A stretch of DNA of 64,000 nt, from the NCBI GenBank assembly GCA_002478275.1, contig DLMY01000003.1, positions 25,756-89,755 of the forward strand, given 5' to 3'. The position numbers were made by a program, and so were the translations under genes. This DNA comes from Actinobacteria bacterium UBA7524. Its GTDB lineage: Bacteria > Actinomycetota > Coriobacteriia > Anaerosomatales > UBA912. The notes under the pieces are model-generated. The model saw only the letters and a list, made by a program, of their open reading frames with translations. It searched no databases and was not told where the DNA came from. This document shows, piece after piece, positions 1 through 64,000 of the stretch (position 1 is the stretch's first letter; every line of letters starts with the position of its first letter).

Positions 1-721
1 ACTGCCGGGCAAAGGCGGTCGCATCCTCTTCGAACGAACGCCTACGCTTCACGATCTCCACCCTGTCCGCAGGCTCGCGCACGCCTTGGACGTCGACGCA
101 CAGTCCGAACCTGTCGAGCAGCTGGGGCCGTACGTCACCTTCCTCGGGGTTCATGGTGCCGACCAGGATGAAGCGTGCGGGGTGCTGGAACGAGACGCCT
201 TCACGTTCCACGGTGTTGACGCCCATCGCCGCTACATCAAGAAGCGTGTCGACCAGATGGTCATCGAGGAGGTTGACTTCGTCCACGTACAGGATCGAAC
301 GGTTCACCTGTCCCAGCAGCCCGGGCTGGAAGACGCGCTCCCCGTGTTTGAGGGCGTGCTCCAGGTCGAGTGTACCTACGAGGCGGTCCTCGGTAGCCGA
401 AACGGGCAGATCCACGACACGCGCACGCGTGGTGGTGCGCGGGAGCACTCCATCTTTTCGTCGCGTGGTGCATTCGACGCACCAGGAACCCGGGTCAGCG
501 GGGTCGCATGCGAATCTGCATCCATCGACCACATCGATGTCAGGAAGGATCGCGGCAAGTGCACGAACGGCGGTCGATTTCGCCGTGCCCTTCTCCCCGC
601 GCACCAGGACACCGCCCACTCGCGGATCCACAGCATTCAGCAGAAGTGCCGATTTGAGGGTCTCCTGGCCGACGATCGCCGTGAACGGATAGCTGTGGGC
701 AGGCCGTGCCGTTGGGACCAC
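1..721 (-). CDS. AAA+ ATPase of the Mg-chelatase subunit I (ChlI/BchI) family; its 3' end runs off the window
   Basis: Absent from the ORF track because there is no stop inside the window. My minus-strand translation reads ..[51 protein letters not shown]...[69 protein letters not shown].. It shows a Walker A (GEKGTAKST), a Walker B (LYVDEVN) and the MNPEEG[10 protein letters not shown] signature. The probable start is the GTG at 721-719, directly after GGAGG. The listed + ORF 86..820 is its antisense shadow. Confidence 0.8.
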
Positions 722-738
722 CTCCGAGCGAAATCGAA

Positions 739-764
739 CCTGACTACAATATACGGTAGTCAGG
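739..764. promoter_or_regulatory. Perfect 9-bp inverted repeat CCTGACTAC-N8-GTAGTCAGG with an AT-rich centre, lying between the acidic-protein stop and the chelatase-ATPase start
   Basis: Read directly: cctgactac aatatacg gtagtcagg. It is 18 nt upstream of the GTG at 721. On the minus strand it is followed by TTCGATTTCG. It could be an operator or a terminator/attenuator hairpin; the role is not resolved. Confidence 0.3.
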
Positions 765-816
765 TTCGCGGTGCCACCCCATATTTCGTGGTTCTGCAGA
801 GACTAGCGCCTGTAGT

Positions 817-2058
817 CTAGGTACTGCGCCACTGGAAATTGCCGCACGAGGACGGCTCGAGTCCCTCCTTGTTGGGGCAGGTCTTGACGTACACGCAGTC
901 CCCACAGGTAAGCGTGCGCATGTCCGCGGATGTCTGACCAACTGCCGCATCCGGGGACGCAGTCGTCGGCTCCTCCACGACCTCGAGATCCGCCAGAACG
1001 GACTCCAGTTCGCTGTCCACGACGCTGTCCGGACTCTCCTCCGCCGCAGGCTCCCCGGCGGGAGGCTCGGCCTCTACAGTCTCTTCGATCGGGGTCTCCT
1101 CGATCGGGATCTCCTCGGCGGGTGTCTCTTCAGCCGTGACGACCGGGGAGTCCTCCGGCTGCTGGTCAGTCTCGGCGTACGCGCCCATGATGACAGGCTG
1201 GGGGAACGCGACTTCGTCGTCTTCATGCGTCGGAAGCAGCGTATCTCCGTCGACCGCTGGCTCTTCGAACGGGTTCGGGACGAAGACTTCAGGCTCGGCT
1301 GGGGGTGCCGCCTCAGCTTCCGGCTCCACTTCCGCCTCGGGCTCCGGCTCTGGCTCGACTTCTGCCTCAGCCTCCGCGTCCGCCTCGGGCTCCGGCTCCA
1401 CGTCCGCCTCGGGCTCCGGCTCCACCTCGGGCTCCCGCACCTTGTCGGCTTTGGCAGCAGGGCGTGCCGAGTCGTCCCACGGCCATGCTTCGGGTGCCTT
1501 GGGCTCGACGGCCACCACCTCGGGACCGACAGACTCAGGCGCAACGATCCCTTCGGACTCAAGCGTGTCGGCGGCTCGCTTCAACGCATCGGCGAGGTCC
1601 GCTCCCTCATCGGCCTGCGCGACAGCCTCGGCCACCTCGGCGAACGTGTCGAGTTCGTGTGGCTCGTCGGCGACATCCTCGGCTTCTGCGATCACCGCGC
1701 TGGCGATCGGCTCCTCCACCTCTTCGGGCGTCTCGGCCCCTTGTTCGACGCCGTCCGAATCCTCGACCGCGCCCTCGAGCTCCGGGGCCTCCCACGCACC
1801 AGCGTCCTCGGCTGCAGCGTCTTCGGTCGAGGCTTCCTCTCCGGCGTCTGGGACAGGCGCGGTGGGCGCCACGAGCAAGACGGGAGTGGCACTATCGAGA
1901 TCGGCGACGAATACGTCCGCATCGCGATGCGGGAACGCAGGATCGGCAGAGAGCTTCGAGAGCGCCGCCAGCGCCTCCTGACGCGACGAGTAGAACTCCG
2001 AGGTGATGAGTCTCAGGTCGCCCTCATCGTGACCCTTGCCCAACAGATAGAACCCCAT
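817..2058 (-). CDS. Highly acidic low-complexity protein (E/P/A/V repeats) with a small folded N-terminus and a C-terminal 4-Cys motif; function unknown
   Basis: ORF 817..2190 trimmed to the ATG at 2058 (MGFYLLGKGHDEGDLRLITSEF..). The middle part is EPEPEADVEPEPEADAEAEAEVEPEPEPEAEVEPEAEA and IPIEETPIEETVEAEPPAGEPAAEE. The C-terminus is TCGDCVYVKTCPNKEGLEPSSCGNFQW. The other-frame ORFs across this repeat are Ser/Ala/Arg-rich shadows. Confidence 0.6.
   Translation of the reverse strand: MGFYLLGKGHDEGDLRLITSEFYSSRQEALAALSKLSADPAFPHRDADVFVADLDSATPVLLVAPTAPVPDAGEEASTEDAAAEDAGAWEAPELEGAVEDSDGVEQGAETPEEVEEPIASAVIAEAEDVADEPHELDTFAEVAEAVAQADEGADLADALKRAADTLESEGIVAPESVGPEVVAVEPKAPEAWPWDDSARPAAKADKVREPEVEPEPEADVEPEPEADAEAEAEVEPEPEPEAEVEPEAEAAPPAEPEVFVPNPFEEPAVDGDTLLPTHEDDEVAFPQPVIMGAYAETDQQPEDSPVVTAEETPAEEIPIEETPIEETVEAEPPAGEPAAEESPDSVVDSELESVLADLEVVEEPTTASPDAAVGQTSADMRTLTCGDCVYVKTCPNKEGLEPSSCGNFQWRST
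1378..1425. repeat. Perfect 24-bp tandem duplication inside the acidic-protein CDS (8-aa unit VEPEPEAD), with a degenerate extra copy just upstream around 1329-1352
   Basis: gtccgcctcgggctccggctccac occurs at 1378-1401 and again at 1402-1425. Confidence 0.9.
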
Positions 2059-2164
2059 GGTGCGGCACCTACGCAATCTCGACGGCTCACGGAACGGCCG
2101 TGACGGTCCATTCTTGTCTAGCACCCATGCTAGAGGGCTGCGTTTGCGACGGCAACCTCCAACG

Positions 2165-3031
2165 TCAGGTTCCGTCGGCGACCCCATCACGAAGAGCTGC
2201 CAGCCTCTCGATATTCACCGCGTCTTTCTCGGGGACTTCGCCAGGCATCTCGGTGATCACAGAAGTGGCACGCAAGCGGCGGGAGCGCATCATCGCTTCA
2301 AAGGATTCCTTCCCGAGTGTCCCCTCTCCTATCCACGCATGCCGGTCCCGTTTGGATCCTCGCTCCGAGAGGCAGTCGTTCGCATGTATCGCCTCGATCA
2401 CAAGCCCACCCGCCTCCATGGCGGTGACGTACGCATCCCATGCCTCAGCAGTGGAAAGGTCCTCGCCATAGGCATGCGCATGGCAGGTGTCCACGCAGAT
2501 CCCGACGCGATCGCCGATCTCGGCTGGCAAGGCATCGGCGACGAGCTGGAAGTGGAGTGGCTGGCATCCGAATCCCGTACCCGCCCCGGCCGAATTCTCC
2601 AGGAGCAACCGCGTCATGGATCCTGCGTCATCAGCCGCCTCAAACGCTCGGACGATCCGCTCGGCCACCCTCGACGCAGCAGCCTCCGTGTCCTTCGCGG
2701 GATGATTGCCGAGGTGAGTGATGACACCGGAGGCGCGCAGAATACCACCCCTCACGAGTTCGTCGGCCAGCGCTTCCACGGAACGTTCCGCGAGGGGGAC
2801 ATCGTCTGTGGCGAGGTTGATCAGATACGCGGTATGCGTGTAAAGCGGCATGTCGCCGGCGGCCTGCCGCAATCCGACAAGCTCGTGCGCCGCTTGCGCG
2901 TCGAGCTGTTTGGCCGCCCATTGCCGGGGACTCTTCGCGAAGATCTGGATGCATTCACATCCGACCTCGAGTGCATACTCCATCATCTTGGGATACCCGC
3001 CTGATGTGGATACGTGTGCGCCTATCAGCAT
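2165..3031 (-). CDS. nfo: Endonuclease IV (deoxyribonuclease IV, AP endonuclease family 2)
   Basis: MLIGAHVSTSGGY..IQIFAKSPRQW..THTAYLINLA..ITHLGNH..LLENSAGAGTGFG..ICVDTCHAHAYG..IHANDC...RDRHAWIGEG. Start moved to the ATG at 3031, which follows GAGGAAAGG. Confidence 0.9.
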   Translation of the reverse strand: MLIGAHVSTSGGYPKMMEYALEVGCECIQIFAKSPRQWAAKQLDAQAAHELVGLRQAAGDMPLYTHTAYLINLATDDVPLAERSVEALADELVRGGILRASGVITHLGNHPAKDTEAAASRVAERIVRAFEAADDAGSMTRLLLENSAGAGTGFGCQPLHFQLVADALPAEIGDRVGICVDTCHAHAYGEDLSTAEAWDAYVTAMEAGGLVIEAIHANDCLSERGSKRDRHAWIGEGTLGKESFEAMMRSRRLRATSVITEMPGEVPEKDAVNIERLAALRDGVADGT

Positions 3032-3128
3032 GACCGGCCTTTCCTCGGCGATTCCATGACGCATTCTAGCGCGAGTCATGCACGGCGCATTGGAGTGTCG
3101 TGTGACGGCGGACTAAACTGACCATATC

Positions 3129-4445
3129 ATGCATGCCGAGGAACCCCTTGTCCCCTCGAACCGCCCGTCCGGCCGCGCGTGTGACGCACAATCCGCGCCC
3201 GGGTCTCAGCTCACGCCATGGAACGGTCGCGCGATCCTGCACGTCGACCTGGATGCGTTCTTCGCCGCCGTCGAACAGCTTGACCATCCTGAGTGGCGTG
3301 GGCGGCCCGTCATCGTTGGCGGATCCCCGGAAGGCCGTGGCGTGGTCTCCACCGCTTCCTACGAGGCTCGGAAGTTCGGCATCCGCTCGGCGATGCCGGC
3401 TGCCCGGGCCGTACGTCTGGCCCCACCGGACGCCGTCTGGGCACGTCCCCGGTTCGAACGCTACAAGGAGATCTCCGACGCCGTCTTCGCCATCTTCGCT
3501 CAAACGACTCACCTCGTGCAGCCGCTCTCGATCGACGAGGCTTTCCTGGACGTCACATCTGCAGAATACGGGTCGACTCATCCTGTGACAGTCGCCGAGG
3601 AGATCGCGCTGAAGGTCGCCGAATTGGGAGTCACCTGCTCGGTCGGGGTGGCGACCTCCAAGACGGTTGCGAAGATCGCCTCGGACTTCGACAAACCCTG
3701 CGGTATCACCGTGGTTCCTCCCGGCACCGAAGCCGCGTTCCTCGCACCCCTTCCTGTCGAGGCCATGAGCGGTATCGGACCCAAGACAGCGGGGGCCCTG
3801 CGTTCTGTGGGCATCACCACCCTGGGCGAGCTGGCCGGGCTCGACGAGCGCACGGCGACCAGCCTGCTCGGTTCTGCTGCCGCGATGTTCGTTGATCGGG
3901 CACGCGGCGTGGATCCCAGGCCGGTCCATACGCGAGACCCGGTCAAGTCGGTCTCCAACGAGCGCACGTTCGCCGATGACCTGCGTCGAGCCGATGAGAT
4001 ACGTGAAGCCGTTCGGGAACTGTCCGCCAAAGTCGCCCGTCGACTGCGGAAGAAGGGTCTTTCGGGTAGGACGATCACCGTCAAAGTCAGATTCACGGAC
4101 TTCACCACTCGTAGCGCCCAAAGGTCACTGGATGCTGCCACCGATACCGAAGGCCTCATCGCTCACACGGCTCATGATCTGGTCGAGAAGCTGTGGACCC
4201 CGGGTGTGGGCGTCAGGCTTCTGGGTGTCGGCGTCACCGGGCTTCAGGAGATGGCTCGCCAGTTGGACCTCCTTGAAGAGACCCTCGGTGATGAGAGCGC
4301 ATCGGCGAAGCGCAGAGACCGTCTGACCAAAGGTATCGACGCCGTCCACGAGCGCTTCGGGGAAGCGGCGCTGCAGCGAGGTATGCGTGACGTGTCGCGG
4401 AAGGCCCCGGATGCCGGCGAGGACTCAGGAGGCAATCGTCCATGA
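3129..4445 (+). CDS. dinB: DNA polymerase IV (Y-family)
   Basis: ILHVDLDAFFAAVEQL..RGRPVIVGG...VVSTASYEARKFGIRSAMP...LSIDEAFLDVT; the catalytic Asp/Glu residues are present. The 3' end overlaps the 3' end of dnaE2 by 21 nt (convergent). Confidence 0.9.
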   Translation: MHAEEPLVPSNRPSGRACDAQSAPGSQLTPWNGRAILHVDLDAFFAAVEQLDHPEWRGRPVIVGGSPEGRGVVSTASYEARKFGIRSAMPAARAVRLAPPDAVWARPRFERYKEISDAVFAIFAQTTHLVQPLSIDEAFLDVTSAEYGSTHPVTVAEEIALKVAELGVTCSVGVATSKTVAKIASDFDKPCGITVVPPGTEAAFLAPLPVEAMSGIGPKTAGALRSVGITTLGELAGLDERTATSLLGSAAAMFVDRARGVDPRPVHTRDPVKSVSNERTFADDLRRADEIREAVRELSAKVARRLRKKGLSGRTITVKVRFTDFTTRSAQRSLDAATDTEGLIAHTAHDLVEKLWTPGVGVRLLGVGVTGLQEMARQLDLLEETLGDESASAKRRDRLTKGIDAVHERFGEAALQRGMRDVSRKAPDAGEDSGGNRP

Positions 4446-7400
4446 GTCTTCTTCCGGAGCTCCCGCTCCTCCTATCGAGGATCCCATCGGACCGCTCGGC
4501 ACCCCGTGGCGCAATCTGACATCTTGCCCGCCGTCCGTACGGATCCTGTACGCTTCCACGCTCCGGGCGATCACGGCGAGTCCACGCTCGCTGTTGTTCT
4601 GCAACGTGCCTTCCACGAGATAACAGCGGTGTTTCACTATCACGTCGCCGACTCGGGCCAGTACGTCCTCGAACACCACGACATCGAGTAATCCGGTCGC
4701 GTCCTCCAGCGTCAGGAAGCAGGTCCGTCTGCCCGACCGTGTCCGGGGCGTCTGGGCTCGCTCCCTGACCCCGCAGACGCGGACCTTCGAACCGTCGGGC
4801 ATCAGCGGAAGGTCCCGGGCGTACACGACCTCACGGCGTTCCAAGTCCTGGCGTGCAAGTGAGAGTGGATGACAGGTAAGGGAAAGTCCAAGTACCTCGA
4901 GTTCGGCACTCAGGCGACGGGCGGACGACCATCCACTGGGGTGTGTCGGGTCCTCGACGGGCCGTGCGGGTACCGGCGCCAGACACAAGACATCGTCGCC
5001 GGCCACGCCGTCCCGTGCCAGTACCGCTTTGAGCTCGGGCAACAAGGCGATGAGTTCGTCGCGGGTAGGAGTCCTGTCCTGCGCTGTGATCCCGAGGCCA
5101 TCGAATGCTCCGACCCGTATCAGGGCCGATGTGGCCGGGCTCTCTGCCCGCGTACGCCTCAAGAAATCGGCAAGGTCCCGGAACGGGCGTTTCGAGCGCT
5201 CGGCCACGATCGTGTCCCGCAACCGCTGCGTCATGTCGCGCACGTCACGAAAGCCCACCCTCATGGCGCGTCCATCGCGCTCGACCGTGTAGTCCGCCAG
5301 CGATTCGTTGACGTGCACGGGCAGGATCTCCACACCGTGCGCGCGTGCGTCTTCCACCACATGCCGGGGTGTGTAGAAACCCATCGGCTGGTTGTTCATG
5401 ATCGCCGTGGCGAACTCTGCCGGATAGTAGGTCTTGAGCCACGCGCTCGCATACGAGACCACGGCGAAGCAGGCGGCATGTGCTTTGTTGAACCCGTACG
5501 CCGCGAAACCTTCCAGCTGGCGGAATACCTCCTCGGCGGTCTCGATACCCACTCCCCTCTCGCATGCCCGCTCGATGAAGTGGGCGCGGATCGAGTCCAT
5601 CTCGGCGCGGGAGCGACCTCGGGTCATGGCGCGTCTGAGTGAATCGGCTTCCGCGAGATCGAAGCCGGCCACGGCACGCGCTACCAGCAACACCTGCTCC
5701 TGATAGACGATGACGCCGTAGGAGTCGCGCAGCGGCTCCTCCATACCCGGATGCGGGACCTCGACCGGCTCGATACCGTGACGGCGGCGGATGAACGGGG
5801 TGATCATCTCGGCCTCGAGCGGCCCGGGACGGAACAGCGATATCTGGGCGATGATGTCCTCGAAGCGTGTCGGAGCGAGCCGTCTGGAGAGGTTGCGCTG
5901 ACCGCTCGACTCGAGTTGGAACATCCCGACGGTGTCGGCGCGCGCGATCTTCGCGTAGACCGCAGGGTCGTCGGGAGTGAGCTCGAACGGCTCCGGCACC
6001 CCTTCAGGACCCGTGCGGGCGCGTGCGAGTTCGAGTGTCTCGCTGATCGCGGAATGCATCCGCAGGCCGAGGATGTCCATCTTCACCAGGCCGAGCGCCT
6101 CGATGTCGTCTTTGTCGTACTGGGAGACGACGACGCCTTTGGCTGCCCACTGGAGCGGCATCCACGTATCGATCGGCTCTCGGGTGATTATGAATCCTCC
6201 CAGATGCGTTCCCAGATGCATCGGGCAACCATCGAGCTGTTCGACGACATCGAGCAACAGGGAGTGCTCCGCGTTGCGCAAAGGATGATCGCGACACTCG
6301 GGATACTCTGCCAGCGCTTCCCGGATACGGGAGGCAGCGACCCAGGGCAGATATCGCGAAAGCGCATCGATGCCCGCAGGCGGGTGACCGAATGCCCGTG
6401 CAACCGTTCGCACCGCACTGCGCGCCGTCATCGTGTTGACGGTGGCCACCATCGCGACATGCTCATCGCCGAAACGCCGGTAGATGAAGTCGATGACCTC
6501 GTCACGTCGCGCCGAGTCGAAATCGACATCGATATCGGGCATCTGACGCCGCTCGGGGTTCAGGAAGCGCTCGAACAGCAGTTCATGAGCGATGGGATCG
6601 GCATCGGTGATACCGAGACAGTACGTGACGATACTGTCGCCCGCACTCCCGCGACCCGAGCATCGGATACCCTCGCCTTTTGCGAACTCGACTATCTCGT
6701 TCACTACCAGGAAGTACTCCGGAAAACCCAGTCTTCCGATGACCGAAAGCTCGTATTCGAGGCGCCGTAAGACCTCCGGCGTCATCGGACGATATCTTCT
6801 CTCGGCGCCCTTCCAGGCGAGTTTCGACAGTACGGAGTACGCCGTCTCACCGGCCGGAAGGGTCGCTCCGGGGAAATGGAAAGAGCCGAGCTCAAGATCG
6901 AGTTCGCAACGTTTCGCGATACGCACGGTCTCGTCACACGCCCGCTCCAGACCGGCGAACAGCTCCCGCATCTCCCTGGCCGGCTTGAACCACAACTCGC
7001 TGTTCGGACGGTCGTACGGGCCAGGAAGCCGCATCCTCGCACCCGCCGAGGAAAGCACGTCGTGGACCCGGGCATCTTCACGGCGTACATAGTGGACGTT
7101 GTTGGTCGCCGCGATAGGAAGCCCGAGCGAATCGGCCAGAGAGACGAGGGTATTGATGACCCTCGGCGCGTGAGGTGTCAGGTCATGGACGAGTTCGACG
7201 TAGAAATCCCCGGGCGCAAAACAGCTCGCCAGGACCGTAAGGGCATCTCTGGCGCGAGCTGTCTGCCCTGAGCGGATCGCCGTGGCCGCCTCACCGTTGC
7301 GGCAGCCCGAGAGAGCGATGATCCCTTCGCTTAAGGCTTTCAGGTCCTCGATACCGGCTATGCTGGGAGCATCGCCGGACCGTACGTGCATGCGTGAGAG

Positions 7401-7754
7401 CAGGCGGCACAGGTTCCGGTAACCGGTAAGGTCGCGAGCGAGCAACGTCAGATGCCACCCGCTGCCGGCCGCCCGTCCCGAACCGGTCCGGAAGGGCGTG
7501 AAGGACACCGGTTCCCCGAAGGCGGCGTGCGCGGCGCTCTCAACGGCCACCTCGGCGCCGATGATAGGGGTCAGTCCGGCTGAAAGCGCCTTTTGGTAGA
7601 ACCTGATCGCACCGTACAGCCCCTGGTGATCGGTGAGCGCGCATACCGACATACCCAATTCGCAGGTGCGAGCGAGCAGATCGTCCAGATCGCAGGCTCC
7701 GTCGCCGAAGCTGAAGCGGGAATGGGTGTGGAGGTGCACGAAGGACTCTGTCAT
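4425..7754 (-). CDS. dnaE2: Error-prone DNA polymerase III alpha-like subunit DnaE2
   Basis: 1109 aa. N-terminal PHP domain (FVHLHTHSRFSFGDGA..LTDHQGLYG) and a pol III alpha core (..PDIDVDF..GTHLGGFII..FQLESSGQR..FRPGP..GFNKAHA..). The size and the SOS box upstream of the operon fit DnaE2 rather than replicative DnaE1. Confidence 0.88.
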   Translation of the reverse strand: MTESFVHLHTHSRFSFGDGACDLDDLLARTCELGMSVCALTDHQGLYGAIRFYQKALSAGLTPIIGAEVAVESAAHAAFGEPVSFTPFRTGSGRAAGSGWHLTLLARDLTGYRNLCRLLSRMHVRSGDAPSIAGIEDLKALSEGIIALSGCRNGEAATAIRSGQTARARDALTVLASCFAPGDFYVELVHDLTPHAPRVINTLVSLADSLGLPIAATNNVHYVRREDARVHDVLSSAGARMRLPGPYDRPNSELWFKPAREMRELFAGLERACDETVRIAKRCELDLELGSFHFPGATLPAGETAYSVLSKLAWKGAERRYRPMTPEVLRRLEYELSVIGRLGFPEYFLVVNEIVEFAKGEGIRCSGRGSAGDSIVTYCLGITDADPIAHELLFERFLNPERRQMPDIDVDFDSARRDEVIDFIYRRFGDEHVAMVATVNTMTARSAVRTVARAFGHPPAGIDALSRYLPWVAASRIREALAEYPECRDHPLRNAEHSLLLDVVEQLDGCPMHLGTHLGGFIITREPIDTWMPLQWAAKGVVVSQYDKDDIEALGLVKMDILGLRMHSAISETLELARARTGPEGVPEPFELTPDDPAVYAKIARADTVGMFQLESSGQRNLSRRLAPTRFEDIIAQISLFRPGPLEAEMITPFIRRRHGIEPVEVPHPGMEEPLRDSYGVIVYQEQVLLVARAVAGFDLAEADSLRRAMTRGRSRAEMDSIRAHFIERACERGVGIETAEEVFRQLEGFAAYGFNKAHAACFAVVSYASAWLKTYYPAEFATAIMNNQPMGFYTPRHVVEDARAHGVEILPVHVNESLADYTVERDGRAMRVGFRDVRDMTQRLRDTIVAERSKRPFRDLADFLRRTRAESPATSALIRVGAFDGLGITAQDRTPTRDELIALLPELKAVLARDGVAGDDVLCLAPVPARPVEDPTHPSGWSSARRLSAELEVLGLSLTCHPLSLARQDLERREVVYARDLPLMPDGSKVRVCGVRERAQTPRTRSGRRTCFLTLEDATGLLDVVVFEDVLARVGDVIVKHRCYLVEGTLQNNSERGLAVIARSVEAYRIRTDGGQDVRLRHGVPSGPMGSSIGGAGAPEEDSWTIAS

Positions 7755-7763
7755 GAAGACGGC

Positions 7764-8207
7764 TCAATCCTGTATCCCTACAAGCATCCAACGGCACAAG
7801 AGGCGGTCATACGCCAGGTCGTAGGTGCCTCCTTTGGCAAGCACTCTCCAGACACGGCGACTGATCCTGCGGCGAGGGTCCCACCAGAAGCGCTCGACAG
7901 CCCAGACCTGCACCACCTCGTCGATACGGTACGAACGGGCATCCAGGGTGAACTCCGCAGGCCGGGCGCGCCTTTCGTCCCATGCGACCGCTACAGGCGC
8001 CTCACGCTTCTTGCCGATACCCGCATCGTGCTCCTCCAGCAAATCGGAACCCTTGAATAACCAGGGACTCTTGAGAAGCTCGACGACTATCGGCAGGCGA
8101 CCGTCTTTCGAAGCGAACAGGTCCATGCCCTGACCACCAGGATGGGACTGGTAACGTCTGATAGCGCTGTTCTGGCCCACGTACGGCCTCCCGGAGCGGA
8201 TGAACAC
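7764..8207 (-). CDS. Small protein of unknown function co-transcribed with dnaE2 (9-nt gap), at the position where imuA/imuB normally sit
   Basis: ORF with a Trp/Arg-rich C-terminal half: ..FTLDARSYRIDEVVQVWAVERFWWDPRRRISRRVWRVLAKGGTYDLAYDRLLCRWMLVGIQD. The start is uncertain: GTG at 8207 or ATG at 8126. From memory it resembles the DUF6504-type proteins found beside Y-family polymerase and dnaE2 genes, but I could not verify that here. Confidence 0.55.
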   Translation of the reverse strand: MFIRSGRPYVGQNSAIRRYQSHPGGQGMDLFASKDGRLPIVVELLKSPWLFKGSDLLEEHDAGIGKKREAPVAVAWDERRARPAEFTLDARSYRIDEVVQVWAVERFWWDPRRRISRRVWRVLAKGGTYDLAYDRLLCRWMLVGIQD

Positions 8208-8240
8208 GACGCCGCGGAGATCTCTTTCCGCGGCTGTTCG

Positions 8241-8269
8241 AGTATATCGAACATATGTTCGATATACAA
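8241..8269 (-). promoter_or_regulatory. Predicted sigma-70-type promoter of the small-ORF/dnaE2 operon, with the SOS box filling the spacer
   Basis: Minus strand reads TTGTAT (8269-8264), a 17-nt spacer containing the LexA box, then TATACT (8246-8241). A 7-bp hairpin CCGCGGA/TCCGCGG (8212-8233) follows in the leader. Confidence 0.5.
8247..8262. promoter_or_regulatory. LexA operator (SOS box) TCGAACATATGTTCGA
   Basis: Exact match to the actinobacterial/Gram-positive LexA consensus TCGAAC-N4-GTTCGA. It is the core of a perfect 26-bp palindrome, gtatatcgaacatatgttcgatatac (8242-8267). Confidence 0.85.
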
Positions 8270-8282
8270 CCCGGCTCTGACA

Positions 8283-10310
8283 TCACAGTCCGAGGAGCCG
8301 TGCGGCAAGACCTCCTGCGAGTAGCGCCACTCCCACCGTGATCGAGATGACCACTCCGGTCCGCTTCCACCCCAAGACCCGCCCCAAGACCGCCACCGTC
8401 GAGATACAAGGCATCGCGAGTGTGTTGACCAGGGCGTAGACGAATATCTGTCCGGACGACATGAGGTCCGAGAGCTCCGCTCCATGCCTCGCCGTCGTCG
8501 CGATCGCGAGCGTCACGAGCAGCTGAAGGGCGAACTCCTTGCGTAACAGACCGAACAGCAGCGTCAGGCCAGCGAAAGCCGGTAACCCGAGCCAGCCCAC
8601 CACGACCGGCGAGAGGGGTTCCGAAAGACTCACGAGCCAGCCGGTCTCATACAAGGCACCCAGCGCCATGCTTCCCACGACCACGAGCGGGGTGGCGACG
8701 ACAAGGAACTCCTTGAACTGCGCCCATGCCTTCTTGGCGACCACACGCAAGTCCGGCCTGCGGAACGGGAACATCTCCATAACCATCCCGGTCCCGCCCC
8801 CGGGCAGAAACCGGTTCAGCACCAGACCCACACCCACCGTGACCAGGAACGCCACCGCATAGACACCCATGGCGGGCAGCCACCCCACATACGCACCCAC
8901 CGCCCCCAGGACGACAGCCGTGCGTGCGCTGCATGGCACCATCGAAACCAGGGTCGCCGCGACGAACCGTTCTCGCTCCGTCGGGAGTATTCGTACGCCG
9001 AGGACCGCCGGGACGCTACAGCCGGCTCCCGCGACGAGCGGGATCACCGCCCTGCCGTGCAGGCCGAAACGGTGCATGAAGCGATCGGTGAGGAACGCGA
9101 CGGCGTTGAGATAGCCACTGTCCTCGACGATGGCAAGCAAGAAGTAGAACGTCAGTATGTATGGCAGCCCGATTCCCAGGGCCGCTTCCAGTCCGGCGTC
9201 AAAACCCCAAAGCAGGCTTTCGGCCAGATGTCCCTCTCCCACCGTCCCACGCACGGCCTGCTGGATGATGGGTGAGACGAACGCAGACCACAGCGATTCG
9301 AAGAGCGTGGCCAGAGTCCCACCCACAAAGAACAGAAAACCGAAGACGGACAACAGGAGCAGCGCCAGCAGTGGCAGTCCGGTGGATGCGCGCGTCGAGA
9401 GTCTCAGGAGGGTATCGACCACGCGGGAGCGGGCCGGATCGCTGCTTCGTGTACATCTGTCGGCGATGACTCCTGCGGCACCGTGCCGCTCCCTGCTGAG
9501 CGCGATGTCCGGGGGTTCTCCAGCTACAGCCGCTATCGCTCGCCGGGCCTCCTCGGCAACACGCGTGAAACCCGGACCTCCTGCTTGCTGCAATCTCCTC
9601 TCTATGCCTTTGCGACCCTCAACCAGCTGCAGAGCCACGCTGCGCGGCGACAGTTGCGCTGGAGCGATAGCCATCGCCGCCACCGCGTCAACGAGCGGCC
9701 GGAGTGCGCCTTCGAAGACTTCGCCGTAACGGTGCCGCGGCACGGGAGAGGCAGATTCCGGGTCAAGGGAGAATGCCGCGTCCATCACGTCGCTCACTCC
9801 GACACCGCCGAGAGCGACGGTCTCAAACACGGGGGCGCCCAGCAGTGCCGCAAGCAGGTCCGTGTCCACTTCGATGCCTGACCGGCGGGCCTCGTCCGCG
9901 AGGTTCACCGCGAAGACCACCGGCATTCCCAGATCGAGGACCTGGAGACCGAGGACCAGATTGCGAGTGAGATTCGTAGCATCCAGCACGACGATCGTCG
10001 CATCTGGGCGCAGGTCCAGAAGTATGCGCCGCGCGACCCAGGGTTCCTCGGCGGAACCGGCAAGGCCGTAGACTCCGGGGGCGTCGACTATCGCGACACG
10101 CTCGTCGCCGTGTGATACCCATCCCACATTCACGTCAGCGGTCTTTCCCGGATAGTGAGCGGTGAACACATCCCGCCCGGTCACGTGGTTGAAGAAGGTC
10201 GACTTACCGACGTTCGGATTGCCGATGAGCGCGATGACGCGCTTAGGGCGTCCCGTCTTGAACAGGCCTTCGACGAAGCCTTCTCTATCGAGTCGCGCGA
10301 AGTGGAGCAT
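8283..10310 (-). CDS. feoB: Ferrous iron transport protein B
   Basis: N-terminal G-domain (IALIGNPNVGKSTFFN..DAPGVYGL) followed by a polytopic membrane domain; 675 aa. It starts 6 nt after the stop of the DtxR-family gene with no separate RBS. Confidence 0.92.
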   Translation of the reverse strand: MLHFARLDREGFVEGLFKTGRPKRVIALIGNPNVGKSTFFNHVTGRDVFTAHYPGKTADVNVGWVSHGDERVAIVDAPGVYGLAGSAEEPWVARRILLDLRPDATIVVLDATNLTRNLVLGLQVLDLGMPVVFAVNLADEARRSGIEVDTDLLAALLGAPVFETVALGGVGVSDVMDAAFSLDPESASPVPRHRYGEVFEGALRPLVDAVAAMAIAPAQLSPRSVALQLVEGRKGIERRLQQAGGPGFTRVAEEARRAIAAVAGEPPDIALSRERHGAAGVIADRCTRSSDPARSRVVDTLLRLSTRASTGLPLLALLLLSVFGFLFFVGGTLATLFESLWSAFVSPIIQQAVRGTVGEGHLAESLLWGFDAGLEAALGIGLPYILTFYFLLAIVEDSGYLNAVAFLTDRFMHRFGLHGRAVIPLVAGAGCSVPAVLGVRILPTERERFVAATLVSMVPCSARTAVVLGAVGAYVGWLPAMGVYAVAFLVTVGVGLVLNRFLPGGGTGMVMEMFPFRRPDLRVVAKKAWAQFKEFLVVATPLVVVGSMALGALYETGWLVSLSEPLSPVVVGWLGLPAFAGLTLLFGLLRKEFALQLLVTLAIATTARHGAELSDLMSSGQIFVYALVNTLAMPCISTVAVLGRVLGWKRTGVVISITVGVALLAGGLAARLLGL

Positions 10311-10316
10311 GGGGAC

Positions 10317-10976
10317 CTAGGTCTCCTGCGATCCCTCGACAACGAGGATGCGGTCGGCCACCTCACGCCCGATGGCATATGTGGCACCGTCCACCTCGAC
10401 CATCAAAGGACCCTTGAACGGGGCGACCTCGCAGATCTTCACCCTGGTGCCTGGGAACATCCCCATGGATCCCAGGTACGCCAGCATCCCCTCATCATCT
10501 TCGGAGACCTGCACGATCCGTACCTGCCGGCCTGCAGCGAAGTCACACATCGGAGCGCCTTCGACCTTCGTGACGACACCGTCCGCTGAAGGGATCGGGT
10601 GGCCGTGCGGGCAGACCTCGGGATTCTCGAGGAACTGCTCGAGCGCCTCGAGCACCCGCGGGGAGAGGCCGTGCTCGAGGCGGCACGCATCTTCGTGCGC
10701 CTCGTCCCACGACAGACCCAACACGTCCACAAGGAAGCGCTCGGAGATACGATGACGTCTGACGATGTCGATCGCCTCGGCCATTCCCTCCGGAGTCAGG
10801 ACGACGGCGCTCTTCTCGCGGGCGACGTAACCGTCAGCCTCCAGCCGCTTGAGGGTGGCCGTTACCGTCGGCCCCGAGACGCCCATCGCCTCGGCGATCG
10901 GCGTCGGACGCACGGGACCCTTCTCGGAGAGCTTGTATATGGTCTCGAGGTACTCTTCGATGGTCGCAGTGGGCAC
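10317..10976 (-). CDS. DtxR/IdeR/MntR-family metal-dependent transcriptional regulator with a C-terminal SH3-like (FeoA-type) domain
   Basis: IEEYLETIYKLSEKGPVRPTPIAEAMGVSGPTVTATLKRLEADGYV..RRHRISERFL..CRLEH..CPHGHPIP. The C-terminal part is ..VRIVQVSEDDEGMLAYLGSMGMFPGTRVKICEVAPF. GTG start at 10976 preceded by AGGAG. Confidence 0.9.
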   Translation of the reverse strand: MPTATIEEYLETIYKLSEKGPVRPTPIAEAMGVSGPTVTATLKRLEADGYVAREKSAVVLTPEGMAEAIDIVRRHRISERFLVDVLGLSWDEAHEDACRLEHGLSPRVLEALEQFLENPEVCPHGHPIPSADGVVTKVEGAPMCDFAAGRQVRIVQVSEDDEGMLAYLGSMGMFPGTRVKICEVAPFKGPLMVEVDGATYAIGREVADRILVVEGSQET

Positions 10977-11060
10977 GGGTCACGCTCCTGTCACGAGTGG
11001 AACGGGCCGAAACACCCGCCTGCGGCAGAAGGGCGACAGGGTCGGGTGTCGACTCTCAAC

Positions 11061-11097
11061 TTAGCTCATTCTAACGCCTTCTGCGACCTTGTGCGAA
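11061..11097 (-). promoter_or_regulatory. Candidate promoter of the DtxR-feoB operon, with an AT-rich palindrome (possible DtxR-family operator) over the -10 box
   Basis: Minus strand reads TTCGCA (11097-11092), an 18-nt spacer, then TAGAAT (11073-11068). TTAGAATGAGCTAA (11074-11061) has palindromic TTAG/CTAA ends, and the extended site matches about 12 of 19 positions of the IdeR/DtxR box TTAGGTTAGGCTAACCTAA by my count. Confidence 0.3.
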
Positions 11098-11215
11098 GCA
11101 CGATCGCTGCTGAGAAGGCATCCCTGGACGACAATCCGTCCGCCTGCCCTGGGATACCGTCCATCGCGTCCTTACAGCCGCTAGTCGCGGAGTTTGGAAT
11201 TCTTCCGAAAAGGTG

Positions 11216-11244
11216 TTGACCCGCGTATCTAGTAGCTGTAGTGT
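11216..11244 (+). promoter_or_regulatory. Predicted sigma-70-type promoter for the candidate sRNA
   Basis: TTGACC (11216-11221), a 17-nt spacer, then TAGTGT (11239-11244). The first helix of the candidate RNA begins 8 nt downstream. Confidence 0.4.
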
Positions 11245-11249
11245 GAGCT

Positions 11250-11420
11250 GTGCCCCAAGAAGTCGGGTTCGGAGAGTCAGGAAGAGCAGCGTACCAGTAG
11301 CTGCCGGCAGGGGGCCGAGAGAGCGGACACAGCGTGAGTTGGTTCGCAGGAACGGTCGCCTAAAGGTAAGAAATGGGAAGCTGGCCAGTAGCGACTCCGA
11401 GGACGAGGTTTCTTGGGGCA
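11250..11420 (+). ncRNA. Candidate structured small RNA (about 170 nt, family not identified, 3' end undefined)
   Basis: GCCCCAAGAA (11252-11261) pairs perfectly with TTCTTGGGGC (11410-11419) and extends by G-U, U-G and C-G pairs. A second long-range helix forms between TCGGAG (11269-11274) and CTCCGA (11395-11400). There is a local hairpin GCAGC-N9-GCTGC (11286-11304). The strand is purine-rich, has no credible ORF, and no + strand gene lies downstream. Confidence 0.35.
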
Positions 11421-11461
11421 TCTGCTTGCCCTGATTCCGTCGGAGACCCGGCAGGGGGCGT

Positions 11462-11827
11462 TCAGGGGCGGTATGCGATCCGGGCTACCGGCGACTCCCA
11501 CACCGCGACCTCCACCACGTGCACCTGCTCCCCCACCTTGCCGGTGAGTGCCTCGAAGACGACTCTGGCGAGATTCTCCGCCGTCGGGTTGACCCGGTCG
11601 AAGGGTTCGACGTCGTTGAGGTAGGCATGGTCGAACGGTTCGAGCACCGAGGCCAGATCGGCCTTGAGCTCCTTGAAGTCGTACACGATACCCACGTCAT
11701 CGAGCGCATCACCGGCGACCGTGACTTCAACGTCCCATGTGTGGCCGTGAAGCTCGCAGCATTCTCCCGGGTACCCATGAAGCGCATGGGCCGCATCGAA
11801 GTGTCCCTTTACCGTGAGTTCGTACAA
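11462..11827 (-). CDS. queD: 6-carboxy-5,6,7,8-tetrahydropterin synthase
   Basis: MYELTVKGHFDAAHALHGYPGECCELHGHTWDVEVTV..VYDFKELK.. This is the typical QueD/PTPS-III motif set with its Cys and His zinc ligands. Confidence 0.9.
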   Translation of the reverse strand: MYELTVKGHFDAAHALHGYPGECCELHGHTWDVEVTVAGDALDDVGIVYDFKELKADLASVLEPFDHAYLNDVEPFDRVNPTAENLARVVFEALTGKVGEQVHVVEVAVWESPVARIAYRP

Positions 11828-11838
11828 AGCCGCCTCCT

Positions 11839-12297
11839 TCAGAACAGCTGACCTTGCCGTGCACCCGACCCTGGCTCAGGGGCGTCACCGACAAGGCAAC
11901 ACGCATCCATAGCGGCGTTCGCCATCGCGTCCGCGGCCGCGTTCTCTTCGCGGCGCACATGCGAGAAGGAGACCGACTCGAAGCGGCGAGCAAGCTCGAG
12001 CGCACGAAGGTAAAGCGGCTTGAGGCCGGCGTTCTTGACCTTGTACTGCCCCTTGAGCTGGCGTACCACGAGTTCGCTGTCGGAATACACGGCGAGTCGC
12101 CGGACGCCCATGTCCGCTGCGACCTCCATACCCCACAGGAGCGCCTCGTACTCGGCGACGTTGTTGGTCGTCTCGCCGAGATAGCGGCCTCCGGCGGTCA
12201 GAACCGAACCCGTCTCGTCCTCCAAGACGAACCCCGCCCCTGCTGGTCCGGGATTTCCGCGCGCTCCCCCGTCAGTGCGCAAGACGCCACTGTTCAC
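11839..12297 (-). CDS. Ribonuclease HI-type protein, stand-alone (homologous to the N-terminal domain of Rv2228c)
   Basis: VNSGVLRTDGGARGNPGPAGAGFVL..GETTNNVAEYEALLWGMEVA..LAVYSDSELVVRQL.. Start re-set to the GTG at 12297, just after the upstream stop and GAGGAG. The longer track ORF overlaps the preceding gene. Confidence 0.8.
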   Translation of the reverse strand: MNSGVLRTDGGARGNPGPAGAGFVLEDETGSVLTAGGRYLGETTNNVAEYEALLWGMEVAADMGVRRLAVYSDSELVVRQLKGQYKVKNAGLKPLYLRALELARRFESVSFSHVRREENAAADAMANAAMDACCLVGDAPEPGSGARQGQLF

Positions 12298-12301
12298 AAC
12301 G

Positions 12302-13027
12302 TCACTCCTCGGGAAAAGCGATGACGAGCATCCGCCGGCAATTGGGGCACGTCGCGATGGGTCCGCCGGTCTCGAGTTCCTTGACGCGTTCGGCCGGCAG
12401 TTCGATCCGGCACGCTGTGCACCGGGCGCCGTCCAGCTTGCCCACACCCATCCCCTGCTTCGCCTCACGCAGGGTCTCGTAGCGGGACAACAGTTCGGGG
12501 GGCAGGCTTCCGGCAAGGCGCGTGCGTCGCACGGTCATCTGCTCGATCTCGGACTGGAGCTGTCCGCCCTTGTCCTTGAACTCGGCGATGAACTGCTCTT
12601 CTTTGGCCTTGAGCTGCTCGAGGGCCTGCTCGACCTTCGCCACCTGCCCCTTGGCCTTGTCGACACGTTCGAGCTGAGCGACTTCGTCGATCTCGAGCTT
12701 GTCGCGGCGACGCTTGAGCGCATCCATCTCACGGGTGATGTGCTGCAGCTCCTTGGGATTGGTGATCTCACCGGACATGATCTTCTGCTGTTCGGACGTG
12801 ATCTTGTCGGTGATCGAGGCGCTCTCGTCCTCGGACTTCGCGACCTCGCGCTCCAACCTGGAAACGAGCTCCAGGGCCTTAGCGTGAAGTGCGCCGACCT
12901 CCCGCTGCTTCTTGCGAGCTTCGAGGATCGCTCGCTTCTCCGGCATCTCGTCGAGGCGCTTCTGTGCGCGGGTGATGGCCAGATCCACTTCTTGCAGTTC
13001 GAGCAACGAGGTGCCCGTATCCATCAT
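12302..13027 (-). CDS. Coiled-coil protein with a C-terminal C4 zinc ribbon (COG1579/DUF164 family, Rv2229c-like)
   Basis: Long heptad-rich sequence ending in ..GARCTACRIELPAERVKELETGGPIATCPNCRRMLV. It keeps the conserved position between Nif3 and RNase HI. Confidence 0.8.
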   Translation of the reverse strand: MMDTGTSLLELQEVDLAITRAQKRLDEMPEKRAILEARKKQREVGALHAKALELVSRLEREVAKSEDESASITDKITSEQQKIMSGEITNPKELQHITREMDALKRRRDKLEIDEVAQLERVDKAKGQVAKVEQALEQLKAKEEQFIAEFKDKGGQLQSEIEQMTVRRTRLAGSLPPELLSRYETLREAKQGMGVGKLDGARCTACRIELPAERVKELETGGPIATCPNCRRMLVIAFPEE

Positions 13028-13040
13028 CCGCTCCTTGTTG

Positions 13041-14165
13041 TCAGGGTGTCCACCAGCGCCGTGCGGGTTCGTCCACGACCACCCGGGCAGGATCGATACC
13101 TGCGGTGGTGCGGACCGCGTCGGCCAGCACAGGCACGAGCGGCCACTCGGTCATATCGTGTCCGGCTTCGATGATGGCGAGCCCCGCCGTCATCGCATCC
13201 AGAGCGTCATGATAGCGCACCTCGCCCGTGACGAGGACATCGGCTTTCACACGAAGTGCATCGGCGATCAGAGAGCCACCCGACCCGGTAGCCGTGGCGA
13301 CGCGCGAGATCGTCCTCTCGGGTGTGCCCCACACCCTGGGCACGCAGCCAAGACGTGTACCGACGGAGCCGGCGAGATGCGCGAGCGTCACCGGGTCGAT
13401 ACCGGTCACGCGGCCCATCCGCGCTGCCCCCCGTGCGATGTGCCCTGGTGTCACGACGACCAACGGCTCCTCATACGGGTGTGCGGCAGCGGCCCTCGCC
13501 ACCACGGCGGCCGCCGCCGCAGGATCGCAGACCATCTCGAGCCGCGACTCGGATGTATGCGAGTGCTCGCCCGGCATGCCCTGATACGGCTCACCGTCCT
13601 GCGGCACACGGTAGCTACCTACCCCCGCCGAGGAGAACGCAGACTCCCGGTACTCTCCTATACGCCCTGCTCCGGCAGCCGACATCGCCGAAGCGATGTC
13701 GGCTTCGCTCTCCGCGGGGCCGTACACGGTTATGTGGGAGACCGGCTGTAGCGACGACTCGAGCGGCTCGCCATCCGGTAGGCCGAGCGCCTCGGGCAAC
13801 GAATCCGCACCCCGTGGCGCGCGATCGAGATTCGTGTGTGCGCACAGGAGACTGACCTGGCTATGGAGGGCCGCGAAGAGCGCCCCTCCTCCCTTCGGGG
13901 ACCCGGGAAGTGGCCGTTCGGGTGCTTCCAGAAACGCGGGGTGGTGGGTGAGCAGAACGTTTGCTCCCACATCCACGGCACGGGAGACCGACTCGACCGT
14001 GGGGTCCAGGGTCACCAGGACCCCACGGACCTCTGCTGCCGGGTCGCCCGCCAGAAGGCCCACGCGGTCCCACGGCTCCGCCCACTGTGCCGGGAACGCC
14101 TCTTCCAGCACATCCCGAAGGTCCGCGACCGTGACTCTCATCGATGCAACGCTATCTGACGCCAC
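13041..14165 (-). CDS. Nif3-like dinuclear metal centre protein (GTP cyclohydrolase 1 type 2 homologue)
   Basis: ..WDRVGLLAGDP..VLVTLDPT..ANVLLTHHP..GEVRYHDALDA..GLAIIEAGHDMTE. An alternative ATG at 14141 would give a 4-nt overlap with the upstream gene's stop. Confidence 0.85.
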   Translation of the reverse strand: MASDSVASMRVTVADLRDVLEEAFPAQWAEPWDRVGLLAGDPAAEVRGVLVTLDPTVESVSRAVDVGANVLLTHHPAFLEAPERPLPGSPKGGGALFAALHSQVSLLCAHTNLDRAPRGADSLPEALGLPDGEPLESSLQPVSHITVYGPAESEADIASAMSAAGAGRIGEYRESAFSSAGVGSYRVPQDGEPYQGMPGEHSHTSESRLEMVCDPAAAAAVVARAAAAHPYEEPLVVVTPGHIARGAARMGRVTGIDPVTLAHLAGSVGTRLGCVPRVWGTPERTISRVATATGSGGSLIADALRVKADVLVTGEVRYHDALDAMTAGLAIIEAGHDMTEWPLVPVLADAVRTTAGIDPARVVVDEPARRWWTP

Positions 14166-14959
14166 TGGCGACCTCCCGTCGGGAACACGGCTTGTTCATA
14201 CCCCGCCGCGCGCAACTCAGCATACGCATCTTCGATTCTGTAGCCGACCTCCTCGGGCGCATGGGCGTCTGAACCCACGGTCACCGGGACTCCGGCTGTG
14301 GCGAATGCCCGCAACAGTGCCGGGGCGGGATAGAGTTCTGCGACGGGCTTGCGCCATCCTGCAGTACTCGCCTCCACCGCGACCCCTCCGTGCGCAGCTG
14401 CCTTGGCAGCCTGTCGATAAAGGTCTGAGACGTCTCCGGAGGGACGATGACCGAACTTCTTGGGAAGGTCGGGGTGGGCCATCACGTCGAAGAGCCCGCT
14501 CGTTGCCGCAGCGCACCACTGCTCGAAGTAGCGCTCGTAGACCTCGTCCACGTCAACGCGCTCCCAGGTGGCCAGCTCGTCGGGATCATCGAATGCCCAG
14601 GTGTCGATGAAGTGCACAGAGCCGAGGAACACCGTGATGCCCGCAGCCCTGGCCTCACTCCGCATCTCCTCGCAATGATCCTCGTGATCCGGGAGCCAGT
14701 CCGCCTCGGCCCCAGCGATGATCTCGAGGTCAGGATTGGCGGCTGCCAGCGACAGGATCTCCTCGGCATATCGGGGTATCTGTCCGCCGGCGAGCGAGAG
14801 CCTGTGGTCCGGATCGAGGATCGAGGGTAAGGGCAGATGTTCGGTGAAGACCAGGGACGTGATCCCGGCCTTGCGGGCCGCATCGACGTACTGCGCGGCG
14901 CAGCCGGTCGCGTGGCCGCAGCGTTCGGTGTGGATATGGCAGTCGATCAGCTCGAACAC
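14138..14959 (-). CDS. PHP-family histidinol-phosphatase (HisJ/HisK type)
   Basis: FELIDCHIHTERCGHATG..LVFTEHLP...GSVHFID..MAHPDL..GSDAHAPEEVG. Confidence 0.75.
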   Translation of the reverse strand: MFELIDCHIHTERCGHATGCAAQYVDAARKAGITSLVFTEHLPLPSILDPDHRLSLAGGQIPRYAEEILSLAAANPDLEIIAGAEADWLPDHEDHCEEMRSEARAAGITVFLGSVHFIDTWAFDDPDELATWERVDVDEVYERYFEQWCAAATSGLFDVMAHPDLPKKFGHRPSGDVSDLYRQAAKAAAHGGVAVEASTAGWRKPVAELYPAPALLRAFATAGVPVTVGSDAHAPEEVGYRIEDAYAELRAAGYEQAVFPTGGRQWRQIALHR

Positions 14960-16032
14960 TCGATCACTCCTCCGCCGACGACACGGTCAGAGACATAGCA
15001 TACGACAGCCTGACCGGGCGCGACGGAGTCGATCGGATCGTCCAGTGCGACCGTGAGGCGGCCGGAGTCGTGGCGGGCCGTGGCGGGAACGGGGCGCATG
15101 CGGTAACGGGTCTGCACGGTGACCCGAACGCCGGTGGCTGAACCTGCGGCGAGTCCGGGTCCTCCGGCGGCGTCACCGAGGCGCCAGACCGCGTCACCGG
15201 CCTCAAGAGCCGCGGCCTGGAGCGCGTCGCGGGGTCCCACGATCACGCTGTTCCGTGACGCGTCGATTCCCACGACGTAGAGCGGCTCGGCTGATGCGAT
15301 CCCCAGTCCCTTGCGTTGTCCGACCGTGTAGCGGGCGATGCCGCGATGAGTGCCTATGACCGTGCCGGCGACATCGATGATCGGTCCGCTCTTGATCGCA
15401 TCGGGATAACGGTCTCCGACGAATCGGGGCAGTTGACCCGGGCCAAGGAAGCACACCTCTTGCGAATCGGCCCGCTCAGCCGTGGGAAGGCCCAGGGCCG
15501 CAGCCTTCTCGCGCACTTCACTCTTGTGGAGCTCCCCGACAGGAAAGAGGACTGCGTCGAGCGCAGGCGGCACGAGTCGATACAGGAAGTACGACTGGTC
15601 CTTCTCGGCATCCGTTCCTCGCGCAAGCCAGCGCATCCCCTCTGAGTCGCTGACGACACGCGCATAGTGTCCGGTCGCCAGGACTTCGGCTCCAAATGTA
15701 CGGACCCGGCCGAGAAGGCCGGAGAACTTCATTCGATCGTTGCAGGCGATACACGGGTTCGGGGTACGACCTCGTGCATACTCGGCAGCGAACGGTTCCA
15801 CCACGCGAGCTGAGAATCCTTCACGCATGTTGAGGATGAAGTGCGGGATGCCGAGCGTATCGCACACACGGCGCGCAGAACGTGCCGTGTCCTCGCCACA
15901 ACACTCACCAGGTGCATCGCCCTCCGGAAGAAGCTGCATCGTCACACCTGTGACGTCGTGGCCAGCCTCTACGAGCAGAGCGGCGGCGACAGAGGAGTCG
16001 ACTCCCCCGCTCATCGCCACAAACACGCGCAT
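14947..16032 (-). CDS. mnmA: tRNA-specific 2-thiouridylase
   Basis: MRVFVAMSGGVDSSVAAALL..GHDVTGVTMQL...NPCIACN..FG..ATGHYAR. The track start (GTG 16056) overlaps iscU, so I chose the ATG at 16032. Confidence 0.88.
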   Translation of the reverse strand: MRVFVAMSGGVDSSVAAALLVEAGHDVTGVTMQLLPEGDAPGECCGEDTARSARRVCDTLGIPHFILNMREGFSARVVEPFAAEYARGRTPNPCIACNDRMKFSGLLGRVRTFGAEVLATGHYARVVSDSEGMRWLARGTDAEKDQSYFLYRLVPPALDAVLFPVGELHKSEVREKAAALGLPTAERADSQEVCFLGPGQLPRFVGDRYPDAIKSGPIIDVAGTVIGTHRGIARYTVGQRKGLGIASAEPLYVVGIDASRNSVIVGPRDALQAAALEAGDAVWRLGDAAGGPGLAAGSATGVRVTVQTRYRMRPVPATARHDSGRLTVALDDPIDSVAPGQAVVCYVSDRVVGGGVIECSS

Positions 16033-16037
16033 GTGCG

Positions 16038-16499
16038 CTATCCGGGGATCTCGCACGCGTCGTCTTCTGCGACAGCGTGCGGGTCGAAATGCGGGTCGTC
16101 GTGTGCGAGTCCGCCGGAGATAGGCTCGCGTCCGTCGTGGACCAAGTAGTCGTCGACCGCTGCCTTCAGGCCGTCGGTCGCCAACACGCTGCAGTGCATT
16201 TTCGCTGGCGGCAGGCCACCGAGTTCCTCGGCGACCTGGATCTTGGTGATGGAGACGGCCTCATCGAGCGTCATCCCGCGGGCCATCTCGGTCACAATCG
16301 ACGAAGTGGCGATGGCCGCGCCGCATCCCAGCGTCTGGAACGCGATGTCGGCGATCACGTCGTCTTGGACCTTGATGGTGATCTTCATCATGTCGCCGCA
16401 CACGGGGTTTCCGACCTCTCCAACGCCGTCGGCATCCTGCAGTACCCCGACGTTGCGCGGGTTATGGAAGTGGTCCATGACCTTGTCACTGTATTGCAC
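16038..16499 (-). CDS. iscU: Fe-S cluster assembly scaffold (IscU/NifU N-terminal type)
   Basis: VQYSDKVMDHFHNPRNVG..GEVGNPVCGDMMKITIKV..FQTLGCGAAIATSS..PPAKMHCSVLA. GTG at 16499, 5 nt after AAGGAGG. Confidence 0.9.
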   Translation of the reverse strand: MQYSDKVMDHFHNPRNVGVLQDADGVGEVGNPVCGDMMKITIKVQDDVIADIAFQTLGCGAAIATSSIVTEMARGMTLDEAVSITKIQVAEELGGLPPAKMHCSVLATDGLKAAVDDYLVHDGREPISGGLAHDDPHFDPHAVAEDDACEIPG

Positions 16500-16566
16500 G
16501 CGTACCTCCTTGAATCTCTCCAACGCCCGTCGGACACACACGGGATCCCAGACGCGCGAGGACGGA

Positions 16567-17763
16567 TCAGCCCGAACCGGCGCCGTACATCTTCTCGTAG
16601 ACCGGCGACATCGAGCGCAGACGCTCGACGATCGGCGGGAACACCTCCAGGAATCGCTCGACGTCGGCCTCGCGTGTGAAGCGGCCGAGCGAGATCCTCA
16701 GCGAACCGTGCGCGATCTCGGGCGGACACCCGATTGCCAGCAGGACGTGACTCGGCTCCAGCGAACCGCTCGAACAGGCTGATCCGGTGGAGACGGCGAA
16801 GCCCAGGTGGTCGAGCTGGAGCAGCATCGACTCACCCTCGACACCCTTGACGAGCAGACTCACCACATTGGGCAGGCGTTCGGGAGAATCGGCGGTCAGG
16901 TCCGTGTTCTCGATGCGTTCGATGATTCCCTCGACGAAGCGGTCTCTGAGTGCGGTGAGCCGGGGCACCTCTGTCGGGAACTCCTCGATCATGATCTCCA
17001 GGGCCCGTGCGAAACCCACAGCACCCGGCACGTTCTGGGTTCCGCTACGCTTCTTGAACTCCTGACCGCCCCCCGTCAGCAGAGGCTCAAACGAGGTATG
17101 GCGTCTCAGGTACAACACTCCGACGCCCTTGGGTGCGTAGATCTTGTGGCCCGAGAAGCTTGCCGCGTCCACGCCCAGGTCCTCGACATCGAAGGCGGTC
17201 TTACCAAGAGACTGCGCCGCATCCGTGTGGAAGAGGGCGCCGCGCTCATGGGCGAGCGCGGACAATTCTGCGATCGGCTGGACGGTACCGATCTCGTTGT
17301 TGGCATGCATGATCGAGACAAGGGCGGTGTCATCGCGCAAAGCGGACCCGAGTGCGTCCGGTTCGATCCGGCCATCCGCGCTAGGCTTGAGATAGGTCAC
17401 CTCGAACCCACGCTTGCCGAGTAGCCGTGCGGGTTCGAGGATCGCGTGATGCTCGAACGCCGACACGATGACGTGCCGTCTTCCCGCTTTGGCCCTGGCC
17501 GATATCCCCAGGATCGCAGCGTTGTCCGACTCGGTCCCTCCACCGGTGAAGATGATCTCGTTCGGGTGCGTGGCGCCTATCGCCGCAGCAACGCGTTCAC
17601 GCGCCTCCTCAAGTGCGCTGTAAGCCTGGCGACCTGCAGCATACAGGGAGTTCGGATTGCCGAAGTGCTCGGTGAAGTACGGAGTCATCGCCTCGAGTAC
17701 ACGCGGGTCGACCGGTGTGGTCGCAGCGTAGTCAAGGTAGACGTTGTCCGTATCCTGTGTCAT
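16567..17763 (-). CDS. iscS: Cysteine desulfurase (NifS/IscS class)
   Basis: VYLDYAATTPVDPRV..FTGGGTESDN..SAFEHHAI..HTDAAQSLGK..SFSGHKIYAPKGVG..SGSACSSGSLEPSHVL. Confidence 0.9.
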   Translation of the reverse strand: MTQDTDNVYLDYAATTPVDPRVLEAMTPYFTEHFGNPNSLYAAGRQAYSALEEARERVAAAIGATHPNEIIFTGGGTESDNAAILGISARAKAGRRHVIVSAFEHHAILEPARLLGKRGFEVTYLKPSADGRIEPDALGSALRDDTALVSIMHANNEIGTVQPIAELSALAHERGALFHTDAAQSLGKTAFDVEDLGVDAASFSGHKIYAPKGVGVLYLRRHTSFEPLLTGGGQEFKKRSGTQNVPGAVGFARALEIMIEEFPTEVPRLTALRDRFVEGIIERIENTDLTADSPERLPNVVSLLVKGVEGESMLLQLDHLGFAVSTGSACSSGSLEPSHVLLAIGCPPEIAHGSLRISLGRFTREADVERFLEVFPPIVERLRSMSPVYEKMYGAGSG

Positions 17764-17787
17764 GTGGTCTTGAGCCTCCCTGGATCC

Positions 17788-18222
17788 TCAGCCAACAGAC
17801 CGGGCGTCCAGACGGTCCTGTGCCGCCACCAGGTCATGCAATGTCGTAGCCTCGAAGACGCCCCTGAGGGCATCCGTCGCACGGTTCCATACCGACGCGG
17901 CCGCACATCGACCCTCTCGTCCGCAGGTAGCACCTCGTTCCGACTCACAGACGGTGGCGACGAGCGGACCTTCGAGAGCCTCCACTATGTCCAAGACGCT
18001 GATCAACGCAGGATCGCGCTCGAGCACGAATCCACCACGAGCGCCACGTACCGCCGTCACCAGGCCCGCCCGGCGAAGCGAGACCAGCAGTTGCTCGAGG
18101 AACTTGGCGGGAATCTCCTGACGCGTCGATATGCCGCGCGCGGCGACCGGTCCATCTGTACACGACGCGGCGATGTCGATCATCGCGAGCAGTCCGTATT
18201 CGCTCTTGGCGGTCAGTCTCAT
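17788..18222 (-). CDS. Rrf2-family transcriptional regulator (IscR-like, three-Cys cluster motif)
   Basis: MRLTAKSEYGLLAMIDIA..ISTRQEIPAKFLEQLLVSLRRAGLVTAVRGARGGF..CESERGATCGREGRC. ATG at 18222 preferred over the TTG at 18228. Confidence 0.85.
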   Translation of the reverse strand: MRLTAKSEYGLLAMIDIAASCTDGPVAARGISTRQEIPAKFLEQLLVSLRRAGLVTAVRGARGGFVLERDPALISVLDIVEALEGPLVATVCESERGATCGREGRCAAASVWNRATDALRGVFEATTLHDLVAAQDRLDARSVG

Positions 18223-18252
18223 GGTCAACCGGCTCCGGGGTCTGCAATCCTG

Positions 18253-18263
18253 ACTGATTCAGT
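18253..18263. promoter_or_regulatory. Small palindrome ACTGA-T-TCAGT overlapping the likely -10/TSS region of the Rrf2-isc operon (possible Rrf2 operator)
   Basis: Read directly. On the minus strand it follows CATACT (18266-18261), about 30-40 nt upstream of the Rrf2 start. Confidence 0.2.
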
Positions 18264-18520
18264 ATGGTTTCCAGACCTTATTCCCGGACCGGGTCAGTGT
18301 CAAGCATCCGGCACCATGTCTGTCGGCGAATCGGGGCCGTCAGGCATTGACGACTGACCGGACAGGTGCTGTGGACTACCGTTCATCGAATCGAACAGAC
18401 AATCGCTTGTTCTGCGGACGCACGGGTGTTAGTTTGTACATCCGCTCTTGCGGCGGATACGCAAGGCAACCGGTCCACGGTTGACAGCCACAGGGTGGCG
18501 AGAACCCACTGGACTTGCTG

Positions 18521-18561
18521 GAGAAAGCCCCGAAGTCTTCACGGACCTACGGGGCTTTCTC
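18521..18561. terminator. 12-bp perfect inverted repeat hairpin downstream of ribH (terminator-like, no U-tract)
   Basis: GAGAAAGCCCCG (18521-18532), 17-nt loop, CGGGGCTTTCTC (18550-18561). It lies 15 nt after the ribH stop. Confidence 0.45.
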
Positions 18562-18575
18562 GCTGTTCAGAGACC

Positions 18576-19040
18576 CTATTCGACCGCTTTGAGCAGTTCA
18601 GCCATCTCGATGGCGGACAACGCTGCGTCCCATCCCTTGTTGCCCGCCTTGGTGCCGGCGCGCTCGACAGCCTGCTCGATCGTGTCCGCCGTGATCAACC
18701 CGAACACGACCGGTATCCCGGAATCGAGCGACGCCTTCGCGACACCCTTACTCGCCTCTGCCGCAACGTACTCGAAGTGGGGGGTGCCTCCCCGGATGAT
18801 CACCCCGAGCGTTATGACAGCGTCATAGCGGCCGGAGTCGGCGAGCTTCTTGGCGACCAACGGGATCTCGAACGCGCCGGGTACCCAGGCGACATCGATG
18901 TCGCCCTCTGCGACTCCATGGCGAATGAGCGCGTCAGTCGCTCCCCCGAGTAGTCTCGTTGAGAGCAGCTCGTTGAAACGGCTCACCACTATCCCGACCT
19001 TAAGACCGGTTCCGATCAAATTGCCTTCGAACGTCGTCAT
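18576..19040 (-). CDS. ribH: 6,7-dimethyl-8-ribityllumazine synthase
   Basis: [53 protein letters not shown]. Confidence 0.92.
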
Positions 19041-20275
19041 GATCCCTTCCCTTCACTCTCACGAGCATCGTCGAGCGTAAGACGATGTGCCATCTTCTCT
19101 CTCTTGGTACGCAGGTAACCTATGTTCTGAGGACATGCAGGGACCTCGAGTGCGACCTGTTCGCTGATCTCGAGGCCGTATCCTTCCAGTCCGACGATCT
19201 TCGTGGGGTTGTTGGTGAGCAGCCGCATCGACGTCAGTCCCAGGTCGACCAGTATCTGTGCACCGATGCCGTAGTCACGCAGATCGGCAGCGAAACCGAG
19301 GGCCTCGTTCGCCTCGACGGTGTCATGGCCTTGCTCCTGCAGCTCATAGGCCTTGAGCTTGTTGGCAAGACCGATCCCGCGACCCTCGTGGCCGACGATA
19401 TAGAGGATGACACCCTCACCTGCCTCCTGAACGCGGCGCATAGCCTCCTCGAGCTGCGAGCCGCAGTCACAACGGAGTGAATGGAACACATCACCGGTCA
19501 GACACTCCGAGTGAACGCGAACGAGGACATCACGATGGCCCGCGACGTCTCCCGCCACGAGCGCTATGTGCGTCGAGCCATCGGTCAGTGCCGTGTAGCC
19601 GTGTGCGGTGAACTGACCGAACGGTGTAGGAAGATCCACGGTCGACGTACGCTCCACAAGCCGTTCGGTGCGGCGCCTGTAACGAATGAGATCGGAGACG
19701 GTGATCATCATCAGTCCGTGCTCAGCCGCAAAGCGTTCGAGCTCAGGACGCCGGGCCATAGTGCCGTCAGGATTCATGATCTCGCAGATCACCCCGGCAG
19801 GCGCCAGTCCAGCTAAGCGAGCGAGATCGACCGCCGCCTCGGTATGTCCGGCGCGTTCCAGCACGCCACCTGGTTTCGCGCGAAGCGGAAAGACGTGCCC
19901 GGGCATCGAGATGTCTTCAGGTCCGGACTCCGGATCGATGGCTGTCAGAATGGTAGCCGCCCGGTCTGCGGCGGATATCCCTGTGGTGATACGACCTTTC
20001 GCGCCGATCGACACGTGGAACGCAGTACCATGGGTCGCGGTGTTCTCCTGGGTCATCGGAGGGACCTTGAGCGCATCCAGACGCTCCCCGGTCATAGGCA
20101 GACAGATCAATCCCCTGCCGTGCAGAGCCATGAAGTTGACCGCCTCCGGGGTCGCCTTCTCGGCTGCCATGACGAGATCGCCCTCGTTCTCGCGGTCCTC
20201 GTCGTCGACGACGATCAGCATCTTGCCGGCGGCGATGACAGGGATCGCTTCCTCGATAGTCGCGAAGGGCGTCAT
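19037..20275 (-). CDS. ribBA: Bifunctional 3,4-dihydroxy-2-butanone-4-phosphate synthase / GTP cyclohydrolase II
   Basis: [16 protein letters not shown]..(DHBP synthase) and [35 protein letters not shown] (GCH II). Confidence 0.92.
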
Positions 20276-20318
20276 CGGTCCTCCTCGGCAAGAAGTGTTG
20301 TGAGCGCGGACATCGCTA

Positions 20319-20987
20319 TCACAGCCCGTCGGCGAACTCGCGTAGCAGGTCGCCCAGACCGCGGCGGCCCGAACGCGGTGCGTCCTCGTCGACGCCCATG
20401 TACAGGCCGACGAACTGCCGCACGTACTTGGCCATCATGTCCGCTTCAAGGTTGACTGCGGCTCCGACGGGCTTGTCCCTGAGGGTGGTCGACTGCTCGG
20501 TATGAGGGATGACCGCGCAGGCGAAGCCATCAGAACGTGTGTCGGCAACGGTGAGCGAGATGCCGTCGACCGCGATCGAGCCCTTGGGCACGACGTACTC
20601 CATGATCTCGGGCGGTGCGGCGAACTGGTAGATGGTCGAGTTTCCGGCGGCGTGGCGCATGACGAGCGAGCCGATGCCGTCGACATGACCGGTGACCACG
20701 TGTCCTCCGAAGCGGTCGGAGAGTCTGAGCGCACGCTCGAGGTTGACCTTCGAGCCCTGTCGCAGATCGCCCAAGGTCGTCTGCGAGAGGGTCTCCTCGC
20801 TCACGTCGGCAAGGAAGGCACCCCTGATGAACTTGGCGATCGTCAGACAGGCGCCGTCGACCGCGATCGAATCGCCGATCGCCATGTCGCGTCCGAACTC
20901 CGGCGCATAGACCTCCAACCGCAGTCCGCTGCCAACGCGCTCGACTCGTGTGATGATGCCTTCGGATTCGACCAGTCCGGTGAACAT
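20319..20987 (-). CDS. ribE: Riboflavin synthase alpha chain
   Basis: [47 protein letters not shown]. Confidence 0.92.
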
Positions 20988-21030
20988 CTGTCGTCCCTTC
21001 CTTCATCCACTCCGCCTACGCGGAGATCGC

Positions 21031-22164
21031 CTATGATCCGTGCTCTCGTCTTCTCCACACCGTCACTGCATCGTCGCCCTCAACACCGGCCTCGACCGCG
21101 CGCATGCGGCCATCGAGAGCGCAGGACCTGCCGCGGTTCGCAGGAGCCGGTGCACCGTCCGGTCCCGGGGTGCCGTCCAGCCCGTCTGCAGCCGTACACT
21201 CTCCCCCGCCGAGGAACCCCGCCGGCCCTTGCGGCCCTATCATACCCCCGGCGTGGACGAGCACGAGCTCGTCGATCAGATCGGCGGCCCACAGCGCAGA
21301 CAACAAGCGAGGGCCGGCTTCGACAAGCAGGCTGCGCACCGAATGGTCCTCCGCAAGGAGCTGGACGGCCGCCTGCAGGCCATCGGGTGCGTGAAGCGCC
21401 AGCGACGGGCCGAGATCGTCATGGAGCATCGATATCGCAGAGGGATGGCTCGTGTGCGACAGCACCACCCGCAACGGCTGGCGTGGTGCGGGGGTGCCGT
21501 CGGGAGCGCGCACGGTGAGCGACGGATCGTCGATACGAGCCGTCGACGCGCCCACCAGCACAGCGTCCGCGCGCTCGCGAAGGCGCATCGTGATGCGGCT
21601 CCCGCCGTCGCCGGTCAGGCGGCAGCGTGTCTCCTCGGCGCATGAAGGACGTCCATCGAGCGAGAGAGCGACCTTCACGCGGACGAACGGGCGTCCGTGA
21701 CGAAGGTGGTGCAGCCACTCCTCGTTGAGGCTCTCGTAGGGCGTCGGATCGGCTTCGAACTCGACTTCCAGGCCCGCCTCGCGCATGCGAGCGGCGCCTC
21801 CGACGGCCACAGGATCCGGGTCGGCCATCCCGATGACCACACCCGCTATCCCCCGGCTGATGAGGGCTTCGGAACACGGAGGCGTGCGGCCGAAATGGTT
21901 GCAGGGCTCGAGCGTGACGTAGGCCGTCGCTCCTGCCGCGCGTGGGCCGGCCTGTGCAAGAGCGGCGGCTTCGGCATGAGGACCTCCCGCCTGTGCGTGG
22001 AAACCCTCCCCGACGATATCGTCGTCCTGTGCGATGACGCAGCCGACCATGGGATTGGGTGAGGTGGCACCGACGCCTTGGGCGGCCAGTTCGAAGGCGC
22101 GCCGAAGCATCGGGTCGGTGATACGAGCAGAATCGTCGCTAAGCAGTCGCACGGCGACAGACAC
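21031..22164 (-). CDS. ribD: Bifunctional diaminohydroxyphosphoribosylaminopyrimidine deaminase / 5-amino-6-(5-phosphoribosylamino)uracil reductase
   Basis: ..SPNPMVGCVI..GFHAQAGGPHAEAAAL..YVTLEPCNHFGRTPPC.. followed by the reductase half. GTG start at 22164. Confidence 0.9.
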   Translation of the reverse strand: MSVAVRLLSDDSARITDPMLRRAFELAAQGVGATSPNPMVGCVIAQDDDIVGEGFHAQAGGPHAEAAALAQAGPRAAGATAYVTLEPCNHFGRTPPCSEALISRGIAGVVIGMADPDPVAVGGAARMREAGLEVEFEADPTPYESLNEEWLHHLRHGRPFVRVKVALSLDGRPSCAEETRCRLTGDGGSRITMRLRERADAVLVGASTARIDDPSLTVRAPDGTPAPRQPLRVVLSHTSHPSAISMLHDDLGPSLALHAPDGLQAAVQLLAEDHSVRSLLVEAGPRLLSALWAADLIDELVLVHAGGMIGPQGPAGFLGGGECTAADGLDGTPGPDGAPAPANRGRSCALDGRMRAVEAGVEGDDAVTVWRRREHGS

Positions 22165-22282
22165 CTCTCTTCTCCCATCCGGACTGTGACCGTCGGCTCC
22201 GGAATCTCACCGGATCGACCCCTTGCGGGGCTCGCGGGCTTTCACCGCCGGTGGGGAATCTCACCCCGCCCTGAAGAAAGTG
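22165..22282 (-). promoter_or_regulatory. FMN riboswitch (RFN element) leading the ribD-E-BA-H operon
   Basis: Minus strand reads CTTCAGGGCGGGGTGAGATTCCCCACCGGCGGTGAAAGCCCGCGAGCCCCGCAAGGGGTCGATCCGGTGAGATTCCGGAGCCGACGGTCACAGTCCGGATGGGAGAAGAG, which matches the conserved RFN core. It is preceded by an extended -10 TGCTATACT (-10 hexamer at 22297-22292). Confidence 0.9.
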
Positions 22283-22338
22283 CAGGCAGACAGTATAGCA
22301 CATGAGGGCGGTGCAACACCCTTCGCTACAATGAGGGT

Positions 22339-22887
22339 ATGAGACGCCTCTTGCTGACAGCGCTGATGCTTGCGACCGTTCTCCTTGGCGGATGCCTCGC
22401 CGAGACGCGCGTCGAGACCGACCCGGGTCACGTCACGTACGAAGGACCGCAGGTGGTCAGCGCGACCGTCACACGGCACACGGACGGCGACACCGCCTGG
22501 TTCCGGCTTGAGGACGGCACCGAGGAGAAGGTGCGCTTCACGGGCATCGACACGCCGGAGGTGTTCGGCCAGGCCGAGGAGTACGGAGCTGAGGCTTCCG
22601 CGTACACGGCGCAGGCCATTCCGATAGGCGCGACCGTCTGGCTGGAGACCGACGTGCGGCTGCGCGACCGCTACGACCGGCTGCTCGCGTACGTTTGGCT
22701 GGAAAGGCCGACCGACGGCAGTGTAGCCGAGGTCCGGGAGCACATGCTGAACGCACGCCTGTTACGTGACGGGTATGCGCTGCTTCTGACGCTTCCGCCC
22801 AACGTGAAGTACATCGAGTGCTTCACGGACGTCGCCACAGAGGCGCGGGACGAACAGCGCGGGTTGTGGGGCCTCGAAGGTCGGTAG
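22339..22887 (+). CDS. Secreted thermonuclease (SNase/micrococcal nuclease-like) lipoprotein
   Basis: Signal peptide with lipobox (LMLATVLLGGC), then ..VTRHTDGDTAWF..VRFTGIDTPE...RDRYDRLLAYVWL..LLRDGYA. Confidence 0.8.
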   Translation: MRRLLLTALMLATVLLGGCLAETRVETDPGHVTYEGPQVVSATVTRHTDGDTAWFRLEDGTEEKVRFTGIDTPEVFGQAEEYGAEASAYTAQAIPIGATVWLETDVRLRDRYDRLLAYVWLERPTDGSVAEVREHMLNARLLRDGYALLLTLPPNVKYIECFTDVATEARDEQRGLWGLEGR

Positions 22888-22925
22888 GCCCGGCGGATCG
22901 ACCGCCTGGCGTCCCGGGGACCCGG

Positions 22926-23597
22926 TCACACCACAGCTTGCGCGGCCTCGCGGATGGCGTTCATCGCAGCGACAGGGTCGTCGGTGCAGAACACGGCGCT
23001 ACCTGCGACCAGACACCGTGCACCCGCGGCCGCCACGAGTGGCGCCGTCTGCGTGTCGATACCACCGTCGATCTGTATCAGCGGTGTCACGTTCTCCTCG
23101 GCGCACAGGGCGGTAAGCTCCGCGCACTTGTCGACGATGCGCGGGATGAAGGCCTGGCCGCCGAATCCGGGGTTCACGCTCATCAGAAGCACGAGGTCGA
23201 CGACGTGGAGAACGTCGCGAAGGACGCTCACGGGGGTTGCGGGGTTGAGCGAGACGCCGGCCTTGGCGCCGGCGGAGCGTATGGTCTGCAAGACGCGGTG
23301 CAGGTGATCGCAGGCCTCGGCGTGGACGGTGACGAGGTCGGCACCCGAGTCGAGATACCACTCGACCGTCCAGTCCGCGTTGTCGATCATCAGGTGCACG
23401 TCCAGCGGCGTGTCCGTGACGCGCTTGAGGGCTTTGACGATCGGAGGGCCGATGGTGAGGTTCGGGACGAAGTGGCCGTCCATGACGTCGACGTGGATGA
23501 AGTCGGCGCCGCCCTCGGAGATCAGGCGCACGTCTTCACCCAGCCGCGAGAAATCAGCGGACAGGATCGATGGCGCCATCAAGATTCGGTCGGACAT
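22926..23597 (-). CDS. rpe: Ribulose-phosphate 3-epimerase
   Basis: APSILSADFSRLGED..HVDVMDGHFVPNLT..DVHLMI..VNPGFGGQ.FI..DGG. Confidence 0.92.
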   Translation of the reverse strand: MSDRILMAPSILSADFSRLGEDVRLISEGGADFIHVDVMDGHFVPNLTIGPPIVKALKRVTDTPLDVHLMIDNADWTVEWYLDSGADLVTVHAEACDHLHRVLQTIRSAGAKAGVSLNPATPVSVLRDVLHVVDLVLLMSVNPGFGGQAFIPRIVDKCAELTALCAEENVTPLIQIDGGIDTQTAPLVAAAGARCLVAGSAVFCTDDPVAAMNAIREAAQAVV

Positions 23598-23606
23598 GTG
23601 GACCCC

Positions 23607-24635
23607 CTACTCCGGCTGATCGTCCTCGACGAGTCCCATCCCGTGCCATTCGTCGCGCGCTTCCCTGCCCATGAGCGCTTCGGTCGCCATCGACAGCAGA
23701 CCGCCCTCGTGCAGGATCGAGCGGACCTGGTGGGTGATCGGCAGCTCGACGCCCTCACGTCTGGCGAGCTCATCGACGGAGATGCAGCTCACGGCTCCTT
23801 CGGCGACCATCTTCGTCTCGGCTTCATACGATGCGACGCTGCCTCCGCGCGCCACGTGCTCGCCGAGTCCCCGGTTGCGGCTGTGGCGGCTCGTACACGT
23901 CGCGATCAGGTCGCCGACACCGGCAAGACCCATATAGGTGAGCGGGTTGGCGCCGAGCCTGCGCCCGAGCCGCGCCATCTCCGCAAGGCCGCGAGTCATG
24001 AGGGTCGCCTTGGTGTTGTCGCCATACCCAAGCCCGTCGGACATGCCTGCAGCGACCGCGATGACGTTCTTGGACGCGCCGCACAGCTCGACCCCGACGA
24101 CATCCGGGTTCGTGTAGACGCGGAAGGAAGGCCCCATGAAGAGCTCCTGGAACAGACGCCCGACCTGCTCCTCGTATGCGGCGACGACCGTGGCCGAGGG
24201 TACGCCCTTGCTGACTTCCTCGGCATGGTTGGGGCCGGACAGACCGGCGATACGCTCGCGGTTGCCCAAGACGTCCTCGAGGACTTCGGTCATGAGCATG
24301 AGTGAACCGGTCTCAACGCCCTTGGAGAGCACCACTACGGGCACGTTCGCGGCAAGATGTTCGCGCATCGACTCGGCGGTCGAGCGCACCCCGATGCTCG
24401 GCGTGACCATCACGACGGCCTCGACGGCCCTGAGAGCTTGCTCGATATCGGATGTGGCGACCACGCGATCGGACAGGATGATGTCGCGCAGGTAGAGCGG
24501 GTTGTGACGCTCGCTGTTGATACCCTCGGCGATCTCGGGCTCGCGAGCCCACAGGGAGACTTCGTGTCCCTTGCCCGAGAGCAACCAGGAGACCGCCGTG
24601 CCCCATGACCCGGCGCCGATGACCGCTACTCGCAT
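23607..24635 (-). CDS. gpsA: NAD(P)H-dependent glycerol-3-phosphate dehydrogenase
   Basis: MRVAVIGAGSWGTAV..LSKG.E..GPN.AEEV..KNV.A.AAG..DGLG.G.NTKA.L.TRGL.EM. Confidence 0.92.
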   Translation of the reverse strand: MRVAVIGAGSWGTAVSWLLSGKGHEVSLWAREPEIAEGINSERHNPLYLRDIILSDRVVATSDIEQALRAVEAVVMVTPSIGVRSTAESMREHLAANVPVVVLSKGVETGSLMLMTEVLEDVLGNRERIAGLSGPNHAEEVSKGVPSATVVAAYEEQVGRLFQELFMGPSFRVYTNPDVVGVELCGASKNVIAVAAGMSDGLGYGDNTKATLMTRGLAEMARLGRRLGANPLTYMGLAGVGDLIATCTSRHSRNRGLGEHVARGGSVASYEAETKMVAEGAVSCISVDELARREGVELPITHQVRSILHEGGLLSMATEALMGREARDEWHGMGLVEDDQPE

Positions 24636-24638
24636 CCT

Positions 24639-25301
24639 CTACCCCTCCGTGTCCTTCGAGATTCCGGCAGCTGCCGAACCCTTGTCCGTTATCTTAGCCT
24701 CTTGTCCGCGTGCGATGCGCGCCATGTTGGATCTGTGGCGCCATAAGACGACTGCGGCAGCCAGGAACGACATACCCAAGATGACGGGTCTGTCGCGATA
24801 CATGCCGAGGCAGAGCACGGGATACATCACCGCAACGCTGATCGAGCCGAGCGAGACCATCTTCCATATCGCGATGACGACGACGAACGTCACAAGCATC
24901 GCGAGCCAGGCCGCAGGGGTGATGAACAGTAGTGCTCCGGAGGCGGTCGCAACACCCTTGCCGCCCTTGAAGCGGATATACGGTGAGTACGAATGGCCGA
25001 TCACGGCCGCTATGGCAGCCCCTATCAGCATCCAGTCATGCTCATTCGTGCCGGCCGGACCTGTGTAGATGAGCTCGGCAAGCCAGACCGCCGCCGCGCC
25101 CTTCGCCATATCCAGAAGCAGGACGGCCAGACCTGCGCGCCAACCCAAGACCCTCTGGACGTTCGTAGCACCCAGGTTGCCCGACCCGTGTTCGCGCAGG
25201 TCGATCTTGTGGAACAGCTTCCCGTAGATGAGCGCGAAGGACACGGCGCCGATCAGGTACGCGGGGACGAACGCCGCGATCATGCGTATCGCGATATCCA
25301 T
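24639..25301 (-). CDS. plsY: Glycerol-3-phosphate acyltransferase PlsY
   Basis: ..YLIGAVSFALIYGK...DLREHGSGNLGATN..FKGGKGVAT; multi-pass membrane protein. Confidence 0.9.
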   Translation of the reverse strand: MDIAIRMIAAFVPAYLIGAVSFALIYGKLFHKIDLREHGSGNLGATNVQRVLGWRAGLAVLLLDMAKGAAAVWLAELIYTGPAGTNEHDWMLIGAAIAAVIGHSYSPYIRFKGGKGVATASGALLFITPAAWLAMLVTFVVVIAIWKMVSLGSISVAVMYPVLCLGMYRDRPVILGMSFLAAAVVLWRHRSNMARIARGQEAKITDKGSAAAGISKDTEG

Positions 25302-25304
25302 CCG

Positions 25305-26612
25305 CTAGTCCTTCTTCTTGAACTTGACCGTGATGGGCGTACCGGTGAAGTCGAATGCCTCCCGCATGCGGTTCTCCACATAGCGCTTGAATGAATCGTC
25401 GGCAAGCCGCGGGTGATTCGCGAAGAAGGTGAAGCCGGGGGGCGCGACGTGCGTCTGGGTGACGTAGTGGACGCGAAGCGTCATCGACCCCTTGCTGACG
25501 GTATGCCCGAACTCGCGCATCTCGGTGAGCAGCTTGTTGAGCGCGCTGGTGGGTATCTCGCGCATGTAGGAGTCGTACGCCTTGTCGATCATCGCGTAGA
25601 CACGGTCGACCTTGGCGCCGGTCAGCGCGCTGACGCGCACGTGAGGGGCATAGTCGACGAACCCGAGTTTCTCCTTGAGCTGGTAGCGGATGTCCTCTCG
25701 GTGCTCCTCGTCCGTCACTAGGTCCCACTTGTTGAGCACCAGCACCAGCGCCGTCCCGCGTTCCTCGGCGAATCTGGCGATACGCTGGTCCCCGTCGGTA
25801 ACACCGATCGTCGAATCGATGACGAGCAGCGCGACCTGAGCCCGGTCGATCGCGCGCATCGCGCGCACGAAGCCGTAGTACTCGACGTCCTCGTCGATCT
25901 GGGACTTGCGCCTGATGCCCGCGGTGTCGACGAACCGGTATGCGCGTCCGTTCGCCTCGACCATCACATCGAGCGCGTCGCGCGTCGTGCCTGCGACATC
26001 GCTCACGATGGCGCGCTCGGTGCGAGAGAGCTTGTTGAGCAGCGATGACTTGCCCGCGTTCGGCCTGCCGATGATCGCCACATCGATCGCGTCGGTCTCG
26101 ACGAAAGGCTCGGGTTCCGGGAGCGCGTCGACGAGGGCGTCGAGAAGATCGCCGGTGCCGTGACCGTGTGTCGCCGAGACCGGGTATGGCCGGTCAAGCC
26201 CGAGCGCCCAGAACTCGTGTATCGCCGCCTCGTCGTTGGGGGTGTCCATCTTGTTGACCGCGAGGAACACGGGAGTGTCCACCCGCTTGAGAAGGCGAGC
26301 CACCTCTTCGTCGCCGGGCGCGGGCCCTGCCTTGCCGTCGACAAGGACGACGATGGCATCAGCTTCCTGTGCGGCGACGAGCGCCTGGGTCTTGATGGAT
26401 TCGGCGAAAGGGTCGTCTTTCGCGTGCTCAATGCCGCCGGTGTCGATGAGCATGAACTCGCGGCCGTTCCAGTCGGCGCGATGGTACGAACGGTCGCGCG
26501 TCACACCGCGCTGCTCGTGGACGATCGCGTCACTTTCCTGGGTTATGCGGTTGACCAGGGTCGACTTGCCCACGTTCGGACGGCCGACCACTGCGACTAT
26601 AGGTAAAGACAT
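25305..26612 (-). CDS. der: Ribosome-associated GTPase Der/EngA (tandem G domains plus KH-like domain)
   Basis: MSLPIVAVVGRPNVGKSTL...DTGG.. and a second G domain, IIGRPNAGKSSL..DTAG..NKWD. The track ORF is over-extended by 61 codons; the ATG at 26612 was chosen. Confidence 0.9.
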   Translation of the reverse strand: MSLPIVAVVGRPNVGKSTLVNRITQESDAIVHEQRGVTRDRSYHRADWNGREFMLIDTGGIEHAKDDPFAESIKTQALVAAQEADAIVVLVDGKAGPAPGDEEVARLLKRVDTPVFLAVNKMDTPNDEAAIHEFWALGLDRPYPVSATHGHGTGDLLDALVDALPEPEPFVETDAIDVAIIGRPNAGKSSLLNKLSRTERAIVSDVAGTTRDALDVMVEANGRAYRFVDTAGIRRKSQIDEDVEYYGFVRAMRAIDRAQVALLVIDSTIGVTDGDQRIARFAEERGTALVLVLNKWDLVTDEEHREDIRYQLKEKLGFVDYAPHVRVSALTGAKVDRVYAMIDKAYDSYMREIPTSALNKLLTEMREFGHTVSKGSMTLRVHYVTQTHVAPPGFTFFANHPRLADDSFKRYVENRMREAFDFTGTPITVKFKKKD

Positions 26613-26739
26613 GTGCTCCACCGGACCTGAGGGAACGGGCGATGCGCGCCGGGACGTTCCCGGGGGACTTGCAGCATTACACGATACCATGCCCAAGACC
26701 GAGGGAACTGAAGTCAGCTGACCCCAAGCGCGTGCGAGG

Positions 26740-28065
26740 TCACCCGGGAGCCGACGCAGCCGTATCCTGCAGCGCTCCAAGCAGTCCCGCGACATTCGGC
26801 GCCACGAACGTCACGTCGAGACCGTCAGCAGCGTCACGTATCTCCTCGGCGCTCATGTCATCGAGTGTGAGGCCATCAGCGTTGAACACGACGTCAGGCA
26901 CGACATATCGCGTCCGCTCGCGGATCGAGTCCGCTGCGATCGCCTCGACCAGGTCCGAGCCGGTCAACAAGCCGGTCACGCTCACGTTCCCCCCGAAGAA
27001 GCGGTTCGGTACCGCCAGCAGCCTCACACGCCCGGCCGCGCCGATGGCCTGAAGCGCTCCCGCGAGTGTCGTGACCGCGAGCATGCCGGTCACGAGCGTC
27101 ACAGAGTCGTTCTCGGGTAGCGCCAGCACGGCGGCTTCCAGCTCCATGCGCAGCTCGATCGCCTCGTCGACGAACGAGCGAACAAGCCCGATACCGTTCT
27201 CATACTGCGGGAATCCGTCGTACCACTCGGTGCGCGGGAAGGGCGCGCGGGCATTGAGGTAGAACTCGTCGGCCAGATGCACCCACGTCGTGCCGTCGCG
27301 CTCGCGCATCGCGAACTGCCAGCGCTGGACCTGCTCAATGACTCGGGCAGCGTCGATCTGCTCCTCGTACGAAGCGCTGAACCGCTTCTGGTGCGCGGTG
27401 TAGCCGAGGGGGACGATACCGACGGACAGCACGCCTTCCCGCTCCGCAAGCCAGGTGAGCGTGCGTTCCAGCACCTCGCCGTCGTCGACCCCGGGAACCA
27501 GCACGATCTGCACGTGCAGGTCGATGCCACCCTCGACGAGCTCGTCGAAGCGCTCGAGAGCCCGGTCTTCCTGCGCGCATATCAGCCGGGTACGCACGTC
27601 CGGGTCGACAACATGCAAGGACACGTAGAGCGGAGAGATCTGCTGCTCTACGATGCGCGCCACATCAGCATCATCGAGATTGGTGAGCGTGATGAAGTTG
27701 CCCTGAAGGAACGACAGGCGAAAATCGTCGTCGCGCAGGTACAGAGCTTCGCGCATCCCCGGCGGCAGTTGCGCCATGAAGCAGAACGCGCAGGCGTTCT
27801 CGCACGTCCTGACGCCATCGAAGACCGCCGAGGAGAACTCGACGCCCCAGCGCTCCCCCGGCTGGCGTGAGAGCGCGACGGGTTCACCCGCTGCTCGGGT
27901 CAGGACGATCTCGTCAGCCGCCGAGTACCAGTGCCAGTCAACTACGTCGGAGAGCTGTTGTCCGTCTACGGTCAGGATGCGATCTCCCGCAGCGATCCCG
28001 GCGTGATCGGCCGGCGATGCCTGCTCCACGCGCACTACGAGCCCTCCTGATGTGACGGCCGCCAC
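26740..28065 (-). CDS. PDZ-domain radical-SAM-type protein (DUF512 family), function unknown
   Basis: N-terminal PDZ-like segment (SPADHAGIAAGDRILTVDGQQL), a CxxxCxxC motif (CENACAFC), and ..LSFLQGNFITLTN...SLHVVDP... then a DUF512-like C-terminal half. Confidence 0.7.
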   Translation of the reverse strand: MAAVTSGGLVVRVEQASPADHAGIAAGDRILTVDGQQLSDVVDWHWYSAADEIVLTRAAGEPVALSRQPGERWGVEFSSAVFDGVRTCENACAFCFMAQLPPGMREALYLRDDDFRLSFLQGNFITLTNLDDADVARIVEQQISPLYVSLHVVDPDVRTRLICAQEDRALERFDELVEGGIDLHVQIVLVPGVDDGEVLERTLTWLAEREGVLSVGIVPLGYTAHQKRFSASYEEQIDAARVIEQVQRWQFAMRERDGTTWVHLADEFYLNARAPFPRTEWYDGFPQYENGIGLVRSFVDEAIELRMELEAAVLALPENDSVTLVTGMLAVTTLAGALQAIGAAGRVRLLAVPNRFFGGNVSVTGLLTGSDLVEAIAADSIRERTRYVVPDVVFNADGLTLDDMSAEEIRDAADGLDVTFVAPNVAGLLGALQDTAASAPG

Positions 28066-28066
28066 C

Positions 28067-28900
28067 TCAGCCCAACGCCTCGATCGCAGCGATCACGCCA
28101 CGCATCTGCTTGTCCGGCGTCGACGCGCCCGCCGTCACACCGACCGTCTCCGCACCCTCGAACCACGCCGGATCGAGTTCATCGGCCGTCTCGACGTGAT
28201 GGGTGCGCGGGTTCACCGCGGTACAGATCTCCGCGAGCCGCGTGGTGTTGCCGGAGTTGTGGCCTCCGACGATCACGACGACGTCCACCTCCTGCGCGAG
28301 CTCCTCGGCGGACATCTGGCGCTTCGCTGTGGCCGAGCAGACGGTGTTGAATACGCGAAGCTCCCTGACCTGCGGCAAGACCGCGTCCACGACTTCGCGC
28401 AGTCTCGAAGCGGACTGCGTCGTCTGCACGACGATCCCCACCTTACGTGACGGCAGCTTCGTTGGAAGCTCGCTCGCCGACTGGACGACGACCGCCTCCC
28501 CGCCCGCGTGCGCCATGATGCCTTCGACCTCGGGATGGTCGGCCTCTCCTACGATCAGCACGGCGTAACCGCCTTGCGCGAGCATGCGAGCGGCCTCGTG
28601 CGCCTTGCTCACGTGCGGACACGTGGCATCCACGACTGCGAGTCCCTTCTCGGCTGCCGCGGTGATGATGGCCGGATCGACGCCGTGCGAACGGATGACC
28701 AGAGTGCCTGCATCGACCTCATCCAGACAGCCCGCGACGGCGACGCCGGCGTCTTTGAGCTCGGCAACCGCCTGCGGGTTGTGGATCAGCGGACCCAGCG
28801 TGTGTACCGTAGCTCCACTGGAAGCGGCCTCCTGCGCCATCTCGAGCGCCCGCTCGACCCCGTAACACACACCGGCGAACCGGGCGACCTGTACACGCAT
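28067..28900 (-). CDS. ispH: 4-hydroxy-3-methylbut-2-enyl diphosphate reductase
   Basis: MRVQVARFAGVCYGVERA..GPLIHNPQ...DATCPHVSK.H..VVGGHNSGNT. ATG at 28900 after GGAAGGAGGG. Confidence 0.9.
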   Translation of the reverse strand: MRVQVARFAGVCYGVERALEMAQEAASSGATVHTLGPLIHNPQAVAELKDAGVAVAGCLDEVDAGTLVIRSHGVDPAIITAAAEKGLAVVDATCPHVSKAHEAARMLAQGGYAVLIVGEADHPEVEGIMAHAGGEAVVVQSASELPTKLPSRKVGIVVQTTQSASRLREVVDAVLPQVRELRVFNTVCSATAKRQMSAEELAQEVDVVVIVGGHNSGNTTRLAEICTAVNPRTHHVETADELDPAWFEGAETVGVTAGASTPDKQMRGVIAAIEALG

Positions 28901-28945
28901 GGGACCCTCCTTCCAAGTTGCCAGCCGCGACACCGCCGCGGGACG

Positions 28946-29608
28946 TCAGCTGCCCTGTCGGGCTGCGCGCGCCTCACCGAGCTGGGCCGCGATGCGCCGC
29001 ATCACCTCGGCCGTCATCGATTCTACTCGCTCCCTGCGGCCTCCGCTCCCGAACATCGCAGGATCGATCGGTTCGCCGAAGGCTATCACGATGCGCGGGA
29101 AGCGCACGCGCCGGCTACCGGCGGGACGGATCTCGTCTGTCCCCGCTATCCCGACCGGCACAACGGGCACCCCAGCGCGCATCGCGATGAACGCGACCCC
29201 CTGTTGCGCCTCAGCGCTACCGTCGCGGTTGCGCGTTCCCTCCGGGAAGATGCCCACCAGCTCACCCGCGCTCAGCAAAGCGGTGGCTGTCTGGATGGCT
29301 TCACGGTCGGGAGTACCCCGCACCACCGGGAACGCCCACAGCCTGTCCAGTGCCCAGCCGAGCCATCCGGTGCGCCACAACTCGCTCTTGGCCATGAAGT
29401 GTACCCGCCGAGGAGCCCCGCACCACAGCAGCACGGGATCGCCGTACGAAACATGGTTTCCGGCCAGTATCGCCCCGCTGACCGGTACGTTCTCGACACC
29501 GAGGAAACGCACCCGGAAGAGCGCCAGGGCGACCCGACCGGCTGTCGCTCGCACGAAGCGAGCCATCCGGAACGTGTGAGCGGGGCGCAGAGGGTCGGGG
29601 CGGGTCAC
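28946..29608 (-). CDS. plsC: 1-acyl-sn-glycerol-3-phosphate acyltransferase
   Basis: ..ILAGNHVSYGDPVLL...IFPEGTRNRDG. These are the HX4D-type (here NHVSYGD) and FPEGTR blocks. Confidence 0.85.
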   Translation of the reverse strand: MTRPDPLRPAHTFRMARFVRATAGRVALALFRVRFLGVENVPVSGAILAGNHVSYGDPVLLWCGAPRRVHFMAKSELWRTGWLGWALDRLWAFPVVRGTPDREAIQTATALLSAGELVGIFPEGTRNRDGSAEAQQGVAFIAMRAGVPVVPVGIAGTDEIRPAGSRRVRFPRIVIAFGEPIDPAMFGSGGRRERVESMTAEVMRRIAAQLGEARAARQGS

Positions 29609-30273
29609 CGCGCCTCCTCGACGAGCGCTACCAGCGTTTCGATGACCTGGTCGACGCTCAAGTCGGTCGTATCGACCACACGGGCGTCCGCCGCGGCGGC
29701 CAGCGGCCCCGCTTCGCGACTCATGTCGGCGCCATCTCTCGCGATGATGCCGTCGAAGACTGCTTCGGCCTCGATAGACTCCCCGCGAGCCGCGAGTTCC
29801 GTGTAGCGGCGCTTCGATCTCTCCTCGGCGGACGCGGTCAGGTAGATCTTCACGTCAGCGTCGGGAAAGACGACCGTCCCGATGTCCCGGCCTTCCGCGA
29901 CGAGGTCGTCGCCTTCGCCAAGGACGCGCTGCTGGGCGACCATCGCCTCACGAACGCGTGGCATGCGAGCGACAAGCGAGACCGCCTCGTCGATCTCAGG
30001 CGTGCGGATATCGATGGTCACATCGTCGCCGTCGAGCATCACGCGCGTGGGGATCGACGCACCGTCCTCATGAACGAACACGATGGACGATGTCGCGGCG
30101 AGCCGTGCGATGGCAGGTTCGTCGTCGAGAGACACGCCATGGCGCTTGGCGGCAAGAGCGACGCTGCGGTACATAGCACCCGTGTCGAGATAGTGCATGC
30201 CCAGCCATTCCGCGAGACGGCGCGCGACGGTGGACTTGCCCGACCCGGCGGGCCCGTCGATGGCTACGATCAT
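29605..30273 (-). CDS. cmk: Cytidylate kinase
   Basis: MIVAIDGPAGSGKSTVARRLA..LDTGAMYR..GRDIGTVVFPDA..K.YLTAS.EERS.RR. Confidence 0.92.
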   Translation of the reverse strand: MIVAIDGPAGSGKSTVARRLAEWLGMHYLDTGAMYRSVALAAKRHGVSLDDEPAIARLAATSSIVFVHEDGASIPTRVMLDGDDVTIDIRTPEIDEAVSLVARMPRVREAMVAQQRVLGEGDDLVAEGRDIGTVVFPDADVKIYLTASAEERSKRRYTELAARGESIEAEAVFDGIIARDGADMSREAGPLAAAADARVVDTTDLSVDQVIETLVALVEEAR

Positions 30274-31637
30274 CGTGAGTTCTCCTCGGCGGTGTTGACG
30301 GTGGTGAGTCGGAACAGGTCCTCCAGGAAGGTCGGGTACGAGACCTCCACGGCTTCGAAGCGGTCGATACTCACCGGGCCTGCCGCAGCCAACCCCGCGA
30401 TCGCCCAGGCCATCGCAAGGCGGTGGTCGCCGAGCGAGTCGAGTGTGGCGGATGTGAACGCTGCGGGCGCCGTCGGAGCACCCAGGCCGGAGATCTCGAG
30501 CACTTCACCTTCAACGGCGACGTCGACCCCGAGCAGGCTGAATCCCGCGCGAATGGCCTCAAGACGGTCGCTCTCTTTGACCCGAAGCTCCCCGACTCCC
30601 TCGAAACGCGAGATTCCCTGCGCTGCCGCGGCGGCCACCGCCAGTATCGGTATCTCGTCGACGAGCGAGGGGACTTCTGCAGCGGTCACCGTGACGGGAC
30701 TCAGGACGCCCGCGTGCGAGATCGTGACCGTGCCCGCGGGCTCACCCGCGATCGAATCGGCATCGGGCTCGATGTCGACAGCTGCGCCCATGCGTTCGAG
30801 CACGCGCAGGAAGCCCGTCCGCCCGGGATTCAGGCCCACGTGTGGCAGAACGACCTCGCTTCCCGGCACGAGCGCGGCGGCAACGGCCATGAACGCGGCC
30901 GAGGAAGGATCCGACGGCACGGCGACGTCGGCGGCGCGAAGTCCCGCCGGCCCGTCCACCCAGGCGCTGAGCAGCTGCGGCGAGCGTCCGACGTCCACCC
31001 CGAAGGCGGGCAGCATGCGCTCGGTATGATCGCGACTGAGTGCGGGTTCGGTGACGACGGTCCTGCCCTGAGCGCGCAGTCCGGCAAGCAAGACAGCGCT
31101 CTTGACCTGAGCGCTCGCGACCGGAGATGTGTACTCGACACCGGCAAGAGCGCCGCCATGCACGGTCACGGGCAGGTGGCCCTGATCGGTCTCGAAACGG
31201 GCGCCCATCGACTCGAGCGGGTCGGTCACACGCCGCATCGGCCGGGTCGAGAGTGACTCATCACCTGTGAGGGTGACGGTCCCCGGCCACCCAGCGAGCA
31301 CGCCGAGCAGAAGCCTGGCGGTGGTACCACTGTTCCCGCAGTCGATAGGCTCCGTCGGCGCAAGCGGACCACGTGCGCCCCAACCGGTGATCACAAGGTC
31401 CAGACCACCGCCGGTCGGCGCCGCCTCAGAACAGTCCGCGAAGCGCACATCAGCGCCGAGCGCCGTGACCGCAGCGATCGTCGAGCGCACATCAGCGCTG
31501 TCCAGCGCTCCGGTGATACGCGAGGTACCCTGGGCCATCGCGGCGAACAGGACGGCGCGGTGCGAGATGGACTTGTCGGAAGGAACGCCTAGCGTGCCTC
31601 TCAGCGGACGTGTCGCAGCCTGGATGTCGACCTTCAC
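30270..31637 (-). CDS. aroA: 3-phosphoshikimate 1-carboxyvinyltransferase (EPSP synthase)
   Basis: ..PSDKSISHRA..CGNSGTTARLL.G..LTGDESL..RPM..D.RLAMA. Confidence 0.92.
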   Translation of the reverse strand: MKVDIQAATRPLRGTLGVPSDKSISHRAVLFAAMAQGTSRITGALDSADVRSTIAAVTALGADVRFADCSEAAPTGGGLDLVITGWGARGPLAPTEPIDCGNSGTTARLLLGVLAGWPGTVTLTGDESLSTRPMRRVTDPLESMGARFETDQGHLPVTVHGGALAGVEYTSPVASAQVKSAVLLAGLRAQGRTVVTEPALSRDHTERMLPAFGVDVGRSPQLLSAWVDGPAGLRAADVAVPSDPSSAAFMAVAAALVPGSEVVLPHVGLNPGRTGFLRVLERMGAAVDIEPDADSIAGEPAGTVTISHAGVLSPVTVTAAEVPSLVDEIPILAVAAAAAQGISRFEGVGELRVKESDRLEAIRAGFSLLGVDVAVEGEVLEISGLGAPTAPAAFTSATLDSLGDHRLAMAWAIAGLAAAGPVSIDRFEAVEVSYPTFLEDLFRLTTVNTAEENSR

Positions 31638-31644
31638 GGGCAGA

Positions 31645-32787
31645 TCACTCCATCTGGTCGAGCGGGCGGGTCCTGGGCTGATATCCCCTGGCCGTCAGGT
31701 CCTCGACAAGCCGGTCGATGTCGCCTTCGTCCGTGAGCACCAGCACGAGCAACGCGCTGTCCTCGGACTGGTGATCGATCTCGATAGCCTCGATGTTGCA
31801 GCCCGCGCGGCCGACGGCCGAGGTGACCTCGCTCACCACACCCGGACGGTCGAGTACGGGGATGACCATCTCCGTCAGACGCTCGGTAGCGGGGACCCAC
31901 TGTGCGGGCAATGCACGCCGGACGTCCGCCGCATGAGCAAGCCAGCCCCTGACCGCATCGGCATCGCGCTCGCGGACCATCGAGGCGAAACGTCCAAGGA
32001 CGCCACACAGCTCATCGAGGCCCTCGGCGAGCGCATCGGCGTTGTCCAGACAGATGCCCGTCCACAGATCGGGACTGCCCGCCGCGATGCGCGTGGTGTC
32101 CTTGAACCCGCCGGCAGCGAGTCGAAGCAGCTCGTCACCTTGTCCCGCATGCGCTTTGGCAAGATCCACGAGCGCCGAAGCCGTGACATGAGGCACATGG
32201 CTGATGATGGCGACAGCCTCGTCGTGATCGTGGGCATCGACGGATATGACCCGCGCACCGAGCTTGCCGAGGAACGAATGAAGGCGCCGGTAGGCGTCCA
32301 TGTCGGTGTTGTGCGTGGGTGCCAGCACGTAATACGCACCGTCGAACAGGTCGGCGCGAGCTGCCGCGACACCGCTGGCCTCGGAACCGGCCATAGGATG
32401 TCCGCCGATGAACGCCGCCGCAGAGGCAAGGTTCTCCTCGGCGGCCTTGATGACAGCCTGCTTGGTCGACGCGACATCGGTGACCACCCCTGCAAAGCCG
32501 CTGTCACCGAGCTGACCGAGCCACTCGACACTGGTCGCAGCGGGAGTCGCGAGTACCACGAGATCGAAGGGAGACGACGCGCCGAACCAGCCTGCGTCGA
32601 TCGCGGCCTGGGGACCAGCTCCTTCGTCTATGAAGCCTGCATCCCGTGCGAACGACAGCGCATCGCCGTCAGGATCGACACCTGCGACATGTGGGGGCGT
32701 CTCGAGTCGCTTGCATGCGGCGGCGAACGACCCGCCGATCAGTCCGACGCCCACGACACATATCGCTCCGAACCGCACGTCGTTCAC
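31645..32787 (-). CDS. tyrA: Prephenate dehydrogenase with a C-terminal ACT domain
   Basis: ..ICVVGVGLIGGSFAAA...GGHPMAGSE..SHVPH... with an ACT-like C-terminal part. The GTG at 32787 overlaps the upstream stop (GTGA). Confidence 0.85.
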   Translation of the reverse strand: MNDVRFGAICVVGVGLIGGSFAAACKRLETPPHVAGVDPDGDALSFARDAGFIDEGAGPQAAIDAGWFGASSPFDLVVLATPAATSVEWLGQLGDSGFAGVVTDVASTKQAVIKAAEENLASAAAFIGGHPMAGSEASGVAAARADLFDGAYYVLAPTHNTDMDAYRRLHSFLGKLGARVISVDAHDHDEAVAIISHVPHVTASALVDLAKAHAGQGDELLRLAAGGFKDTTRIAAGSPDLWTGICLDNADALAEGLDELCGVLGRFASMVRERDADAVRGWLAHAADVRRALPAQWVPATERLTEMVIPVLDRPGVVSEVTSAVGRAGCNIEAIEIDHQSEDSALLVLVLTDEGDIDRLVEDLTARGYQPRTRPLDQME

Positions 32788-33812
32788 TCCTCCCACCCGA
32801 GATGGGAGCCCTGCATCTCGATCAGCGGGGTGATGTCCGCCATCATCGCCGCGAAGGCCTCGGGAAGCAGCGACTGGGGCCCGTCGCACTTGGCGCGCTC
32901 GGGATCCGGGTGTACCTCGATCATGAGACCGTCAGCGCCTGATGCTATGGCGGCACGGGCCATCACAGCGACCAGGTCGCGACGGCCGGTGGCATGCGAG
33001 GGATCCGCGATCACCGGAAGGTGCGTGAGCCCGTGCAGCGCGGCGATCGCGGACAGATCCAGGGTGTTCCGGGTGTAGGTCTCGAACGTCCTGATACCCC
33101 GCTCGCACAGGATGAGGTCGCGATTCCCGCCTTTCAGCACGTATTCGGCGGCTGAGAGTACCTCTTCGATGGTGGCCGAGAGTCCACGCTTGAGCAGAAC
33201 CGGCTTGCCCATCTTGCCCAGCTCATCGAGCATCATGAAGTTCTGCATGTTGCGCGCGCCGACCTGGAGCACGTCGGCCCACTCGGCCACGGTATCGGCG
33301 TCGCGCACGTCGAGCACCTCGGTCACGACGGGCAGCTCGACCGAATCGGCGGCCTCGCGCATCATCTTGAGCCCCTCGACACCCAGGCCCTGGAACGCGT
33401 ACGGGCTGGTGCGCGGTTTGTACGCTCCCCCGCGCAGCATCGTCGCACCGGCGGCGCGGCACGCGCGAGCGACTTCGTTCATCTGCTCCGATGACTCAAC
33501 GGAGCACGGGCCAGCCATGACGGCGACGGCTCCGCCGCCGATCACGGAATGCGGACCGATGCGCACGACGGTGTCATCGGGCTGGAACTCGCGCGAGACG
33601 AGCTTGTAAGGCTTGAGTACCCGGATGACTTCCTCGACGCCGGGTAGCCCCTGAAGCTCCAGCGCATAGACGACCTCACGGTCCCCTATCACACCGATGA
33701 TGGTCTTGACCTCGCCTCCGGACAGATGCGCCTGCGCACCTGCCTCTTCGAGCATCTCTACGACGTGGTCGATCTCGCTGCGGGACGCGTGGTCCCTCAT
33801 GATCACAAGCAT
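32784..33812 (-). CDS. 3-deoxy-7-phosphoheptulonate (DAHP) synthase, type I-beta, with an N-terminal regulatory domain
   Basis: N-terminal ferredoxin-like domain (MLVIMRDHASRSEIDHVVEMLEE..), then ..VMAGPCSVES..GA.MLRGGAYKPRTSPY.FQG...KRG...DPSH..G. Confidence 0.88.
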   Translation of the reverse strand: MLVIMRDHASRSEIDHVVEMLEEAGAQAHLSGGEVKTIIGVIGDREVVYALELQGLPGVEEVIRVLKPYKLVSREFQPDDTVVRIGPHSVIGGGAVAVMAGPCSVESSEQMNEVARACRAAGATMLRGGAYKPRTSPYAFQGLGVEGLKMMREAADSVELPVVTEVLDVRDADTVAEWADVLQVGARNMQNFMMLDELGKMGKPVLLKRGLSATIEEVLSAAEYVLKGGNRDLILCERGIRTFETYTRNTLDLSAIAALHGLTHLPVIADPSHATGRRDLVAVMARAAIASGADGLMIEVHPDPERAKCDGPQSLLPEAFAAMMADITPLIEMQGSHLGWEE

Positions 33813-33875
33813 CTTGACCCACTCCCCTGTCCTCCGGCGCCCTCTCCTGCATGTCGCCGGGACACCGGGAAGGCT

Positions 33876-34976
33876 CTATATCACTCCCAGCTCAGCGGCG
33901 ACCGCTTCGAAGGCGGCGATCGTCATCATAGTATCCTCGTCGGTGCCGACGCCCACCCGCAAAGCAGGCGCATTACCGAAGTCACGTACGATCACACCCT
34001 CCTGCAGGAGGGCTTCGAAGACTTCGACCGGCCTGTCCGTCTTGAAGTACACGAAGTTCGCCTCAGACGGAACGTACTCGACACCGAGCCGGTCGAAGCC
34101 CTCATAGAGGTAGGTCTTCTGCTCTTGGTTCTCCCTCTTGCGGCGTTCGACCTCGGCGTCATCGGCCAGCGAGTAATACGCGGCGATCTGGGCCACCGAG
34201 TTGACATTGAACGGCTCGCGAAGCTTCTCGATCGCGGCAGCAAGCGGAGCAGGCACGATCCCGTAACCGATCCGCAGTCCTGCGAGCGAGTAGATCTTCG
34301 AGAAAGTACGAAGCGAACAGAGCGGCCGCTTGCCGTCGAAGTACTGCAGCGCGTCGGGATAGTGCTCCTCGGTCACGAACTCGAAGTACGCCTCATCGAC
34401 GACGACGAGCACATGGTCGGGCACCCGCTCCAAGAAGCGCTCGAAAGCGATCCTATGATAGATCGTGCCGGTCGGGTTGTTGGGGTTGCACAAGAACATC
34501 AGACGGGTCTTCTCGGTCACCGCAGCGAGCATAGCGTCGAGGTCGTGAACGTCGTCCTCGGTAAGCGGCACGCGTACGGCGGTGGCGCCGAACATCTGCG
34601 TGACCATGGGGTAGACCACGAAGCTCGGCCAGGCGAACACGACCTCGTCACCCGGACGCAGAACAGCCTGTGCGATCAGGCGAAGGAGCTCATTGGACCC
34701 ATTGCCAAGTACGAGGTTCTCCCTGTCGACCCCGAGTCTCTTGCGTAGTCTCAGCTTCAGTGCCCGCCCCGCCCCGTCCGGATAACGGTTGAGTCTCGGT
34801 GCCACGGCCTCGATCGCCCGCAAAGCCGACGGAAACGGCCCACAAGGATGCTCGTTGCTGGAGAGCTTGAGGATGACCTCTTTGCCGGAACGCTTGCGGA
34901 CCTCGCTCGCACGCAGACCCGGCGCGTAAGGCACCATCGGGTCGAGTTCCTCGCGTATGAACGTGTCCTGATCCAC
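33876..34976 (-). CDS. hisC: Histidinol-phosphate / aromatic aminotransferase (class II PLP)
   Basis: ..LSSNEHPCGP..YPDG....CNPNNPTG...DEAY.EF...RTFSKIYSLAGLRIGY. GTG at 34976 after AGGGAGGA. Its place in an aro/tyr cluster suggests a role in aromatic amino acid synthesis. Confidence 0.85.
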   Translation of the reverse strand: MDQDTFIREELDPMVPYAPGLRASEVRKRSGKEVILKLSSNEHPCGPFPSALRAIEAVAPRLNRYPDGAGRALKLRLRKRLGVDRENLVLGNGSNELLRLIAQAVLRPGDEVVFAWPSFVVYPMVTQMFGATAVRVPLTEDDVHDLDAMLAAVTEKTRLMFLCNPNNPTGTIYHRIAFERFLERVPDHVLVVVDEAYFEFVTEEHYPDALQYFDGKRPLCSLRTFSKIYSLAGLRIGYGIVPAPLAAAIEKLREPFNVNSVAQIAAYYSLADDAEVERRKRENQEQKTYLYEGFDRLGVEYVPSEANFVYFKTDRPVEVFEALLQEGVIVRDFGNAPALRVGVGTDEDTMMTIAAFEAVAAELGVI

Positions 34977-35067
34977 CTGACGTCCTCCCTTGCGTTGCGA
35001 TGGATTGTCGCAGGAAGCGCCGTGACGGGCAAGGCGGCAACGGTCGTCGCTCGACCTGCGACCGCTG

Positions 35068-35661
35068 CTATCCGACGGTGCGGAACTCGACCAGGCGACC
35101 GCGCTCGTCGAGCAACTCGACCTGAGCGACACATCCATTGTCGATCTGAAACGCCCATATCGCGCTGATGGGCAACTCCAGCAGGTAGACGAGCGCCGAG
35201 CGCAGCACCCCGCCGTGGGTCACGATCGCGATCCTGTCCTCCGGTTCGGTGAGGATCTCGTCGATCGCGCGAGACGTGCGACGCAGGATGTCGCGCCTGG
35301 ACTCCCCGCCGGGAGCGACCGGCCTGTGCTCGGATGCGAAATCGAATGTGACACCCTGCTCGATGGCTTCCGCGTACGTCAGCCCCTCGGCCTGGCCGAA
35401 GTCCAACTCGGTGAGACGATCGTCGACGCGGGCGGTGAGTCCCGTGTCGGTCGCCGCCCGGCCCGCAACGATGGCTGCGCGCTCGAGCGGACTCGTCCAG
35501 ATGACCTGCGGAGCGAAATCGTGTATCGCCGAGGAGAGCAGGGCGATCTGGCGGATCCCCCTCGGGGTCAGCGGTGTGTCTCCTCGGCCGACATAGCACC
35601 CCTCGATGTTCGCGGTGGTCTCGGGATGGCGGACCAGCAGTATGCGTCTGACCCGTATCAC
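35068..35661 (-). CDS. cobC: Histidine-phosphatase-family protein, probable alpha-ribazole phosphatase
   Basis: ILLVRHPETTAN..GRGDTPLTPRG..SPLERA...VTHGGVLR. It directly follows cobS (GTGA overlap). Confidence 0.75.
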   Translation of the reverse strand: MIRVRRILLVRHPETTANIEGCYVGRGDTPLTPRGIRQIALLSSAIHDFAPQVIWTSPLERAAIVAGRAATDTGLTARVDDRLTELDFGQAEGLTYAEAIEQGVTFDFASEHRPVAPGGESRRDILRRTSRAIDEILTEPEDRIAIVTHGGVLRSALVYLLELPISAIWAFQIDNGCVAQVELLDERGRLVEFRTVG

Positions 35662-36443
35662 CAGCTCACCCACAACGCCATAAGCAGCGACACGGAGACC
35701 TCCGTCACAACGACTCCCGCACCGAGAACGTCACCGGTCACACCGCCCAGCTTCGAAGCGACGATGTGCGGGACCGCAAGCGCGATCAGTATCCCTGCAG
35801 CAAGGAGCGCGCCTGCTGCAAGCCCCCCGGCGAAGTACATCACGGCTGCCGCAGCAGCCAGCCAGAAGATGCCGAGCGCGATGGCGCCCAGCCGCGGTGA
35901 AGCGATGACGCGTGCCCCGAGGCCCCCTGGTCGAGCGGGAGAGCCGAACCATGCGCCGAACATCGCGGACGCGCGTCCAAGGGCAGGTACAGCCGCGAGG
36001 AGCCAGAGCCAGGTCATCGAGCCGTCGCGCGCGGACGCCGCGAGCACGGTCGCGATGCCGGCGACCTGCCCGATGACCAGAAGTGCGACCGCCGTCGCGC
36101 CAAAGGCGCCTGTGGCGCTGTCATTCATGATCTCGAGACGTCGCCCGGGTGTGGCGCCGCCCCAAAGTGCGTCGGCGACGTCGGCCGCCCCATCGTAGTG
36201 AAGCATCCTCGTGACCGCCGCCCACGCGAGCGTGACAAGCACGGCGAGCGGCACCGCCGCATGGCCGAAGAAACCGGCTGAGCCCCACTTCGCGACAGCA
36301 CCCGCCAGCGCGACGAGAAGGGCAGATGTCAGACCGCCGATACACAATCCCACGAACGGGAACCAGGGCACGGACCCGGCGTCAGGCGGCGCTGCATCAC
36401 GAGAGCCGGGGACGATGGTCAGCAGCGCGAAAGCGCTCCACAT
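35658..36443 (-). CDS. cobS: Adenosylcobinamide-GDP ribazoletransferase (cobalamin synthase)
   Basis: MWSAFALLTIVPG.. polytopic membrane protein with ..KLGGVTGDVLGA. The track ORF is over-extended upstream; the ATG at 36443 was chosen. Confidence 0.85.
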   Translation of the reverse strand: MWSAFALLTIVPGSRDAAPPDAGSVPWFPFVGLCIGGLTSALLVALAGAVAKWGSAGFFGHAAVPLAVLVTLAWAAVTRMLHYDGAADVADALWGGATPGRRLEIMNDSATGAFGATAVALLVIGQVAGIATVLAASARDGSMTWLWLLAAVPALGRASAMFGAWFGSPARPGGLGARVIASPRLGAIALGIFWLAAAAAVMYFAGGLAAGALLAAGILIALAVPHIVASKLGGVTGDVLGAGVVVTEVSVSLLMALWVSW

Positions 36444-36457
36444 GTCCGAAAGCACTC

Positions 36458-37570
36458 TCACGCTACTTCGCCGGGCTCCGGCGTCGGCTCCAGTCCCGCG
36501 TCCGAAACGCCCGCCTCCCCGAACGTCGCCATGCCCGCCATCATCGCGCACGCTGCGTCGATAAGTCCGATTGCAAGTGCAGCTCCCGTGCCCTCACCCA
36601 ACCTCATGTCCAGATCGAGCACAGGATCGAGGTCCAGCGCCTCGAGAACCGCGACGTGACCCGGTTCGACGCTGCGGTGCGAAGGCAGTATGTAGTCTCG
36701 CGCTGCCGGACAGATACGCACTGCAGCAAGAGCCGCCGCTCCCGAAATGAACCCGTCCGCGACACAACATGTCTTGGTGGCGGCAGCGCCAAGAAACACT
36801 CCGGTCAGAGCTGCGATCTCAAGGCCTCCGACCGCGGCGAGAATCTCCAGGGGCTCCAGGGACCCTGCAAGGTTCACCTCGAGCGCCCGACGTACGATGC
36901 GGACCTTATGGGCGACACCCTGCGCGTCCAAACCGGTCCCTGACCCCACCACGCAGGCCGGATCCGCCCCGGTGAACGCCGCTGTCAACGCGGAGGCTGC
37001 GGTCGTATTGCCGATTCCCATCTCGCCGGTGCCCAGCAGCCGGTGACCGACGCCGACAGCATCGACAGCAGCTCTCGCGCCGACCAGGAGCGCGGTCAGG
37101 CACTCCTCGGCATCCATGGCGGGGCCTTCCGCCATGTTCGCGGTCCCGAAAGCCACTTTACGGTGATGGACACCCTCTACAGAGGATATGTCCCGTGCGA
37201 CGCCTACGTCGTAGAGCAGTAGCTCAGCTCCGACACTCCGCGCGAGCTGATTGATCGCCGCGCCGCCGGAAACGAAGTTCTCGATCATCTGCCACGTGAC
37301 GTCCTGCGGATACGAGGAGATCCCCTCCGCGACGACGCCATGATCGCCTGCGGCGAGGATGATCGCTTTCGAGGAGACATCAGGGCGGATCGTGTCCTGG
37401 ATCTGGGCGACACGAACCGCGAGCTCCTCGAGCCGGCCAAGGGAACGGGGTGGCTTTGTGAGCGAGTCGAGACGGTCCCACGCGACTTCGGCCGCCGCGC
37501 TCGAGACGGGTGCGACCATACCGGCCAGATCGTCGACGGCGCCCTGGAGTGAGACGAGGTCCGAGCTCAT
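36458..37570 (-). CDS. cobT: Nicotinate-nucleotide--dimethylbenzimidazole phosphoribosyltransferase
   Basis: ..LTKPPRSLGRLEELA......AGDHGV..EG.S.YP..VT.QM..NF..GGAAIN....GEMGIGNTT. Confidence 0.9.
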   Translation of the reverse strand: MSSDLVSLQGAVDDLAGMVAPVSSAAAEVAWDRLDSLTKPPRSLGRLEELAVRVAQIQDTIRPDVSSKAIILAAGDHGVVAEGISSYPQDVTWQMIENFVSGGAAINQLARSVGAELLLYDVGVARDISSVEGVHHRKVAFGTANMAEGPAMDAEECLTALLVGARAAVDAVGVGHRLLGTGEMGIGNTTAASALTAAFTGADPACVVGSGTGLDAQGVAHKVRIVRRALEVNLAGSLEPLEILAAVGGLEIAALTGVFLGAAATKTCCVADGFISGAAALAAVRICPAARDYILPSHRSVEPGHVAVLEALDLDPVLDLDMRLGEGTGAALAIGLIDAACAMMAGMATFGEAGVSDAGLEPTPEPGEVA

Positions 37571-38163
37571 CGGGGCCACCAGACTTCCTGAGGCAACGCG
37601 TGCAAGTCGAAGCAGCGGCCAGCGACGACCAGGTACGCGGAGTCCGAACGGTCCACGAGCGCGCGATTGCCTCTGCCCAGGACGTCTCGGAACACCCTGC
37701 CTGATGGATACGGCGGGATGACGCCTTCACCGACCTCGTTGGTCACCACGATCGTGTCGTCGAGCCGGCGGGTGATCCAGCCGAGTATGGGCACGAACCT
37801 GCGCTCGACCTCGGCCGTATAGCCGTCAGGCAAGCTATCGTAACCCGCGCGGGCAGTCGTGTTGCTGGTCATGTCGACGAGGACCTCATCCATCACTCTG
37901 GCCAGTAGCGAACCGACGCAATCGACGATGAGGATCCCATCGCGTACCCGCTCGGTCCACTCCACGGAATCTGCCGCCTCGACCGTCGTCCACTCGTCGG
38001 GGCGATCCTCCTGGTGACGACGGACACGCTCCGCCATCTCGTCATCGGTGGCCGCGGCACCGAACACCGCGACGCTCACGTCACCCGGTGATTTGGCCGC
38101 AAGCGTCTGAGCGACTGAGGACTTCCCGCAGCGCGCCCCGCCCGTCAGTACAACCAAAGCCAT
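37567..38163 (-). CDS. cobU: Bifunctional adenosylcobinamide kinase / adenosylcobinamide-phosphate guanylyltransferase
   Basis: MALVVLTGGARCGKSSVAQ...ILIVDC...VVTNEVG.G..P. Confidence 0.85.
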   Translation of the reverse strand: MALVVLTGGARCGKSSVAQTLAAKSPGDVSVAVFGAAATDDEMAERVRRHQEDRPDEWTTVEAADSVEWTERVRDGILIVDCVGSLLARVMDEVLVDMTSNTTARAGYDSLPDGYTAEVERRFVPILGWITRRLDDTIVVTNEVGEGVIPPYPSGRVFRDVLGRGNRALVDRSDSAYLVVAGRCFDLHALPQEVWWPR

Positions 38164-38174
38164 TAGCTGCTCCC

Positions 38175-38942
38175 TTACCCCGAATCGCTGGTGCCCGCCC
38201 GCGCAAGCAGTGTCGCCTCATCCTCGTCAAGCATACGACACTGCCCACTCGGCAGGTCGCCGAGCTCGATAGGTCCGAACGAGGTCCTGTGCAGTCGCAA
38301 GACAGGATGGCCTATCGCCGAGAACATCCTCTTGACCTGACGCTTGCGCCCCTCGGAGATGGTGATCCGCACCTGAGTCGTGTTCCCTGCCGAGGAGACA
38401 CGTTCGACCGTAGCCGGACGGGTCGGCCCGTCGTCGAGTTCGATCCCTTCCCTCAGTCGCTGAAACGCTGCTTCCGACGGGGCGCCATCCACAGTGACCA
38501 GATACTCCTTGCTGACGTGGAACGACGGATGCAGCAGACGAAACCCCAACTGGCCGTCTGTGGTGAACAGCAGCAACCCTGTCGTGTCGCGGTCCAGACG
38601 CCCTACCGGGAAGAGCCCGGGCAGATCATCGGGGATGAGCTCTCGCACCGTGGGCCGCCCCTGGGGATCGTCCATGGTCGTCACGTAGCCGGCGGGTTTG
38701 TGCAGGACCAGATGCACGGGCGTTTCGCCAAGCGCGACCTCGATACCATCGACGGTCACCTTGTCCACCAGTGGATCGACCTTCGCGCCAAGCTCAGTCA
38801 CGACCTGGCCGTTGACGCACACGCGGCCCGCGGTCATGAGGTCCTCGCTCCCGCGCCGGGAAGCCGCTCCCGCGCGTGCGAGGAACTTCTGAAGGCGCAT
38901 CGGGACGACTCGCTCATCACCGGTTCCGGACACCTTACCCAT
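38175..38942 (-). CDS. rluB: Pseudouridine synthase, RsuA/RluB family, with an S4 domain
   Basis: MRLQKFLARAGAASRRGSEDLMTAGRVCVNGQVV..HKPAGYVTT..GRLDRDTTGLLLFTTDG. The start could instead be the ATG at 38900. Confidence 0.85.
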   Translation of the reverse strand: MGKVSGTGDERVVPMRLQKFLARAGAASRRGSEDLMTAGRVCVNGQVVTELGAKVDPLVDKVTVDGIEVALGETPVHLVLHKPAGYVTTMDDPQGRPTVRELIPDDLPGLFPVGRLDRDTTGLLLFTTDGQLGFRLLHPSFHVSKEYLVTVDGAPSEAAFQRLREGIELDDGPTRPATVERVSSAGNTTQVRITISEGRKRQVKRMFSAIGHPVLRLHRTSFGPIELGDLPSGQCRMLDEDEATLLARAGTSDSG

Positions 38943-39663
38943 CGCCCTCGGAGTCGGGAGCGGGGATCTCTTCGGTCACCACCCGGTCGACGACGAACTC
39001 CGTGACCTCGAATCCCTGGGCCGCAGCGGCCTCTTCGAGTTCCTCGGCGATCGAATCGTCATCGGACACCCCGCTTGCGAGCGAGGAACCGTCCAGAGCA
39101 CCCAGGCGCTCGCGTATCGCACGTTCGGTCTGCGGGTCGGGTGCGAATTCCTCGAGCGGTGGCAGCTCTGAGATGTCTTTGAGACCGAACTTCTCGAGAA
39201 ACGTCCGGGTCGTCCCGTACAGGATCGCGTTGCCTTGGTTCTTGTCACGGCCTACCTCGCGCACGAGACCCTTGTCTACAAGCGAGCTGATGACTCCTTC
39301 TGAGTTCACGCCACGGACCGCGTTGACGCCGGCGCGCGTCACCGGCTGGTGATATGCGACGACGGCGAGAGCCTCAAGCGCCGCCTGCGAAAGGCGACGG
39401 GTGTCCCATGAGAGCACGTAACCTTCGACTTGCTCGTGATAGGCAGGGTGGGTGTAGAGCCGCCAACCGCCGGCGACCTCCCGCAGCTGGAACCCTCGCT
39501 CCTGGTCAGCGTATTGCTGCGCGATGCCGGCGAGGACCGCCGCGACTTCGGGCTCGCTGACTTCGAGCACCCGGGCTATGCGTGCGGCACTGACCGGCTC
39601 GTCGCTGACGAACAGCAGCGCCTCGATCTTGCCCCGGAGCTCGACGGGGAGTTCCTCGCTCAT
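38935..39663 (-). CDS. scpB: Segregation and condensation protein B
   Basis: ..IEALLFVSDEPVS......GG.RL.T.P.......LS.AALE.LA.VAY.QP.TRA....RGV.S.....L...GL. The tail is acidic. Confidence 0.88.
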   Translation of the reverse strand: MSEELPVELRGKIEALLFVSDEPVSAARIARVLEVSEPEVAAVLAGIAQQYADQERGFQLREVAGGWRLYTHPAYHEQVEGYVLSWDTRRLSQAALEALAVVAYHQPVTRAGVNAVRGVNSEGVISSLVDKGLVREVGRDKNQGNAILYGTTRTFLEKFGLKDISELPPLEEFAPDPQTERAIRERLGALDGSSLASGVSDDDSIAEELEEAAAAQGFEVTEFVVDRVVTEEIPAPDSEGDG

Positions 39664-40442
39664 TCGTCCTCCTCGATGGTGATCGGTTGAGCAGCGACCG
39701 ACTCGTCAAGCAGCGTGATCACGATGTCTGCATAGACCTCATCTTGGCGCAGATCAGCGATTCCACGCTTGTAGAGCTCGAGTACGGCCAGGAAGGTCAC
39801 AACGACCAGTTCAGGCGTGACCTGGGCTCCCTCAAGCAGGCGAGAGAACGACACCGTGCGGTCCTTGAGCAGACGGCGCGCGACGCTCTCCGCGTGAAGT
39901 TCGAGGGAGATCGGCATGCTGGCGACGTGCTCCGCTTCGAGCAGGAAGACCTCGCGCTTGTGCTCGAGATCGGCGCAGACGACGGCCAGGCCGTGCAGCG
40001 TCACTCCCTCAAGATAGTCGGGCATGAGCTTCAGGAAGCCCTCTTCGATGCCGGCCTGACGCGGGTGCATGCGTGCGACCGCTTCCATCCGCGCATTGAG
40101 CTCGATGGCGATGTTCTTGAACTGCTTGTACGCCAGCAAGCGGGCCACGAGGATCTCTCGGGCGTCTTCGGGCGAGAGGTCATCGAGCTCATCACCGATC
40201 AGGACTTCTTCCCCTGTGGGGACCAGGGCCGCTGCCTTGATCTCCAGAAGCGTTGAGGCGACGAGCAAGAAGTCACTGGCCACATCGAGGTCGAGTTCGC
40301 ACATACGCTCTACGTGCGCGAGATACTGATCGGTCACCTCGACGATGGAGATAGAGTTGACATCCAACTTCTGCTTGGAGACCAGATGCAGCAGAAGATC
40401 GAACGGGCCTTCGAACGCGGCTGTCTTGACCTTGTAGCGCAC
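39660..40442 (-). CDS. scpA: Segregation and condensation protein A
   Basis: VRYKVKTAAFEGPFDLLLHLVSKQKLDVNSISIVEVTDQYL. GTG at 40442; the upstream 80 codons of the track ORF overlap trpS. Confidence 0.88.
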   Translation of the reverse strand: MRYKVKTAAFEGPFDLLLHLVSKQKLDVNSISIVEVTDQYLAHVERMCELDLDVASDFLLVASTLLEIKAAALVPTGEEVLIGDELDDLSPEDAREILVARLLAYKQFKNIAIELNARMEAVARMHPRQAGIEEGFLKLMPDYLEGVTLHGLAVVCADLEHKREVFLLEAEHVASMPISLELHAESVARRLLKDRTVSFSRLLEGAQVTPELVVVTFLAVLELYKRGIADLRQDEVYADIVITLLDESVAAQPITIEEDE

Positions 40443-40450
40443 GGTCGCTC

Positions 40451-41449
40451 CTAGACCCCGGAATCGAGGGAGAGCAGCCGCCGGCAGTTCGCGACGACCT
40501 CGTCGGTGACCGGGCGTACCTTCGCCGCTCCTGCGTCCAGGACCTCCCAGGCGAAACCGGGACGCGCAGCGAGTTCGGCCCTGCGCTCCTGGAACTCCGC
40601 AAGATAGGCGACGAGGTCCTCGGCGAGCTTCTTCTTGTGCGCTACGCACCCGCACTCCGCCGCCCTGCAGCACGAGTCCCATTCCGCGATCTCATCGGCA
40701 GGGGCTATCAGCTTGTGTATCTGGTGCAACGGGCAGATGTCGGGGTCGCCGGGATCGGTCTTGAGCTTCCGGGCGGGGTCTGTAAGCATCGCCGAGACCT
40801 TGGCGCGGATCTCGTCGGGGGGATCGGAGATGAAGATCGCATTGCCGTATGACTTGCTCATCTTGCGGCCGTCGGTACCGGGAACGCGCGCGCCTTCTTT
40901 GGCGATGATGGCCTGTGGCTCGCGCAGGTACTCCCCGTAGGTGTTGTTGAAGCGGCGCACCACCTCGCGCGTCAGCTCCAGATGGGGCAGCTGGTCCTCC
41001 CCGACCGGCACGAAGTCCGCCAGCACTATGGTGATGTCGGCGGCCTGCAGAAGCGGGTACAGGAAGAAGCCGACGTTTCCCAGGTCCTTGTCGGTCACCT
41101 GTTCGCGCTGCTCCTTGTAGCTCGGGACGCGCTCCAGCCAGGGCATGGGGGTCACCATCGTGAAATACATGGTCAGTTCGGCGACCTCGGGCACGTCAGA
41201 CTGGCGGTAGATGGTACAGCGCTCGGGATCCAGCCCGGCGGCACACCAATCGAGCACCATCTCCTCGGAGAACGTGCGCACCCCTGAAGTGTCCGCCCAG
41301 TCGCTCGTGAGCGCGTGCCAGTCCGCGATGAAGTAGAACGCGTCGTAGTCATGCTGCAGCTGCAACATGTTCTGGAGGTTGCCGAACCAGTGGCCCAGGT
41401 GGAGTTTGCCGGTCGGACGGTACCCGGTCAGAACGCGTTTCTTGGTCAT
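40451..41449 (-). CDS. trpS: Tryptophan--tRNA ligase
   Basis: MTKKRVLTGYRPTGKLHLGHWFGNL (HIGH-type) ... KMSKSYGN (KMSKS). The track ORF is over-extended; the ATG at 41449 was chosen. Confidence 0.92.
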   Translation of the reverse strand: MTKKRVLTGYRPTGKLHLGHWFGNLQNMLQLQHDYDAFYFIADWHALTSDWADTSGVRTFSEEMVLDWCAAGLDPERCTIYRQSDVPEVAELTMYFTMVTPMPWLERVPSYKEQREQVTDKDLGNVGFFLYPLLQAADITIVLADFVPVGEDQLPHLELTREVVRRFNNTYGEYLREPQAIIAKEGARVPGTDGRKMSKSYGNAIFISDPPDEIRAKVSAMLTDPARKLKTDPGDPDICPLHQIHKLIAPADEIAEWDSCCRAAECGCVAHKKKLAEDLVAYLAEFQERRAELAARPGFAWEVLDAGAAKVRPVTDEVVANCRRLLSLDSGV

Positions 41450-41510
41450 GTGGCTTTCTGGCTCCTCAATACGGTGACGGCCGTGATGACGTGGTGCGAT
41501 TGTAGCGCAC

Positions 41511-43490
41511 TCACACTCCGGTGAACTGGTGCGGGTCCCAGTCGGGCGGGCCGATGACGAACAGTACGTCCCCGACCTCGATCCGTGTGTCGCCGTGGGG
41601 ATTGGCGATGTTGTTCCCGTCGCGCCTGACCGCAAGCACCGTCACCCCGAAACGTGGTCGCAGTCCGAGCTCCGCGATGCTGTGACCCGGGTACGGAGAG
41701 CCCTCGATGGCCCGGAAGCTCTGAGTTCTCATCTCCGGGATCTCGACGCGCAGATCTCCCGAGGAGAGCGTGTCGTGACTCAGGGGCCTGGCCATCTCCT
41801 GCATGTCAGAGCGCGTCTGCACGACCGCCCGGTGGATATCGTCCTTGGGAACCAGAAGTCGAGCCAAGACTCGCGCCATGATCTCAACGGAGACTTCGAC
41901 CTCATCGGCGATGACCTCGTCGGCCCCCAGAGCGTAGAGTCCCTCGGTCCCACGCCTGTAGCGCGTCCTGGCCATGATGAACGCGTCCGGAGCGAGGCGA
42001 CGGGCCAGCTCGATGATGCGTCGTGTGGCCATCGGATCATCGACCGCAACGACGATCGCCTTGGCCCGCGAAGCGTGTACATGCTCGAGCACCGCCTCAT
42101 TCGTTGCGTCCCCGTAGTGGATGTCCACGGTGGCCTTGCGGCCTTCTCGCACGTGATCGATGTTGAGCTCGACGGCCGTGGCCGGCAGTCCGATGTGCTC
42201 GACCGCCTCGTAGACGTTCCTGCCGGTCACGCCGAACCCGATCACAAGGACGTGGCCTTCCGCATGCTCATGGACGTGTCCGAGCTGCCGGTGCGCCGCG
42301 CCTTGAAGGAGCCACTCGGGCAGAGGCAACCGGGTGACCCACGACGCGAAAGGAGCCGAGAGCGCCATCATCGCGGGCGTGAGGATCATGCTGAGCACCG
42401 CACACGCGACCACGACCTGGAACGTATCGTGATCGAGCACTCCGACGGTTGCGCCCTCCTCGGCAAGCAGGAACGAGAACTCCCCGATCTGTCCGAGCGC
42501 CATCCCGGCCATGATCGCGGTACGCATTGGATAGCCGAGGAGAACCGTCGCAGTCCCGGCAGCGAGAGGCTTGATCACGAGGAGTCCGAGCGTCAGAAGG
42601 AGTATCAACACCGGATGGGCGATTATGAATGGGATATCGACAAGCATGCCGATCGAGACGAAGAACAGGCTCGTGAACACGTCGCGGAAGGGCATGATGA
42701 CCGAGACCGCCTGCTGGCTGTAGGGCGAGTCCGAGATGATCAGACCGGCGAGGAACGCGCCGAGCGCCAGAGACAGTCCTGCAGCACCGCTGGCGAGAGC
42801 GATGCCCATGCAGATCACGAGTACCGTGAGCAGGAACGCCTCACGGTTCCGGGTGCGCGCGACCTGCTCGAGCACGATGGGAATCACCCACTTGTACGCG
42901 ACAAGGACGATCAGGCCGACGGCTCCCACACGCATGAAGAACTCCGCAAGTGGAACGGAGTCCGCCGAGGAACTCGCTGCGGCGCCCGCGAACAGCGGAG
43001 CCGCGATCATCACGGGGACGACGGCTATGTCCTGATAGATGAGCGTTCCGAGCGCCATACGTCCGTGAGGCGCCTCCATCTCCGCACGGTCTTGCAGGAG
43101 CTTCAAGACGACCGCCGTGCTCGAGAGTGCAACGACCAGGCCCAGGAACAGCGCCTGCCCCGGCGTGCGCCCCATGATGACGGAACCCACCGCTATCGCC
43201 CCGGCGGTGAAGCCCATCTGCACCGAGCCGCCGAACAGGAACGGCTTGCGTATCTCCGCAAGATCTCGAAGGGAGAGCTCGAGACCGATCACGAACAGCA
43301 GAAGCGCGATGCCGAGCTCAGCAAGGAGTTCTACCTGTTCGGAGGTACTGACGACCCTGAGCACATGCGGACCGGCAACGATGCCGCCGATCAGGAAACC
43401 GATCACGGGAGGCACCTTGATCCGGTGGCAGAGGAGCACGGCGACGACCGAGAGGCCGAACGCGATAGCCAGGTCGGTCAGCAGTTCCAC
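41511..43490 (-). CDS. Monovalent cation:proton antiporter-2 (CPA2, KefB/KefC-like) with RCK/TrkA-N and TrkA-C domains
   Basis: An N-terminal membrane domain of about 380 aa, then a Rossmann fold (HVLVIGFGVTGRNV) and a C-terminal TrkA-C-like segment. The 689-aa + ORF 41529..43598 is an Arg/Asp/His-rich antisense shadow. Confidence 0.85.
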   Translation of the reverse strand: MELLTDLAIAFGLSVVAVLLCHRIKVPPVIGFLIGGIVAGPHVLRVVSTSEQVELLAELGIALLLFVIGLELSLRDLAEIRKPFLFGGSVQMGFTAGAIAVGSVIMGRTPGQALFLGLVVALSSTAVVLKLLQDRAEMEAPHGRMALGTLIYQDIAVVPVMIAAPLFAGAAASSSADSVPLAEFFMRVGAVGLIVLVAYKWVIPIVLEQVARTRNREAFLLTVLVICMGIALASGAAGLSLALGAFLAGLIISDSPYSQQAVSVIMPFRDVFTSLFFVSIGMLVDIPFIIAHPVLILLLTLGLLVIKPLAAGTATVLLGYPMRTAIMAGMALGQIGEFSFLLAEEGATVGVLDHDTFQVVVACAVLSMILTPAMMALSAPFASWVTRLPLPEWLLQGAAHRQLGHVHEHAEGHVLVIGFGVTGRNVYEAVEHIGLPATAVELNIDHVREGRKATVDIHYGDATNEAVLEHVHASRAKAIVVAVDDPMATRRIIELARRLAPDAFIMARTRYRRGTEGLYALGADEVIADEVEVSVEIMARVLARLLVPKDDIHRAVVQTRSDMQEMARPLSHDTLSSGDLRVEIPEMRTQSFRAIEGSPYPGHSIAELGLRPRFGVTVLAVRRDGNNIANPHGDTRIEVGDVLFVIGPPDWDPHQFTGV

Positions 43491-43518
43491 GATCTCACCT
43501 CCGGGCCGACTCCCACGA

Positions 43519-44184
43519 CTACCCTACACCCGCGAACAGCTGGAACAGTGGCCAGACGGTCCAGTCGAAGTACCAGCCGATCGGGTCGAAGCCGATGACG
43601 CTGGGTAGAAGCCAGACCGCTGCGACGAGGATCACGAAACCGTACTGCTCGACCTTGTGATAGGTGTTCATCGCCCGGTCGCTCAGGAACAGAGGGAGTA
43701 CCCGAGATCCGTCGAGCGGAGGCAGTGGGATGAGGTTGAAGAACATCAACACGAGGTTCAGGAGGCAGAATCTTAACAGCACGTAGGCGACGACCGATGC
43801 GATCACGCCCTCACCCAACAGGTACGTGACTCTGAACGCCATGCCCGACATGAACGCCAGCACGAGGTTCGTGGAAGGACCGGCGATGCCTGTAAGGAAC
43901 ATCCCCATCCGGTGGTTCTTGAAAGCCCACGTGTTGATGGGGACAGGCTTGGCGTAGCCGAACGCCACCTGACCGCCGCTACCGGCAAGCAGCAGCAGGG
44001 GCAACAGGAACGTGCCGAACGGGTCCACGTGCCGAATCGGATTGAGCGACAGGCGCCCACGGTCCTTCGCGGTCGAATCACCGAGCAGATAGGCGACGTA
44101 CCCGTGAGCGACTTCGTGCAAGACGATGGCGGGGAACAATATGGCGACCCCGATGACGATGTCTACGATCCGTTCGAGCGGCAA
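43519..44184 (-). CDS. Site-2 protease family (peptidase M50) membrane metalloprotease
   Basis: HEVAHGYVAYLLGD (HExxH), ..LNPIRHVDP..., and a NLIPLPPLDG motif. The start is uncertain. The TTG at 44184 is the first start codon that does not overlap the upstream gene. Confidence 0.75.
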   Translation of the reverse strand: MPLERIVDIVIGVAILFPAIVLHEVAHGYVAYLLGDSTAKDRGRLSLNPIRHVDPFGTFLLPLLLLAGSGGQVAFGYAKPVPINTWAFKNHRMGMFLTGIAGPSTNLVLAFMSGMAFRVTYLLGEGVIASVVAYVLLRFCLLNLVLMFFNLIPLPPLDGSRVLPLFLSDRAMNTYHKVEQYGFVILVAAVWLLPSVIGFDPIGWYFDWTVWPLFQLFAGVG

Positions 44185-44194
44185 ACCCGGACCC

Positions 44195-46822
44195 CTACCC
44201 TTTCGAGAGACGCCGCCTGTGTTTCGCGATGATGCGGCGCAGATTGGCGAGTTCCTGGTCGCGGCCGACGGCTCGTCCATCGAGACGCGCATCCAGGGCT
44301 TCGGCCAGTATAGCGGAGTAGAGCGGCCCCGGGTCGAGGCCCTCGGCGGTCAGATCATCCCCGTTGACGGCGGGCTTGATCCGGGAGAGCGTATCGATGT
44401 AGTGCTCCACCCTGTGCCGTACAAGCTCGTCGCCGCTCGCCCACAGCCACAGGACCGCCTCATCAGGCAGGGTGCGCAACGCATGGAAGAGCCGGCTGTC
44501 ACGCATCTTGCGGCCATCACGCAAGGTGCGCAGCACAGACGCCCCCTTCTCAGCGACGGCCACGGTCGGTTCGGCGTATTCACGGCCGAAACGCAGATGC
44601 CTCAGCCAGCGTTCGGCTGCCGCGCGGTCCGCACCGGCCGCCATCGACGCCACCAGCGCGACCCTCCTGCGGGGCGCCCGCCTGAACCTCTCGGCGATCA
44701 CTCGGTACGCTCTCTCAACGGCGAACAGCGAATCGATCACCTGGCGCGGGCGTGCGCCGTCGTAGAGGACGATCTGTGTGACGCCCAGGTCCTCAAGTCG
44801 CTCGAAAGCGGCTGCCGGCGAGTCCTCGTCGATGATGTCGAGCATCTCCTCGCGTATCCGCGCGCCGGACACCTCCTCGAGCATCTGCATCTCGACAGCG
44901 CGACGGGCGAGGTCCTCGCTCGAAGCGTCGAGCGCGAACCCATAGCGCTGCTCGAAGCGAGCGGCTCTCAGCACCCTGGTGGGGTCCTCGACGAACGAAA
45001 GAGAGTGCAACACGCGCAACGTACCGCGCTCCAGGTCCTTGAGCCCTCCGAACGGATCGGCTATCTGCCCGAAGCACTCGGGGTTGATGCAGGCCGCCAT
45101 CGCGTTCATCGAGAAGTCGCGGCGGAAGAGGTCTTGCCGCAAGGACGAGCGCTCGACCGTCGGCAAGGCACCGGGACGGGTGTAGTACTCGGTCCGGGCA
45201 CTCGTGATATCCACATGGAGTGAACGGGAGAACACCAGTATCGCCGTCCCGAAACGGCGATGTATCTTGACCCGCAACCCGAAGCGTTCCGCTGCCGACT
45301 GCGCGAAGCGGACCCCGTCGCCTTCGACCACGACATCGACGTCCAGGTTGCGCCTGCCAAGCAACATGTCGCGTACGAATCCTCCGACGACATGCGCTCG
45401 CAGTCCCTCTTCTTCTGCCAGCCTGCCCAGGGCGTCGAGCGCATCGCGCACCTCTCCGGGGAGCAGCGAGTCGACGTTGGCCAGGAACCGGACGGTCGAC
45501 TCCGCGCGAGCCCGGGGGATCCGCCGGTCCAGGTACTCGTCTCCGTGCTCGGCTCGCAGAAGGTCCTTGCGCGTCACGATGCCGAGGAGAACCTGCCCCT
45601 CCATCACAGGTACCCGGCCGATCCCCGCGGTGGCCAGCAGTCGCTCCAACGCAGGCAATCCGGTGTCCGGATCGACCGTGATCACTTCCCGGGCCATGAA
45701 ACCCCGTACAGGAGCGTGATCGAGGTTGTGCCTATGGGCCTTGTCAAAGTCCTTGCGGGTCAGGAGACCCACGAGACGGCCCCCCGATACGACAGGCAGT
45801 CCCCCGTGCCCCCACTTCGCCATCATCTCACCGGCGGAAGCCATCGATTCATCCGGGCCGATCGTACGCACCGGGTCTGACATGATGTCGCGAGCCGAAA
45901 GCGGCGGACGCACCTCGGCCTCGAGCGCGTCTCGTATCCGGGATAGCGCCTCGCCCGTCTCCAGCCTGCGAAAGCCTGCGGAGGCGGCCTGGGCGTGTCC
46001 GCCACCGCCCAGACGTGCCATCACCGCACCGATATCCACCTCATGCAGTCTGGAGCGCGCCACGATCTGGACCCGTTCAGGCATCGCGATGACGGCGATG
46101 GCGACACGAAAGCCCATGTCCTCGACTATGTGGTGCGTCAGGACGCTTGCGCTGTCGACGTACTGGTCGATCACCGCGCAACCGACGGCGACCTGCTGTC
46201 CGTTGACGTCCCAGACCTCAAGCGAAGCCGTCAGCTCCTCGAGCAACGCGGTCTGCTGCGCGTCCAGGGTCCGTGAGAGGAACTGGTTGAGGACTTCGAT
46301 GTCAGCACCGGAACCCATGAGGAACGCCGCCGCCTCGACATCGTACGGGGTGGTGCCCGGATACGTCAGCGACCCGGTGTCTTCGTGAATGCCGAGCAGC
46401 AGCACACTGGCTTCCAGTGGAGTCAACGCGATCCCTCTGCTGTGTATCTCATGAACGAGTATCGAGGTCGTGGCTCCGACCTCCAGCGAACGGTCGTCAG
46501 CTCCGGTGATATCCCCCTCTGCGTGAGGGTGATGGTCGTAGACGATCACCTCGACTCCGGGCCTGTAAGCCACGGGACCGACCTCGCCGAGCCGATCGGG
46601 GTCGCGAGTGTCGACCATGATCAGGCGCGACACGGAATCCAGATCAAGTCCCTTCAGGTCGACGAAGTCGAGGAAGTCCTTGTGCAGGTTGTGAAAGGCC
46701 CGCACGTTGGCGCTCTGAGCGCCGAGGAACACCCCTTTGGCACCCGGGAAGAGCTTCGTCGCGGCGACGGTGGAGGCATACGCGTCGAAGTCAGGATTCG
46801 CGTGTCCCACGACGATCTGCAC
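44195..46822 (-). CDS. Multidomain DHH-DHHA1 / tandem CBS / tRNA nucleotidyltransferase (CCA-adding or poly(A) polymerase family) protein
   Basis: DHH (GHANPDFDAYAS..DHH), DHHA1 (GGGGHAQAASA), two CBS repeats, then the nucleotidyltransferase head (HVVGGFVRDMLLGRRNLDVDVVVEG) and a tRNA-NT body; 875 aa. Confidence 0.8.
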   Translation of the reverse strand: MQIVVGHANPDFDAYASTVAATKLFPGAKGVFLGAQSANVRAFHNLHKDFLDFVDLKGLDLDSVSRLIMVDTRDPDRLGEVGPVAYRPGVEVIVYDHHPHAEGDITGADDRSLEVGATTSILVHEIHSRGIALTPLEASVLLLGIHEDTGSLTYPGTTPYDVEAAAFLMGSGADIEVLNQFLSRTLDAQQTALLEELTASLEVWDVNGQQVAVGCAVIDQYVDSASVLTHHIVEDMGFRVAIAVIAMPERVQIVARSRLHEVDIGAVMARLGGGGHAQAASAGFRRLETGEALSRIRDALEAEVRPPLSARDIMSDPVRTIGPDESMASAGEMMAKWGHGGLPVVSGGRLVGLLTRKDFDKAHRHNLDHAPVRGFMAREVITVDPDTGLPALERLLATAGIGRVPVMEGQVLLGIVTRKDLLRAEHGDEYLDRRIPRARAESTVRFLANVDSLLPGEVRDALDALGRLAEEEGLRAHVVGGFVRDMLLGRRNLDVDVVVEGDGVRFAQSAAERFGLRVKIHRRFGTAILVFSRSLHVDITSARTEYYTRPGALPTVERSSLRQDLFRRDFSMNAMAACINPECFGQIADPFGGLKDLERGTLRVLHSLSFVEDPTRVLRAARFEQRYGFALDASSEDLARRAVEMQMLEEVSGARIREEMLDIIDEDSPAAAFERLEDLGVTQIVLYDGARPRQVIDSLFAVERAYRVIAERFRRAPRRRVALVASMAAGADRAAAERWLRHLRFGREYAEPTVAVAEKGASVLRTLRDGRKMRDSRLFHALRTLPDEAVLWLWASGDELVRHRVEHYIDTLSRIKPAVNGDDLTAEGLDPGPLYSAILAEALDARLDGRAVGRDQELANLRRIIAKHRRRLSKG

Positions 46823-46840
46823 TTCAGGACACCCCTTCCC

Positions 46841-48142
46841 TTACGCGCCGTGGAACAGCGGAGGCGGCATGACCTCGGAGTCGCTGAAGCGGATCGAGTC
46901 AGCGAAACGCCTCTCCGCCTCGGCGAACTTACCTTCACTTGCCGCATACATCATCGCGACGGGCTCACCTGCCGAGACCTGGTCCCCTACGCGGCGCAGA
47001 AGTTGGATCCCGGCAGCCGGGTCGATCCGGTCGCTCGTGGTCGCACGTCCCGCCCCGAGCAACATCGCCGAACGCCCGATGCCCTCAGCGTCGAACGAAG
47101 CGATGAACCCGTCGCTCTGTGAGCGGACCACACGCGACTCGTACGCACGCGGAAGCAACGACGGGTCCTCGACGACATCCGAATCACCGCCCTGCTCACG
47201 TATCCACTTCGCGAATCGTTCCACGGCACTGCCGCTCGAGATCGCCCGCTCCAGCATCTCCCGGGCACCGGCGGCGTCAGAAGCCGCCCGGCCCAGCACC
47301 AGCATGCGTTCGCCCAGCGCGAATACGACCTCTCGCAAGGGATCGGGCCCGCCGCCCTTGAGCACAGCCAGGGCCTCCTTGACCTCAAGCGCGTTGCCGA
47401 TCGCATTGCCCAGCGGCTGGTCCATGTCGGTCAGGAAGGTCTCGACCTCGCTTCCCAACTCCCGTCCGACCCGGCAGAGCTCCGCTGCCAGAGCACGCGC
47501 ATCCGGCTCGGTCTTCATGAACGCGCCGGAGCCGACCTTCACGTCGAGCACTATCGCATCGGCCCCGCCAGCGATCTTCTTGGAGATGATGCTACCCACG
47601 ATCAGCGGGATGCTCGGGACGGTCGCTGTGACGTCGCGTAACGCATAGATCAGCTTGTCCGCCGGGTCGATGTCGGGTGACTGCGCGATCACCGCCACTC
47701 CGATCCTGCGCACCTGGTCGACGAAGCGTTCCTCCGAAAGCTCGACCTGGAAGCCGGGAATCGACTCGAGCTTGTCCAGCGTCCCGCCGGTGTGGCCCAG
47801 CCCCCGGCCTGACATCTTGGCGACCGGGACGCCGCACGCCGCGACCAACGGCGCGAGTATGAGCGTGGTCGTGTCCGCTACGCCACCGGTAGAGTGCTTG
47901 TCGACCTTGACACCAGGTATCGAGGAGAGATCCATCACACGGCCGGAACGAACCATCGCATCGGTGAGCCACACGGTCTCCTCGGCGGAGAGTCCGTTCA
48001 GGTAGGAGGCCATCAGCCAGGCCGACATCTGGTAGTCGGGCATCTGTCCATCTGTGAACCCGAGCACGATCCGAGAGATCTCCTCGGCGGTATGTGTGTT
48101 GCCGTCGCGCTTGACCTCGATGAGTTCCTCGAACGTCTTCAT
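46841..48142 (-). CDS. pdp: Pyrimidine-nucleoside (thymidine) phosphorylase
   Basis: MKTFEELIEVKRDGNTHTAEEI....VDKHSTGGVADTT.L.LAP..A......KMSGRGLGHTGGT.DKLE. ATGA overlap with the deoB stop. Confidence 0.9.
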   Translation of the reverse strand: MKTFEELIEVKRDGNTHTAEEISRIVLGFTDGQMPDYQMSAWLMASYLNGLSAEETVWLTDAMVRSGRVMDLSSIPGVKVDKHSTGGVADTTTLILAPLVAACGVPVAKMSGRGLGHTGGTLDKLESIPGFQVELSEERFVDQVRRIGVAVIAQSPDIDPADKLIYALRDVTATVPSIPLIVGSIISKKIAGGADAIVLDVKVGSGAFMKTEPDARALAAELCRVGRELGSEVETFLTDMDQPLGNAIGNALEVKEALAVLKGGGPDPLREVVFALGERMLVLGRAASDAAGAREMLERAISSGSAVERFAKWIREQGGDSDVVEDPSLLPRAYESRVVRSQSDGFIASFDAEGIGRSAMLLGAGRATTSDRIDPAAGIQLLRRVGDQVSAGEPVAMMYAASEGKFAEAERRFADSIRFSDSEVMPPPLFHGA

Positions 48143-49344
48143 GCGCCACGCACCTCGCCGAGGAAAGATGTCCCGCGCCCACAACGACCTGCCAGTCCGT
48201 AGAAGTCCGCGACCGTCTCACCGATGTCTGCGAACGTGGCACGTGTGCCGAGCGCGACGCCACGGTCCACGCCCTTCAAATGCGCGATCAGCGGCGCGTA
48301 CTCGCGCGAATGATCGGTGGACGGCGTCGTCGGATCACATCCATGGTCGGCGGTGACGATCAGCAGGTCTCCGGGAAGCATCGTCTCGATGAGCTCAGGG
48401 ATGCGCCCGTCGACCTCTTGCAGGCCATTCGCATAACCGCGGGCGTCGTTGCGATGGCCCCATATCATGTCGAAATCGACGAGGTTCGCGAAGACGAAGC
48501 CGGCGTCGGCGTCGTCCCTGACCCGGGCGATGAGGTTGTCGAGACCATGCATGTTGTTCTCAGAGTGCGGGGACTCGCAGATACCACGCCAGGCGAAGAT
48601 CTCTCCGATCTTGCCGATGCCGTACGAGACGATGCCGTTATCGGCGAGGAGGTCGAGGACGGTCGGCTCGAAGGGTGCGAGCGCGAAGTCCCTCCGGCGA
48701 TGCGTGCGTGTGTACATACCCTGCTCGTCGGGGCCGACGAACGGGCGCGCGATGATCCGGCCGACCGCGTGGTCGCCCACGCAGACCCGCTCACGCGCGA
48801 TCTCGCAGATCTCGTAGAGGCGTTCGATGCCGAGGACTTCCTCGTGCGCTGCAACCTGGAACACCGAGTCCGCACTCGTATAGACGATCGGCTTGCCGGT
48901 CGCCACGTGCTCGTCGCCCAACTCCTGGATGATCTCGGTGCCACTGGCGGCGTAATTGCCGAGCCACCCGGCGCCGGTCTCTCGTTCGAACGCTTCCATG
49001 ACCTGGGCCGGGAAGCCATCAGGGTACGTCGGGAACGGCCGGTCCAGCACGACCCCCATCATCTCCCAGTGCCCCGTGGTGGTGTCCTTTCCCGGACTCG
49101 CCTCCGCATTGCGACCCCATGACGCGACCGGAGCCGGCTCAGGCGGCACGCCGAGGATATCCGTGATGTTGCCAAGGCCCATCGCCCCGAGCGCGGGCAT
49201 GTACAGCCCTCCCACAGCGGCGGCGGTGTTGGCAAGGGTGTTGGAGCCTTCGTCCCCGTAGTCGGCGGCGTCAGGCATCGCGCCGGCACCAACGCTGTCC
49301 AGCACGAGCACGATCGCACGCGGTGGTCGAGGCGTCCGGATCAC
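48139..49344 (-). CDS. deoB: Phosphopentomutase
   Basis: ..IVLVLDSVGAGAMPDAADYGDEGSNTL....GKDTTTGHWEMMG......NLVDFDM.WGHRND....TADHGCDPT. The start overlaps the stop of the PilB/MshE-like gene. Confidence 0.9.
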   Translation of the reverse strand: MIRTPRPPRAIVLVLDSVGAGAMPDAADYGDEGSNTLANTAAAVGGLYMPALGAMGLGNITDILGVPPEPAPVASWGRNAEASPGKDTTTGHWEMMGVVLDRPFPTYPDGFPAQVMEAFERETGAGWLGNYAASGTEIIQELGDEHVATGKPIVYTSADSVFQVAAHEEVLGIERLYEICEIARERVCVGDHAVGRIIARPFVGPDEQGMYTRTHRRRDFALAPFEPTVLDLLADNGIVSYGIGKIGEIFAWRGICESPHSENNMHGLDNLIARVRDDADAGFVFANLVDFDMIWGHRNDARGYANGLQEVDGRIPELIETMLPGDLLIVTADHGCDPTTPSTDHSREYAPLIAHLKGVDRGVALGTRATFADIGETVADFYGLAGRCGRGTSFLGEVRGA

Positions 49345-51002
49345 AGGACCACCCGGTCGATCTCCTCGAACGACGTGATGCCGTCGGCGACCTTGTCCAG
49401 CGCATCACGGCGCATCGGTGTCATGCCGGCAGCCAGTGCCAACTGACGCAGCTCCTCGGCAGGGGCATGCTCGAGGTACGCCTGGACTATGGCCTCGTCG
49501 AGCTGCATGACCTCGAAGACCGCGATGCGGCCGCGATAACCGGTGTTGCCGCATTCATCGCAGCCAACGGGCGCGAAGACCTCGACCTTCTTCGACTCCG
49601 CCGCCGTGAAACCCGCCGCAACCAGTCGAGGACCGGTGATCTTGACCTTCTCCTTGCAGGCAGGACACAGCTTGCGGACCAGCCGCTGGGCTATCACACC
49701 CGTCACCGCAGATGACGTGATATAGGGCGGCACCCCCATGTCGCTGAAGCGCGTGAGCGCCGACGGGGCATCGTTGGTGTGTAGAGAGGACAGCACCAGG
49801 TGTCCGGTCAGTGACGCCCTGACCGCGATCTCTGCGGTCTCGGGATCGCGAACCTCTCCGACCATGACGATGTCGGGATCGGCCCGCAGGATCGTACGCA
49901 ACCCAGCCGCGAACGTCAGTCCGATCCGGGGGTTCACCGCCATCTGTGTGACCCCGGCCATCTGGTACTCTATCGGGTCCTCGACGGTGAGCACCTTGCG
50001 AGTGGGATCCGAGAGGACCCCGAGGAGCGCGTAGAGAGTGGTGCTCTTACCCGAGCCGGTCGGACCGGTCACCAGGATCGCGCCATAGGGGCGCTGAAGC
50101 ATGCGCCTGATACACCTGAGGTTGTCCTGGGTGAGTCCGAGATCGTCGATGGAGTGGAAGGAGAGTTCGGAGTTCAGGATGCGCATCGTGATCGACTCGC
50201 CGTACACCGTCGGCACCGTGGCAACGCGGATGTCTACCGGGCGCTCGTCGATGCGGACACTGATGCGTCCGTCCTGTGGACGGCGTTTCTCGGCGATGTC
50301 GATGTCAGCCATGATCTTCACCCGGCTGAGAACGCCCGCACGCGCCGCCAGAGGCAGTTCCATGACGACACGCAAGACGCCGTCCACCCGGTAGCGAACG
50401 GTGAGTGAACGTCGCCCCGGCTCGATGTGTATGTCGCTGGCGTTCTCCTGGACGGCACCGCGGATGAGCTGGTTGACCAGGCGCACCACCGGCACGTCTT
50501 CCGCGGCGTTCACCTCGGCCTCTACGTCGAGTTCCTCCACGCTGTCCACCATCTCCTGGTAGACATCCGCGGATACGACGAACTTCTCGATAGCGTGCCG
50601 GACCTGGGACACTGCTGCTACGACGGGCCTGACGCGCATCCCTGTACGCATCTCAACGTCGTCGATGGATTCGATGTCGAGCGGGTCTGCCATCGCCAGG
50701 ATGAGCGTGTCCTCATCCTCGATCGCTACCGGTATGACATCACGGCGCTTCGCCATGCGCTCGGGAATGAGCGCGGTCACCGCACGGTCGATCGGATACG
50801 AAGTCAGGGAGACGTGTTCGAGACCCTTCTGGGACGCCAGTGCGCCTGCGATCTGGTCTTCGGTCAGCGCAAGCGAACGGACGAGGATCTCACCAAGCTT
50901 ACCGCCGTCCTCGGCCTGTGTCCTGAGGGCCTCTTCGAGCTGACCGGTCCTGATCAGGCCATTGGCCAGCAGAATGTCACCCAATCGCTCACGCTGTAAC
51001 AC
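49341..51002 (-). CDS. Type II/IV secretion-family hexameric ATPase (GspE/PilB/MshE type) with an N-terminal MshEN domain
   Basis: N-terminus RLGDILLANGLIRTGQLEEALRTQ plus KLGEILVRSLALTEDQIAGALASQ, Walker A VTGPTGSGKSTT, Asp/His boxes, and a C-terminal tetracysteine CPACKEK...CDECGNTGYRGR. Confidence 0.88.
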   Translation of the reverse strand: MLQRERLGDILLANGLIRTGQLEEALRTQAEDGGKLGEILVRSLALTEDQIAGALASQKGLEHVSLTSYPIDRAVTALIPERMAKRRDVIPVAIEDEDTLILAMADPLDIESIDDVEMRTGMRVRPVVAAVSQVRHAIEKFVVSADVYQEMVDSVEELDVEAEVNAAEDVPVVRLVNQLIRGAVQENASDIHIEPGRRSLTVRYRVDGVLRVVMELPLAARAGVLSRVKIMADIDIAEKRRPQDGRISVRIDERPVDIRVATVPTVYGESITMRILNSELSFHSIDDLGLTQDNLRCIRRMLQRPYGAILVTGPTGSGKSTTLYALLGVLSDPTRKVLTVEDPIEYQMAGVTQMAVNPRIGLTFAAGLRTILRADPDIVMVGEVRDPETAEIAVRASLTGHLVLSSLHTNDAPSALTRFSDMGVPPYITSSAVTGVIAQRLVRKLCPACKEKVKITGPRLVAAGFTAAESKKVEVFAPVGCDECGNTGYRGRIAVFEVMQLDEAIVQAYLEHAPAEELRQLALAAGMTPMRRDALDKVADGITSFEEIDRVVL

Positions 51003-51067
51003 CTGGGGCTCCTCTCCCGATCACGAACCAGGTATACCGTCGCTTCGCCGGCTCAGCGACGCCGAAG

Positions 51068-51358
51068 TCACGCACGCGCACGGATGACGCTCAGTACCCA
51101 TTCGACGAGAAGCATGACTGCTACCGTGATCGCGGCACTGACATCGAACACGCCACCGTACGGGGTCTTGATGTGTTCTATGCCCGTCGGTAGCGTGAGA
51201 TAGCCACCGAGCCGTACGATCGCCTGACCCCACGACTCGCTCGACAGTGCACCGAAGAAACGAATGACGATGGTGGCGGTGACGATCACCGCGAGGATGA
51301 CGAACACATTCATGACGATCGTTATGAGCGAACGGGTGGACTTCGAAGACACGATCAC
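51068..51358 (-). CDS. Small predicted membrane protein (two hydrophobic segments), function unknown
   Basis: ..LITIVMNVFVILAVIVTATIVIRFF.. and ..VSAAITVAVMLLVEWVLSVI. The alternative-frame 115-aa ORF 51021..51368 looks non-coding (Arg/His-rich). Confidence 0.55.
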   Translation of the reverse strand: MIVSSKSTRSLITIVMNVFVILAVIVTATIVIRFFGALSSESWGQAIVRLGGYLTLPTGIEHIKTPYGGVFDVSAAITVAVMLLVEWVLSVIRARA

Positions 51359-51461
51359 TCCCGGTCATAGCCGCTTGTTCTGCGTGCTTCGATTATGAGT
51401 CGACTGCGCATGGGATACCAGGGGTGAGTCTCGATACGGTCGCCTGCCCGACCGGAAGCAG

Positions 51462-51728
51462 CTATCGAATGGAGTCCGAGACGATCCGTCCGATCATCTT
51501 CTCAGCGACCTCAGCACCGGTCAGCCCGGCTGCACTGAGTTGGCGGCGCGCATGGTCGACTCGATCCTGCCGGGTGTCGGGCACGCCCGCGAGCACTTCC
51601 TGGATCTTCGCGACCAGGTCCGAAGACACACCGTAACGATCCGCTCTGCACTGGCGCGCCGCTTCGCTGCACTCTGGTGTCTGCAGGTACTCGGCGGCAA
51701 GCCGGACCTGCTCGTGTGAAATGATCAT
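51462..51728 (-). CDS. FlgM-like anti-sigma factor candidate (88 aa)
   Basis: The C-terminus RQDRVDHARRQLSAAGLTGAEVAEKMIGRI aligns by eye with the FlgM C-terminal helix region (B. subtilis [31 protein letters not shown]). ATG at 51728 after GGGGAA. Confidence 0.4.
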   Translation of the reverse strand: MIISHEQVRLAAEYLQTPECSEAARQCRADRYGVSSDLVAKIQEVLAGVPDTRQDRVDHARRQLSAAGLTGAEVAEKMIGRIVSDSIR

Positions 51729-52082
51729 GTTCCCCTGAGTATCGGCGCACAGGCAGGTGCACTTTATGGAATCGGTGTGGAGACGGGTCCTCGATCCCCG
51801 ACTTCCTGACGAGCGGTGCTGGGCGCGAGTGATTCGTGATATCCGTCACCGGCCTGGCACGGACGTCCACTGCACAGGTGCTGTACACCATGCGCACCCG
51901 CTCTACCAGGGCGAATTCGGCCCATACAAAGGGGGGAGCCCCAAGGCCGGCACCTTGAGGCTCAGGGGTAAGGGGTTGCACTCGCGTGCAACTCTTGATG
52001 AGATTCTACCCACTTCAAAGGCGTTACGCAACCTTCTTGTGAAGAATTTCTCATCCGAATTGCTCGTCCTGTCCCCCGAACC

Positions 52083-53633
52083 TCAGCCCGAGATCGAGAA
52101 GAAGCTGACCAGTTCCCCGAGTCCGGTGACGATGGGTACGATTCCGACGGCCAGCAGCGCGATTGCGACGACTGCAGCCGTGATCACGGCAAGCCGACCT
52201 CTCATGGGCTCATCGGCACCATCGACGGCCTCCGACTCGTCGCTGGATGCGTCATCTGCTGGATCGAGCGCCTCCCCGGCAACCTCTCCCCGATCCTGAT
52301 CGCTCTCGGTCCGGGTCTCAGCCGCAGGCTCCATGAAGTAGATGGTCTTGAGAACCCTGCCGTAGTAACCGAAGGAGACTACCGACCCGAGCACACCCAC
52401 AACAGCAAGCCACGTGAGGCCTTGCGTGGTCGCCGTGCCAAACACCAGCAGCTTGCCCCAGAATCCTGCGGTCAGCGGGATCCCGGTGAGCGAGAACATC
52501 GCCACTGCGGTGGATGCGGCAAGCAACGGCTTGCGGGATGCGAGTCCTGCCATCGCCGAGATGCTGCCGTCCCACGAATCTTCGCTCTGCTGTATCGCCT
52601 CGGCAACCAGGAACGCAGCGGCCGCGGCAAGGCCGTACGCGGCCATGAGCAACATCGACAGAGCGAAGCTGCGGCCTCCCGTGGCCGTGCCCACCAGCGC
52701 GTAGCCCACCTGCGCGATACCCGAGTAACCTAGCATGCGCGTGTAAGACTCCTGGCGCAGTGCGCCAAGGTTACCGATCACGATCGAACCCGCAGCAAGC
52801 AGGCCGAACACCATCTTGGGCTGCATCGTCGGCGAGACCGCCTGTACGGCGGGATACATCAGGAGACCGGCGATCAGAAAGACGGCCGACAGCGCCCCGA
52901 TCTTAGGCACCGAGGCCAACATCGCCGAGGAGACCGGAGGTGCGGTCTCATAAGCGTCCGGAGCCCAGGAGTGCATCGGAAACGCACCCAGCTTGAACGC
53001 GAGCCCGATGACTATCAGGACGGCCGCGAGCGTCGCCGGAAGGGTGAGCGCCTCGACACCGGCTGCCATCTGGAGCAACGAAGAGCCACTGGCGAGTAGT
53101 CCAGCAGCTATGGCGAGTCCCAGGACGAACAGTCCGGTCGCAGTGGCTCCCTGGATCGCATATTTCATCGATGCCTCGGCAGATGCCGGAGTACGCGCAG
53201 CCGATACAAGCGCGTAGCCGCATACCGCGATGATCTCAAGAGCGACGAGTGAGAGCAGCAGGTCGAGAGATGAAGCCAGCGCCGCGCTCGCTGCTGCAGC
53301 GAAGGTCAGCAAGGCCGCCATGCCGCCGCCTTCAGGGTGCCGTGCAAGAGATTCCCCGCCGCCGATGACCGCGATCGCGGAGATCGCGAACAGCGAGAAC
53401 CATATCCCGAAGAACCCATGGTCGGCCACGAGTACCTCGGCAACGACCTGTCCCGGGGCGGTAGCGTACAACCAGACGCACAGACCCGCAGCACCGGCCA
53501 GCGCCGCTGCGACGAGGGAGATGGCCAGTGCACGACGATGGAGCGCGTCCACGAAGACGGCCGCGATGCCTCCGGCAAGGGCGACGAGCAGAGGAGCGAG
53601 ACTCACCCACCACTGGACCTGCGTCACGGTCAC
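52083..53633 (-). CDS. nuoN: NADH-quinone oxidoreductase subunit N (antiporter-like)
   Basis: Polytopic Mrp/NuoN-type sequence. The GTG at 53633 overlaps the nuoM stop (GTGA); the upstream 85 codons of the track ORF are an Arg-rich overlap with nuoM. Confidence 0.88.
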   Translation of the reverse strand: MTVTQVQWWVSLAPLLVALAGGIAAVFVDALHRRALAISLVAAALAGAAGLCVWLYATAPGQVVAEVLVADHGFFGIWFSLFAISAIAVIGGGESLARHPEGGGMAALLTFAAAASAALASSLDLLLSLVALEIIAVCGYALVSAARTPASAEASMKYAIQGATATGLFVLGLAIAAGLLASGSSLLQMAAGVEALTLPATLAAVLIVIGLAFKLGAFPMHSWAPDAYETAPPVSSAMLASVPKIGALSAVFLIAGLLMYPAVQAVSPTMQPKMVFGLLAAGSIVIGNLGALRQESYTRMLGYSGIAQVGYALVGTATGGRSFALSMLLMAAYGLAAAAAFLVAEAIQQSEDSWDGSISAMAGLASRKPLLAASTAVAMFSLTGIPLTAGFWGKLLVFGTATTQGLTWLAVVGVLGSVVSFGYYGRVLKTIYFMEPAAETRTESDQDRGEVAGEALDPADDASSDESEAVDGADEPMRGRLAVITAAVVAIALLAVGIVPIVTGLGELVSFFSISG

Positions 53634-55063
53634 ACCCCCCGCCCGAGTAGTACTGCGAGCGTCTGGAGCACTCCGGCAGAGACGTCGGTGACCAGCCGCG
53701 GCCAAAGTCCCAGGAGCAGGACGGGCACGGCGAGCAGGGCGACGGCGAGCAGGCCGCGCAGATCGAGATCGTCCAGATCGGGATAGCCCTTCACTTCCGG
53801 ACCATGGTTGACGGCGCGGACCGCTCTCAGGTTGTACGCGGCGGCGAGCACCAGTCCGAGGCCGACCGGCGCAGTCCACCAAGCCCACGCCCCGAAAGCC
53901 TCCAGTAAGGCGACGAACTCACCTGGGAATCCAGACAACCCCGGAAGCCCGAGACTCGCGAGCCCGGCGAAGGTGAACGCGACCGCCCATCGAGGGACGA
54001 GGCGGCCAAGACCGCCGAAGCGGTCGATCATCCTCGTATGAGTCCACTCATAGAGCTCGCCTACCAGCAAGAACAGAAGGCCTGCGACCACGCCGTGCGA
54101 GACCATCACCAGCATCGCAGCGGACAAGGCAGCTTCCGTGCCGACGGAAAGCGCGATCACGACGAAGCCCATGTGGGAAACCGAGCTGTAGGCGACCAGG
54201 CGCTTGAGATCGTCTTGTGCAAGCGCCATCGCAGCACCGTAGATGACACCGATCACGCCGAGTGCGAACAGTACCGGCCTTGCGGCGTCCCACGCCTCGG
54301 GCGCGAGAGGCATCGTCAACCGCATCATCCCGTAACCGCCCATCTTGAGCAGCACCCCGGCCAGCAGTATCGAGCCGGCCGTCGGGGCTTCGACGTGAGC
54401 GTCGGGCAACCACGTATGCAAAGGTACGACCGGTATCTTGACCAGCATGCCGACGGACAGAAGGACGAACACGAGCATCCTGGGAAAGTCCGCCCCAGCC
54501 CCCGCAACCTGGGCGAACGTGGCAGCGCGGGCGGTATACATCGTGATCACGAGGCCGATCAGCATGAGCACACTGCCTGCGAACGTGTAGATGAAGAACT
54601 TCATCGCCGCGTGACGACGGTTCTCATGACCCCACTTGCCGATCAGGAAGTACATCGGGATCAGCACGGCCTCCCAGAACACGTAGAACAGCACGATGTG
54701 ATGTGCGAGGAACACTCCCATCACGGCGGCCTGCAAGCCCAACAGCAACGCGTGATGGGCCGCCGGCCTGTCGTCGACCCTCCATGAGGCGAGAACGGCC
54801 ACGATGCCCAGAAGTGCAGTAAGCGCCACCAGCGGTGCCGAGAGGCCGTCGATGACGAGCTGCCACGCCCGCTGGACGTCGCCGAGTTCGACCAGCCCGT
54901 GAGCCGATGAGCCCACGAACACCCCGAGCGGCTGCAGGGAGATCACTGCGCCAGCGGTGACCAGCGTGCTCAAGAAGGCGACGATGCGCGCTCTGGAGCC
55001 AGCCAGCGCCGTGAGCAGCGCTCCGGCCAGCGGCAGCAGCACTATGAGATCGACACGCAGCAC
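53630..55063 (-). CDS. nuoM: NADH-quinone oxidoreductase subunit M
   Basis: 477-aa antiporter-like subunit: ..FYVFWEAVLIPMYFLIGKWG....HTWLPDAHVEAPTAGS..LAG.LLK.G.YG. Confidence 0.9.
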   Translation of the reverse strand: MLRVDLIVLLPLAGALLTALAGSRARIVAFLSTLVTAGAVISLQPLGVFVGSSAHGLVELGDVQRAWQLVIDGLSAPLVALTALLGIVAVLASWRVDDRPAAHHALLLGLQAAVMGVFLAHHIVLFYVFWEAVLIPMYFLIGKWGHENRRHAAMKFFIYTFAGSVLMLIGLVITMYTARAATFAQVAGAGADFPRMLVFVLLSVGMLVKIPVVPLHTWLPDAHVEAPTAGSILLAGVLLKMGGYGMMRLTMPLAPEAWDAARPVLFALGVIGVIYGAAMALAQDDLKRLVAYSSVSHMGFVVIALSVGTEAALSAAMLVMVSHGVVAGLLFLLVGELYEWTHTRMIDRFGGLGRLVPRWAVAFTFAGLASLGLPGLSGFPGEFVALLEAFGAWAWWTAPVGLGLVLAAAYNLRAVRAVNHGPEVKGYPDLDDLDLRGLLAVALLAVPVLLLGLWPRLVTDVSAGVLQTLAVLLGRGV

Positions 55064-55066
55064 CGG

Positions 55067-56920
55067 CTAGCCCCCCACCCCTACGAATCCGACGATACGC
55101 TGCCACATGATCGACAGCACGAACAACACGATGAAGCCGGTGACGACGAGCGATGAGTACCACTGCACATCGCCCATCTGCATCCTGCGCAGGACGTCGC
55201 CCGTGCGGTTGGCGAGCCAGGCGGTACCTTCGGCGGCTCCGTCGATCACGACCCTGTCGACGGTGCGGTACAGCCACGAGCAGAACGTGGTGACCGGACG
55301 AACGATCACGGACGCTACGAGGGCGTCGAACCCGTAAGCCCGGCCGAGCACAGGCCACAACGGTCCGAGCTTCGACTCCAGCGCGCTGTCCGCGAAAACT
55401 CCTCGCTTGTACACGAGAGCGCCAAGCGCGATGAACACGACTGCGATGCCCGTCGAGACGGCAGCAGTCGTGAGATGCAGCTTCTCTGCATGCCCGCCGA
55501 GGAGAACCGCGATCCTGCCACCGCCGAACCCGGCGACAGCTGCGACTGCGGCGAGCACCACCAGCGGCACCGCCATCACCGGCCCGGACTCGTGCGGATG
55601 TCCTGACCCGCGATACGAGCCCGCGAATGCGAGCATGGTCGCGCGTGTGATGTAGAAGGCCGTGAGCGCACTGGCGGCGAACAGGACCGCGCCTGCGATC
55701 GGCTGCGACGACCACACTGCGTGCAGGACTTCGTCTTTCGAGAAGAAGCCCGCGAGCGGAGGGACCCCGGCCAATGCGAGGCTGCCTATGACCCACGTCA
55801 CAGCTGTCACGGGCATCGCCTTCGCGAGACCACCCATCTTGCGCAGGTCCTGGGTACCGGTGCCATGGATGACACTACCGGACCCCAGGAACAACAGCGC
55901 TTTGAACGCGGCGTGTGTCGCGAGATGGAACATCGCGATGATCCAAGCACCTGCGCCCAACGCCGCGAACATGAAGCCCAGCTGGCTTATCGTCGAGTAC
56001 GCCAACACCTTCTTGATGTCCGATTGCGCCAGCGCGATCGTAGCTGCGGCCAATGCCGTGAAAGCTCCGACGGCGAGCACGACCGTCTGGGCCGCGGGCG
56101 ACGCTTCGAAGACGGGCCATACGCGGGAGACCAGGAAGACGCCGGCGGCGACCATCGTCGCGGCATGGATGAGGGCGGACACAGGTGTCGGGCCCTCCAT
56201 CGCGTCGGGCAGCCAGATGTGCAGCGGGAACTGGGCGGACTTACCCATCGCTCCGACAGCCAGCAGCAGGGCGGCCACCGTCGCCACACCAGGCGCAAGC
56301 TGGGCAGCTACAGGCAGCAGCGTCGCGTAATCGAGCGCGCCGACCTCACGCCACAACAGCAAGAGGCCCAGGAGCAGGCCGATGTCGCCGACCCGGGTCG
56401 TGAGAAACGCCTTGACAGCCGCGGCAGCAGCCTCGGGCTTGGTGAACCAGAAGCCGATGAGCAGGTAGCTGCACGCCCCCACCAGCTCCCAGCCGATGAA
56501 CAACCCCGCAAGCCCGTCGGCGATCACGAGCGCCGACATCGAACCGGTGAACAGGCAAAGCAGGGCGAAGTAGCGGGTGAAACCGGGTTCCTCGGCCATG
56601 TATCCGACCGAGAAGACCATCACCATGAGCGCGACCAGGCCGACGACGAGCAGCATCAGCGCGACAAGACCATCGACATGCCAGCCGGCCGATATCGACA
56701 TACCCGCCGAGGAGATCCATTCGAAGCTGCCCTCCCCGGGCGTGCGTCCTCCGGCGATCGCGAGGTACGCGGAGACTCCCGTGACGAGCACGCTCAGCGG
56801 AGCGAGCATCGCGAGCCACGCAACCGCGCGACCCAGCACGCGGCCGCTGATTGCTACGGCGACCGCCAGAACGAACGGCAGCGCCACGGTGATCCAGGCG
56901 TTGTCAGCGAACCACGTCAC
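55067..56920 (-). CDS. nuoL: NADH-quinone oxidoreductase subunit L
   Basis: 617 aa: ..GWELVGACSYLLIGFW....KSAQFPLHIWLPDAMEGPTPVSALIHAATMV.AG. with a C-terminal lateral-helix region. Confidence 0.9.
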   Translation of the reverse strand: MTWFADNAWITVALPFVLAVAVAISGRVLGRAVAWLAMLAPLSVLVTGVSAYLAIAGGRTPGEGSFEWISSAGMSISAGWHVDGLVALMLLVVGLVALMVMVFSVGYMAEEPGFTRYFALLCLFTGSMSALVIADGLAGLFIGWELVGACSYLLIGFWFTKPEAAAAAVKAFLTTRVGDIGLLLGLLLLWREVGALDYATLLPVAAQLAPGVATVAALLLAVGAMGKSAQFPLHIWLPDAMEGPTPVSALIHAATMVAAGVFLVSRVWPVFEASPAAQTVVLAVGAFTALAAATIALAQSDIKKVLAYSTISQLGFMFAALGAGAWIIAMFHLATHAAFKALLFLGSGSVIHGTGTQDLRKMGGLAKAMPVTAVTWVIGSLALAGVPPLAGFFSKDEVLHAVWSSQPIAGAVLFAASALTAFYITRATMLAFAGSYRGSGHPHESGPVMAVPLVVLAAVAAVAGFGGGRIAVLLGGHAEKLHLTTAAVSTGIAVVFIALGALVYKRGVFADSALESKLGPLWPVLGRAYGFDALVASVIVRPVTTFCSWLYRTVDRVVIDGAAEGTAWLANRTGDVLRRMQMGDVQWYSSLVVTGFIVLFVLSIMWQRIVGFVGVGG

Positions 56921-56921
56921 G

Positions 56922-57236
56922 TCAGCCCTTCACCTCCGTGATCTCGTCGGTGCGGGTGCGTGCGGTCTTGCGAGCCAACGCAACGAGCAGCGCCAGCCCG
57001 ACCGCGGCGCCTGCGGCGGCGGTGACCATGAGGATGAGTGCGATGGCGCCGGTGTGTGTGGGGTCGGGCGTGATCGTGGTGGCGACCGTCGTCGTGCGAG
57101 AAAGCCCGACGAACAGCAGGGTCGCGGAACCGAGCATCATCTCGATGGACGCAAGGACCCCGACTATGTCGCGCCGAGTAAGCACACCATAGAGAGCGAG
57201 GGAGAAGAGTACCATCGTGACCACGATGAAGTTCAT
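56922..57236 (-). CDS. nuoK: NADH-quinone oxidoreductase subunit K
   Basis: 104-aa three-helix protein: ..LYGVLTRRDIVGVLASIEMMLGSA... Confidence 0.85.
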   Translation of the reverse strand: MNFIVVTMVLFSLALYGVLTRRDIVGVLASIEMMLGSATLLFVGLSRTTTVATTITPDPTHTGAIALILMVTAAAGAAVGLALLVALARKTARTRTDEITEVKG

Positions 57237-57733
57237 CGCTTCTCACCTCCCACGATGACGACCGCCGCGACGAGTGCTGCGAGCAAGAGCACACCAGCGG
57301 CCTCGAAATGCGGCAGATACGCGCCGAGCAACGACACGCCTATCTCGGCATCGGCGCCGCCGACGGTGGGCAGCTGCCCGGTCACATACTCACGAAGCGA
57401 GGTGATGACCAGCACGGCGACGCCCACGGCGACAACCGCACTGTCCAACGCATGACGCGACGTCAGCTCGGGCAGGCCCTGCTCCGAGCGGTGCAGGAAC
57501 ATGATCGCGAACAGGATGAGCACCAACACGCCGCCGACATAGACGAACACCTGGGCGATGGCGACGAACGCATGGCCGAAGTACAGGAACCAGCCTGCGA
57601 CGGAGAGAAGGAATACCCCGAGGCCGAGCGTGAGCCGCATGACATCGCGCGTGAATACCGCTGTCGCCGCACCTGCGATCGATATCGCCGAGAGAAGCCA
57701 GAACGCGATGTCGGCAAGGTTGAGCTCCATCAC
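57233..57733 (-). CDS. nuoJ: NADH-quinone oxidoreductase subunit J
   Basis: 166 aa: ..FWLLSAISIAGAATAVFTRDVMR....VYVGGVLVLILF. 4-nt overlaps on both sides. Confidence 0.85.
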   Translation of the reverse strand: MMELNLADIAFWLLSAISIAGAATAVFTRDVMRLTLGLGVFLLSVAGWFLYFGHAFVAIAQVFVYVGGVLVLILFAIMFLHRSEQGLPELTSRHALDSAVVAVGVAVLVITSLREYVTGQLPTVGGADAEIGVSLLGAYLPHFEAAGVLLLAALVAAVVIVGGEKR

Positions 57734-59733
57734 GCCTCACCCCCGCTGTCGCCGGGGTGAATTCCGTCCCGACCGGTCGAGCGCGTGCCGGCAGGATCGC
57801 GCAACATCTCGTCGCGATCGAAGATCATGAGATCGCGCTGGTAGAAGGAGAGCTCGTACTGCCCGGTATGTCGCAACGCATCGGTCGGACACTGTTCGGC
57901 ACACAGGCCACAGAAGCAGCACTTCGTCAGGTCGAGGTCGTAGTGGGTCACCTTGCGCTCGCCGGGATCGTCGATGCGGTCCACGGAGATCGCGTAGTCG
58001 GGGCAGGTCCGCGCGCAGAAGGTGCATCCGACGCACACACCGGTCTGACACCTCAGACAGCGCGCAGCCTCGTTCAGCGCCTCCAGATGGGTCATGCCGA
58101 GTTCGACCTGACGGAAGTCGGTCGCCCGTTCCTCCGGCCGCGCCATAGGCATCGGCACGCGTCTACGGCTTTCCTCGACGCCTTCGACCGTCGCGACCTG
58201 ATAGCGGTCGTACACAGGGACCGGACGAGCGACACGACCCTCGAAAAGGTCGTGTCCCTGAAGGTAGCGGTCGATCGAGATGGCCGCCTCGTGGCCCGAG
58301 GCGATCGAAGCGATGGCGCTACCGGGGCCGGTCACCACCTCGCCACTCGCGAAGACCCCGGGGACATCGGTGGTCATGACCTCGCCGTCGACCGGCAGAA
58401 GGCCGCGGTCGGTGAGCATCAGGTCCGAGCCGCCCACCAGGTCGGCGAGCAACGGCGCCTGTCCGATCGAGAACACGACGACATCGCAGTCGACGGTTGT
58501 GTACTCGTCGCCGAACTTGGGTGAGAAACGGCCGGATTCATCGAACACGGAGAGGCATTCGCGCAGCTGCATGCCAACGACCTTGCCATCCTGCTCGAGC
58601 ACCTTCTCGGGACCCTGGCCGCACATCGCTATGACGCCCTCGTCGAGCGCTTCCTCGATCTCCCAGGGGTGACAGGGCATCTCCTCGGAGGCCTCCAGGC
58701 ACGCAAGCCGTACCTCGCTCGCCCCGACACGCAAAGCGCACCGGGCCACGTCGACCGCGACATTGCCGCCGCCGATGACCATGACCCGCAAGCCCTTGAC
58801 GCCGGCATCGCCCTTCCAGTTCGATTCCCGGAGGAACTCCAACGCGCCCCTAACGCCGTCGGCGTCAGTGCCGGGGATCGGCAGCAAGCGGCTGACCTGT
58901 AAGCCTACAGCGATGAGTACAGCGTCGAACTCGCCCATGAGGTGATCGATGGGCACGTCGACGCCGATCTCGACACCGCAGTGCAGCTCAAGCCCGAGCG
59001 CGACCAGGTCGTCGATCTCGCCGTGAAGCACTTCGCGGGGCAAACGGTACGAAGGCACGCCGGAGTACAGCGCCCCTCCGGGCTTGGCCTCCTTCTCGTA
59101 CATGGTGACCTTGTAGCCCAGGCGCATCAGGTCGAAGGCGGCCGCCAGTCCCGATGGTCCGGAACCGATGATCGCGACCGACTTGTCCTGCGTCACAGGC
59201 ATGGGCGAAAGCGCAGGCTTGTTCTCCTGATACGCCTCGTACGCCATGCGATGAAGCGGCCTGATGGCGAGAGGTTCGTCATAGTAGTTGCGCCTGCAGG
59301 CGTTCTCGCACGGATGGTGGCAGATGCGTCCGAGCACGCCGGGCATGATGTTGCGCTCGCGAACCAGTTCGTATGCTTCCACCGGGCGGTCATCGGCCAT
59401 GTAGTAGTTCTGGCCTCGCGCATCCACGTTCGCGGGACAGTTGCCGACACAAGGGGCGAGTCTCTCCTCGGCGTACAGACCGGCGATGATACCGTTGTAC
59501 TCGGGCGCCTGGCTTCGGACGACCTCGATCTCGTCGTGGCCGAGGATACCGTTCAGATGCAGCGAGCCGCGCCAACGTGCCGTCATCGGCAGCTTCTCGG
59601 CAGGGTAGCTGAGCGTCTTATGCGGCCCCATCGCGCGGCCGAGTGTGATCGACAGACCCGTCGCGAGCGACTTCCAGCGCTCGACGACGCCGGCGATGCC
59701 CTCGGAGTACTCGTTGCTGACCTGGGGCCTCAC
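57730..59733 (-). CDS. nuoI: Chimeric NuoI: NuoI N-terminal segment, then an inserted GltD/NfnB-like NAD(P)H-FAD-FeS oxidoreductase module, then the NuoI 2x[4Fe-4S] ferredoxin domain (667 aa)
   Basis: NuoI-like ends: ..WKSLATGLSITLGRAMGPHKTLSYPAEKLPMTARWRGSLHL and CVGCTFCARTCPDYAISV..LTKCCFCGLCAEQCPTDAL..YELSFYQRDLMIFDRDEML. The insert (about nt 58075-59550) contains CVGNCPANVD..GRICHHPCENAC, VAIIGSGPSGLAAA, VMVIGGGNVAVDVA and GVFASGEVVTGPGSAIASIASGHEAA. The GTG at 59733 overlaps the nuoH stop. Confidence 0.85.
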   Translation of the reverse strand: MRPQVSNEYSEGIAGVVERWKSLATGLSITLGRAMGPHKTLSYPAEKLPMTARWRGSLHLNGILGHDEIEVVRSQAPEYNGIIAGLYAEERLAPCVGNCPANVDARGQNYYMADDRPVEAYELVRERNIMPGVLGRICHHPCENACRRNYYDEPLAIRPLHRMAYEAYQENKPALSPMPVTQDKSVAIIGSGPSGLAAAFDLMRLGYKVTMYEKEAKPGGALYSGVPSYRLPREVLHGEIDDLVALGLELHCGVEIGVDVPIDHLMGEFDAVLIAVGLQVSRLLPIPGTDADGVRGALEFLRESNWKGDAGVKGLRVMVIGGGNVAVDVARCALRVGASEVRLACLEASEEMPCHPWEIEEALDEGVIAMCGQGPEKVLEQDGKVVGMQLRECLSVFDESGRFSPKFGDEYTTVDCDVVVFSIGQAPLLADLVGGSDLMLTDRGLLPVDGEVMTTDVPGVFASGEVVTGPGSAIASIASGHEAAISIDRYLQGHDLFEGRVARPVPVYDRYQVATVEGVEESRRRVPMPMARPEERATDFRQVELGMTHLEALNEAARCLRCQTGVCVGCTFCARTCPDYAISVDRIDDPGERKVTHYDLDLTKCCFCGLCAEQCPTDALRHTGQYELSFYQRDLMIFDRDEMLRDPAGTRSTGRDGIHPGDSGGEA

Positions 59734-60680
59734 ATCCACGGGACGATCACCCCCACGATCACCAGCTGGACCAGTGCCATCGGGGTGAGGATCTTCCAGG
59801 CGGTGGTCATGAGCTGGTCGGAGCGCATCCGCGGGAAGGTCCACTTCACGAAGATGATCGCGGTGATCAGAAGGAGTGTGAGAGCGATGAAGAGTACGAC
59901 ACCGAAGGCTCCGGGCAGCCAGCGCCACCCTCCGAGGAAGACGGCGGCGCCGAACAGCGACGCGGCGACCACGGCACCGTACTCGGTCATCATGAAGATG
60001 CCCCAGCGGATGCCCGAGTAGTCTGCGAAGTAGCCCGCAACCAGCTCGGATTCGGCTTGCGGCAGGTCGAACGGGATGCTGTTGACCTCGGCGATCGAGG
60101 AGATGAAGTAGACGAGGAACCCGATGGCGTTAGCGAGGATCCACCAGGGACGCCAGGCCTCCATCACCTCAAGCGGCCGCATGGATCCGGCGAGCACGAC
60201 GACCGAGAGCACGGAGAGCGTGCGAGGCAGCTCGTAGGAGATCATCTGAGCTGCGGCGCGCAGACCTCCGATCGTCGCGTAGGTGTTGCGGCTCGACCAA
60301 CCGGCGAGCAACATGCCGATCACAGAAAGCGACGGTACTGCCAGGAAGAACAGCATGCCGATGCTCGTGTTCAGTGGCGCGAAGCCCGAGGCGAAGGGAA
60401 TCACCGTCAGGGACATGGCCACCGGCACGAAGACGATGTGCGGGGCGAGGCGGAACACTCGAACATCGACCTGAGCTGGGGTGATGTCCTCTTTGAGTAT
60501 CATCTTGAGGGTGTCGGCGGGCACCTGCAGCAGGCCGGCGGGACCGGTGGTCTGCGGCCCGATACGCATGTGGATGCGTCCGGCGACCTTGCGCTCCCAC
60601 CAGACTCCGAACACGGTCGCAAGGGCGATGAGCATGCCTCCCGCAAGTCCCCAGACGAGTCCTCCGACGAAGCCGCTCAC
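59730..60680 (-). CDS. nuoH: NADH-quinone oxidoreductase subunit H
   Basis: ..WWERKVAGRIHMRIGPQTTGPAGLLQVPADTLKM..KEDI.P.......ELV.G...EYSG.. Confidence 0.9.
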   Translation of the reverse strand: MSGFVGGLVWGLAGGMLIALATVFGVWWERKVAGRIHMRIGPQTTGPAGLLQVPADTLKMILKEDITPAQVDVRVFRLAPHIVFVPVAMSLTVIPFASGFAPLNTSIGMLFFLAVPSLSVIGMLLAGWSSRNTYATIGGLRAAAQMISYELPRTLSVLSVVVLAGSMRPLEVMEAWRPWWILANAIGFLVYFISSIAEVNSIPFDLPQAESELVAGYFADYSGIRWGIFMMTEYGAVVAASLFGAAVFLGGWRWLPGAFGVVLFIALTLLLITAIIFVKWTFPRMRSDQLMTTAWKILTPMALVQLVIVGVIVPWM

Positions 60681-61822
60681 CGGTCCACCTCCCCGAACAC
60701 GGGGTCCAGCGATCCGAGAACGACCACCAGGTCGGAGAGCGTGTGCCCCACAGCGAGCTTGGGCACCAGTGCGAGGTTGCAGAACGCCGGAGAGCGGAAC
60801 TTCACGCGATAAGGCCTGGGTGAGCCGTCGGCGACGATGTAGACGCCCAGCGAACCACGCGCGCTCTCGATGTGGTCGTACGCGTCACCTGCGCGTGGCA
60901 TGATCAGGCGCGGCTGGCCCTCGACCTTGTGTGGACCTGTCGGCATCTGCTCGATGGCTTGCTCGATGATGCTGCAGCTCTCGTAGCATTCCAGCAGACG
61001 CGTACGTGCGCGGTCGTACGCATCGCCGTTCTCGCCGATGGGAACGTTGAAATCGAATCGGGGGTACACGGAGTACGAGTCGTGTTTGCGCAGGTCCCAG
61101 TCCACGCCGGAACCTCGCGCGACCGGCCCGGAAGCACCCCACGCGACCGCGTCGTCGCGACCGAGCACGGCGACGCCCTTGAGCCTGCCGCGTGCGATCA
61201 CGTTGCCGAAGTACATGCGGTCCATCAGATCGAGTGCTTTGCGATGGGCCTTCGTGAACTCAAGGACCGAATCGGTCCAGCCTTCGGGAAGGTCGAAGGC
61301 GACTCCGCCGGGACGAACGTAGTTGTAGGTGAGCCGGGCGCCGCAGAGCTCCTCGAACAGCTCGATGATGCGCTCGCGCTCGTCGAAGGAGTAGATGAAG
61401 AGCGTGGCTGCGGCCGTGTCTGCCGCTGCCGACCCGATCGACATCATGTGGCTGGCGATACGCTGCATCTCTGCGACGATCACGCGGATGTACTCAGCGC
61501 GCTCCGGGACCCGGATGGCGGCAAGGCGCTCCACCGCACGGCAGTACGCCCAGTTGGAGTACATGCTGCCGACGTAGTCGAGACGATCCGTCAGTGGGAC
61601 CACCTGGAGATACGTACGGTTCTCGCACATCTTCTCGATACCGCGGTGCAGGTACCCGATGATCATGTCGGCCTTGGTGATGACCTCACCGTCGAGGTGA
61701 ACGACCACACGGCCGACGCCATGTGTGGAGGGGTGTGATGGACCGACGTTGACGACCAGCTCCTGACGGGGTCGTCCGTCGGGGCCCTCTGTCTGACGCT
61801 GCTCCTCTATCTGCAAAGACAT
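60677..61822 (-). CDS. nuoD: NADH-quinone oxidoreductase subunit D
   Basis: ..LVVNVGPSHPSTHGV.R.....DGE......IGYLHRG.EK..E.R.Y.Q..P.TDRLDY......E..R.SL. ATG at 61822 after GGAGAGGAGG. Confidence 0.9.
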   Translation of the reverse strand: MSLQIEEQRQTEGPDGRPRQELVVNVGPSHPSTHGVGRVVVHLDGEVITKADMIIGYLHRGIEKMCENRTYLQVVPLTDRLDYVGSMYSNWAYCRAVERLAAIRVPERAEYIRVIVAEMQRIASHMMSIGSAAADTAAATLFIYSFDERERIIELFEELCGARLTYNYVRPGGVAFDLPEGWTDSVLEFTKAHRKALDLMDRMYFGNVIARGRLKGVAVLGRDDAVAWGASGPVARGSGVDWDLRKHDSYSVYPRFDFNVPIGENGDAYDRARTRLLECYESCSIIEQAIEQMPTGPHKVEGQPRLIMPRAGDAYDHIESARGSLGVYIVADGSPRPYRVKFRSPAFCNLALVPKLAVGHTLSDLVVVLGSLDPVFGEVDR

Positions 61823-61881
61823 CGTGCGGTCCACCTCCTCTCCAAGCTCGAGGCCATCATCGGCCGGCCGTTCGCCACCGG

Positions 61882-62343
61882 TCAGATGTAGTCGGGCCTC
61901 TTGATGATGCGTTCATCCTGGTAGTCCTTGCGCAGTGGATGGCCGACCCAGTCCTCGGGCAGCATGATGCGGCGCAGGTCCGGATGACCGTCGAACTCGA
62001 TTCCGAACAAGTCGTAGACCTCGCGCTCCTGCCACAAGGCGGCAGGCCAAAGGTCGTACAAAGACCTGGTGTGGGGCTTGTCGCGCGGGACCAGGCACTT
62101 CAGGAACATCCCGACCGACATCTCGCGAGATGTCAGCCGATATACCATCTCGAAGTGCTCGCCCCGGTCGACCGCTGTGACCATGCCGAGCATGTCGAAG
62201 CCCAGTGACTTGAGATCGGCGGCAGCGTCGTAGAGTCCCCGGCACTCGACCTGCAAGGTGCCGTCCCCGAACTCGATCGAGAACAGAGGACACAGGTCGG
62301 GGTACTGGCCGCACAGGTGATCGCGGAGTTCGTCGATGTTCAC
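61882..62343 (-). CDS. nuoC: NADH-quinone oxidoreductase subunit C
   Basis: ..[51 protein letters not shown] at 62343, one nt after the nuoB stop. The longer track ORF overlaps nuoB out of frame. Confidence 0.88.
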
Positions 62344-62344
62344 G

Positions 62345-62932
62345 TCACCCCACCTCCCCCGGCTCTGAAGGCTCGACTGAAGCCCGGGATTCGCCGGGGC
62401 CCGGCAGGGTGAGCTTGCGAACATGGCGCGTGTTCGGGCCGATGGACTCCTGGCGGATCTTCTCACGCAACTGCATGAGAGCGTCTTGCACGGCTTCCGG
62501 ACGCGGGGGGCAACCGGCGATGTAGACGTCCACCGGAAGGAATTCGTCCACGCCGCGTACGACCGAATACGTGTCGTAGTAGAAGATGCCGCCCGATACG
62601 GTGCAGTTTCCCATGGCGATGACCCATTTCGGATCGGGCATCTGTTCGTAGAGCCTGATGACCGCCGGCTGCATCTTACGGGTGATCGTTCCCGCAACGA
62701 CCATGACGTCAGCGTGCCGCGGGTCCGCTTGCGGAATGACCCCGTGCCGGTCAGAGTCGAACTTGGTGAACGGGAAAGAAGCGATCATCTCCATGGCGCA
62801 GCACGCCGTGCCCATCGGCATGACCCACTGGGAGTGGCTACGAGCCCAGTCGAACAGGGCATCAAGGGAACTGAGAACGACGCGTCCCGGCCCATGCTCC
62901 AGCGCAGAGCCCACGCGATCTACAATCGCCAC
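62345..62932 (-). CDS. nuoB: NADH-quinone oxidoreductase subunit B (N2 cluster subunit), with a short Pro/Glu-rich C-terminal tail
   Basis: ..[11 protein letters not shown]...DV.VVAGT.T.KM.P.....[16 protein letters not shown].......V.GVD...PVDVYI.GCPPRPE. Start is the GTG at 62932, or alternatively 62914. Confidence 0.88.
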
Positions 62933-63288
62933 TGCAGCGCCCCCTTGGACCAGGCGTACATGAGGCCGAGGGCAAGGAACGCCGTGAACACAGCGACTTC
63001 GAGCATGCCGATCCAAGAGCCCCGCAGCGTCGGTGCGACGGCGAAGAGCAGGATGGCTTCAGCGTCGAAGAGGACGAACAGCACCGCGAGGGTGGAGAAG
63101 CGGATGTTCACCGACGCCCAGGGCGTACCCGCCTGTGGCATACCACATTCGTAGGGAGTGAGCTTCTCGTCGGTAGGCCGACGTGGTGACAGCAGATGAT
63201 TCGCACCGAAGACGAGGGCTATGAAGGCGGCGCCGGACACGACGAGTCCAAGCGCGAACAGCACGTTGTCAGCTGCCACTGCCTCCAT
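62920..63288 (-). CDS. nuoA: NADH-quinone oxidoreductase subunit A
   Basis: ..KLTPYECGMP......I.F...A.LF.LFD.E...LF. 122 aa, three helices. Confidence 0.88.
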   Translation of the reverse strand: MEAVAADNVLFALGLVVSGAAFIALVFGANHLLSPRRPTDEKLTPYECGMPQAGTPWASVNIRFSTLAVLFVLFDAEAILLFAVAPTLRGSWIGMLEVAVFTAFLALGLMYAWSKGALQWRL

Positions 63289-63317
63289 GTACTACCCCCT
63301 GCCCGTTCTGTGTCTAT

Positions 63318-63344
63318 GACTTTGTAACACTCCGTTACAAAGTC
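63318..63344. promoter_or_regulatory. Operator-like perfect palindrome 1 in the nuoA leader: GACTTTGTAAC-ACTCC-GTTACAAAGTC
   Basis: 11-bp perfect arms with a 5-nt spacer, 30-56 nt upstream of the nuoA ATG. It is an AT-rich island in GC-rich DNA. Confidence 0.55.
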
Positions 63345-63422
63345 CAGCCGGTGACACATCACCCTTGCAGCTTTCGCCCGGTCACGTGCAGCTCAGCCTG
63401 AGGCGACCGGAGCGAATGCCGC

Positions 63423-63451
63423 ATTGTACGCACATCAGCCCTACTTTGTAA
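63423..63451 (-). promoter_or_regulatory. Predicted sigma-70-type promoter of the nuo operon
   Basis: Minus strand reads TTACAA (63451-63446), a 17-nt spacer, then TACAAT (63428-63423). The -35 element lies inside palindrome 2. The predicted leader is about 125 nt. Confidence 0.5.
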
Positions 63452-63466
63452 ACATTGTTACAAAGT
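63443..63466. promoter_or_regulatory. Operator-like palindrome 2 overlapping the nuo -35 element: ACTTTGTAA-ACATTG-TTACAAAGT
   Basis: Same half-site (ACTTTGTAA / TTACAAAGT) as palindrome 1, with the spacer one nt shorter. The core TTGTAAACATTGTTACAA resembles the Rex box TTGTGAA-N4-TTCACAA or a CRP/FNR-type site TGTnA-N6-TnACA. Confidence 0.5.
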
Positions 63467-63522
63467 GTGTGTGTCCGACGGCCAGAACCGATGGCCCCGC
63501 CGTGGTCCGACACCCCATACGC

Positions 63523-64000
63523 TCAGAGTCCGCTCTCGCACTCCTCGACCTTCGCGGCCAGGACGATCCACTCTCCCTCAAGCGCGCCGAGCCTGGCCTT
63601 CACTGGCCCGTACTCCTGCATCGCGAGGTCGAACGCGTCCTTGTCCGCATACGTGGCTTCATCACCCAGTACTTCGACAAGCTCGTCGTGCCGCCTGCGT
63701 GTGAGCTCAAGCTCGGCCTCGACAGCGTCAAGCCGATCACGAAGCTCGCGTGTGGCGCGATATGCCCTATTGCGGGCCTCGGCCTCAGCGCGCTTACGCT
63801 CCTTGGATTTGGGGCCGGAGATGCCCTCCGGGGCGACACCCGCACCAAGGTCGCCCGGGGACTGGATGCCGGCACCGGCGTCGTTTCGGCGAGAACGACC
63901 ATGGCCGTCAGGTTCACTCTGACCAACCCGTTCGCGCTCGCCGCGCTTGAACAGGTAGTAATCGTAGTCGCCCTCGTAGACCCTGACCCCGCCGTCGGCG
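63523..64000 (-). CDS. C-terminal part of an ABC-F family ATPase (coiled-coil tail); its 5' end lies beyond the window
   Basis: Absent from the ORF track because there is no start inside the window. My translation reads ..ADGGVRVYEGDYDYYLFKRGERE...KSKERKRAEAEARNRAYRATRELRDRLDAVEAELELTRRRHDELVEVLGDEATYADKDAFDLAMQEYGPVKARLGALEGEWIVLAAKVEECESGL* with the stop at 63525-63523. Confidence 0.7.
   Translation of the reverse strand, partial: ADGGVRVYEGDYDYYLFKRGERERVGQSEPDGHGRSRRNDAGAGIQSPGDLGAGVAPEGISGPKSKERKRAEAEARNRAYRATRELRDRLDAVEAELELTRRRHDELVEVLGDEATYADKDAFDLAMQEYGPVKARLGALEGEWIVLAAKVEECESGL

Follow-up and report, generated by a model that had tools for sequence, protein, structure and literature searches.

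Complex I relatives that lack the NuoEFG input module are known (Moparthi & Hagerhall 2011, PMC3144371), also from the lineage studied here (Khomyakova 2022, PMC9686372), in which cultured Anaerosomatales were reported to lack nuoEFG genome-wide (PMC9686372). A dedicated partner has never been found for most bacterial 11-subunit enzymes (PMC3144371, PMC11238625), so the first-pass annotation overstates the case in claiming that every such enzyme requires a dedicated donor module, while its statement that EFG-less relatives exist holds. An 11-gene nuo operon as such is no novelty, being widespread and already on record for cultured relatives (Anaerosomatales/OPB41). In StnC, a homologous GltD-like region (residues 102-565) interrupts a NuoG-like Fe-S subunit, contains FAD and two [4Fe-4S] clusters and passes NADPH electrons one by one into an Fe-S wire (PMC10482914). 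The FAD of StnC and NfnA is non-bifurcating (PMC10482914, PMC12018979). We found no description in the literature of a complex I with a flavoprotein-fused NuoI.

The window, the whole 64-kb stretch of DNA that was analyzed, encodes a genuine 11-gene respiratory complex I operon on its minus strand (63288-52083). A six-frame ORF listing combined with start-codon analysis gives the order nuoA-B-C-D-H-I-J-K-L-M-N, with the nuoA start and the nuoN stop as exact limits. All eleven products match a Nuo family in Pfam or NCBIfam. Pfam E-values range from 6e-17 (NuoK) to 6e-98 (NuoH), and NuoN, which was outside the Pfam scan, was identified with NCBIfam TIGR01770. The genes are as follows.

62920..63288, minus strand: nuoA, 122 aa (PF00507, E = 1.9e-28)
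62345..62932, minus strand: nuoB, 195 aa, carrier of cluster N2 (PF01058, E = 2e-29; NF005012, 217 bits, over cut-off)
61882..62343, minus strand: nuoC, 153 aa, compact form (PF00329, E = 3.9e-39; TIGR01961, 123.3 bits against a cut-off of 122.45)
60677..61834, minus strand: nuoD, 385 aa, or 381 aa from an alternative ATG at 61822 (PF00346, E = 6e-88)
59730..60680, minus strand: nuoH, 316 aa (PF00146, E = 6e-98; NF004741, 310.7 bits against a cut-off of 305)
57730..59739, minus strand: fused nuoI, 669 aa, NuoI with an inserted GltD/NfnL-like Fe-S flavoprotein module (Pfam Fer4_20, Pyr_redox_2 and Fer4_7)
57233..57733, minus strand: nuoJ, 166 aa (PF00499, E = 2.5e-25)
56922..57236, minus strand: nuoK, 104 aa (PF00420, E = 6e-17)
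55067..56920, minus strand: nuoL, 617 aa (NF005141, 625 bits, cut-off 556)
53630..55063, minus strand: nuoM, 477 aa (PF00361, E = 3e-73)
52083..53633, minus strand: nuoN, 516 aa (TIGR01770, E = 8e-77)

The gene order, the nuoD/nuoH overlap and the near-continuous packing proposed in the first-pass annotation were all borne out. Eight of the ten junctions show a gap or overlap of at most 4 nt, with 4-nt overlaps at D/H, I/J, J/K and M/N, gaps of 1 nt at B/C and K/L and of 3 nt at L/M, and an H/I overlap of 4 or 10 nt depending on the choice of GTG start (alternative start of fused nuoI at 59733). The two looser junctions are A/B, where nuoB overlaps nuoA by 13 nt from a GTG start at 62932 backed by N-terminal conservation in relatives, and C/D, with a 47-nt gap. 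The nuoD stop at 60677 and the nuoH start at 60680 make a 4-nt overlap (GTGA), which leaves no room for any gene between D and H.

Judged by alignment with the E. coli subunits, quinone-site, N2 and most proton-pump residues are intact. NuoB C44, C45, C110 and C141 are the counterparts of the N2 ligands C63, C64, C129 and C158, and NuoD H38 and Y87 are those of the quinone-site residues H224 and Y273. Cys-containing [NiFe] motifs are absent from NuoD (N-terminus GPSHPSTHG, C-terminus LDPVFGEVDR). NuoA keeps D79 and E81 as D75 and E77, the E-channel acidic residues of NuoH are mostly retained, and equivalents of E144, K229, K342, K399 and D400 are kept in NuoL, of E144, K234, K265 and E407 in NuoM and of E133, K217, K247 and K395 in NuoN. 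The one exception is NuoK, in which E32 corresponds to E. coli E36 while E72 is replaced by G76, the second conserved Glu being lost in this strain.

The operon lacks N-module genes, as had been noted, and Pfam, NCBIfam and tblastn found none elsewhere in the 64-kb window. E. coli NuoE, NuoF and NuoG as tblastn queries returned only noise across the window (E ~0.8), and in Pfam scans 30 other ORFs proved to be housekeeping genes or, for three ORFs, matched no family. No EFG genes were found within ±10 kb of the nuo locus in 21 Coriobacteriia relatives. The compact form of NuoC is typical of EFG-less enzymes.

The distinguishing feature of the operon is its nuoI gene, whose product is divided as follows.

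59554..59739, minus strand: NuoI N-terminal segment, residues 1-62, motif YPAEKLPMTARWRGSLHL (alignment to E. coli NuoI)
58036..59553, minus strand: inserted module, residues 63-568, 506 residues (sequence and fold matches to 9bov_A, 8oh5_C and 9n5u_A)
59215..59463, minus strand: Fer4_20-type Fe-S domain, residues 93-175 (PF14691, E = 3e-14)
58255..59187, minus strand: FAD- and NAD(P)H-binding domains, residues 185-495 (PF07992, E = 1e-25)
58693..58773, minus strand: beta1-alpha-beta2 of the NAD(P)H site, residues 323-349, ending in ACLE with invariant E349
58036..58254, minus strand: linker, residues 496-568, ending in invariant RC561LRC564 (homology to StnC/NfnA and PRK12771/DsrL-type linkers)
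57730..58035, minus strand: NuoI 2x[4Fe-4S] core and C-terminal tail, residues 569-669 (TIGR01971, 90.6 bits, residues 567-645)

The insert stands where E. coli NuoI has a loop of nine residues (51-59). Residues 36-62 of the fused protein align with E. coli residues 24-50, C569 aligns with C60, and a tblastn search with E. coli NuoI residues 60-138 matched window positions 58035-57802 (E = 3e-14). Among NCBIfam models, PRK12771 spans residues 92-623 and the NuoI models together span residues 553-651. Y45, P46, R55, W56, R57 and G58 are invariant in 42 homologs, as are all eight cysteines of the core motifs (C569/572/575/579 and C607/610/613/617). A 669-aa protein in NCBI/ENA (P0001) is 100% identical over the full query, and 21 species genomes of Coriobacteriia have a fused nuoI in this operon; the A-B-C-D-H-I-J-K-L-M-N order, or the part of it held by the contig, is present in 21/21 recovered species-representative genomes of this class. 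Three more divergent fused homologs (39-52% identity), on other contigs with 42-58% GC, are also located in nuo operons. Two of these loci (L030 and L031) are complete 11-gene operons while the contig of the third (L027) begins just upstream of the fused gene.

The insert is predicted to contain two [4Fe-4S] clusters, FAD, an NAD(P)H site and a linker. Its best PDB sequence matches are 9bov_A (E = 5e-92), StnC (8oh5_C, 3e-83), NfnA (9n5u_A, 6e-83) and NfnB (4ylf_B, 3e-71). Foldseek gives the same ranking, with NfnL, GltD and DPD following 9bov_A, StnC and NfnA. In StnC and NfnA of NfnABC, the closest solved relatives, the module is inserted in a NuoG-like subunit instead of NuoI. The cofactor motifs (FAD GSGPSG with E215, GGGNVAVD, five Cys with H163, RCLRC and the eight NuoI Cys) are invariant in 42 to 120 homologs. 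In the FAD motif GSGPSGL, G192, G194-S196 and L198 are invariant together with E215, and so is the second Rossmann motif GGGNVAVD (residues 323-330). All six candidate Fe-S ligands (C97, C101, C140, C144, C148 and H163) are likewise invariant, and H163 falls in the alignment column of StnC K170, which provides the FAD-proximal cluster with its fourth ligand (PMC10482914). Identity across the family is 75-80% for the insert domains, 80% for the NuoI Fe-S core and 52% for the NuoI N-terminus.

In the N-terminal Fe-S domain of the insert, the canonical motif is missing its first two Cys. The linker RCLRC, with C561 and C564 invariant in homologs, resembles the N-terminal RCLxC of GltD and PreT that is absent from this domain, and we hypothesize that the linker rescues it. 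C564 and C561 lie 5 and 8 residues ahead of C569, which opens the first cluster motif of NuoI, so a cluster bound to them would have to adjoin the NuoI entry cluster. With regard to the nucleotide, the NADPH enzymes E. coli GltD, StnC, 9bov and 9n5u carry YRR where the fused NuoI has an invariant LE, whereas in NAD-dependent E. coli PreT the E349 column likewise holds Glu. YRR binds the 2'-phosphate, and in DsrL enzymes its presence or absence tracks measured NADP(H) versus NAD(H) use (PMC7596348). The replacement of YRR therefore suggests, as a single motif, that NADH may be preferred in this clade; more distant fused NuoI proteins retain YRR.

The insert had been singled out as the only candidate donor module in cis, and its complete and invariant FAD, NAD(P)H and Fe-S motifs agree with this, as does its homology to the StnC/NfnA module, for which delivery of NADPH electrons to an Fe-S chain has been demonstrated (PMC10482914, PMC12018979). 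We favor, on balance, a self-contained FAD-based NAD(P)H:quinone oxidoreductase, a complete proton-pumping and quinone-reducing complex I core (Q- and P-modules) in which the GltD/NfnL-like module, covalently inserted in NuoI, functionally replaces the FMN-based NuoEFG input. An electron-input device is probably built into the enzyme itself. Electrons from NAD(P)H, NADH for this clade, would enter the FAD of the insert, pass to the FAD-proximal [4Fe-4S] cluster (putatively C101, C140, C144 and H163) and on to a distal [4Fe-4S] cluster (C97, C148 and probably linker C561 and C564), from there to N6a and N6b of NuoI and N2 of NuoB, and finally to (mena)quinone at the NuoD/NuoH site, with electron flow coupled to H+ translocation by NuoL/M/N. 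Quinone is the presumed acceptor, not a secured one, because respiratory quinones were 'not detected' in two cultured Anaerosomatales (PMC9686372). An AF2 model of the fused protein is confident for the FAD/NAD domains only (pLDDT mostly 80-97, against <50 for the Fe-S parts and NuoI core), so the insert-to-N6a geometry is inferred from sequence alone. Cofactor occupancy and exact cluster ligands are predicted, and the distal cluster would lie within electron-transfer distance of N6a.

Complex I is itself reversible, and the machine as a whole should be reversible; the forward direction is presumed. It is conceivable, though in our view unlikely, that it runs in reverse in H2- or formate-oxidizing anaerobes, with pmf driving menaquinol electrons to NAD(P)+ and the insert acting as an NAD(P)+-reducing exit that yields NAD(P)H for biosynthesis. 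Cultured relatives fix CO2, possess a quinone-linked group 1i uptake hydrogenase and can live lithotrophically on formate or H2 (PMC9686372), and GltD/DsrL-type modules are reversible, DsrL-1A being biased to NAD+ reduction (PMC7596348). However, no sequence feature sets the direction, and the failure to detect quinones in the isolates counts against this scheme.

Less probable still is a ferredoxin-dependent complex of the cyanobacterial NDH-1 or Methanothrix Fpo-like type, as proposed by Khomyakova et al., with the insert as an auxiliary regulatory domain, second entry port or docking platform. Ferredoxin is the usual proposed donor of bacterial 11-subunit enzymes (PMC9686372, PMC11238625, PMC3144371), the two [4Fe-4S] clusters of this domain in NfnL lead to ferredoxin (PMC10482914) and pyruvate:ferredoxin oxidoreductase is encoded in the relatives' genomes. 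For an auxiliary domain one would nevertheless not predict full invariance of the FAD, NAD(P)H and cluster residues or conservation at the level of the Fe-S core. In addition, the insert directly precedes the N6a motif and would cover the docking site of a soluble donor, and Pfam and NCBIfam identified no NdhS/V/O-like genes in the operon.

Homology to bifurcating NfnL, including the Arg that contacts FAD N5 (R232, conserved in sequence), raises the prospect of a bifurcating FAD as in NfnSL that splits NAD(P)H electrons between the quinone chain and ferredoxin as a low-potential acceptor, or of confurcation, adding bifurcation to a proton pump. We consider this very improbable, as the FAD is non-bifurcating in StnC and NfnA, the nearest sequence relatives and carriers of the same linker (PMC10482914, PMC12018979), the operon contains neither an NfnS-like [2Fe-2S]/FAD partner nor a second exit path, the proximal-cluster ligand is His here versus Glu in NfnL, and the distal cluster seems to be connected to N6a, so that no separate low-potential branch remains. 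An unlinked nuoEFG elsewhere in the genome that supplies a normal N-module, leaving the insert another role, has a precedent in a Chloroflexi genome with an 11-gene nuo operon and a separate nuoEFG operon (PMC5736913), but is highly unlikely given the lack of EFG in the window and around the locus in the 21 relatives, the reported genome-wide absence of EFG from cultured members of the order (PMC9686372), the compact NuoC and an insert ahead of the N6a motif that would probably occupy the NuoG docking surface.

Three candidate regulatory sites are located upstream of nuoA.

63423..63452, minus strand: promoter-like site TTTACA-18-TACAAT, ~135 nt upstream of nuoA (consensus match only)
63446..63463, no strand assigned: second, related inverted repeat TTGTAAACATTGTTACAA, overlapping the -35 hexamer
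63322..63340, no strand assigned: perfect palindrome TTGTAAC-N5-GTTACAA, candidate operator, 34-52 nt upstream of the nuoA start

The promoter-like site is the sole sigma-70-like match in 63200-64000. The TTGTAAACATTGTTACAA repeat resembles a Rex operator with 3 mismatches, a weak likeness given that at least two such matches occurred in 8/100 shuffles. The perfect palindrome is unique within the window; upstream of nuoA (~30-100 nt), 7 related loci have perfect copies and 2 more have near-copies, with no further copy in any of these loci.

The nuo operon encodes eleven subunits and the usual place of its N-module genes is closed. Eleven consecutive, contiguous genes lie on the minus strand at 52083-63288, and their products are, in order, NuoA, B, C, D, H, I, J, K, L, M and N. 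Ten of the eleven products were assigned by Pfam with E-values of 6e-17 to 6e-98 and NuoN by NCBIfam TIGR01770 (E = 8e-77), bearing out the nuoABCDHIJKLMN operon read from the translations in the first-pass annotation. nuoD ends at 60677 and nuoH starts at 60680, a 4-nt GTGA overlap that closes the position normally held by nuoE, nuoF and nuoG, which encode the NADH-oxidising part (N-module) of 14-subunit complex I. tblastn searches of the whole 64-kb window with NuoE, NuoF and NuoG from the E. coli MG1655 operon returned only matches with E of about 0.8; coordinates and searches thus agree on the proposed absence of N-module genes from the operon. Nearly all junctions had been described as 1-4 nt, and gap or overlap is indeed at most 4 nt at eight of ten, the exceptions being A/B (13-nt overlap, with the nuoB start backed by relatives) and C/D (47-nt gap). 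No transcription terminator was found in a scan downstream of nuoN. The remaining ORFs scanned in the window have housekeeping roles; among them are DNA polymerases, feoB, a pilus ATPase and genes for the synthesis of riboflavin and aromatic amino acids and the salvage of cobalamin.

Taken alone, the eleven-gene operon is ordinary; what is new is its combination with a fused NuoI. Complex I relatives without NuoEFG are already known, as the first-pass annotation stated, and the eleven-gene arrangement is described in PMC3144371 and PMC4758237. NUO11 (nuoNMLKJIHDCBA of Anaerosoma tenue and Parvivirga hydrogeniphila; Desulfitobacterium hafniense) has the same gene set and order without an N-module and, like the window operon, keeps the Q-site, N2 ligands and pump residues (PMC9686372, PMC3144371, PMC11238625). 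The cultured examples A. tenue and P. hydrogeniphila belong to the class Coriobacteriia, as does the source of the window. What donates electrons to the bacterial 11-subunit complex I has been an acknowledged question since at least 2011 ('No designated partner protein could be found', PMC3144371), and a 2024 paper still treats it as open (PMC11238625). The study of two cultured Anaerosomatales with an 11-gene nuo operon and no EFG proposed ferredoxin as the donor and detected no quinones in them (PMC9686372). Descriptions of NUO11 treat its NuoI as an ordinary ferredoxin-like subunit of about 160-200 aa, its donor unknown or taken as ferredoxin, whereas NuoI of the window has 669 aa and its own FAD/NAD(P)H module.

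The fused NuoI is a NuoI interrupted at residues 63-568 by a GltD/NfnL-like Fe-S flavoprotein module. Its residues 36-62 correspond to positions 24-50 of E. coli NuoI (YP.E....R.RG..L). From residue 569, which pairs with Cys60 of the E. coli protein, the alignment resumes and takes in the two CxxCxxCxxxCP motifs as well as the tail specific to NuoI. Nine connecting residues of E. coli NuoI are replaced by 506 residues that comprise a Fer4_20 Fe-S domain, FAD and NAD(P)H Rossmann folds and a linker with RCLxC, the components of a GltD/NfnL-like module. Both NuoI parts are therefore present, 506 residues apart, whereas a canonical NuoI of about 120-200 aa runs straight from its N-terminal segment into the 2x[4Fe-4S] core; the NuoI model TIGR01971 remains below its cut-off (90.6 bits against 113) and covers model positions 42-121 only. 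Pfam places PF14691 and PF07992 in the insert, and the best NCBIfam model is PRK12771 (NF009410; residues 92-623, 454 bits, below the family cut-off of 516). A 669-aa protein identical to the fused NuoI is present in NCBI/ENA, and an exact look-up of NuoL led to metagenomic assemblies. The solved chains nearest by sequence are 9bov_A, 8oh5_C (StnC) and 9n5u_A (NfnA of NfnABC), followed by NfnB/NfnL, GltD and dihydropyrimidine dehydrogenase; residues 93-618 align contiguously with StnC 100-624. An AlphaFold2 model based on a 42-sequence alignment (mean pLDDT 64.9), confident in the FAD/NAD part only and with pLDDT below 50 in the Fe-S regions, linker and NuoI core, was used for fold search only. 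Foldseek ranked the structures as the sequence search had done, with top matches at probability 1.00.

StnC and NfnA, subunits of NfnABC (Stn, Bfu-family) transhydrogenases, are the nearest relatives of the insert in sequence and fold, including the linker with RCLxC. The GltD-like region of StnC (residues 102-565) is an insertion in a NuoG-like subunit and holds two [4Fe-4S] clusters (C7 and C6) as well as FAD and NADPH; its FAD is non-bifurcating and electrons pass one by one along the Fe-S chain (PMC10482914). Archaeal NfnA works in the same way (PMC12018979). In StnC/NfnA the same GltD/NfnL-like module (FAD and two [4Fe-4S]) thus interrupts a NuoG-like Fe-S subunit, one that belongs to the N-module lineage of complex I, and lets pyridine nucleotides feed an Fe-S wire without bifurcation. 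The host of the StnC/NfnA module is NuoG-like and soluble and hands on to a HydBC-like bifurcating core, whereas the host in the window is NuoI of a membrane complex with a quinone site downstream. The modules also differ in an NADPH-specific YRR versus LE and in Lys versus His as proximal-cluster ligand. With Fe-S, FAD and NAD(P)H domains all present and homologous to the electron-feeding StnC/NfnA module, the earlier suggestion that the GltD-like insert is the only candidate donor module in cis is upheld.

Alignment to StnC, E. coli GltD and E. coli PreT suggests candidate ligands for both clusters. In T. maritima NfnB the distal cluster is bound by Cys39/42/47/100 and the proximal cluster by Cys51/90/96 and Glu117 (PMC7596348). 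The proximal cluster of the fused NuoI would be held by C101, C140, C144 and H163. H163 is invariant and occupies the column of StnC K170 and NfnB Glu117, so that His stands where StnC/NfnA have Lys and NfnL has Glu; in ten other fused NuoI homologues read at this column, the residue is His in six and Lys in four. C97 and C148 would belong to the distal cluster. The N-terminal Fe-S domain lacks the first two Cys of the canonical 'RCLxC', and the two missing distal ligands probably come from an invariant 'RC561LRC564' at the linker end, whose context EA.RCL.C is that of the N-terminal motif in GltD and PreT. C564 and C561 lie 5 and 8 residues ahead of C569, with which the first NuoI Cys motif begins, so a cluster using them would adjoin the NuoI entry cluster. 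We take this entry cluster to be N6a, bound by the first NuoI Cys motif as in the T. thermophilus structure. Electrons from NAD(P)H would then travel from FAD through the proximal and distal clusters to the NuoI clusters N6a and N6b, and from there via N2 of NuoB to quinone.

The nucleotide-binding motif suggests a preference for NADH in the clade of the window protein. In NfnB, Y310-R311-R312 binds the 2'-phosphate of NADPH, and DsrL proteins with YRR use NADP(H) while those without it use NAD(H) (PMC7596348).

Residues after the second Rossmann motif and nucleotide used
E. coli GltD; NADPH; after GGGNVAVD, ...AYRRDEE
StnC, 9bov, 9n5u; NADPH; ...YRR(T/S)
E. coli PreT; NAD; ...VAREELD
Fused NuoI of the window; cofactor preference predicted only; after GGGNVAVD, ...ACLEASE

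Residues 346-349 of the fused NuoI read A-C-L-E in place of YRR. E349, which is invariant in all 120 close homologues compared, aligns with the Glu of PreT and with the second Arg of YRR. Rossmann folds specific for NAD(H) typically end beta2 with an acidic residue. Because E349 is such a residue and PreT has Glu in the same column, we infer that this clade prefers NADH. More distant fused NuoI proteins are split between YRR (six: P0133, P0134, P0135, P0164, P0167 and P0181) and LE (four: P0129-P0132), so the family overall is, by its motifs, best described as NAD(P)H-linked.

Catalytic residues, located by mapping onto the E. coli subunits, suggest that the operon core is a functional quinone reductase that pumps protons. 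NuoB keeps all four N2 Cys ligands (C44, C45, C110, C141) and NuoD keeps the quinone-site His and Tyr (H38, Y87); [NiFe] Cys motifs are absent from NuoD, whose terminal motifs lack Cys. The TM5 Glu and TM7/8/12 Lys (or Glu) are kept at all positions checked in NuoL, NuoM and NuoN, as are the NuoA D/E and the equivalent of NuoK E36. Codon 76 of nuoK (56922-57236) encodes Gly where E. coli has E72, the second conserved transmembrane Glu. The same Gly is found in two independent, identical Logan contigs; almost all relatives have Glu and one locus (L016) has Lys. This substitution may affect the proton-pumping efficiency of the strain. NuoN (52083-53633) contains an acidic low-complexity insert of about 40 residues (…EPAAETRTESDQDRGEVAGEALDPADDASSDESEAVDGADEP…) at residues about 446-485, ahead of the last transmembrane helix.

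The NuoI fusion is old and selected and not an assembly artefact, because it is distributed over many genomes and its insert is as conserved as the Fe-S core. Full-length homologues with at least 67% identity form more than 120 clusters (90% identity), whose source-named members are Coriobacteriia or Coriobacteriales. Within this close family, the insert domains are 75-80% identical, compared with 80% for the NuoI Fe-S core and 52% for the NuoI N-terminus. Among GTDB species representatives we recovered 21 genomes with the fused NuoI, mostly labelled Coriobacteriia, and all 21 have the same nuo order or whatever portion of it the contig covers, with 14 including the operon from nuoA on. No NuoE, NuoF or NuoG is present in the window or within ±10 kb of the locus in these 21 relatives, which does not fit a canonical 14-subunit NDH-1 with FMN-binding NuoF. 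When 1.84 billion representatives were searched exhaustively with HMMER, about ten more 50%-identity clusters of full-length fused NuoI emerged, 39-52% identical, and four of these distant loci were inspected. P0135 (locus L030) and P0167 (L031) are encoded in complete nuoABCDH-I-JKLMN operons with the fused gene at I, and the contig of P0129 (L027), which begins just upstream of the fused gene, continues with J-N. Judging from their GC contents of 42-58%, these three loci come from other lineages. The gene for P0132 (L029, JGI 3300078363; 45% identical) directly follows a NuoD-family gene fragment without nuoH in between, and gene order may thus differ in at least one distant lineage, as seen on a 2.7-kb contig. 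Two free-standing GltD-like proteins, P0136 and P0137, have the same 'CLE' (non-YRR) subtype and linker, no NuoI core, additional Cys-rich segments and a long C-terminal extension; they could be soluble relatives of the type from which the NuoI insert was recruited.

The best explanation of the fused NuoI is a previously undescribed type of input module, FAD-based, joined to NuoI and with an apparent preference for NADH. Such a module is quite likely when forward and reverse directions are counted together. For the operon as a whole we lean towards an NAD(P)H:quinone oxidoreductase that is FAD-based and self-contained, with NADH as its probable substrate in this clade. The main alternative, the same machine running in reverse, is rather unlikely. 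Dependence of the complex on ferredoxin is a minor alternative. Ferredoxin is the donor assumed in metabolic models of OPB41/Anaerosomatales, which may need change if our reading is right and those organisms carry the fused NuoI. Also minor is a supply by unlinked NuoEFG, and cultured Anaerosomatales are reported to lack nuoEFG genome-wide (PMC9686372). It is very improbable that the inserted FAD, homologous to the non-bifurcating FAD of StnC, bifurcates or confurcates on a proton-pumping core, with NAD(P)H electrons split between menaquinone (via N6a-N6b-N2) and a low-potential acceptor such as ferredoxin; if it did, EtfABCX/Nfn would have a counterpart that is bound to the membrane and coupled to the pmf.

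The proposed NAD(P)H:quinone oxidoreductase resembles several known systems in part. The literature searched, whose coverage is incomplete, yielded no account of a nuo operon whose NuoI contains a GltD-like module. DsrL/PRK12771 proteins share the order of N-terminal Fe-S, FAD and NAD(P) domains, linker and C-terminal 2x[4Fe-4S] ferredoxin domain. In contrast, the window protein has a true NuoI core and tail and a NuoI N-terminal segment ahead of the module, and its gene sits inside a nuo operon while that of DsrL sits by dsrAB. NuoEFG have the role proposed for the insert, oxidising NADH and delivering single electrons via Fe-S clusters to N6a, but are of unrelated fold and use three separate subunits with FMN in NuoF and 5-7 clusters, compared with one domain, FAD and two clusters predicted here. 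FpoF of the archaeal F420H2 dehydrogenase and the ferredoxin-docking NdhS/V/O of cyanobacterial NDH-1 are other input devices for an 11-subunit core; unlike the insert, they are separate proteins with other folds and with F420H2 or ferredoxin as substrates. The mbx-like operons of Thermotoga and some proteobacteria, in which a gltD-related flavoprotein substitutes for NuoI, are proposed to reduce NAD(P)+ (Degli Esposti 2015, PMC4758237). By that description they also couple a GltD-type NAD(P)-binding flavoprotein genetically to a complex I-related membrane module; unlike the window operon, they are of Mbx/Mrp type (group 4 hydrogenase-like) and their flavoprotein replaces NuoI instead of being inserted in it. 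Fpo/Fqo identity is rejected, as the models score far below cut-off (FpoC 85/220, FpoD 349/600, FpoH 234/475, FpoI 55/180, FpoK 46/145, FpoL 410/1050), and no FpoF-like gene was found among the window ORFs scanned. A membrane-bound hydrogenase is rejected by the lack of [NiFe] Cys motifs in NuoD, with NiFeSe_Hases at 24 bits, below cut-off, and Mbx/MBS by the Nuo A/J/K/L/M/N set in place of Mrp-type subunits.

A candidate donor module for the 11-subunit complex I is thus a domain of NuoI. Its conservation extends over at least 21 species of Coriobacteriia, a class widespread in the subsurface, and reaches more distant lineages. Should this reading hold, it is an additional, independent way of bringing electrons to the Q-module, beside NuoEFG/FMN, FpoF/F420 and ferredoxin with NdhS, and one GltD-like plug-in has been inserted in two complex I-related Fe-S subunits, NuoG-like in StnC and NuoI in the window. 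From the single fused polypeptide one would expect bound FAD, NADH:quinone activity and a short electron path of five centres.

The region upstream of nuoA contains a conserved palindrome that suggests control by a repressor. A perfect TTGTAAC-N5-GTTACAA is located at 63322-63340, 34-52 nt upstream of nuoA, and the motif is also found upstream of nuoA in nine related species, as seven perfect copies (about 30-100 nt upstream) and two near-copies. It occurs nowhere else in the related loci or in the rest of the window.

Perfect palindrome copies upstream of nuoA in homologous loci
L008, 1817-1835
L012, 5635-5653
L014, 6302-6320
L021, 6276-6294
L022, 6322-6340
L023, 6331-6349
L024, 6348-6366

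A second, related inverted repeat at 63446-63463 overlaps the -35 hexamer of the sole promoter-like site and resembles a Rex operator. The conserved palindrome and the repeat over the -35 hexamer suggest a conserved repressor of the nuo operon, for which the two sites are a candidate operator pair. We do not propose Rex control, because the search for its operator gave only a site with three mismatches.

Downstream of nuoN, two small ORFs precede a pilus gene and keep this position in most relatives.

51462-51728, minus strand, small ORF right after nuoN, 88 aa, soluble
51068-51358, minus strand, small ORF, 96 aa, membrane
49341-51002, PilB-type secretion ATPase

The small ORFs have no Pfam match on record and no redox motifs. 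Since they accompany the PilB-type ATPase and lack redox motifs, we rejected them as subunits of the complex; they probably belong to the pilus cluster and not to complex I.

Two further arrangements were noted elsewhere in the window, an FMN riboswitch directly upstream of a riboflavin operon and an iron repressor gene immediately upstream of feoB.

22163-22282, minus strand, FMN riboswitch (Rfam RF00050, 117 bits)
21031-22164, ribD, downstream of RF00050
20319-20987, ribE, downstream of RF00050
18576-19040, ribH, downstream of RF00050
10317-10976, minus strand, DtxR/IdeR-type iron repressor fused to a FeoA domain
8283-10310, minus strand, feoB

Follow-up and report, generated by a model that had tools for sequence, protein, structure and literature searches.

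A GltD-like flavin and iron-sulfur module nested within NuoI of a complex I whose operon lacks nuoEFG

Described relatives of the module and its host

Solved precedents for a GltD-like module that feeds a complex-I-related chain exist in StnC and NfnA (Stn, NfnABC and Bfu-type; 8OH5_C, 9N5U_A, 9BOV_A). These proteins bind NADPH and FAD, their flavin is non-bifurcating, and two [4Fe-4S] clusters lead into a complex-I-type chain, the proximal cluster being held by three cysteines and one non-cysteine ligand (PMC10482914, PMC12018979). The module is nested within a NuoG/HydA-like subunit of a soluble enzyme with a HydBC-like bifurcating core. In dihydropyrimidine dehydrogenase (DPD), considered here together with the GltD-like class in Vanoni's definition, two GltD-like clusters and an 8Fe-ferredoxin-like domain form a linear four-cluster chain (PMC8097209). 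This wire spans the homodimer, with FMN and pyrimidine at its far end. The fourth, non-cysteine ligand of the proximal DPD cluster is Gln156. Free-standing proteins of the PRK12771 type, called 'NAD(P)-binding protein', also join a GltD-like part to a C-terminal dicluster, and many have an MvhD-like C-terminal domain.

On the host side, 11-subunit cores without NuoEFG are found in cyanobacterial and chloroplast NDH-1 and in archaeal Fpo/Fqo. A lineage-specific donor module feeds the NuoI clusters in each case through a separate subunit or soluble carrier: ferredoxin via NdhS/V/O in NDH-1, and FpoF with F420H2 in Fpo/Fqo. Degli Esposti (2015) noted that 'mbx-like' operons in Thermotoga and some proteobacteria have a gltD-related flavoprotein in place of NuoI (PMC4758237). 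The donor that Khomyakova et al. (2022) put forward for the NuoEFG-less complexes of Anaerosomatales is reduced ferredoxin; GltD-like content in NuoI goes unmentioned in that proposal.

Here we describe a gene, nuoI*, of an anaerobic actinobacterium (class Coriobacteriia), in which such a module lies inside NuoI itself. We found no published description of a quinone-type complex I with NuoI in this nested form. The initial annotation, which cited no characterised example of the architecture, was right about the nesting, but a GltD-like replacement of NuoI had already been noted in 2015.

The nuoI* operon and the architecture of its product

The window, the whole 64-kb stretch of DNA analysed, contains an 11-gene nuoABCDH-I*-JKLMN operon with nuoI* between nuoH and nuoJ, the slot that NuoI (Nqo9, TYKY or NDUFS8) also occupies:

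62920..63288, minus strand: nuoA (ORF, tblastn, and homologous position plus Pfam Oxidored_q4 in loci L001, L004 and L005)
62345..62932, minus strand: nuoB (start GTG at 62932 or 62914)
61882..62343, minus strand: nuoC (153 aa from the GTG at 62343; same size in L001)
60677..61834, minus strand: nuoD (quinone-site His (HPSTHGV) and Tyr (DRLDYV) kept; no NiFe cysteines)
59730..60680, minus strand: nuoH (stop codon overlaps the nuoI* start)
57730..59733, minus strand: nuoI*, NuoI with nested GltD-like flavin/FeS module (stop codon included)
57233..57733, minus strand: nuoJ (start overlaps the nuoI* stop)
56922..57236, minus strand: nuoK
55067..56920, minus strand: nuoL
53630..55063, minus strand: nuoM
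52083..53633, minus strand: nuoN (516 aa from the GTG at 53633)

The nuoN product has an acidic C-terminal extension and one additional hydrophobic helix. Genes for nuoEFG are absent from the operon and from the whole 64-kb window, which contains no other candidate input flavoprotein. The nuoI* interval is open on the minus strand only, its plus-strand translation being riddled with stops. Two neighbouring in-frame GTGs overlap the 3' end of nuoH (...CCG TGG ATG TGA). The GTG at 59733, already reported by the initial annotation as overlapping the nuoH stop, gives 667 aa; with the GTG at 59739, which the public annotation of a 100% identical protein (P0001) takes as start, the product has 669 aa. 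The mechanical ORF extends to 59928, the extra stretch overlapping nuoH. The product divides as follows:

59536..59733, minus strand: NuoI N-terminal part, residues 1-66 (amphipathic helix 13-34 predicted by AF2; YPxEK...RWRG motif)
59221..59463, minus strand: FeS-binding helical domain (Fer4_20-like), residues 91-171
58294..59181, minus strand: FAD and NAD(P)H two-Rossmann-fold core, residues 185-480
58693..58698, minus strand: codons of L346-E347, with which strand beta2 of the NAD(P)H fold ends; they replace the Arg-Arg of NADPH-using relatives
58048..58071, minus strand: EAARCLRC motif, residues 555-562, at the C-terminal edge of the insert
57730..58047, minus strand: NuoI-type 2x[4Fe-4S] domain (N6a/N6b) and C-terminal tail, residues 563-667

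The protein begins and ends like NuoI, as had been claimed from motifs that we recovered without exception in the minus-strand translation, YELSFYQRDLMIFDRDEML among them. Its N-terminal part contains WKSLATGL...RWRGSLHL (residues 20-60), within which T40, Y43, P44, R55 and G56 are invariant across all nested homologues. Its C-terminal part carries CVGCTFCARTCP (567-578) and CCFCGLCAEQCP (605-616), followed by YELSF...DRDEML; none of the eight NuoI cysteines varies among homologues of 35-100% identity. NuoI and the nuoI* product thus share the N-terminal helix with YPxEK...RxRG, two CxxCxxCxxxCP motifs and a YE..F...D..Y.KE.LL-type tail; they differ in the 486-residue module that interrupts the latter, which reaches 667 aa against about 160-200. 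NCBIfam NuoI models match the intact product at 565-646 only, and TYKY/Nqo9 at 566-646 with up to 72.9 bits. When residues 67-552 (486) were removed in silico, the resulting 181-aa protein covered TIGR01971 positions 1-121 of 121 (99.2 bits, below the cut-off of 113.05) and aligned to plant TYKY 23-150, including the N-terminal GLSxTL...YPxEK...RFRG segment.

Pfam assigned Fer4_20 to residues 93-171, Pyr_redox_2 to 185-480 (1.2e-25) and Fer4_7 to 567-619 of the intact product. These scans and the splice alignments agree on the predicted nested order of NuoI N-terminus, GltD-like module and 2x[4Fe-4S] domain. The flavin core is modelled well (AF2 pLDDT 85-96) and contains GSGPSG (190-195, in VAIIGSGPSG, 186-195), GGGNVAVD (321-328, in VMVIGGGNVAVD, 317-328), the beta2 end at L346/E347, and GVFASGE (459-465, in GVFASGEVVTGPG, 459-471). 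Foldseek matched the insert core to NfnA, StnC, NfnL, GltD and DPD, the best fold matches being StnC and NfnA (E about 1e-42); the best solved relatives by sequence were 9BOV_A (312 bits), 8OH5_C (283) and 9N5U_A (283). Glycines 190, 192, 195, 321, 323 and 464, and cysteines 95, 99, 138, 142, 146, 559 and 562, are invariant over 35-100% identity.

The insert departs from classical GltD in its iron-sulfur segment. The Fer4_20 match spans profile positions 30-111 only, and residues 91-171 hold just five cysteines, C95 and C99 in APCVGNCP and C138, C142 and C146 in GRICHHPCENAC, which together with H161 are the candidate ligands there. The canonical first CxxC of GltD, present at the N-terminus of DPD, is missing, although residue 93 aligns with DPD 85 and C95/C99 correspond to DPD Cys87/Cys91. 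In the StnC/NfnA/PRK12771 subtype the module begins at PPCxxxCP and the first CxxC is located past the flavin domains. StnC and NfnA match residues about 90-616 of the nuoI* product, and both sides begin with PPCxxxCPA and have EAxRCLxC past the flavin domains; the post-flavin RCLxC is seen in StnC, NfnA and 9BOV alike. The insert is an FAD, NAD(P)H and two-[4Fe-4S] module of this subtype. The initial annotation had taken it for a complete GltD with an N-terminal Cys-rich FeS segment: the FAD, NAD(P)H and FeS motifs it cited are present, but the segment is short of the first CxxC and completeness cannot be upheld.

The EAARCLRC motif was not among the features listed in that annotation. Neither C559 nor C562 of this motif varies, whether the relative is nested or free-standing, and C562 precedes C567, the first NuoI cluster ligand, by four residues. 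By analogy with DPD/NfnB numbering, we infer that C559 and C562 complete the distal [4Fe-4S] cluster of the insert. The fourth ligand of the proximal cluster is likely to be His161, in place of the Lys of StnC/NfnA: H161 aligns with StnC K170 (a hand count on the alignment, read with PMC10482914), and IRPxHR is matched by 112 of 120 close homologues.

Recurrence of the fusion and its free-standing relatives

The full-length frame recurs, with 94-100% coverage (nearly all at least 97%), in at least 120 protein clusters of 67-100% identity, and about 13 further 50%-identity clusters (35-52% identity) also keep it nested. At all 16 loci examined (35-100% identity) the fusion lies inside a nuo cluster, usually between nuoH and nuoJ; on one short contig it follows nuoD. 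None of the 16 has a nuoEFG set within 10 kb on either side, so the suggested co-occurrence of the fusion with the absence of nuoEFG holds locally. Cultured Anaerosomatales have been reported to lack nuoEFG genome-wide (PMC9686372); presence of the fused gene in those isolates is unconfirmed. At one locus, L087, a lone NuoE-like gene stands next to a StnC-like gene, both upstream of nuoA.

Roughly 70 homologues are free-standing and lie outside nuo operons. PRK12771-type proteins are 40-47% identical over residues about 90-620 of the nuoI* product and have the same cysteine pattern, but they have no NuoI N-terminal segment and none is in a nuo operon. The nuoI* product itself scores 454 bits against PRK12771, below the cut-off of 516. 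With the NuoI dicluster domain of the window as reference, nested forms score at least 70 bits and free-standing forms at most 45. Since the free-standing members already end in 2x[4Fe-4S], the event is better described as the merger of a GltD-like-plus-dicluster cassette with NuoI, the dicluster becoming N6a/N6b. In these relatives the dicluster directly follows EAxRCLxC, which identifies it as the native electron partner of the module.

Predicted electron path and competing readings

On the acceptor side, NuoD is closest to true 49-kDa subunits (it scores 333 bits with NDUFS2 and about 212 with MBS/MBH) and retains the quinone-binding His and Tyr. NuoB retains all four N2 ligands (tandem CC, GNC, GCPP), its best solved match being NdhK of the ferredoxin-dependent NDH-1. 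Judged from sequence, this side of the enzyme is canonical, and the product of nuoI* is the NuoI subunit of a quinone-type complex I with 11 subunits. Mbx-like operons share the GltD-family flavoprotein at the NuoI position but have Mrp-like modules and a NuoD with vestigial NiFe cysteines, whereas the nuoI* operon is of the NUO11 type and its NuoD and NuoB are quinone-type. Which acceptor is used remains an inference: respiratory quinones were undetectable in cultured Anaerosomatales. These relatives are H2- and formate-oxidising respirers with a quinone-linked group 1i hydrogenase (PMC9686372).

As to the donor, alignment to 9BOV_A, 8OH5_C and 9N5U_A sets 'yRRt..EMPa' against 'aCLEaseEMPc' in the window. 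The beta2 end thus reads 'YRR' in the NADPH-binding StnC/NfnA and 'CLE' in nuoI*, as it also does in many PRK12771-type proteins. E347 is invariant (n = 63 homologues), the preceding triplet is x-[C/S/A]-L in all 120 close homologues except two with ACV, and YRR was not seen at this position in any close homologue. In Rossmann folds, an acidic residue at the end of beta2 favours NAD(H) and excludes the 2'-phosphate. Because the phosphate-binding 'YRR' is swapped for an invariant 'xLE', NADH rather than NADPH is predicted, and we infer it to be the more likely substrate; the only basis for this is two residues and a general rule, the subfamily having no characterised NADH-using member.

We consider it probable that an NAD(P)H module, spliced between the anchoring segment of NuoI and its two-cluster core, feeds this quinone-type complex I, although this is biochemically untested. 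Most likely the module takes the place of the three NADH-dehydrogenase subunits that are missing. NADH (predicted; NADPH in a sister subgroup) would give hydride to FAD in the two-Rossmann-fold core, and FAD would pass single electrons to the proximal [4Fe-4S] cluster on C99, C138, C142 and H161, then to the distal cluster on C95, C146, C559 and C562, and on through N6a/N6b and N2 in NuoB to quinone at the NuoD/NuoB/NuoH site. Quinone reduction would in turn power proton pumping via NuoL/M/N. In place of the NuoEFG N-module, FAD would thus stand for FMN and a five-cluster wire for eight or nine. The C-terminal dicluster domain is poorly modelled (AF2 pLDDT 46-63), so that the spacing of the distal cluster and N6a is inferred, as are the other inter-cluster distances. 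The electron-entry role suggested by the initial annotation has its solved precedent in StnC/NfnA, but function in nuoI* itself is untested. Unlike Stn, nuoI* is not encoded with StnAB partners and its host is a membrane complex I; unlike that of DPD, its wire would lead toward a membrane quinone site; and unlike those of NDH-1 and Fpo/Fqo, its donor module would lie in cis inside NuoI and take a pyridine nucleotide. The chain should be reversible, with quinol and proton-motive force reducing NAD+. Flow direction in vivo is itself inferred, and a reverse, NAD+-reducing role is equally plausible given that cultured Anaerosomatales respire with H2 or formate as donors.

That the same cofactor chain serves in the opposite physiological direction, the module being an electron exit that reduces NAD(P)+, is possible but in our judgement unlikely. 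One version is reverse electron transport from quinol and proton-motive force to NAD+ during H2 or formate growth; the other, as proposed for Mbx-like complexes, takes electrons from ferredoxin and passes them to NAD(P)+. GltD-like modules are reversible, and Stn also runs from NADH and reduced ferredoxin to NADP+ (PMC10482914). The gltD-related NuoI replacement in Mbx-like operons was likewise read as a site of NAD(P)+ reduction (PMC4758237), and the H2/formate-oxidising habit of the cultured relatives, with a quinone pool undetected by standard analysis, fits an exit too (PMC9686372). Reverse flow from quinol, however, is the same enzyme run backwards and no separate mechanism. The ferredoxin version is opposed by a quinone-type NuoD that keeps its His and Tyr without vestigial NiFe cysteines, and by NuoL/M/N in place of Mrp-type Mbx modules; moreover, no mechanism is known by which flow from ferredoxin to NAD(P)+ could drive the pump modules while bypassing the NuoD/NuoB site. 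Bifurcation at the FAD as in NfnB/NfnL, one electron entering the FeS wire and the other going to ferredoxin or a flavoprotein, would make this a bifurcating or confurcating complex I. Homology to NfnB/NfnL, retention of the NfnB R201 equivalent as R230, and the StnC-like and NuoE-like genes immediately upstream of the nuo operon at the distant L087 could be read this way, yet StnC and NfnA keep that Arg and are experimentally non-bifurcating (PMC10482914, PMC12018979). Neither the window operon nor 15 of the 16 loci offers an NfnA/NfnS-like partner or a second exit path, and the two [4Fe-4S] clusters of NfnB form the low-potential branch to ferredoxin whereas those of nuoI* lead to N6a; we regard bifurcation as very doubtful.

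There is equally little to recommend a catalytically silent insert, structural or regulatory like the dead FdhF-like domain of NuoG/StnC, in which case the real donor would be ferredoxin or flavodoxin bound at NuoI, the arrangement of cyanobacterial NDH-1. The superfamily does include dead redox domains (PMC10482914), and the ferredoxin proposal of Khomyakova et al. (2022) and the NdhK match of NuoB point the same way. Against this, the flavin, pyridine-nucleotide and FeS motifs are all invariant down to 35-40% identity, which is unlike decay, and the insert occupies the approach route of an external donor to the first NuoI cluster motif. An assembly chimera or frameshift joining separate nuoI and gltD-like genes, the artefact feared in the initial annotation, has no specific support beyond the general caveat that the window probably derives from a metagenome-assembled genome. 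We rejected it as scarcely conceivable: the frame recurs at full length in more than 120 clusters from independent NCBI, ENA, JGI and Logan assemblies, contigs of 1.4-2.5 Mb included, and is shared by distant lineages; GC3 is uniform (0.79), and both insert junctions are conserved residue by residue among homologues. If NAD(P)H input through the nested module is borne out, it would correct the published proposal that NuoEFG-less complexes of this kind use ferredoxin.

A flavin module nested inside NuoI

The initial annotation had claimed an uninterrupted frame of 667 aa at positions 57730-59733, carrying a GltD/NfnB-like module within nuoI. That frame is open on the minus strand only, where all of the sequence motifs quoted for it are found in translation; a plus-strand reading of the same interval was rejected for its many stops. 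Of two adjacent GTGs that overlap the stop of nuoH, the one at 59733 gives 667 aa (the numbering used here) and the one at 59739 gives 669 aa, the latter being the start used in the public annotation of a 100%-identical protein, P0001. The gene, nuoI*, belongs to a tightly packed minus-strand operon with the order nuoA-B-C-D-H-I*-J-K-L-M-N:

62920-63288, minus strand, nuoA
62345-62932, minus strand, nuoB
61882-62343, minus strand, nuoC
60677-61834, minus strand, nuoD
59730-60680, minus strand, nuoH
57730-59733, minus strand, nuoI*, the long gene
57233-57733, minus strand, nuoJ
56922-57236, minus strand, nuoK
55067-56920, minus strand, nuoL
53630-55063, minus strand, nuoM
52083-53633, minus strand, nuoN

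No nuoE, nuoF or nuoG lies between nuoD and nuoH or elsewhere in the 64-kb window, nor does the 64-kb window contain another candidate electron-input module. The C-terminus of NuoN (52083-52340, minus strand) extends some 85 residues beyond the conserved core, in which a low-complexity, acidic run (ETRTESDQDRGEVAGEALDPADDASSDESEAVDGADEP) precedes a single additional hydrophobic helix.

The nested domain order predicted for the nuoI* product, with a NuoI N-terminal part, then a GltD-like module, then a 4Fe-4S dicluster, was borne out by Pfam, NCBIfam and a spliced-protein alignment. Pfam places Fer4_20 at residues 93-171, Pyr_redox_2 at 185-480 (E = 1.2e-25) and the dicluster at 567-619, while alignment of the intact protein to the NCBIfam NuoI models and to TYKY is confined to residues 565-646. 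When residues 67-552 were removed in silico, the resulting 181-aa protein spanned the full NuoI profile TIGR01971 (positions 1-121 of 121) and matched plant mitochondrial TYKY from the N-terminal GLSLTL...YPFEK...RFRG segment through the C-terminal tail. The RxRGxxxL strand on one side and the first CxxCxxCxxxCP motif on the other mark the exact point of insertion.

Several further traits identify the host as NuoI. The gene sits between nuoH and nuoJ, in the window and likewise in longer related loci. Its product carries two CxxCxxCxxxCP motifs with invariant ligands (C567/570/573/577 and C605/608/611/615) and a NuoI-specific C-terminal tail. At the other end are a predicted amphipathic helix, at residues 13-34 of the AlphaFold2 model and as known from NuoI, and a YPxE...RxRG segment; residues 23-60 align with TYKY 23-60, the NuoI profile is matched from position 1, and T40, Y43, P44, R55 and G56 are invariant. 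The model, built on a 63-sequence alignment, is confident for the flavin core (pLDDT 85-96) and poor for the C-terminal dicluster domain (pLDDT 46-63). The fusion is a true nested insertion in NuoI. The TIGR01971 cut-off of 113.05 is nevertheless reached by neither the intact protein (90.6 bits) nor the spliced one (99.2 bits), and the window protein also falls under the cut-offs of the NuoI equivalog models. Judged by these profiles, it is a divergent, interrupted NuoI, and by HMM threshold not a standard member.

The other genes of the window are housekeeping genes (dinB, dnaE, feoB, dtxR-feoA, iscSU, rpe, gpsA, plsY, der, cobTU, scpB), together with a Na+/H+ exchanger, nucleoside salvage genes and a riboflavin operon preceded by an FMN riboswitch:

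22163-22282, minus strand, FMN riboswitch (RF00050, 117 bits), immediately upstream of the riboflavin-biosynthesis operon
21031-22164, minus strand, ribD
20319-20987, minus strand, ribE
around 19040-20319, minus strand, presumed ribBA
18576-19040, minus strand, ribH

This arrangement is ordinary, and its proximity to a flavoprotein-containing nuo operon is probably coincidental. Four consecutive high-GC3 ORFs of 432, 319, 603 and 165 aa without a Pfam match at E <= 1e-5 (28508-33609, plus strand) form an island amid mostly minus-strand housekeeping genes. Between a T2SS-E/MshE-like ATPase gene and nuoN lies a gap of about 1.08 kb (51003-52082; GC 60% vs 64.6%) in which no ORF with coding-like GC3, tRNA or Rfam match was found; its equivalent in the related locus L001 holds a 94-aa ORF without a Pfam match.

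Relatives, cluster ligands and nucleotide preference of the insert

The insert had been credited with every hallmark of the GltD family. For the FAD and NAD(P)H Rossmann folds this stands: GxGxxG, GGGxxAxD and the C-terminal GD/GE flavin motif are present with invariant glycines, and the confidently modelled fold of the flavin core matches NfnL, GltD and DPD. It does not stand for the N-terminal FeS domain, which is incomplete, with only five cysteines; the Fer4_20 match starts at profile position 30, and the canonical C1xxC2 and C5 are absent. Curated GltD scores are not met (TIGR01317, 198.9 bits against a cut-off of 447.7; TIGR01318, 186.7 against 483), nor is that of PRK12771 (NF009410; 454.2 bits against 516, the match being limited to residues 90-621). 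Among solved structures, 9BOV_A, 8OH5_C and 9N5U_A score highest by sequence (283-312 bits over residues ~90-616), followed by NfnB/NfnL (224-244 bits), GltD (~150) and DPD (105), and a Foldseek search with the model ranked them in the same way. These top matches are the large subunits, StnC/NfnA, of Stn/NfnABC (Bfu-type) transhydrogenases. A reading of the insert as classical GltD or NfnB was rejected on the missing N-terminal CxxC, the sub-threshold GltD scores, the lack of a GltB/NfnA partner (no gltB occurs in the operon or window) and the closer relationship to StnC/NfnA.

In StnC of S. ovata, a GltD/NfnL-like module (residues 102-565) is itself inserted in a NuoG/HydA-like subunit (PMC10482914). 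The StnC/NfnA module binds FAD and NADPH, is non-bifurcating, and feeds the host cluster chain through two [4Fe-4S] clusters (PMC10482914; PMC12018979). Three cysteines and a lysine (S. ovata K170, T. sibiricus K165) hold its FAD-proximal cluster, and the position of the lysine is a glutamate in NfnB (PMC10482914; PMC12018979). Only this inserted module is homologous to the window protein, which lacks both the [2Fe-2S] N-terminal domain and the molybdopterin-like domain of StnC/NfnA; the partners StnAB/NfnBC are not in the window, and no HydB/HydC-like genes were found there. The position of the fourth proximal ligand also differs, being lysine in StnC/NfnA and His161, a putative ligand, in the window protein.

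Alignments revealed an FeS ligand layout that is common to StnC, NfnA, free-standing PRK12771-type proteins and the NuoI fusions, and unlike that of classical GltD. It begins with PPCxxxCP, whose cysteines are numbers three and four of the canonical motif, the N-terminal RCLxC being absent, and it includes, after the flavin domains, an invariant EAxRCLxC (RCLRC in the window protein), with further cluster ligands immediately next. Invariant candidates in the window protein are C95, C99, C138, C142, C146, C559 and C562. By manual count on the alignment, His161 aligns with StnC K170; its motif is present in 112 of 120 close homologues among the matches listed, and lysine takes its place in free-standing forms and in a nested subgroup with a 'YRR' nucleotide-binding motif. 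Since eight ligands (seven cysteines and H161) are available, two [4Fe-4S] clusters remain likely, in the layout of the StnC/NfnA subtype. Histidine is able to ligate FeS clusters, and we infer that the function of the Lys/His position may therefore be conserved.

Residue 93 of the window protein and DPD residue 85 share an alignment column, which makes C95 and C99 the counterparts of DPD Cys87 and Cys91. By analogy with the cluster assignments in DPD, the inferred ligands would be C99, C138, C142 and H161 for the proximal cluster, and C95, C146, C559 and C562 for the distal one. The NAD(P)H domain has two more cysteines, C371 and C393 (in AMCGQGP and RECLSVFD; nt 58555-58623, minus strand), which are invariant in Coriobacteriia-group homologues and are not kept in the distant 'YRR' nested forms.

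The end of beta2 in the second Rossmann fold reads 'ACLEASEEMP' in the window protein (L346, E347), versus 'YRR..EMP' in StnC (with NADPH bound), T. sibiricus NfnA and 9BOV. E347 is invariant in 63 homologues; among the matches listed, the triplet preceding it is x-[C/S/A]-L or ACV in all 120 close homologues, and YRR occurs in none of the 120. It is a general rule for Rossmann folds that the 2'-phosphate is excluded where beta2 ends in an acidic residue, which binds the ribose 2'/3'-OH. On this rule the acidic residue of the 'CLE' group predicts that the window group should prefer NADH over NADPH. We did not find 2'-phosphate recognition residues in the StnC and NfnABC papers that would back this inference. 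A second nested subgroup keeps YRR (homologues P0125, P0126, P0156 and P0159, with P0127 and P0173 assigned by alignment) and would be of the NADPH type; most of its members have lysine at the ligand position, P0125 and P0126 keeping histidine.

Recurrence and origin of the fusion

Among 5.8 billion proteins searched, at least 120 clusters matched at 67-100% identity and 94-100% coverage, with lengths of 648-745 aa; they come from NCBI, ENA, JGI and Logan assemblies that include contigs of 1.4-2.5 Mb. Named members are Coriobacteriia MAGs whose annotation reads 'FAD-dependent oxidoreductase' or 'glutamate synthase beta subunit-like'. When 1.84 billion cluster representatives were searched exhaustively with HMMER, ~13 clusters at 35-72% identity gave a match that starts in the NuoI N-terminal segment; the other top matches begin near residue ~90. 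Full-length recurrence in many independent assemblies confirms that the frame is genuine and not an assembly or frameshift artefact.

We examined 16 fusion loci (the window, L001, L002, L004-L011, L017 and L086-L089), the shortest contigs showing one flank only. The fusion lies inside a nuo cluster in all 16, normally as nuoH-I*-nuoJ of a nuoABCDH-I*-JKLMN array. The suggestion that it co-occurs with an absence of nuoEFG holds locally: in none of the 16 loci is a full nuoEFG set present within +-10 kb, and the sole local exception to the absence of NuoE is a lone NuoE-like gene in L087. Genome-wide absence has been reported for cultured Anaerosomatales relatives only, not for this genome (PMC9686372).

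Three loci depart from the usual arrangement. In L087 (72-4944; fusion P0173), from a distant lineage, two genes lie directly upstream of nuoA, one NuoE-like (2Fe-2S, thioredoxin-like) and the other StnC/NfnA-like with a product of 1389 aa (Fer2_4, Fer4_20, Pyr_redox_2 and molybdopterin domains); because the latter adjoins the nuoA...I* operon, both known nestings of a GltD-like module in a complex I subunit stand here side by side. L086 (13196-21522; P0156) has five antiporter-like (Proton_antipo_M) genes versus the usual three, a set that resembles described extra-pump complex I variants, and a small unknown ORF after nuoK. In L089 (1-2584; P0124), a short JGI contig, the fusion directly follows the NuoD (Complex1_49kDa) gene with no nuoH between, and gene order is therefore not strictly fixed.

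Free-standing homologues occur in other surroundings. Among the matches listed, none of roughly 70 loci that encode them has a nuoH or nuoJ neighbour; in one, L053, distant NuoB/D-like genes lie ~7 kb away on the other strand. Two loci proposed as nested forms on tblastn coverage, L034 (Sphaerochaetaceae) and L082 (Zixibacteria), were rejected, having neither nuo neighbours nor NuoI-type ends. Many free-standing relatives (P0128-P0134 and P0147; e.g. loci L012-L085) bear an extra C-terminal MvhD/FlpD-like domain, and most of these also have the 'CLE' beta2 end, predicted to be of the NADH type; they may serve Hdr/Mvh-type complexes as NADH-linked electron inputs.

The free-standing relatives, at 40-47% identity, carry a generic 2x[4Fe-4S] domain directly after EAxRCLxC. 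Because they already end in a dicluster, the dicluster is the native downstream partner of the module. Scored against the domain of the window protein, diclusters of nested forms reach at least 70 bits (NuoI-type) and those of free-standing forms at most 45, and nested forms have the NuoI N-terminal segment in addition. The event is therefore better seen as NuoI merging with a cassette that already combined a GltD-like module and a dicluster; insertion of a complete GltD describes it less well. Whether this happened once or several times is not resolved. A rough neighbour-joining tree of the flavin core supports a 'CLE/His' subgroup moderately (77% bootstrap), comprising the window protein, other Coriobacteriia and P0121-P0124; a fast tree of 72 sequences placed all nested forms in one 14-tip clade, and with 113 sequences the deep nodes collapsed.

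Proposed electron path and biological meaning

We propose that electrons would pass from NAD(P)H to FAD, through the proximal and then the distal [4Fe-4S] cluster to the NuoI clusters N6a/N6b, and on to the NuoB cluster N2 and quinone. C562, assigned to the distal cluster, is four residues from C567, the first N6 ligand, so that a short inter-cluster distance is likely, though not proven. In DPD, two GltD-like clusters and an 8Fe-ferredoxin-like domain line up as a four-cluster wire (PMC8097209). The acceptor side has the features of a quinone-reducing complex. NuoD scores 333 bits to true 49-kDa subunits versus ~212 to MBS/MBH. Both quinone ligands, His in HPSTHGV and Tyr in DRLDYV, are conserved in it, and its C-terminal DPVFGEVDR lacks cysteines, so that no NiFe cysteines are present. 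NuoB has all four N2 ligands, including the tandem cysteines, and among solved structures it is most similar to NdhK from the 11-subunit-type NDH-1. NuoD, NuoB, NuoH and three antiporter-like subunits satisfy the definition of a quinone-reducing 11-subunit core (NUO11), while the NuoE, NuoF and NuoG of the canonical 14-subunit enzyme (NUO14) are lacking in the window.

A role for the insert as a built-in NAD(P)H/FAD electron-entry module of complex I is thus supported, with the reservations that there is no biochemistry for any member and that the inter-domain geometry is unmodelled. No men or futalosine genes occur in the 64-kb window, the whole genome being outside the scan, and respiratory quinones were not detected in cultured Anaerosomatales (Khomyakova et al. 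2022, PMC9686372). Since quinones went undetected in these isolates, neither the acceptor nor the direction of flow in the cell is settled; during H2/formate respiration the complex could plausibly run in reverse and reduce NAD+. We regard the case as evenly poised for a broader proposal, namely that Coriobacteriia and a few other anaerobic lineages have an independently evolved, minimal NADH:quinone oxidoreductase, a complex I of 11 polypeptides in which an FAD module spliced into NuoI stands in for the whole N-module, with five FeS clusters from flavin to quinone rather than eight or nine, in predicted NADH ('xLE'/His) and NADPH ('YRR'/Lys) versions.

The electron donor of complex I lacking NuoEFG has long been an open question for many anaerobes. 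Genomes of the first cultured OPB41/Anaerosomatales contain nuoNMLKJIHDCBA and lack the NuoEFG genes; their describers suggested 'alternative donors' such as reduced ferredoxin and did not mention a flavin module in NuoI (Khomyakova et al. 2022, PMC9686372). A partial precedent is the remark that 'mbx-like' operons of Thermotoga and proteobacteria have a gltD-related flavoprotein in place of NuoI, interpreted as a site of NAD(P)+ reduction (Degli Esposti 2015, PMC4758237). Those complexes are Mbx-type rather than quinone-type NUO11: their antiporter module is of the Mrp type, and their NuoD homologue keeps vestigial NiFe cysteines. The window has neither, encoding a standard NuoJKLMN and a quinone-type NuoD. 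The view that the architecture is uncharacterised consequently survives in part: that remark partly anticipated the concept, and, the remark aside, we found no prior description of a nested NuoI-GltD in a nuo operon in the full-text literature searched, which mostly excluded subscription journals.

The gene offers a concrete alternative to the 'ferredoxin' guess, a pyridine-nucleotide/FAD donor site within NuoI itself. If this is correct, the pump of complex I would have a second, non-homologous means of being driven by the oxidation of NAD(P)H. No smaller NADH-to-quinone wire would be known, and coupling could be studied attractively on it, both structurally and mechanistically. The same GltD-like cassette would have been plugged into two complex I subunits, the NuoG-like one of Stn/NfnABC and NuoI, and the NADPH type would be the first complex I to pump protons with NADPH as its direct donor. 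As cultured relatives exist, among them Anaerosoma tenue M08DHB (nuoI within locus MCK8114634-44) and Parvivirga hydrogeniphila Es71-Z0120 (within MCL4079286-96), experiments are well worthwhile, although the fusion has not been confirmed in those isolates. In current annotation the gene is named no more precisely than 'FAD-dependent oxidoreductase' or 'glutamate synthase beta-like', and the complex is left without a donor; metabolic reconstructions of the widespread subsurface Coriobacteriia (OPB41/Anaerosomatales and relatives) would change if the proposed role is true.
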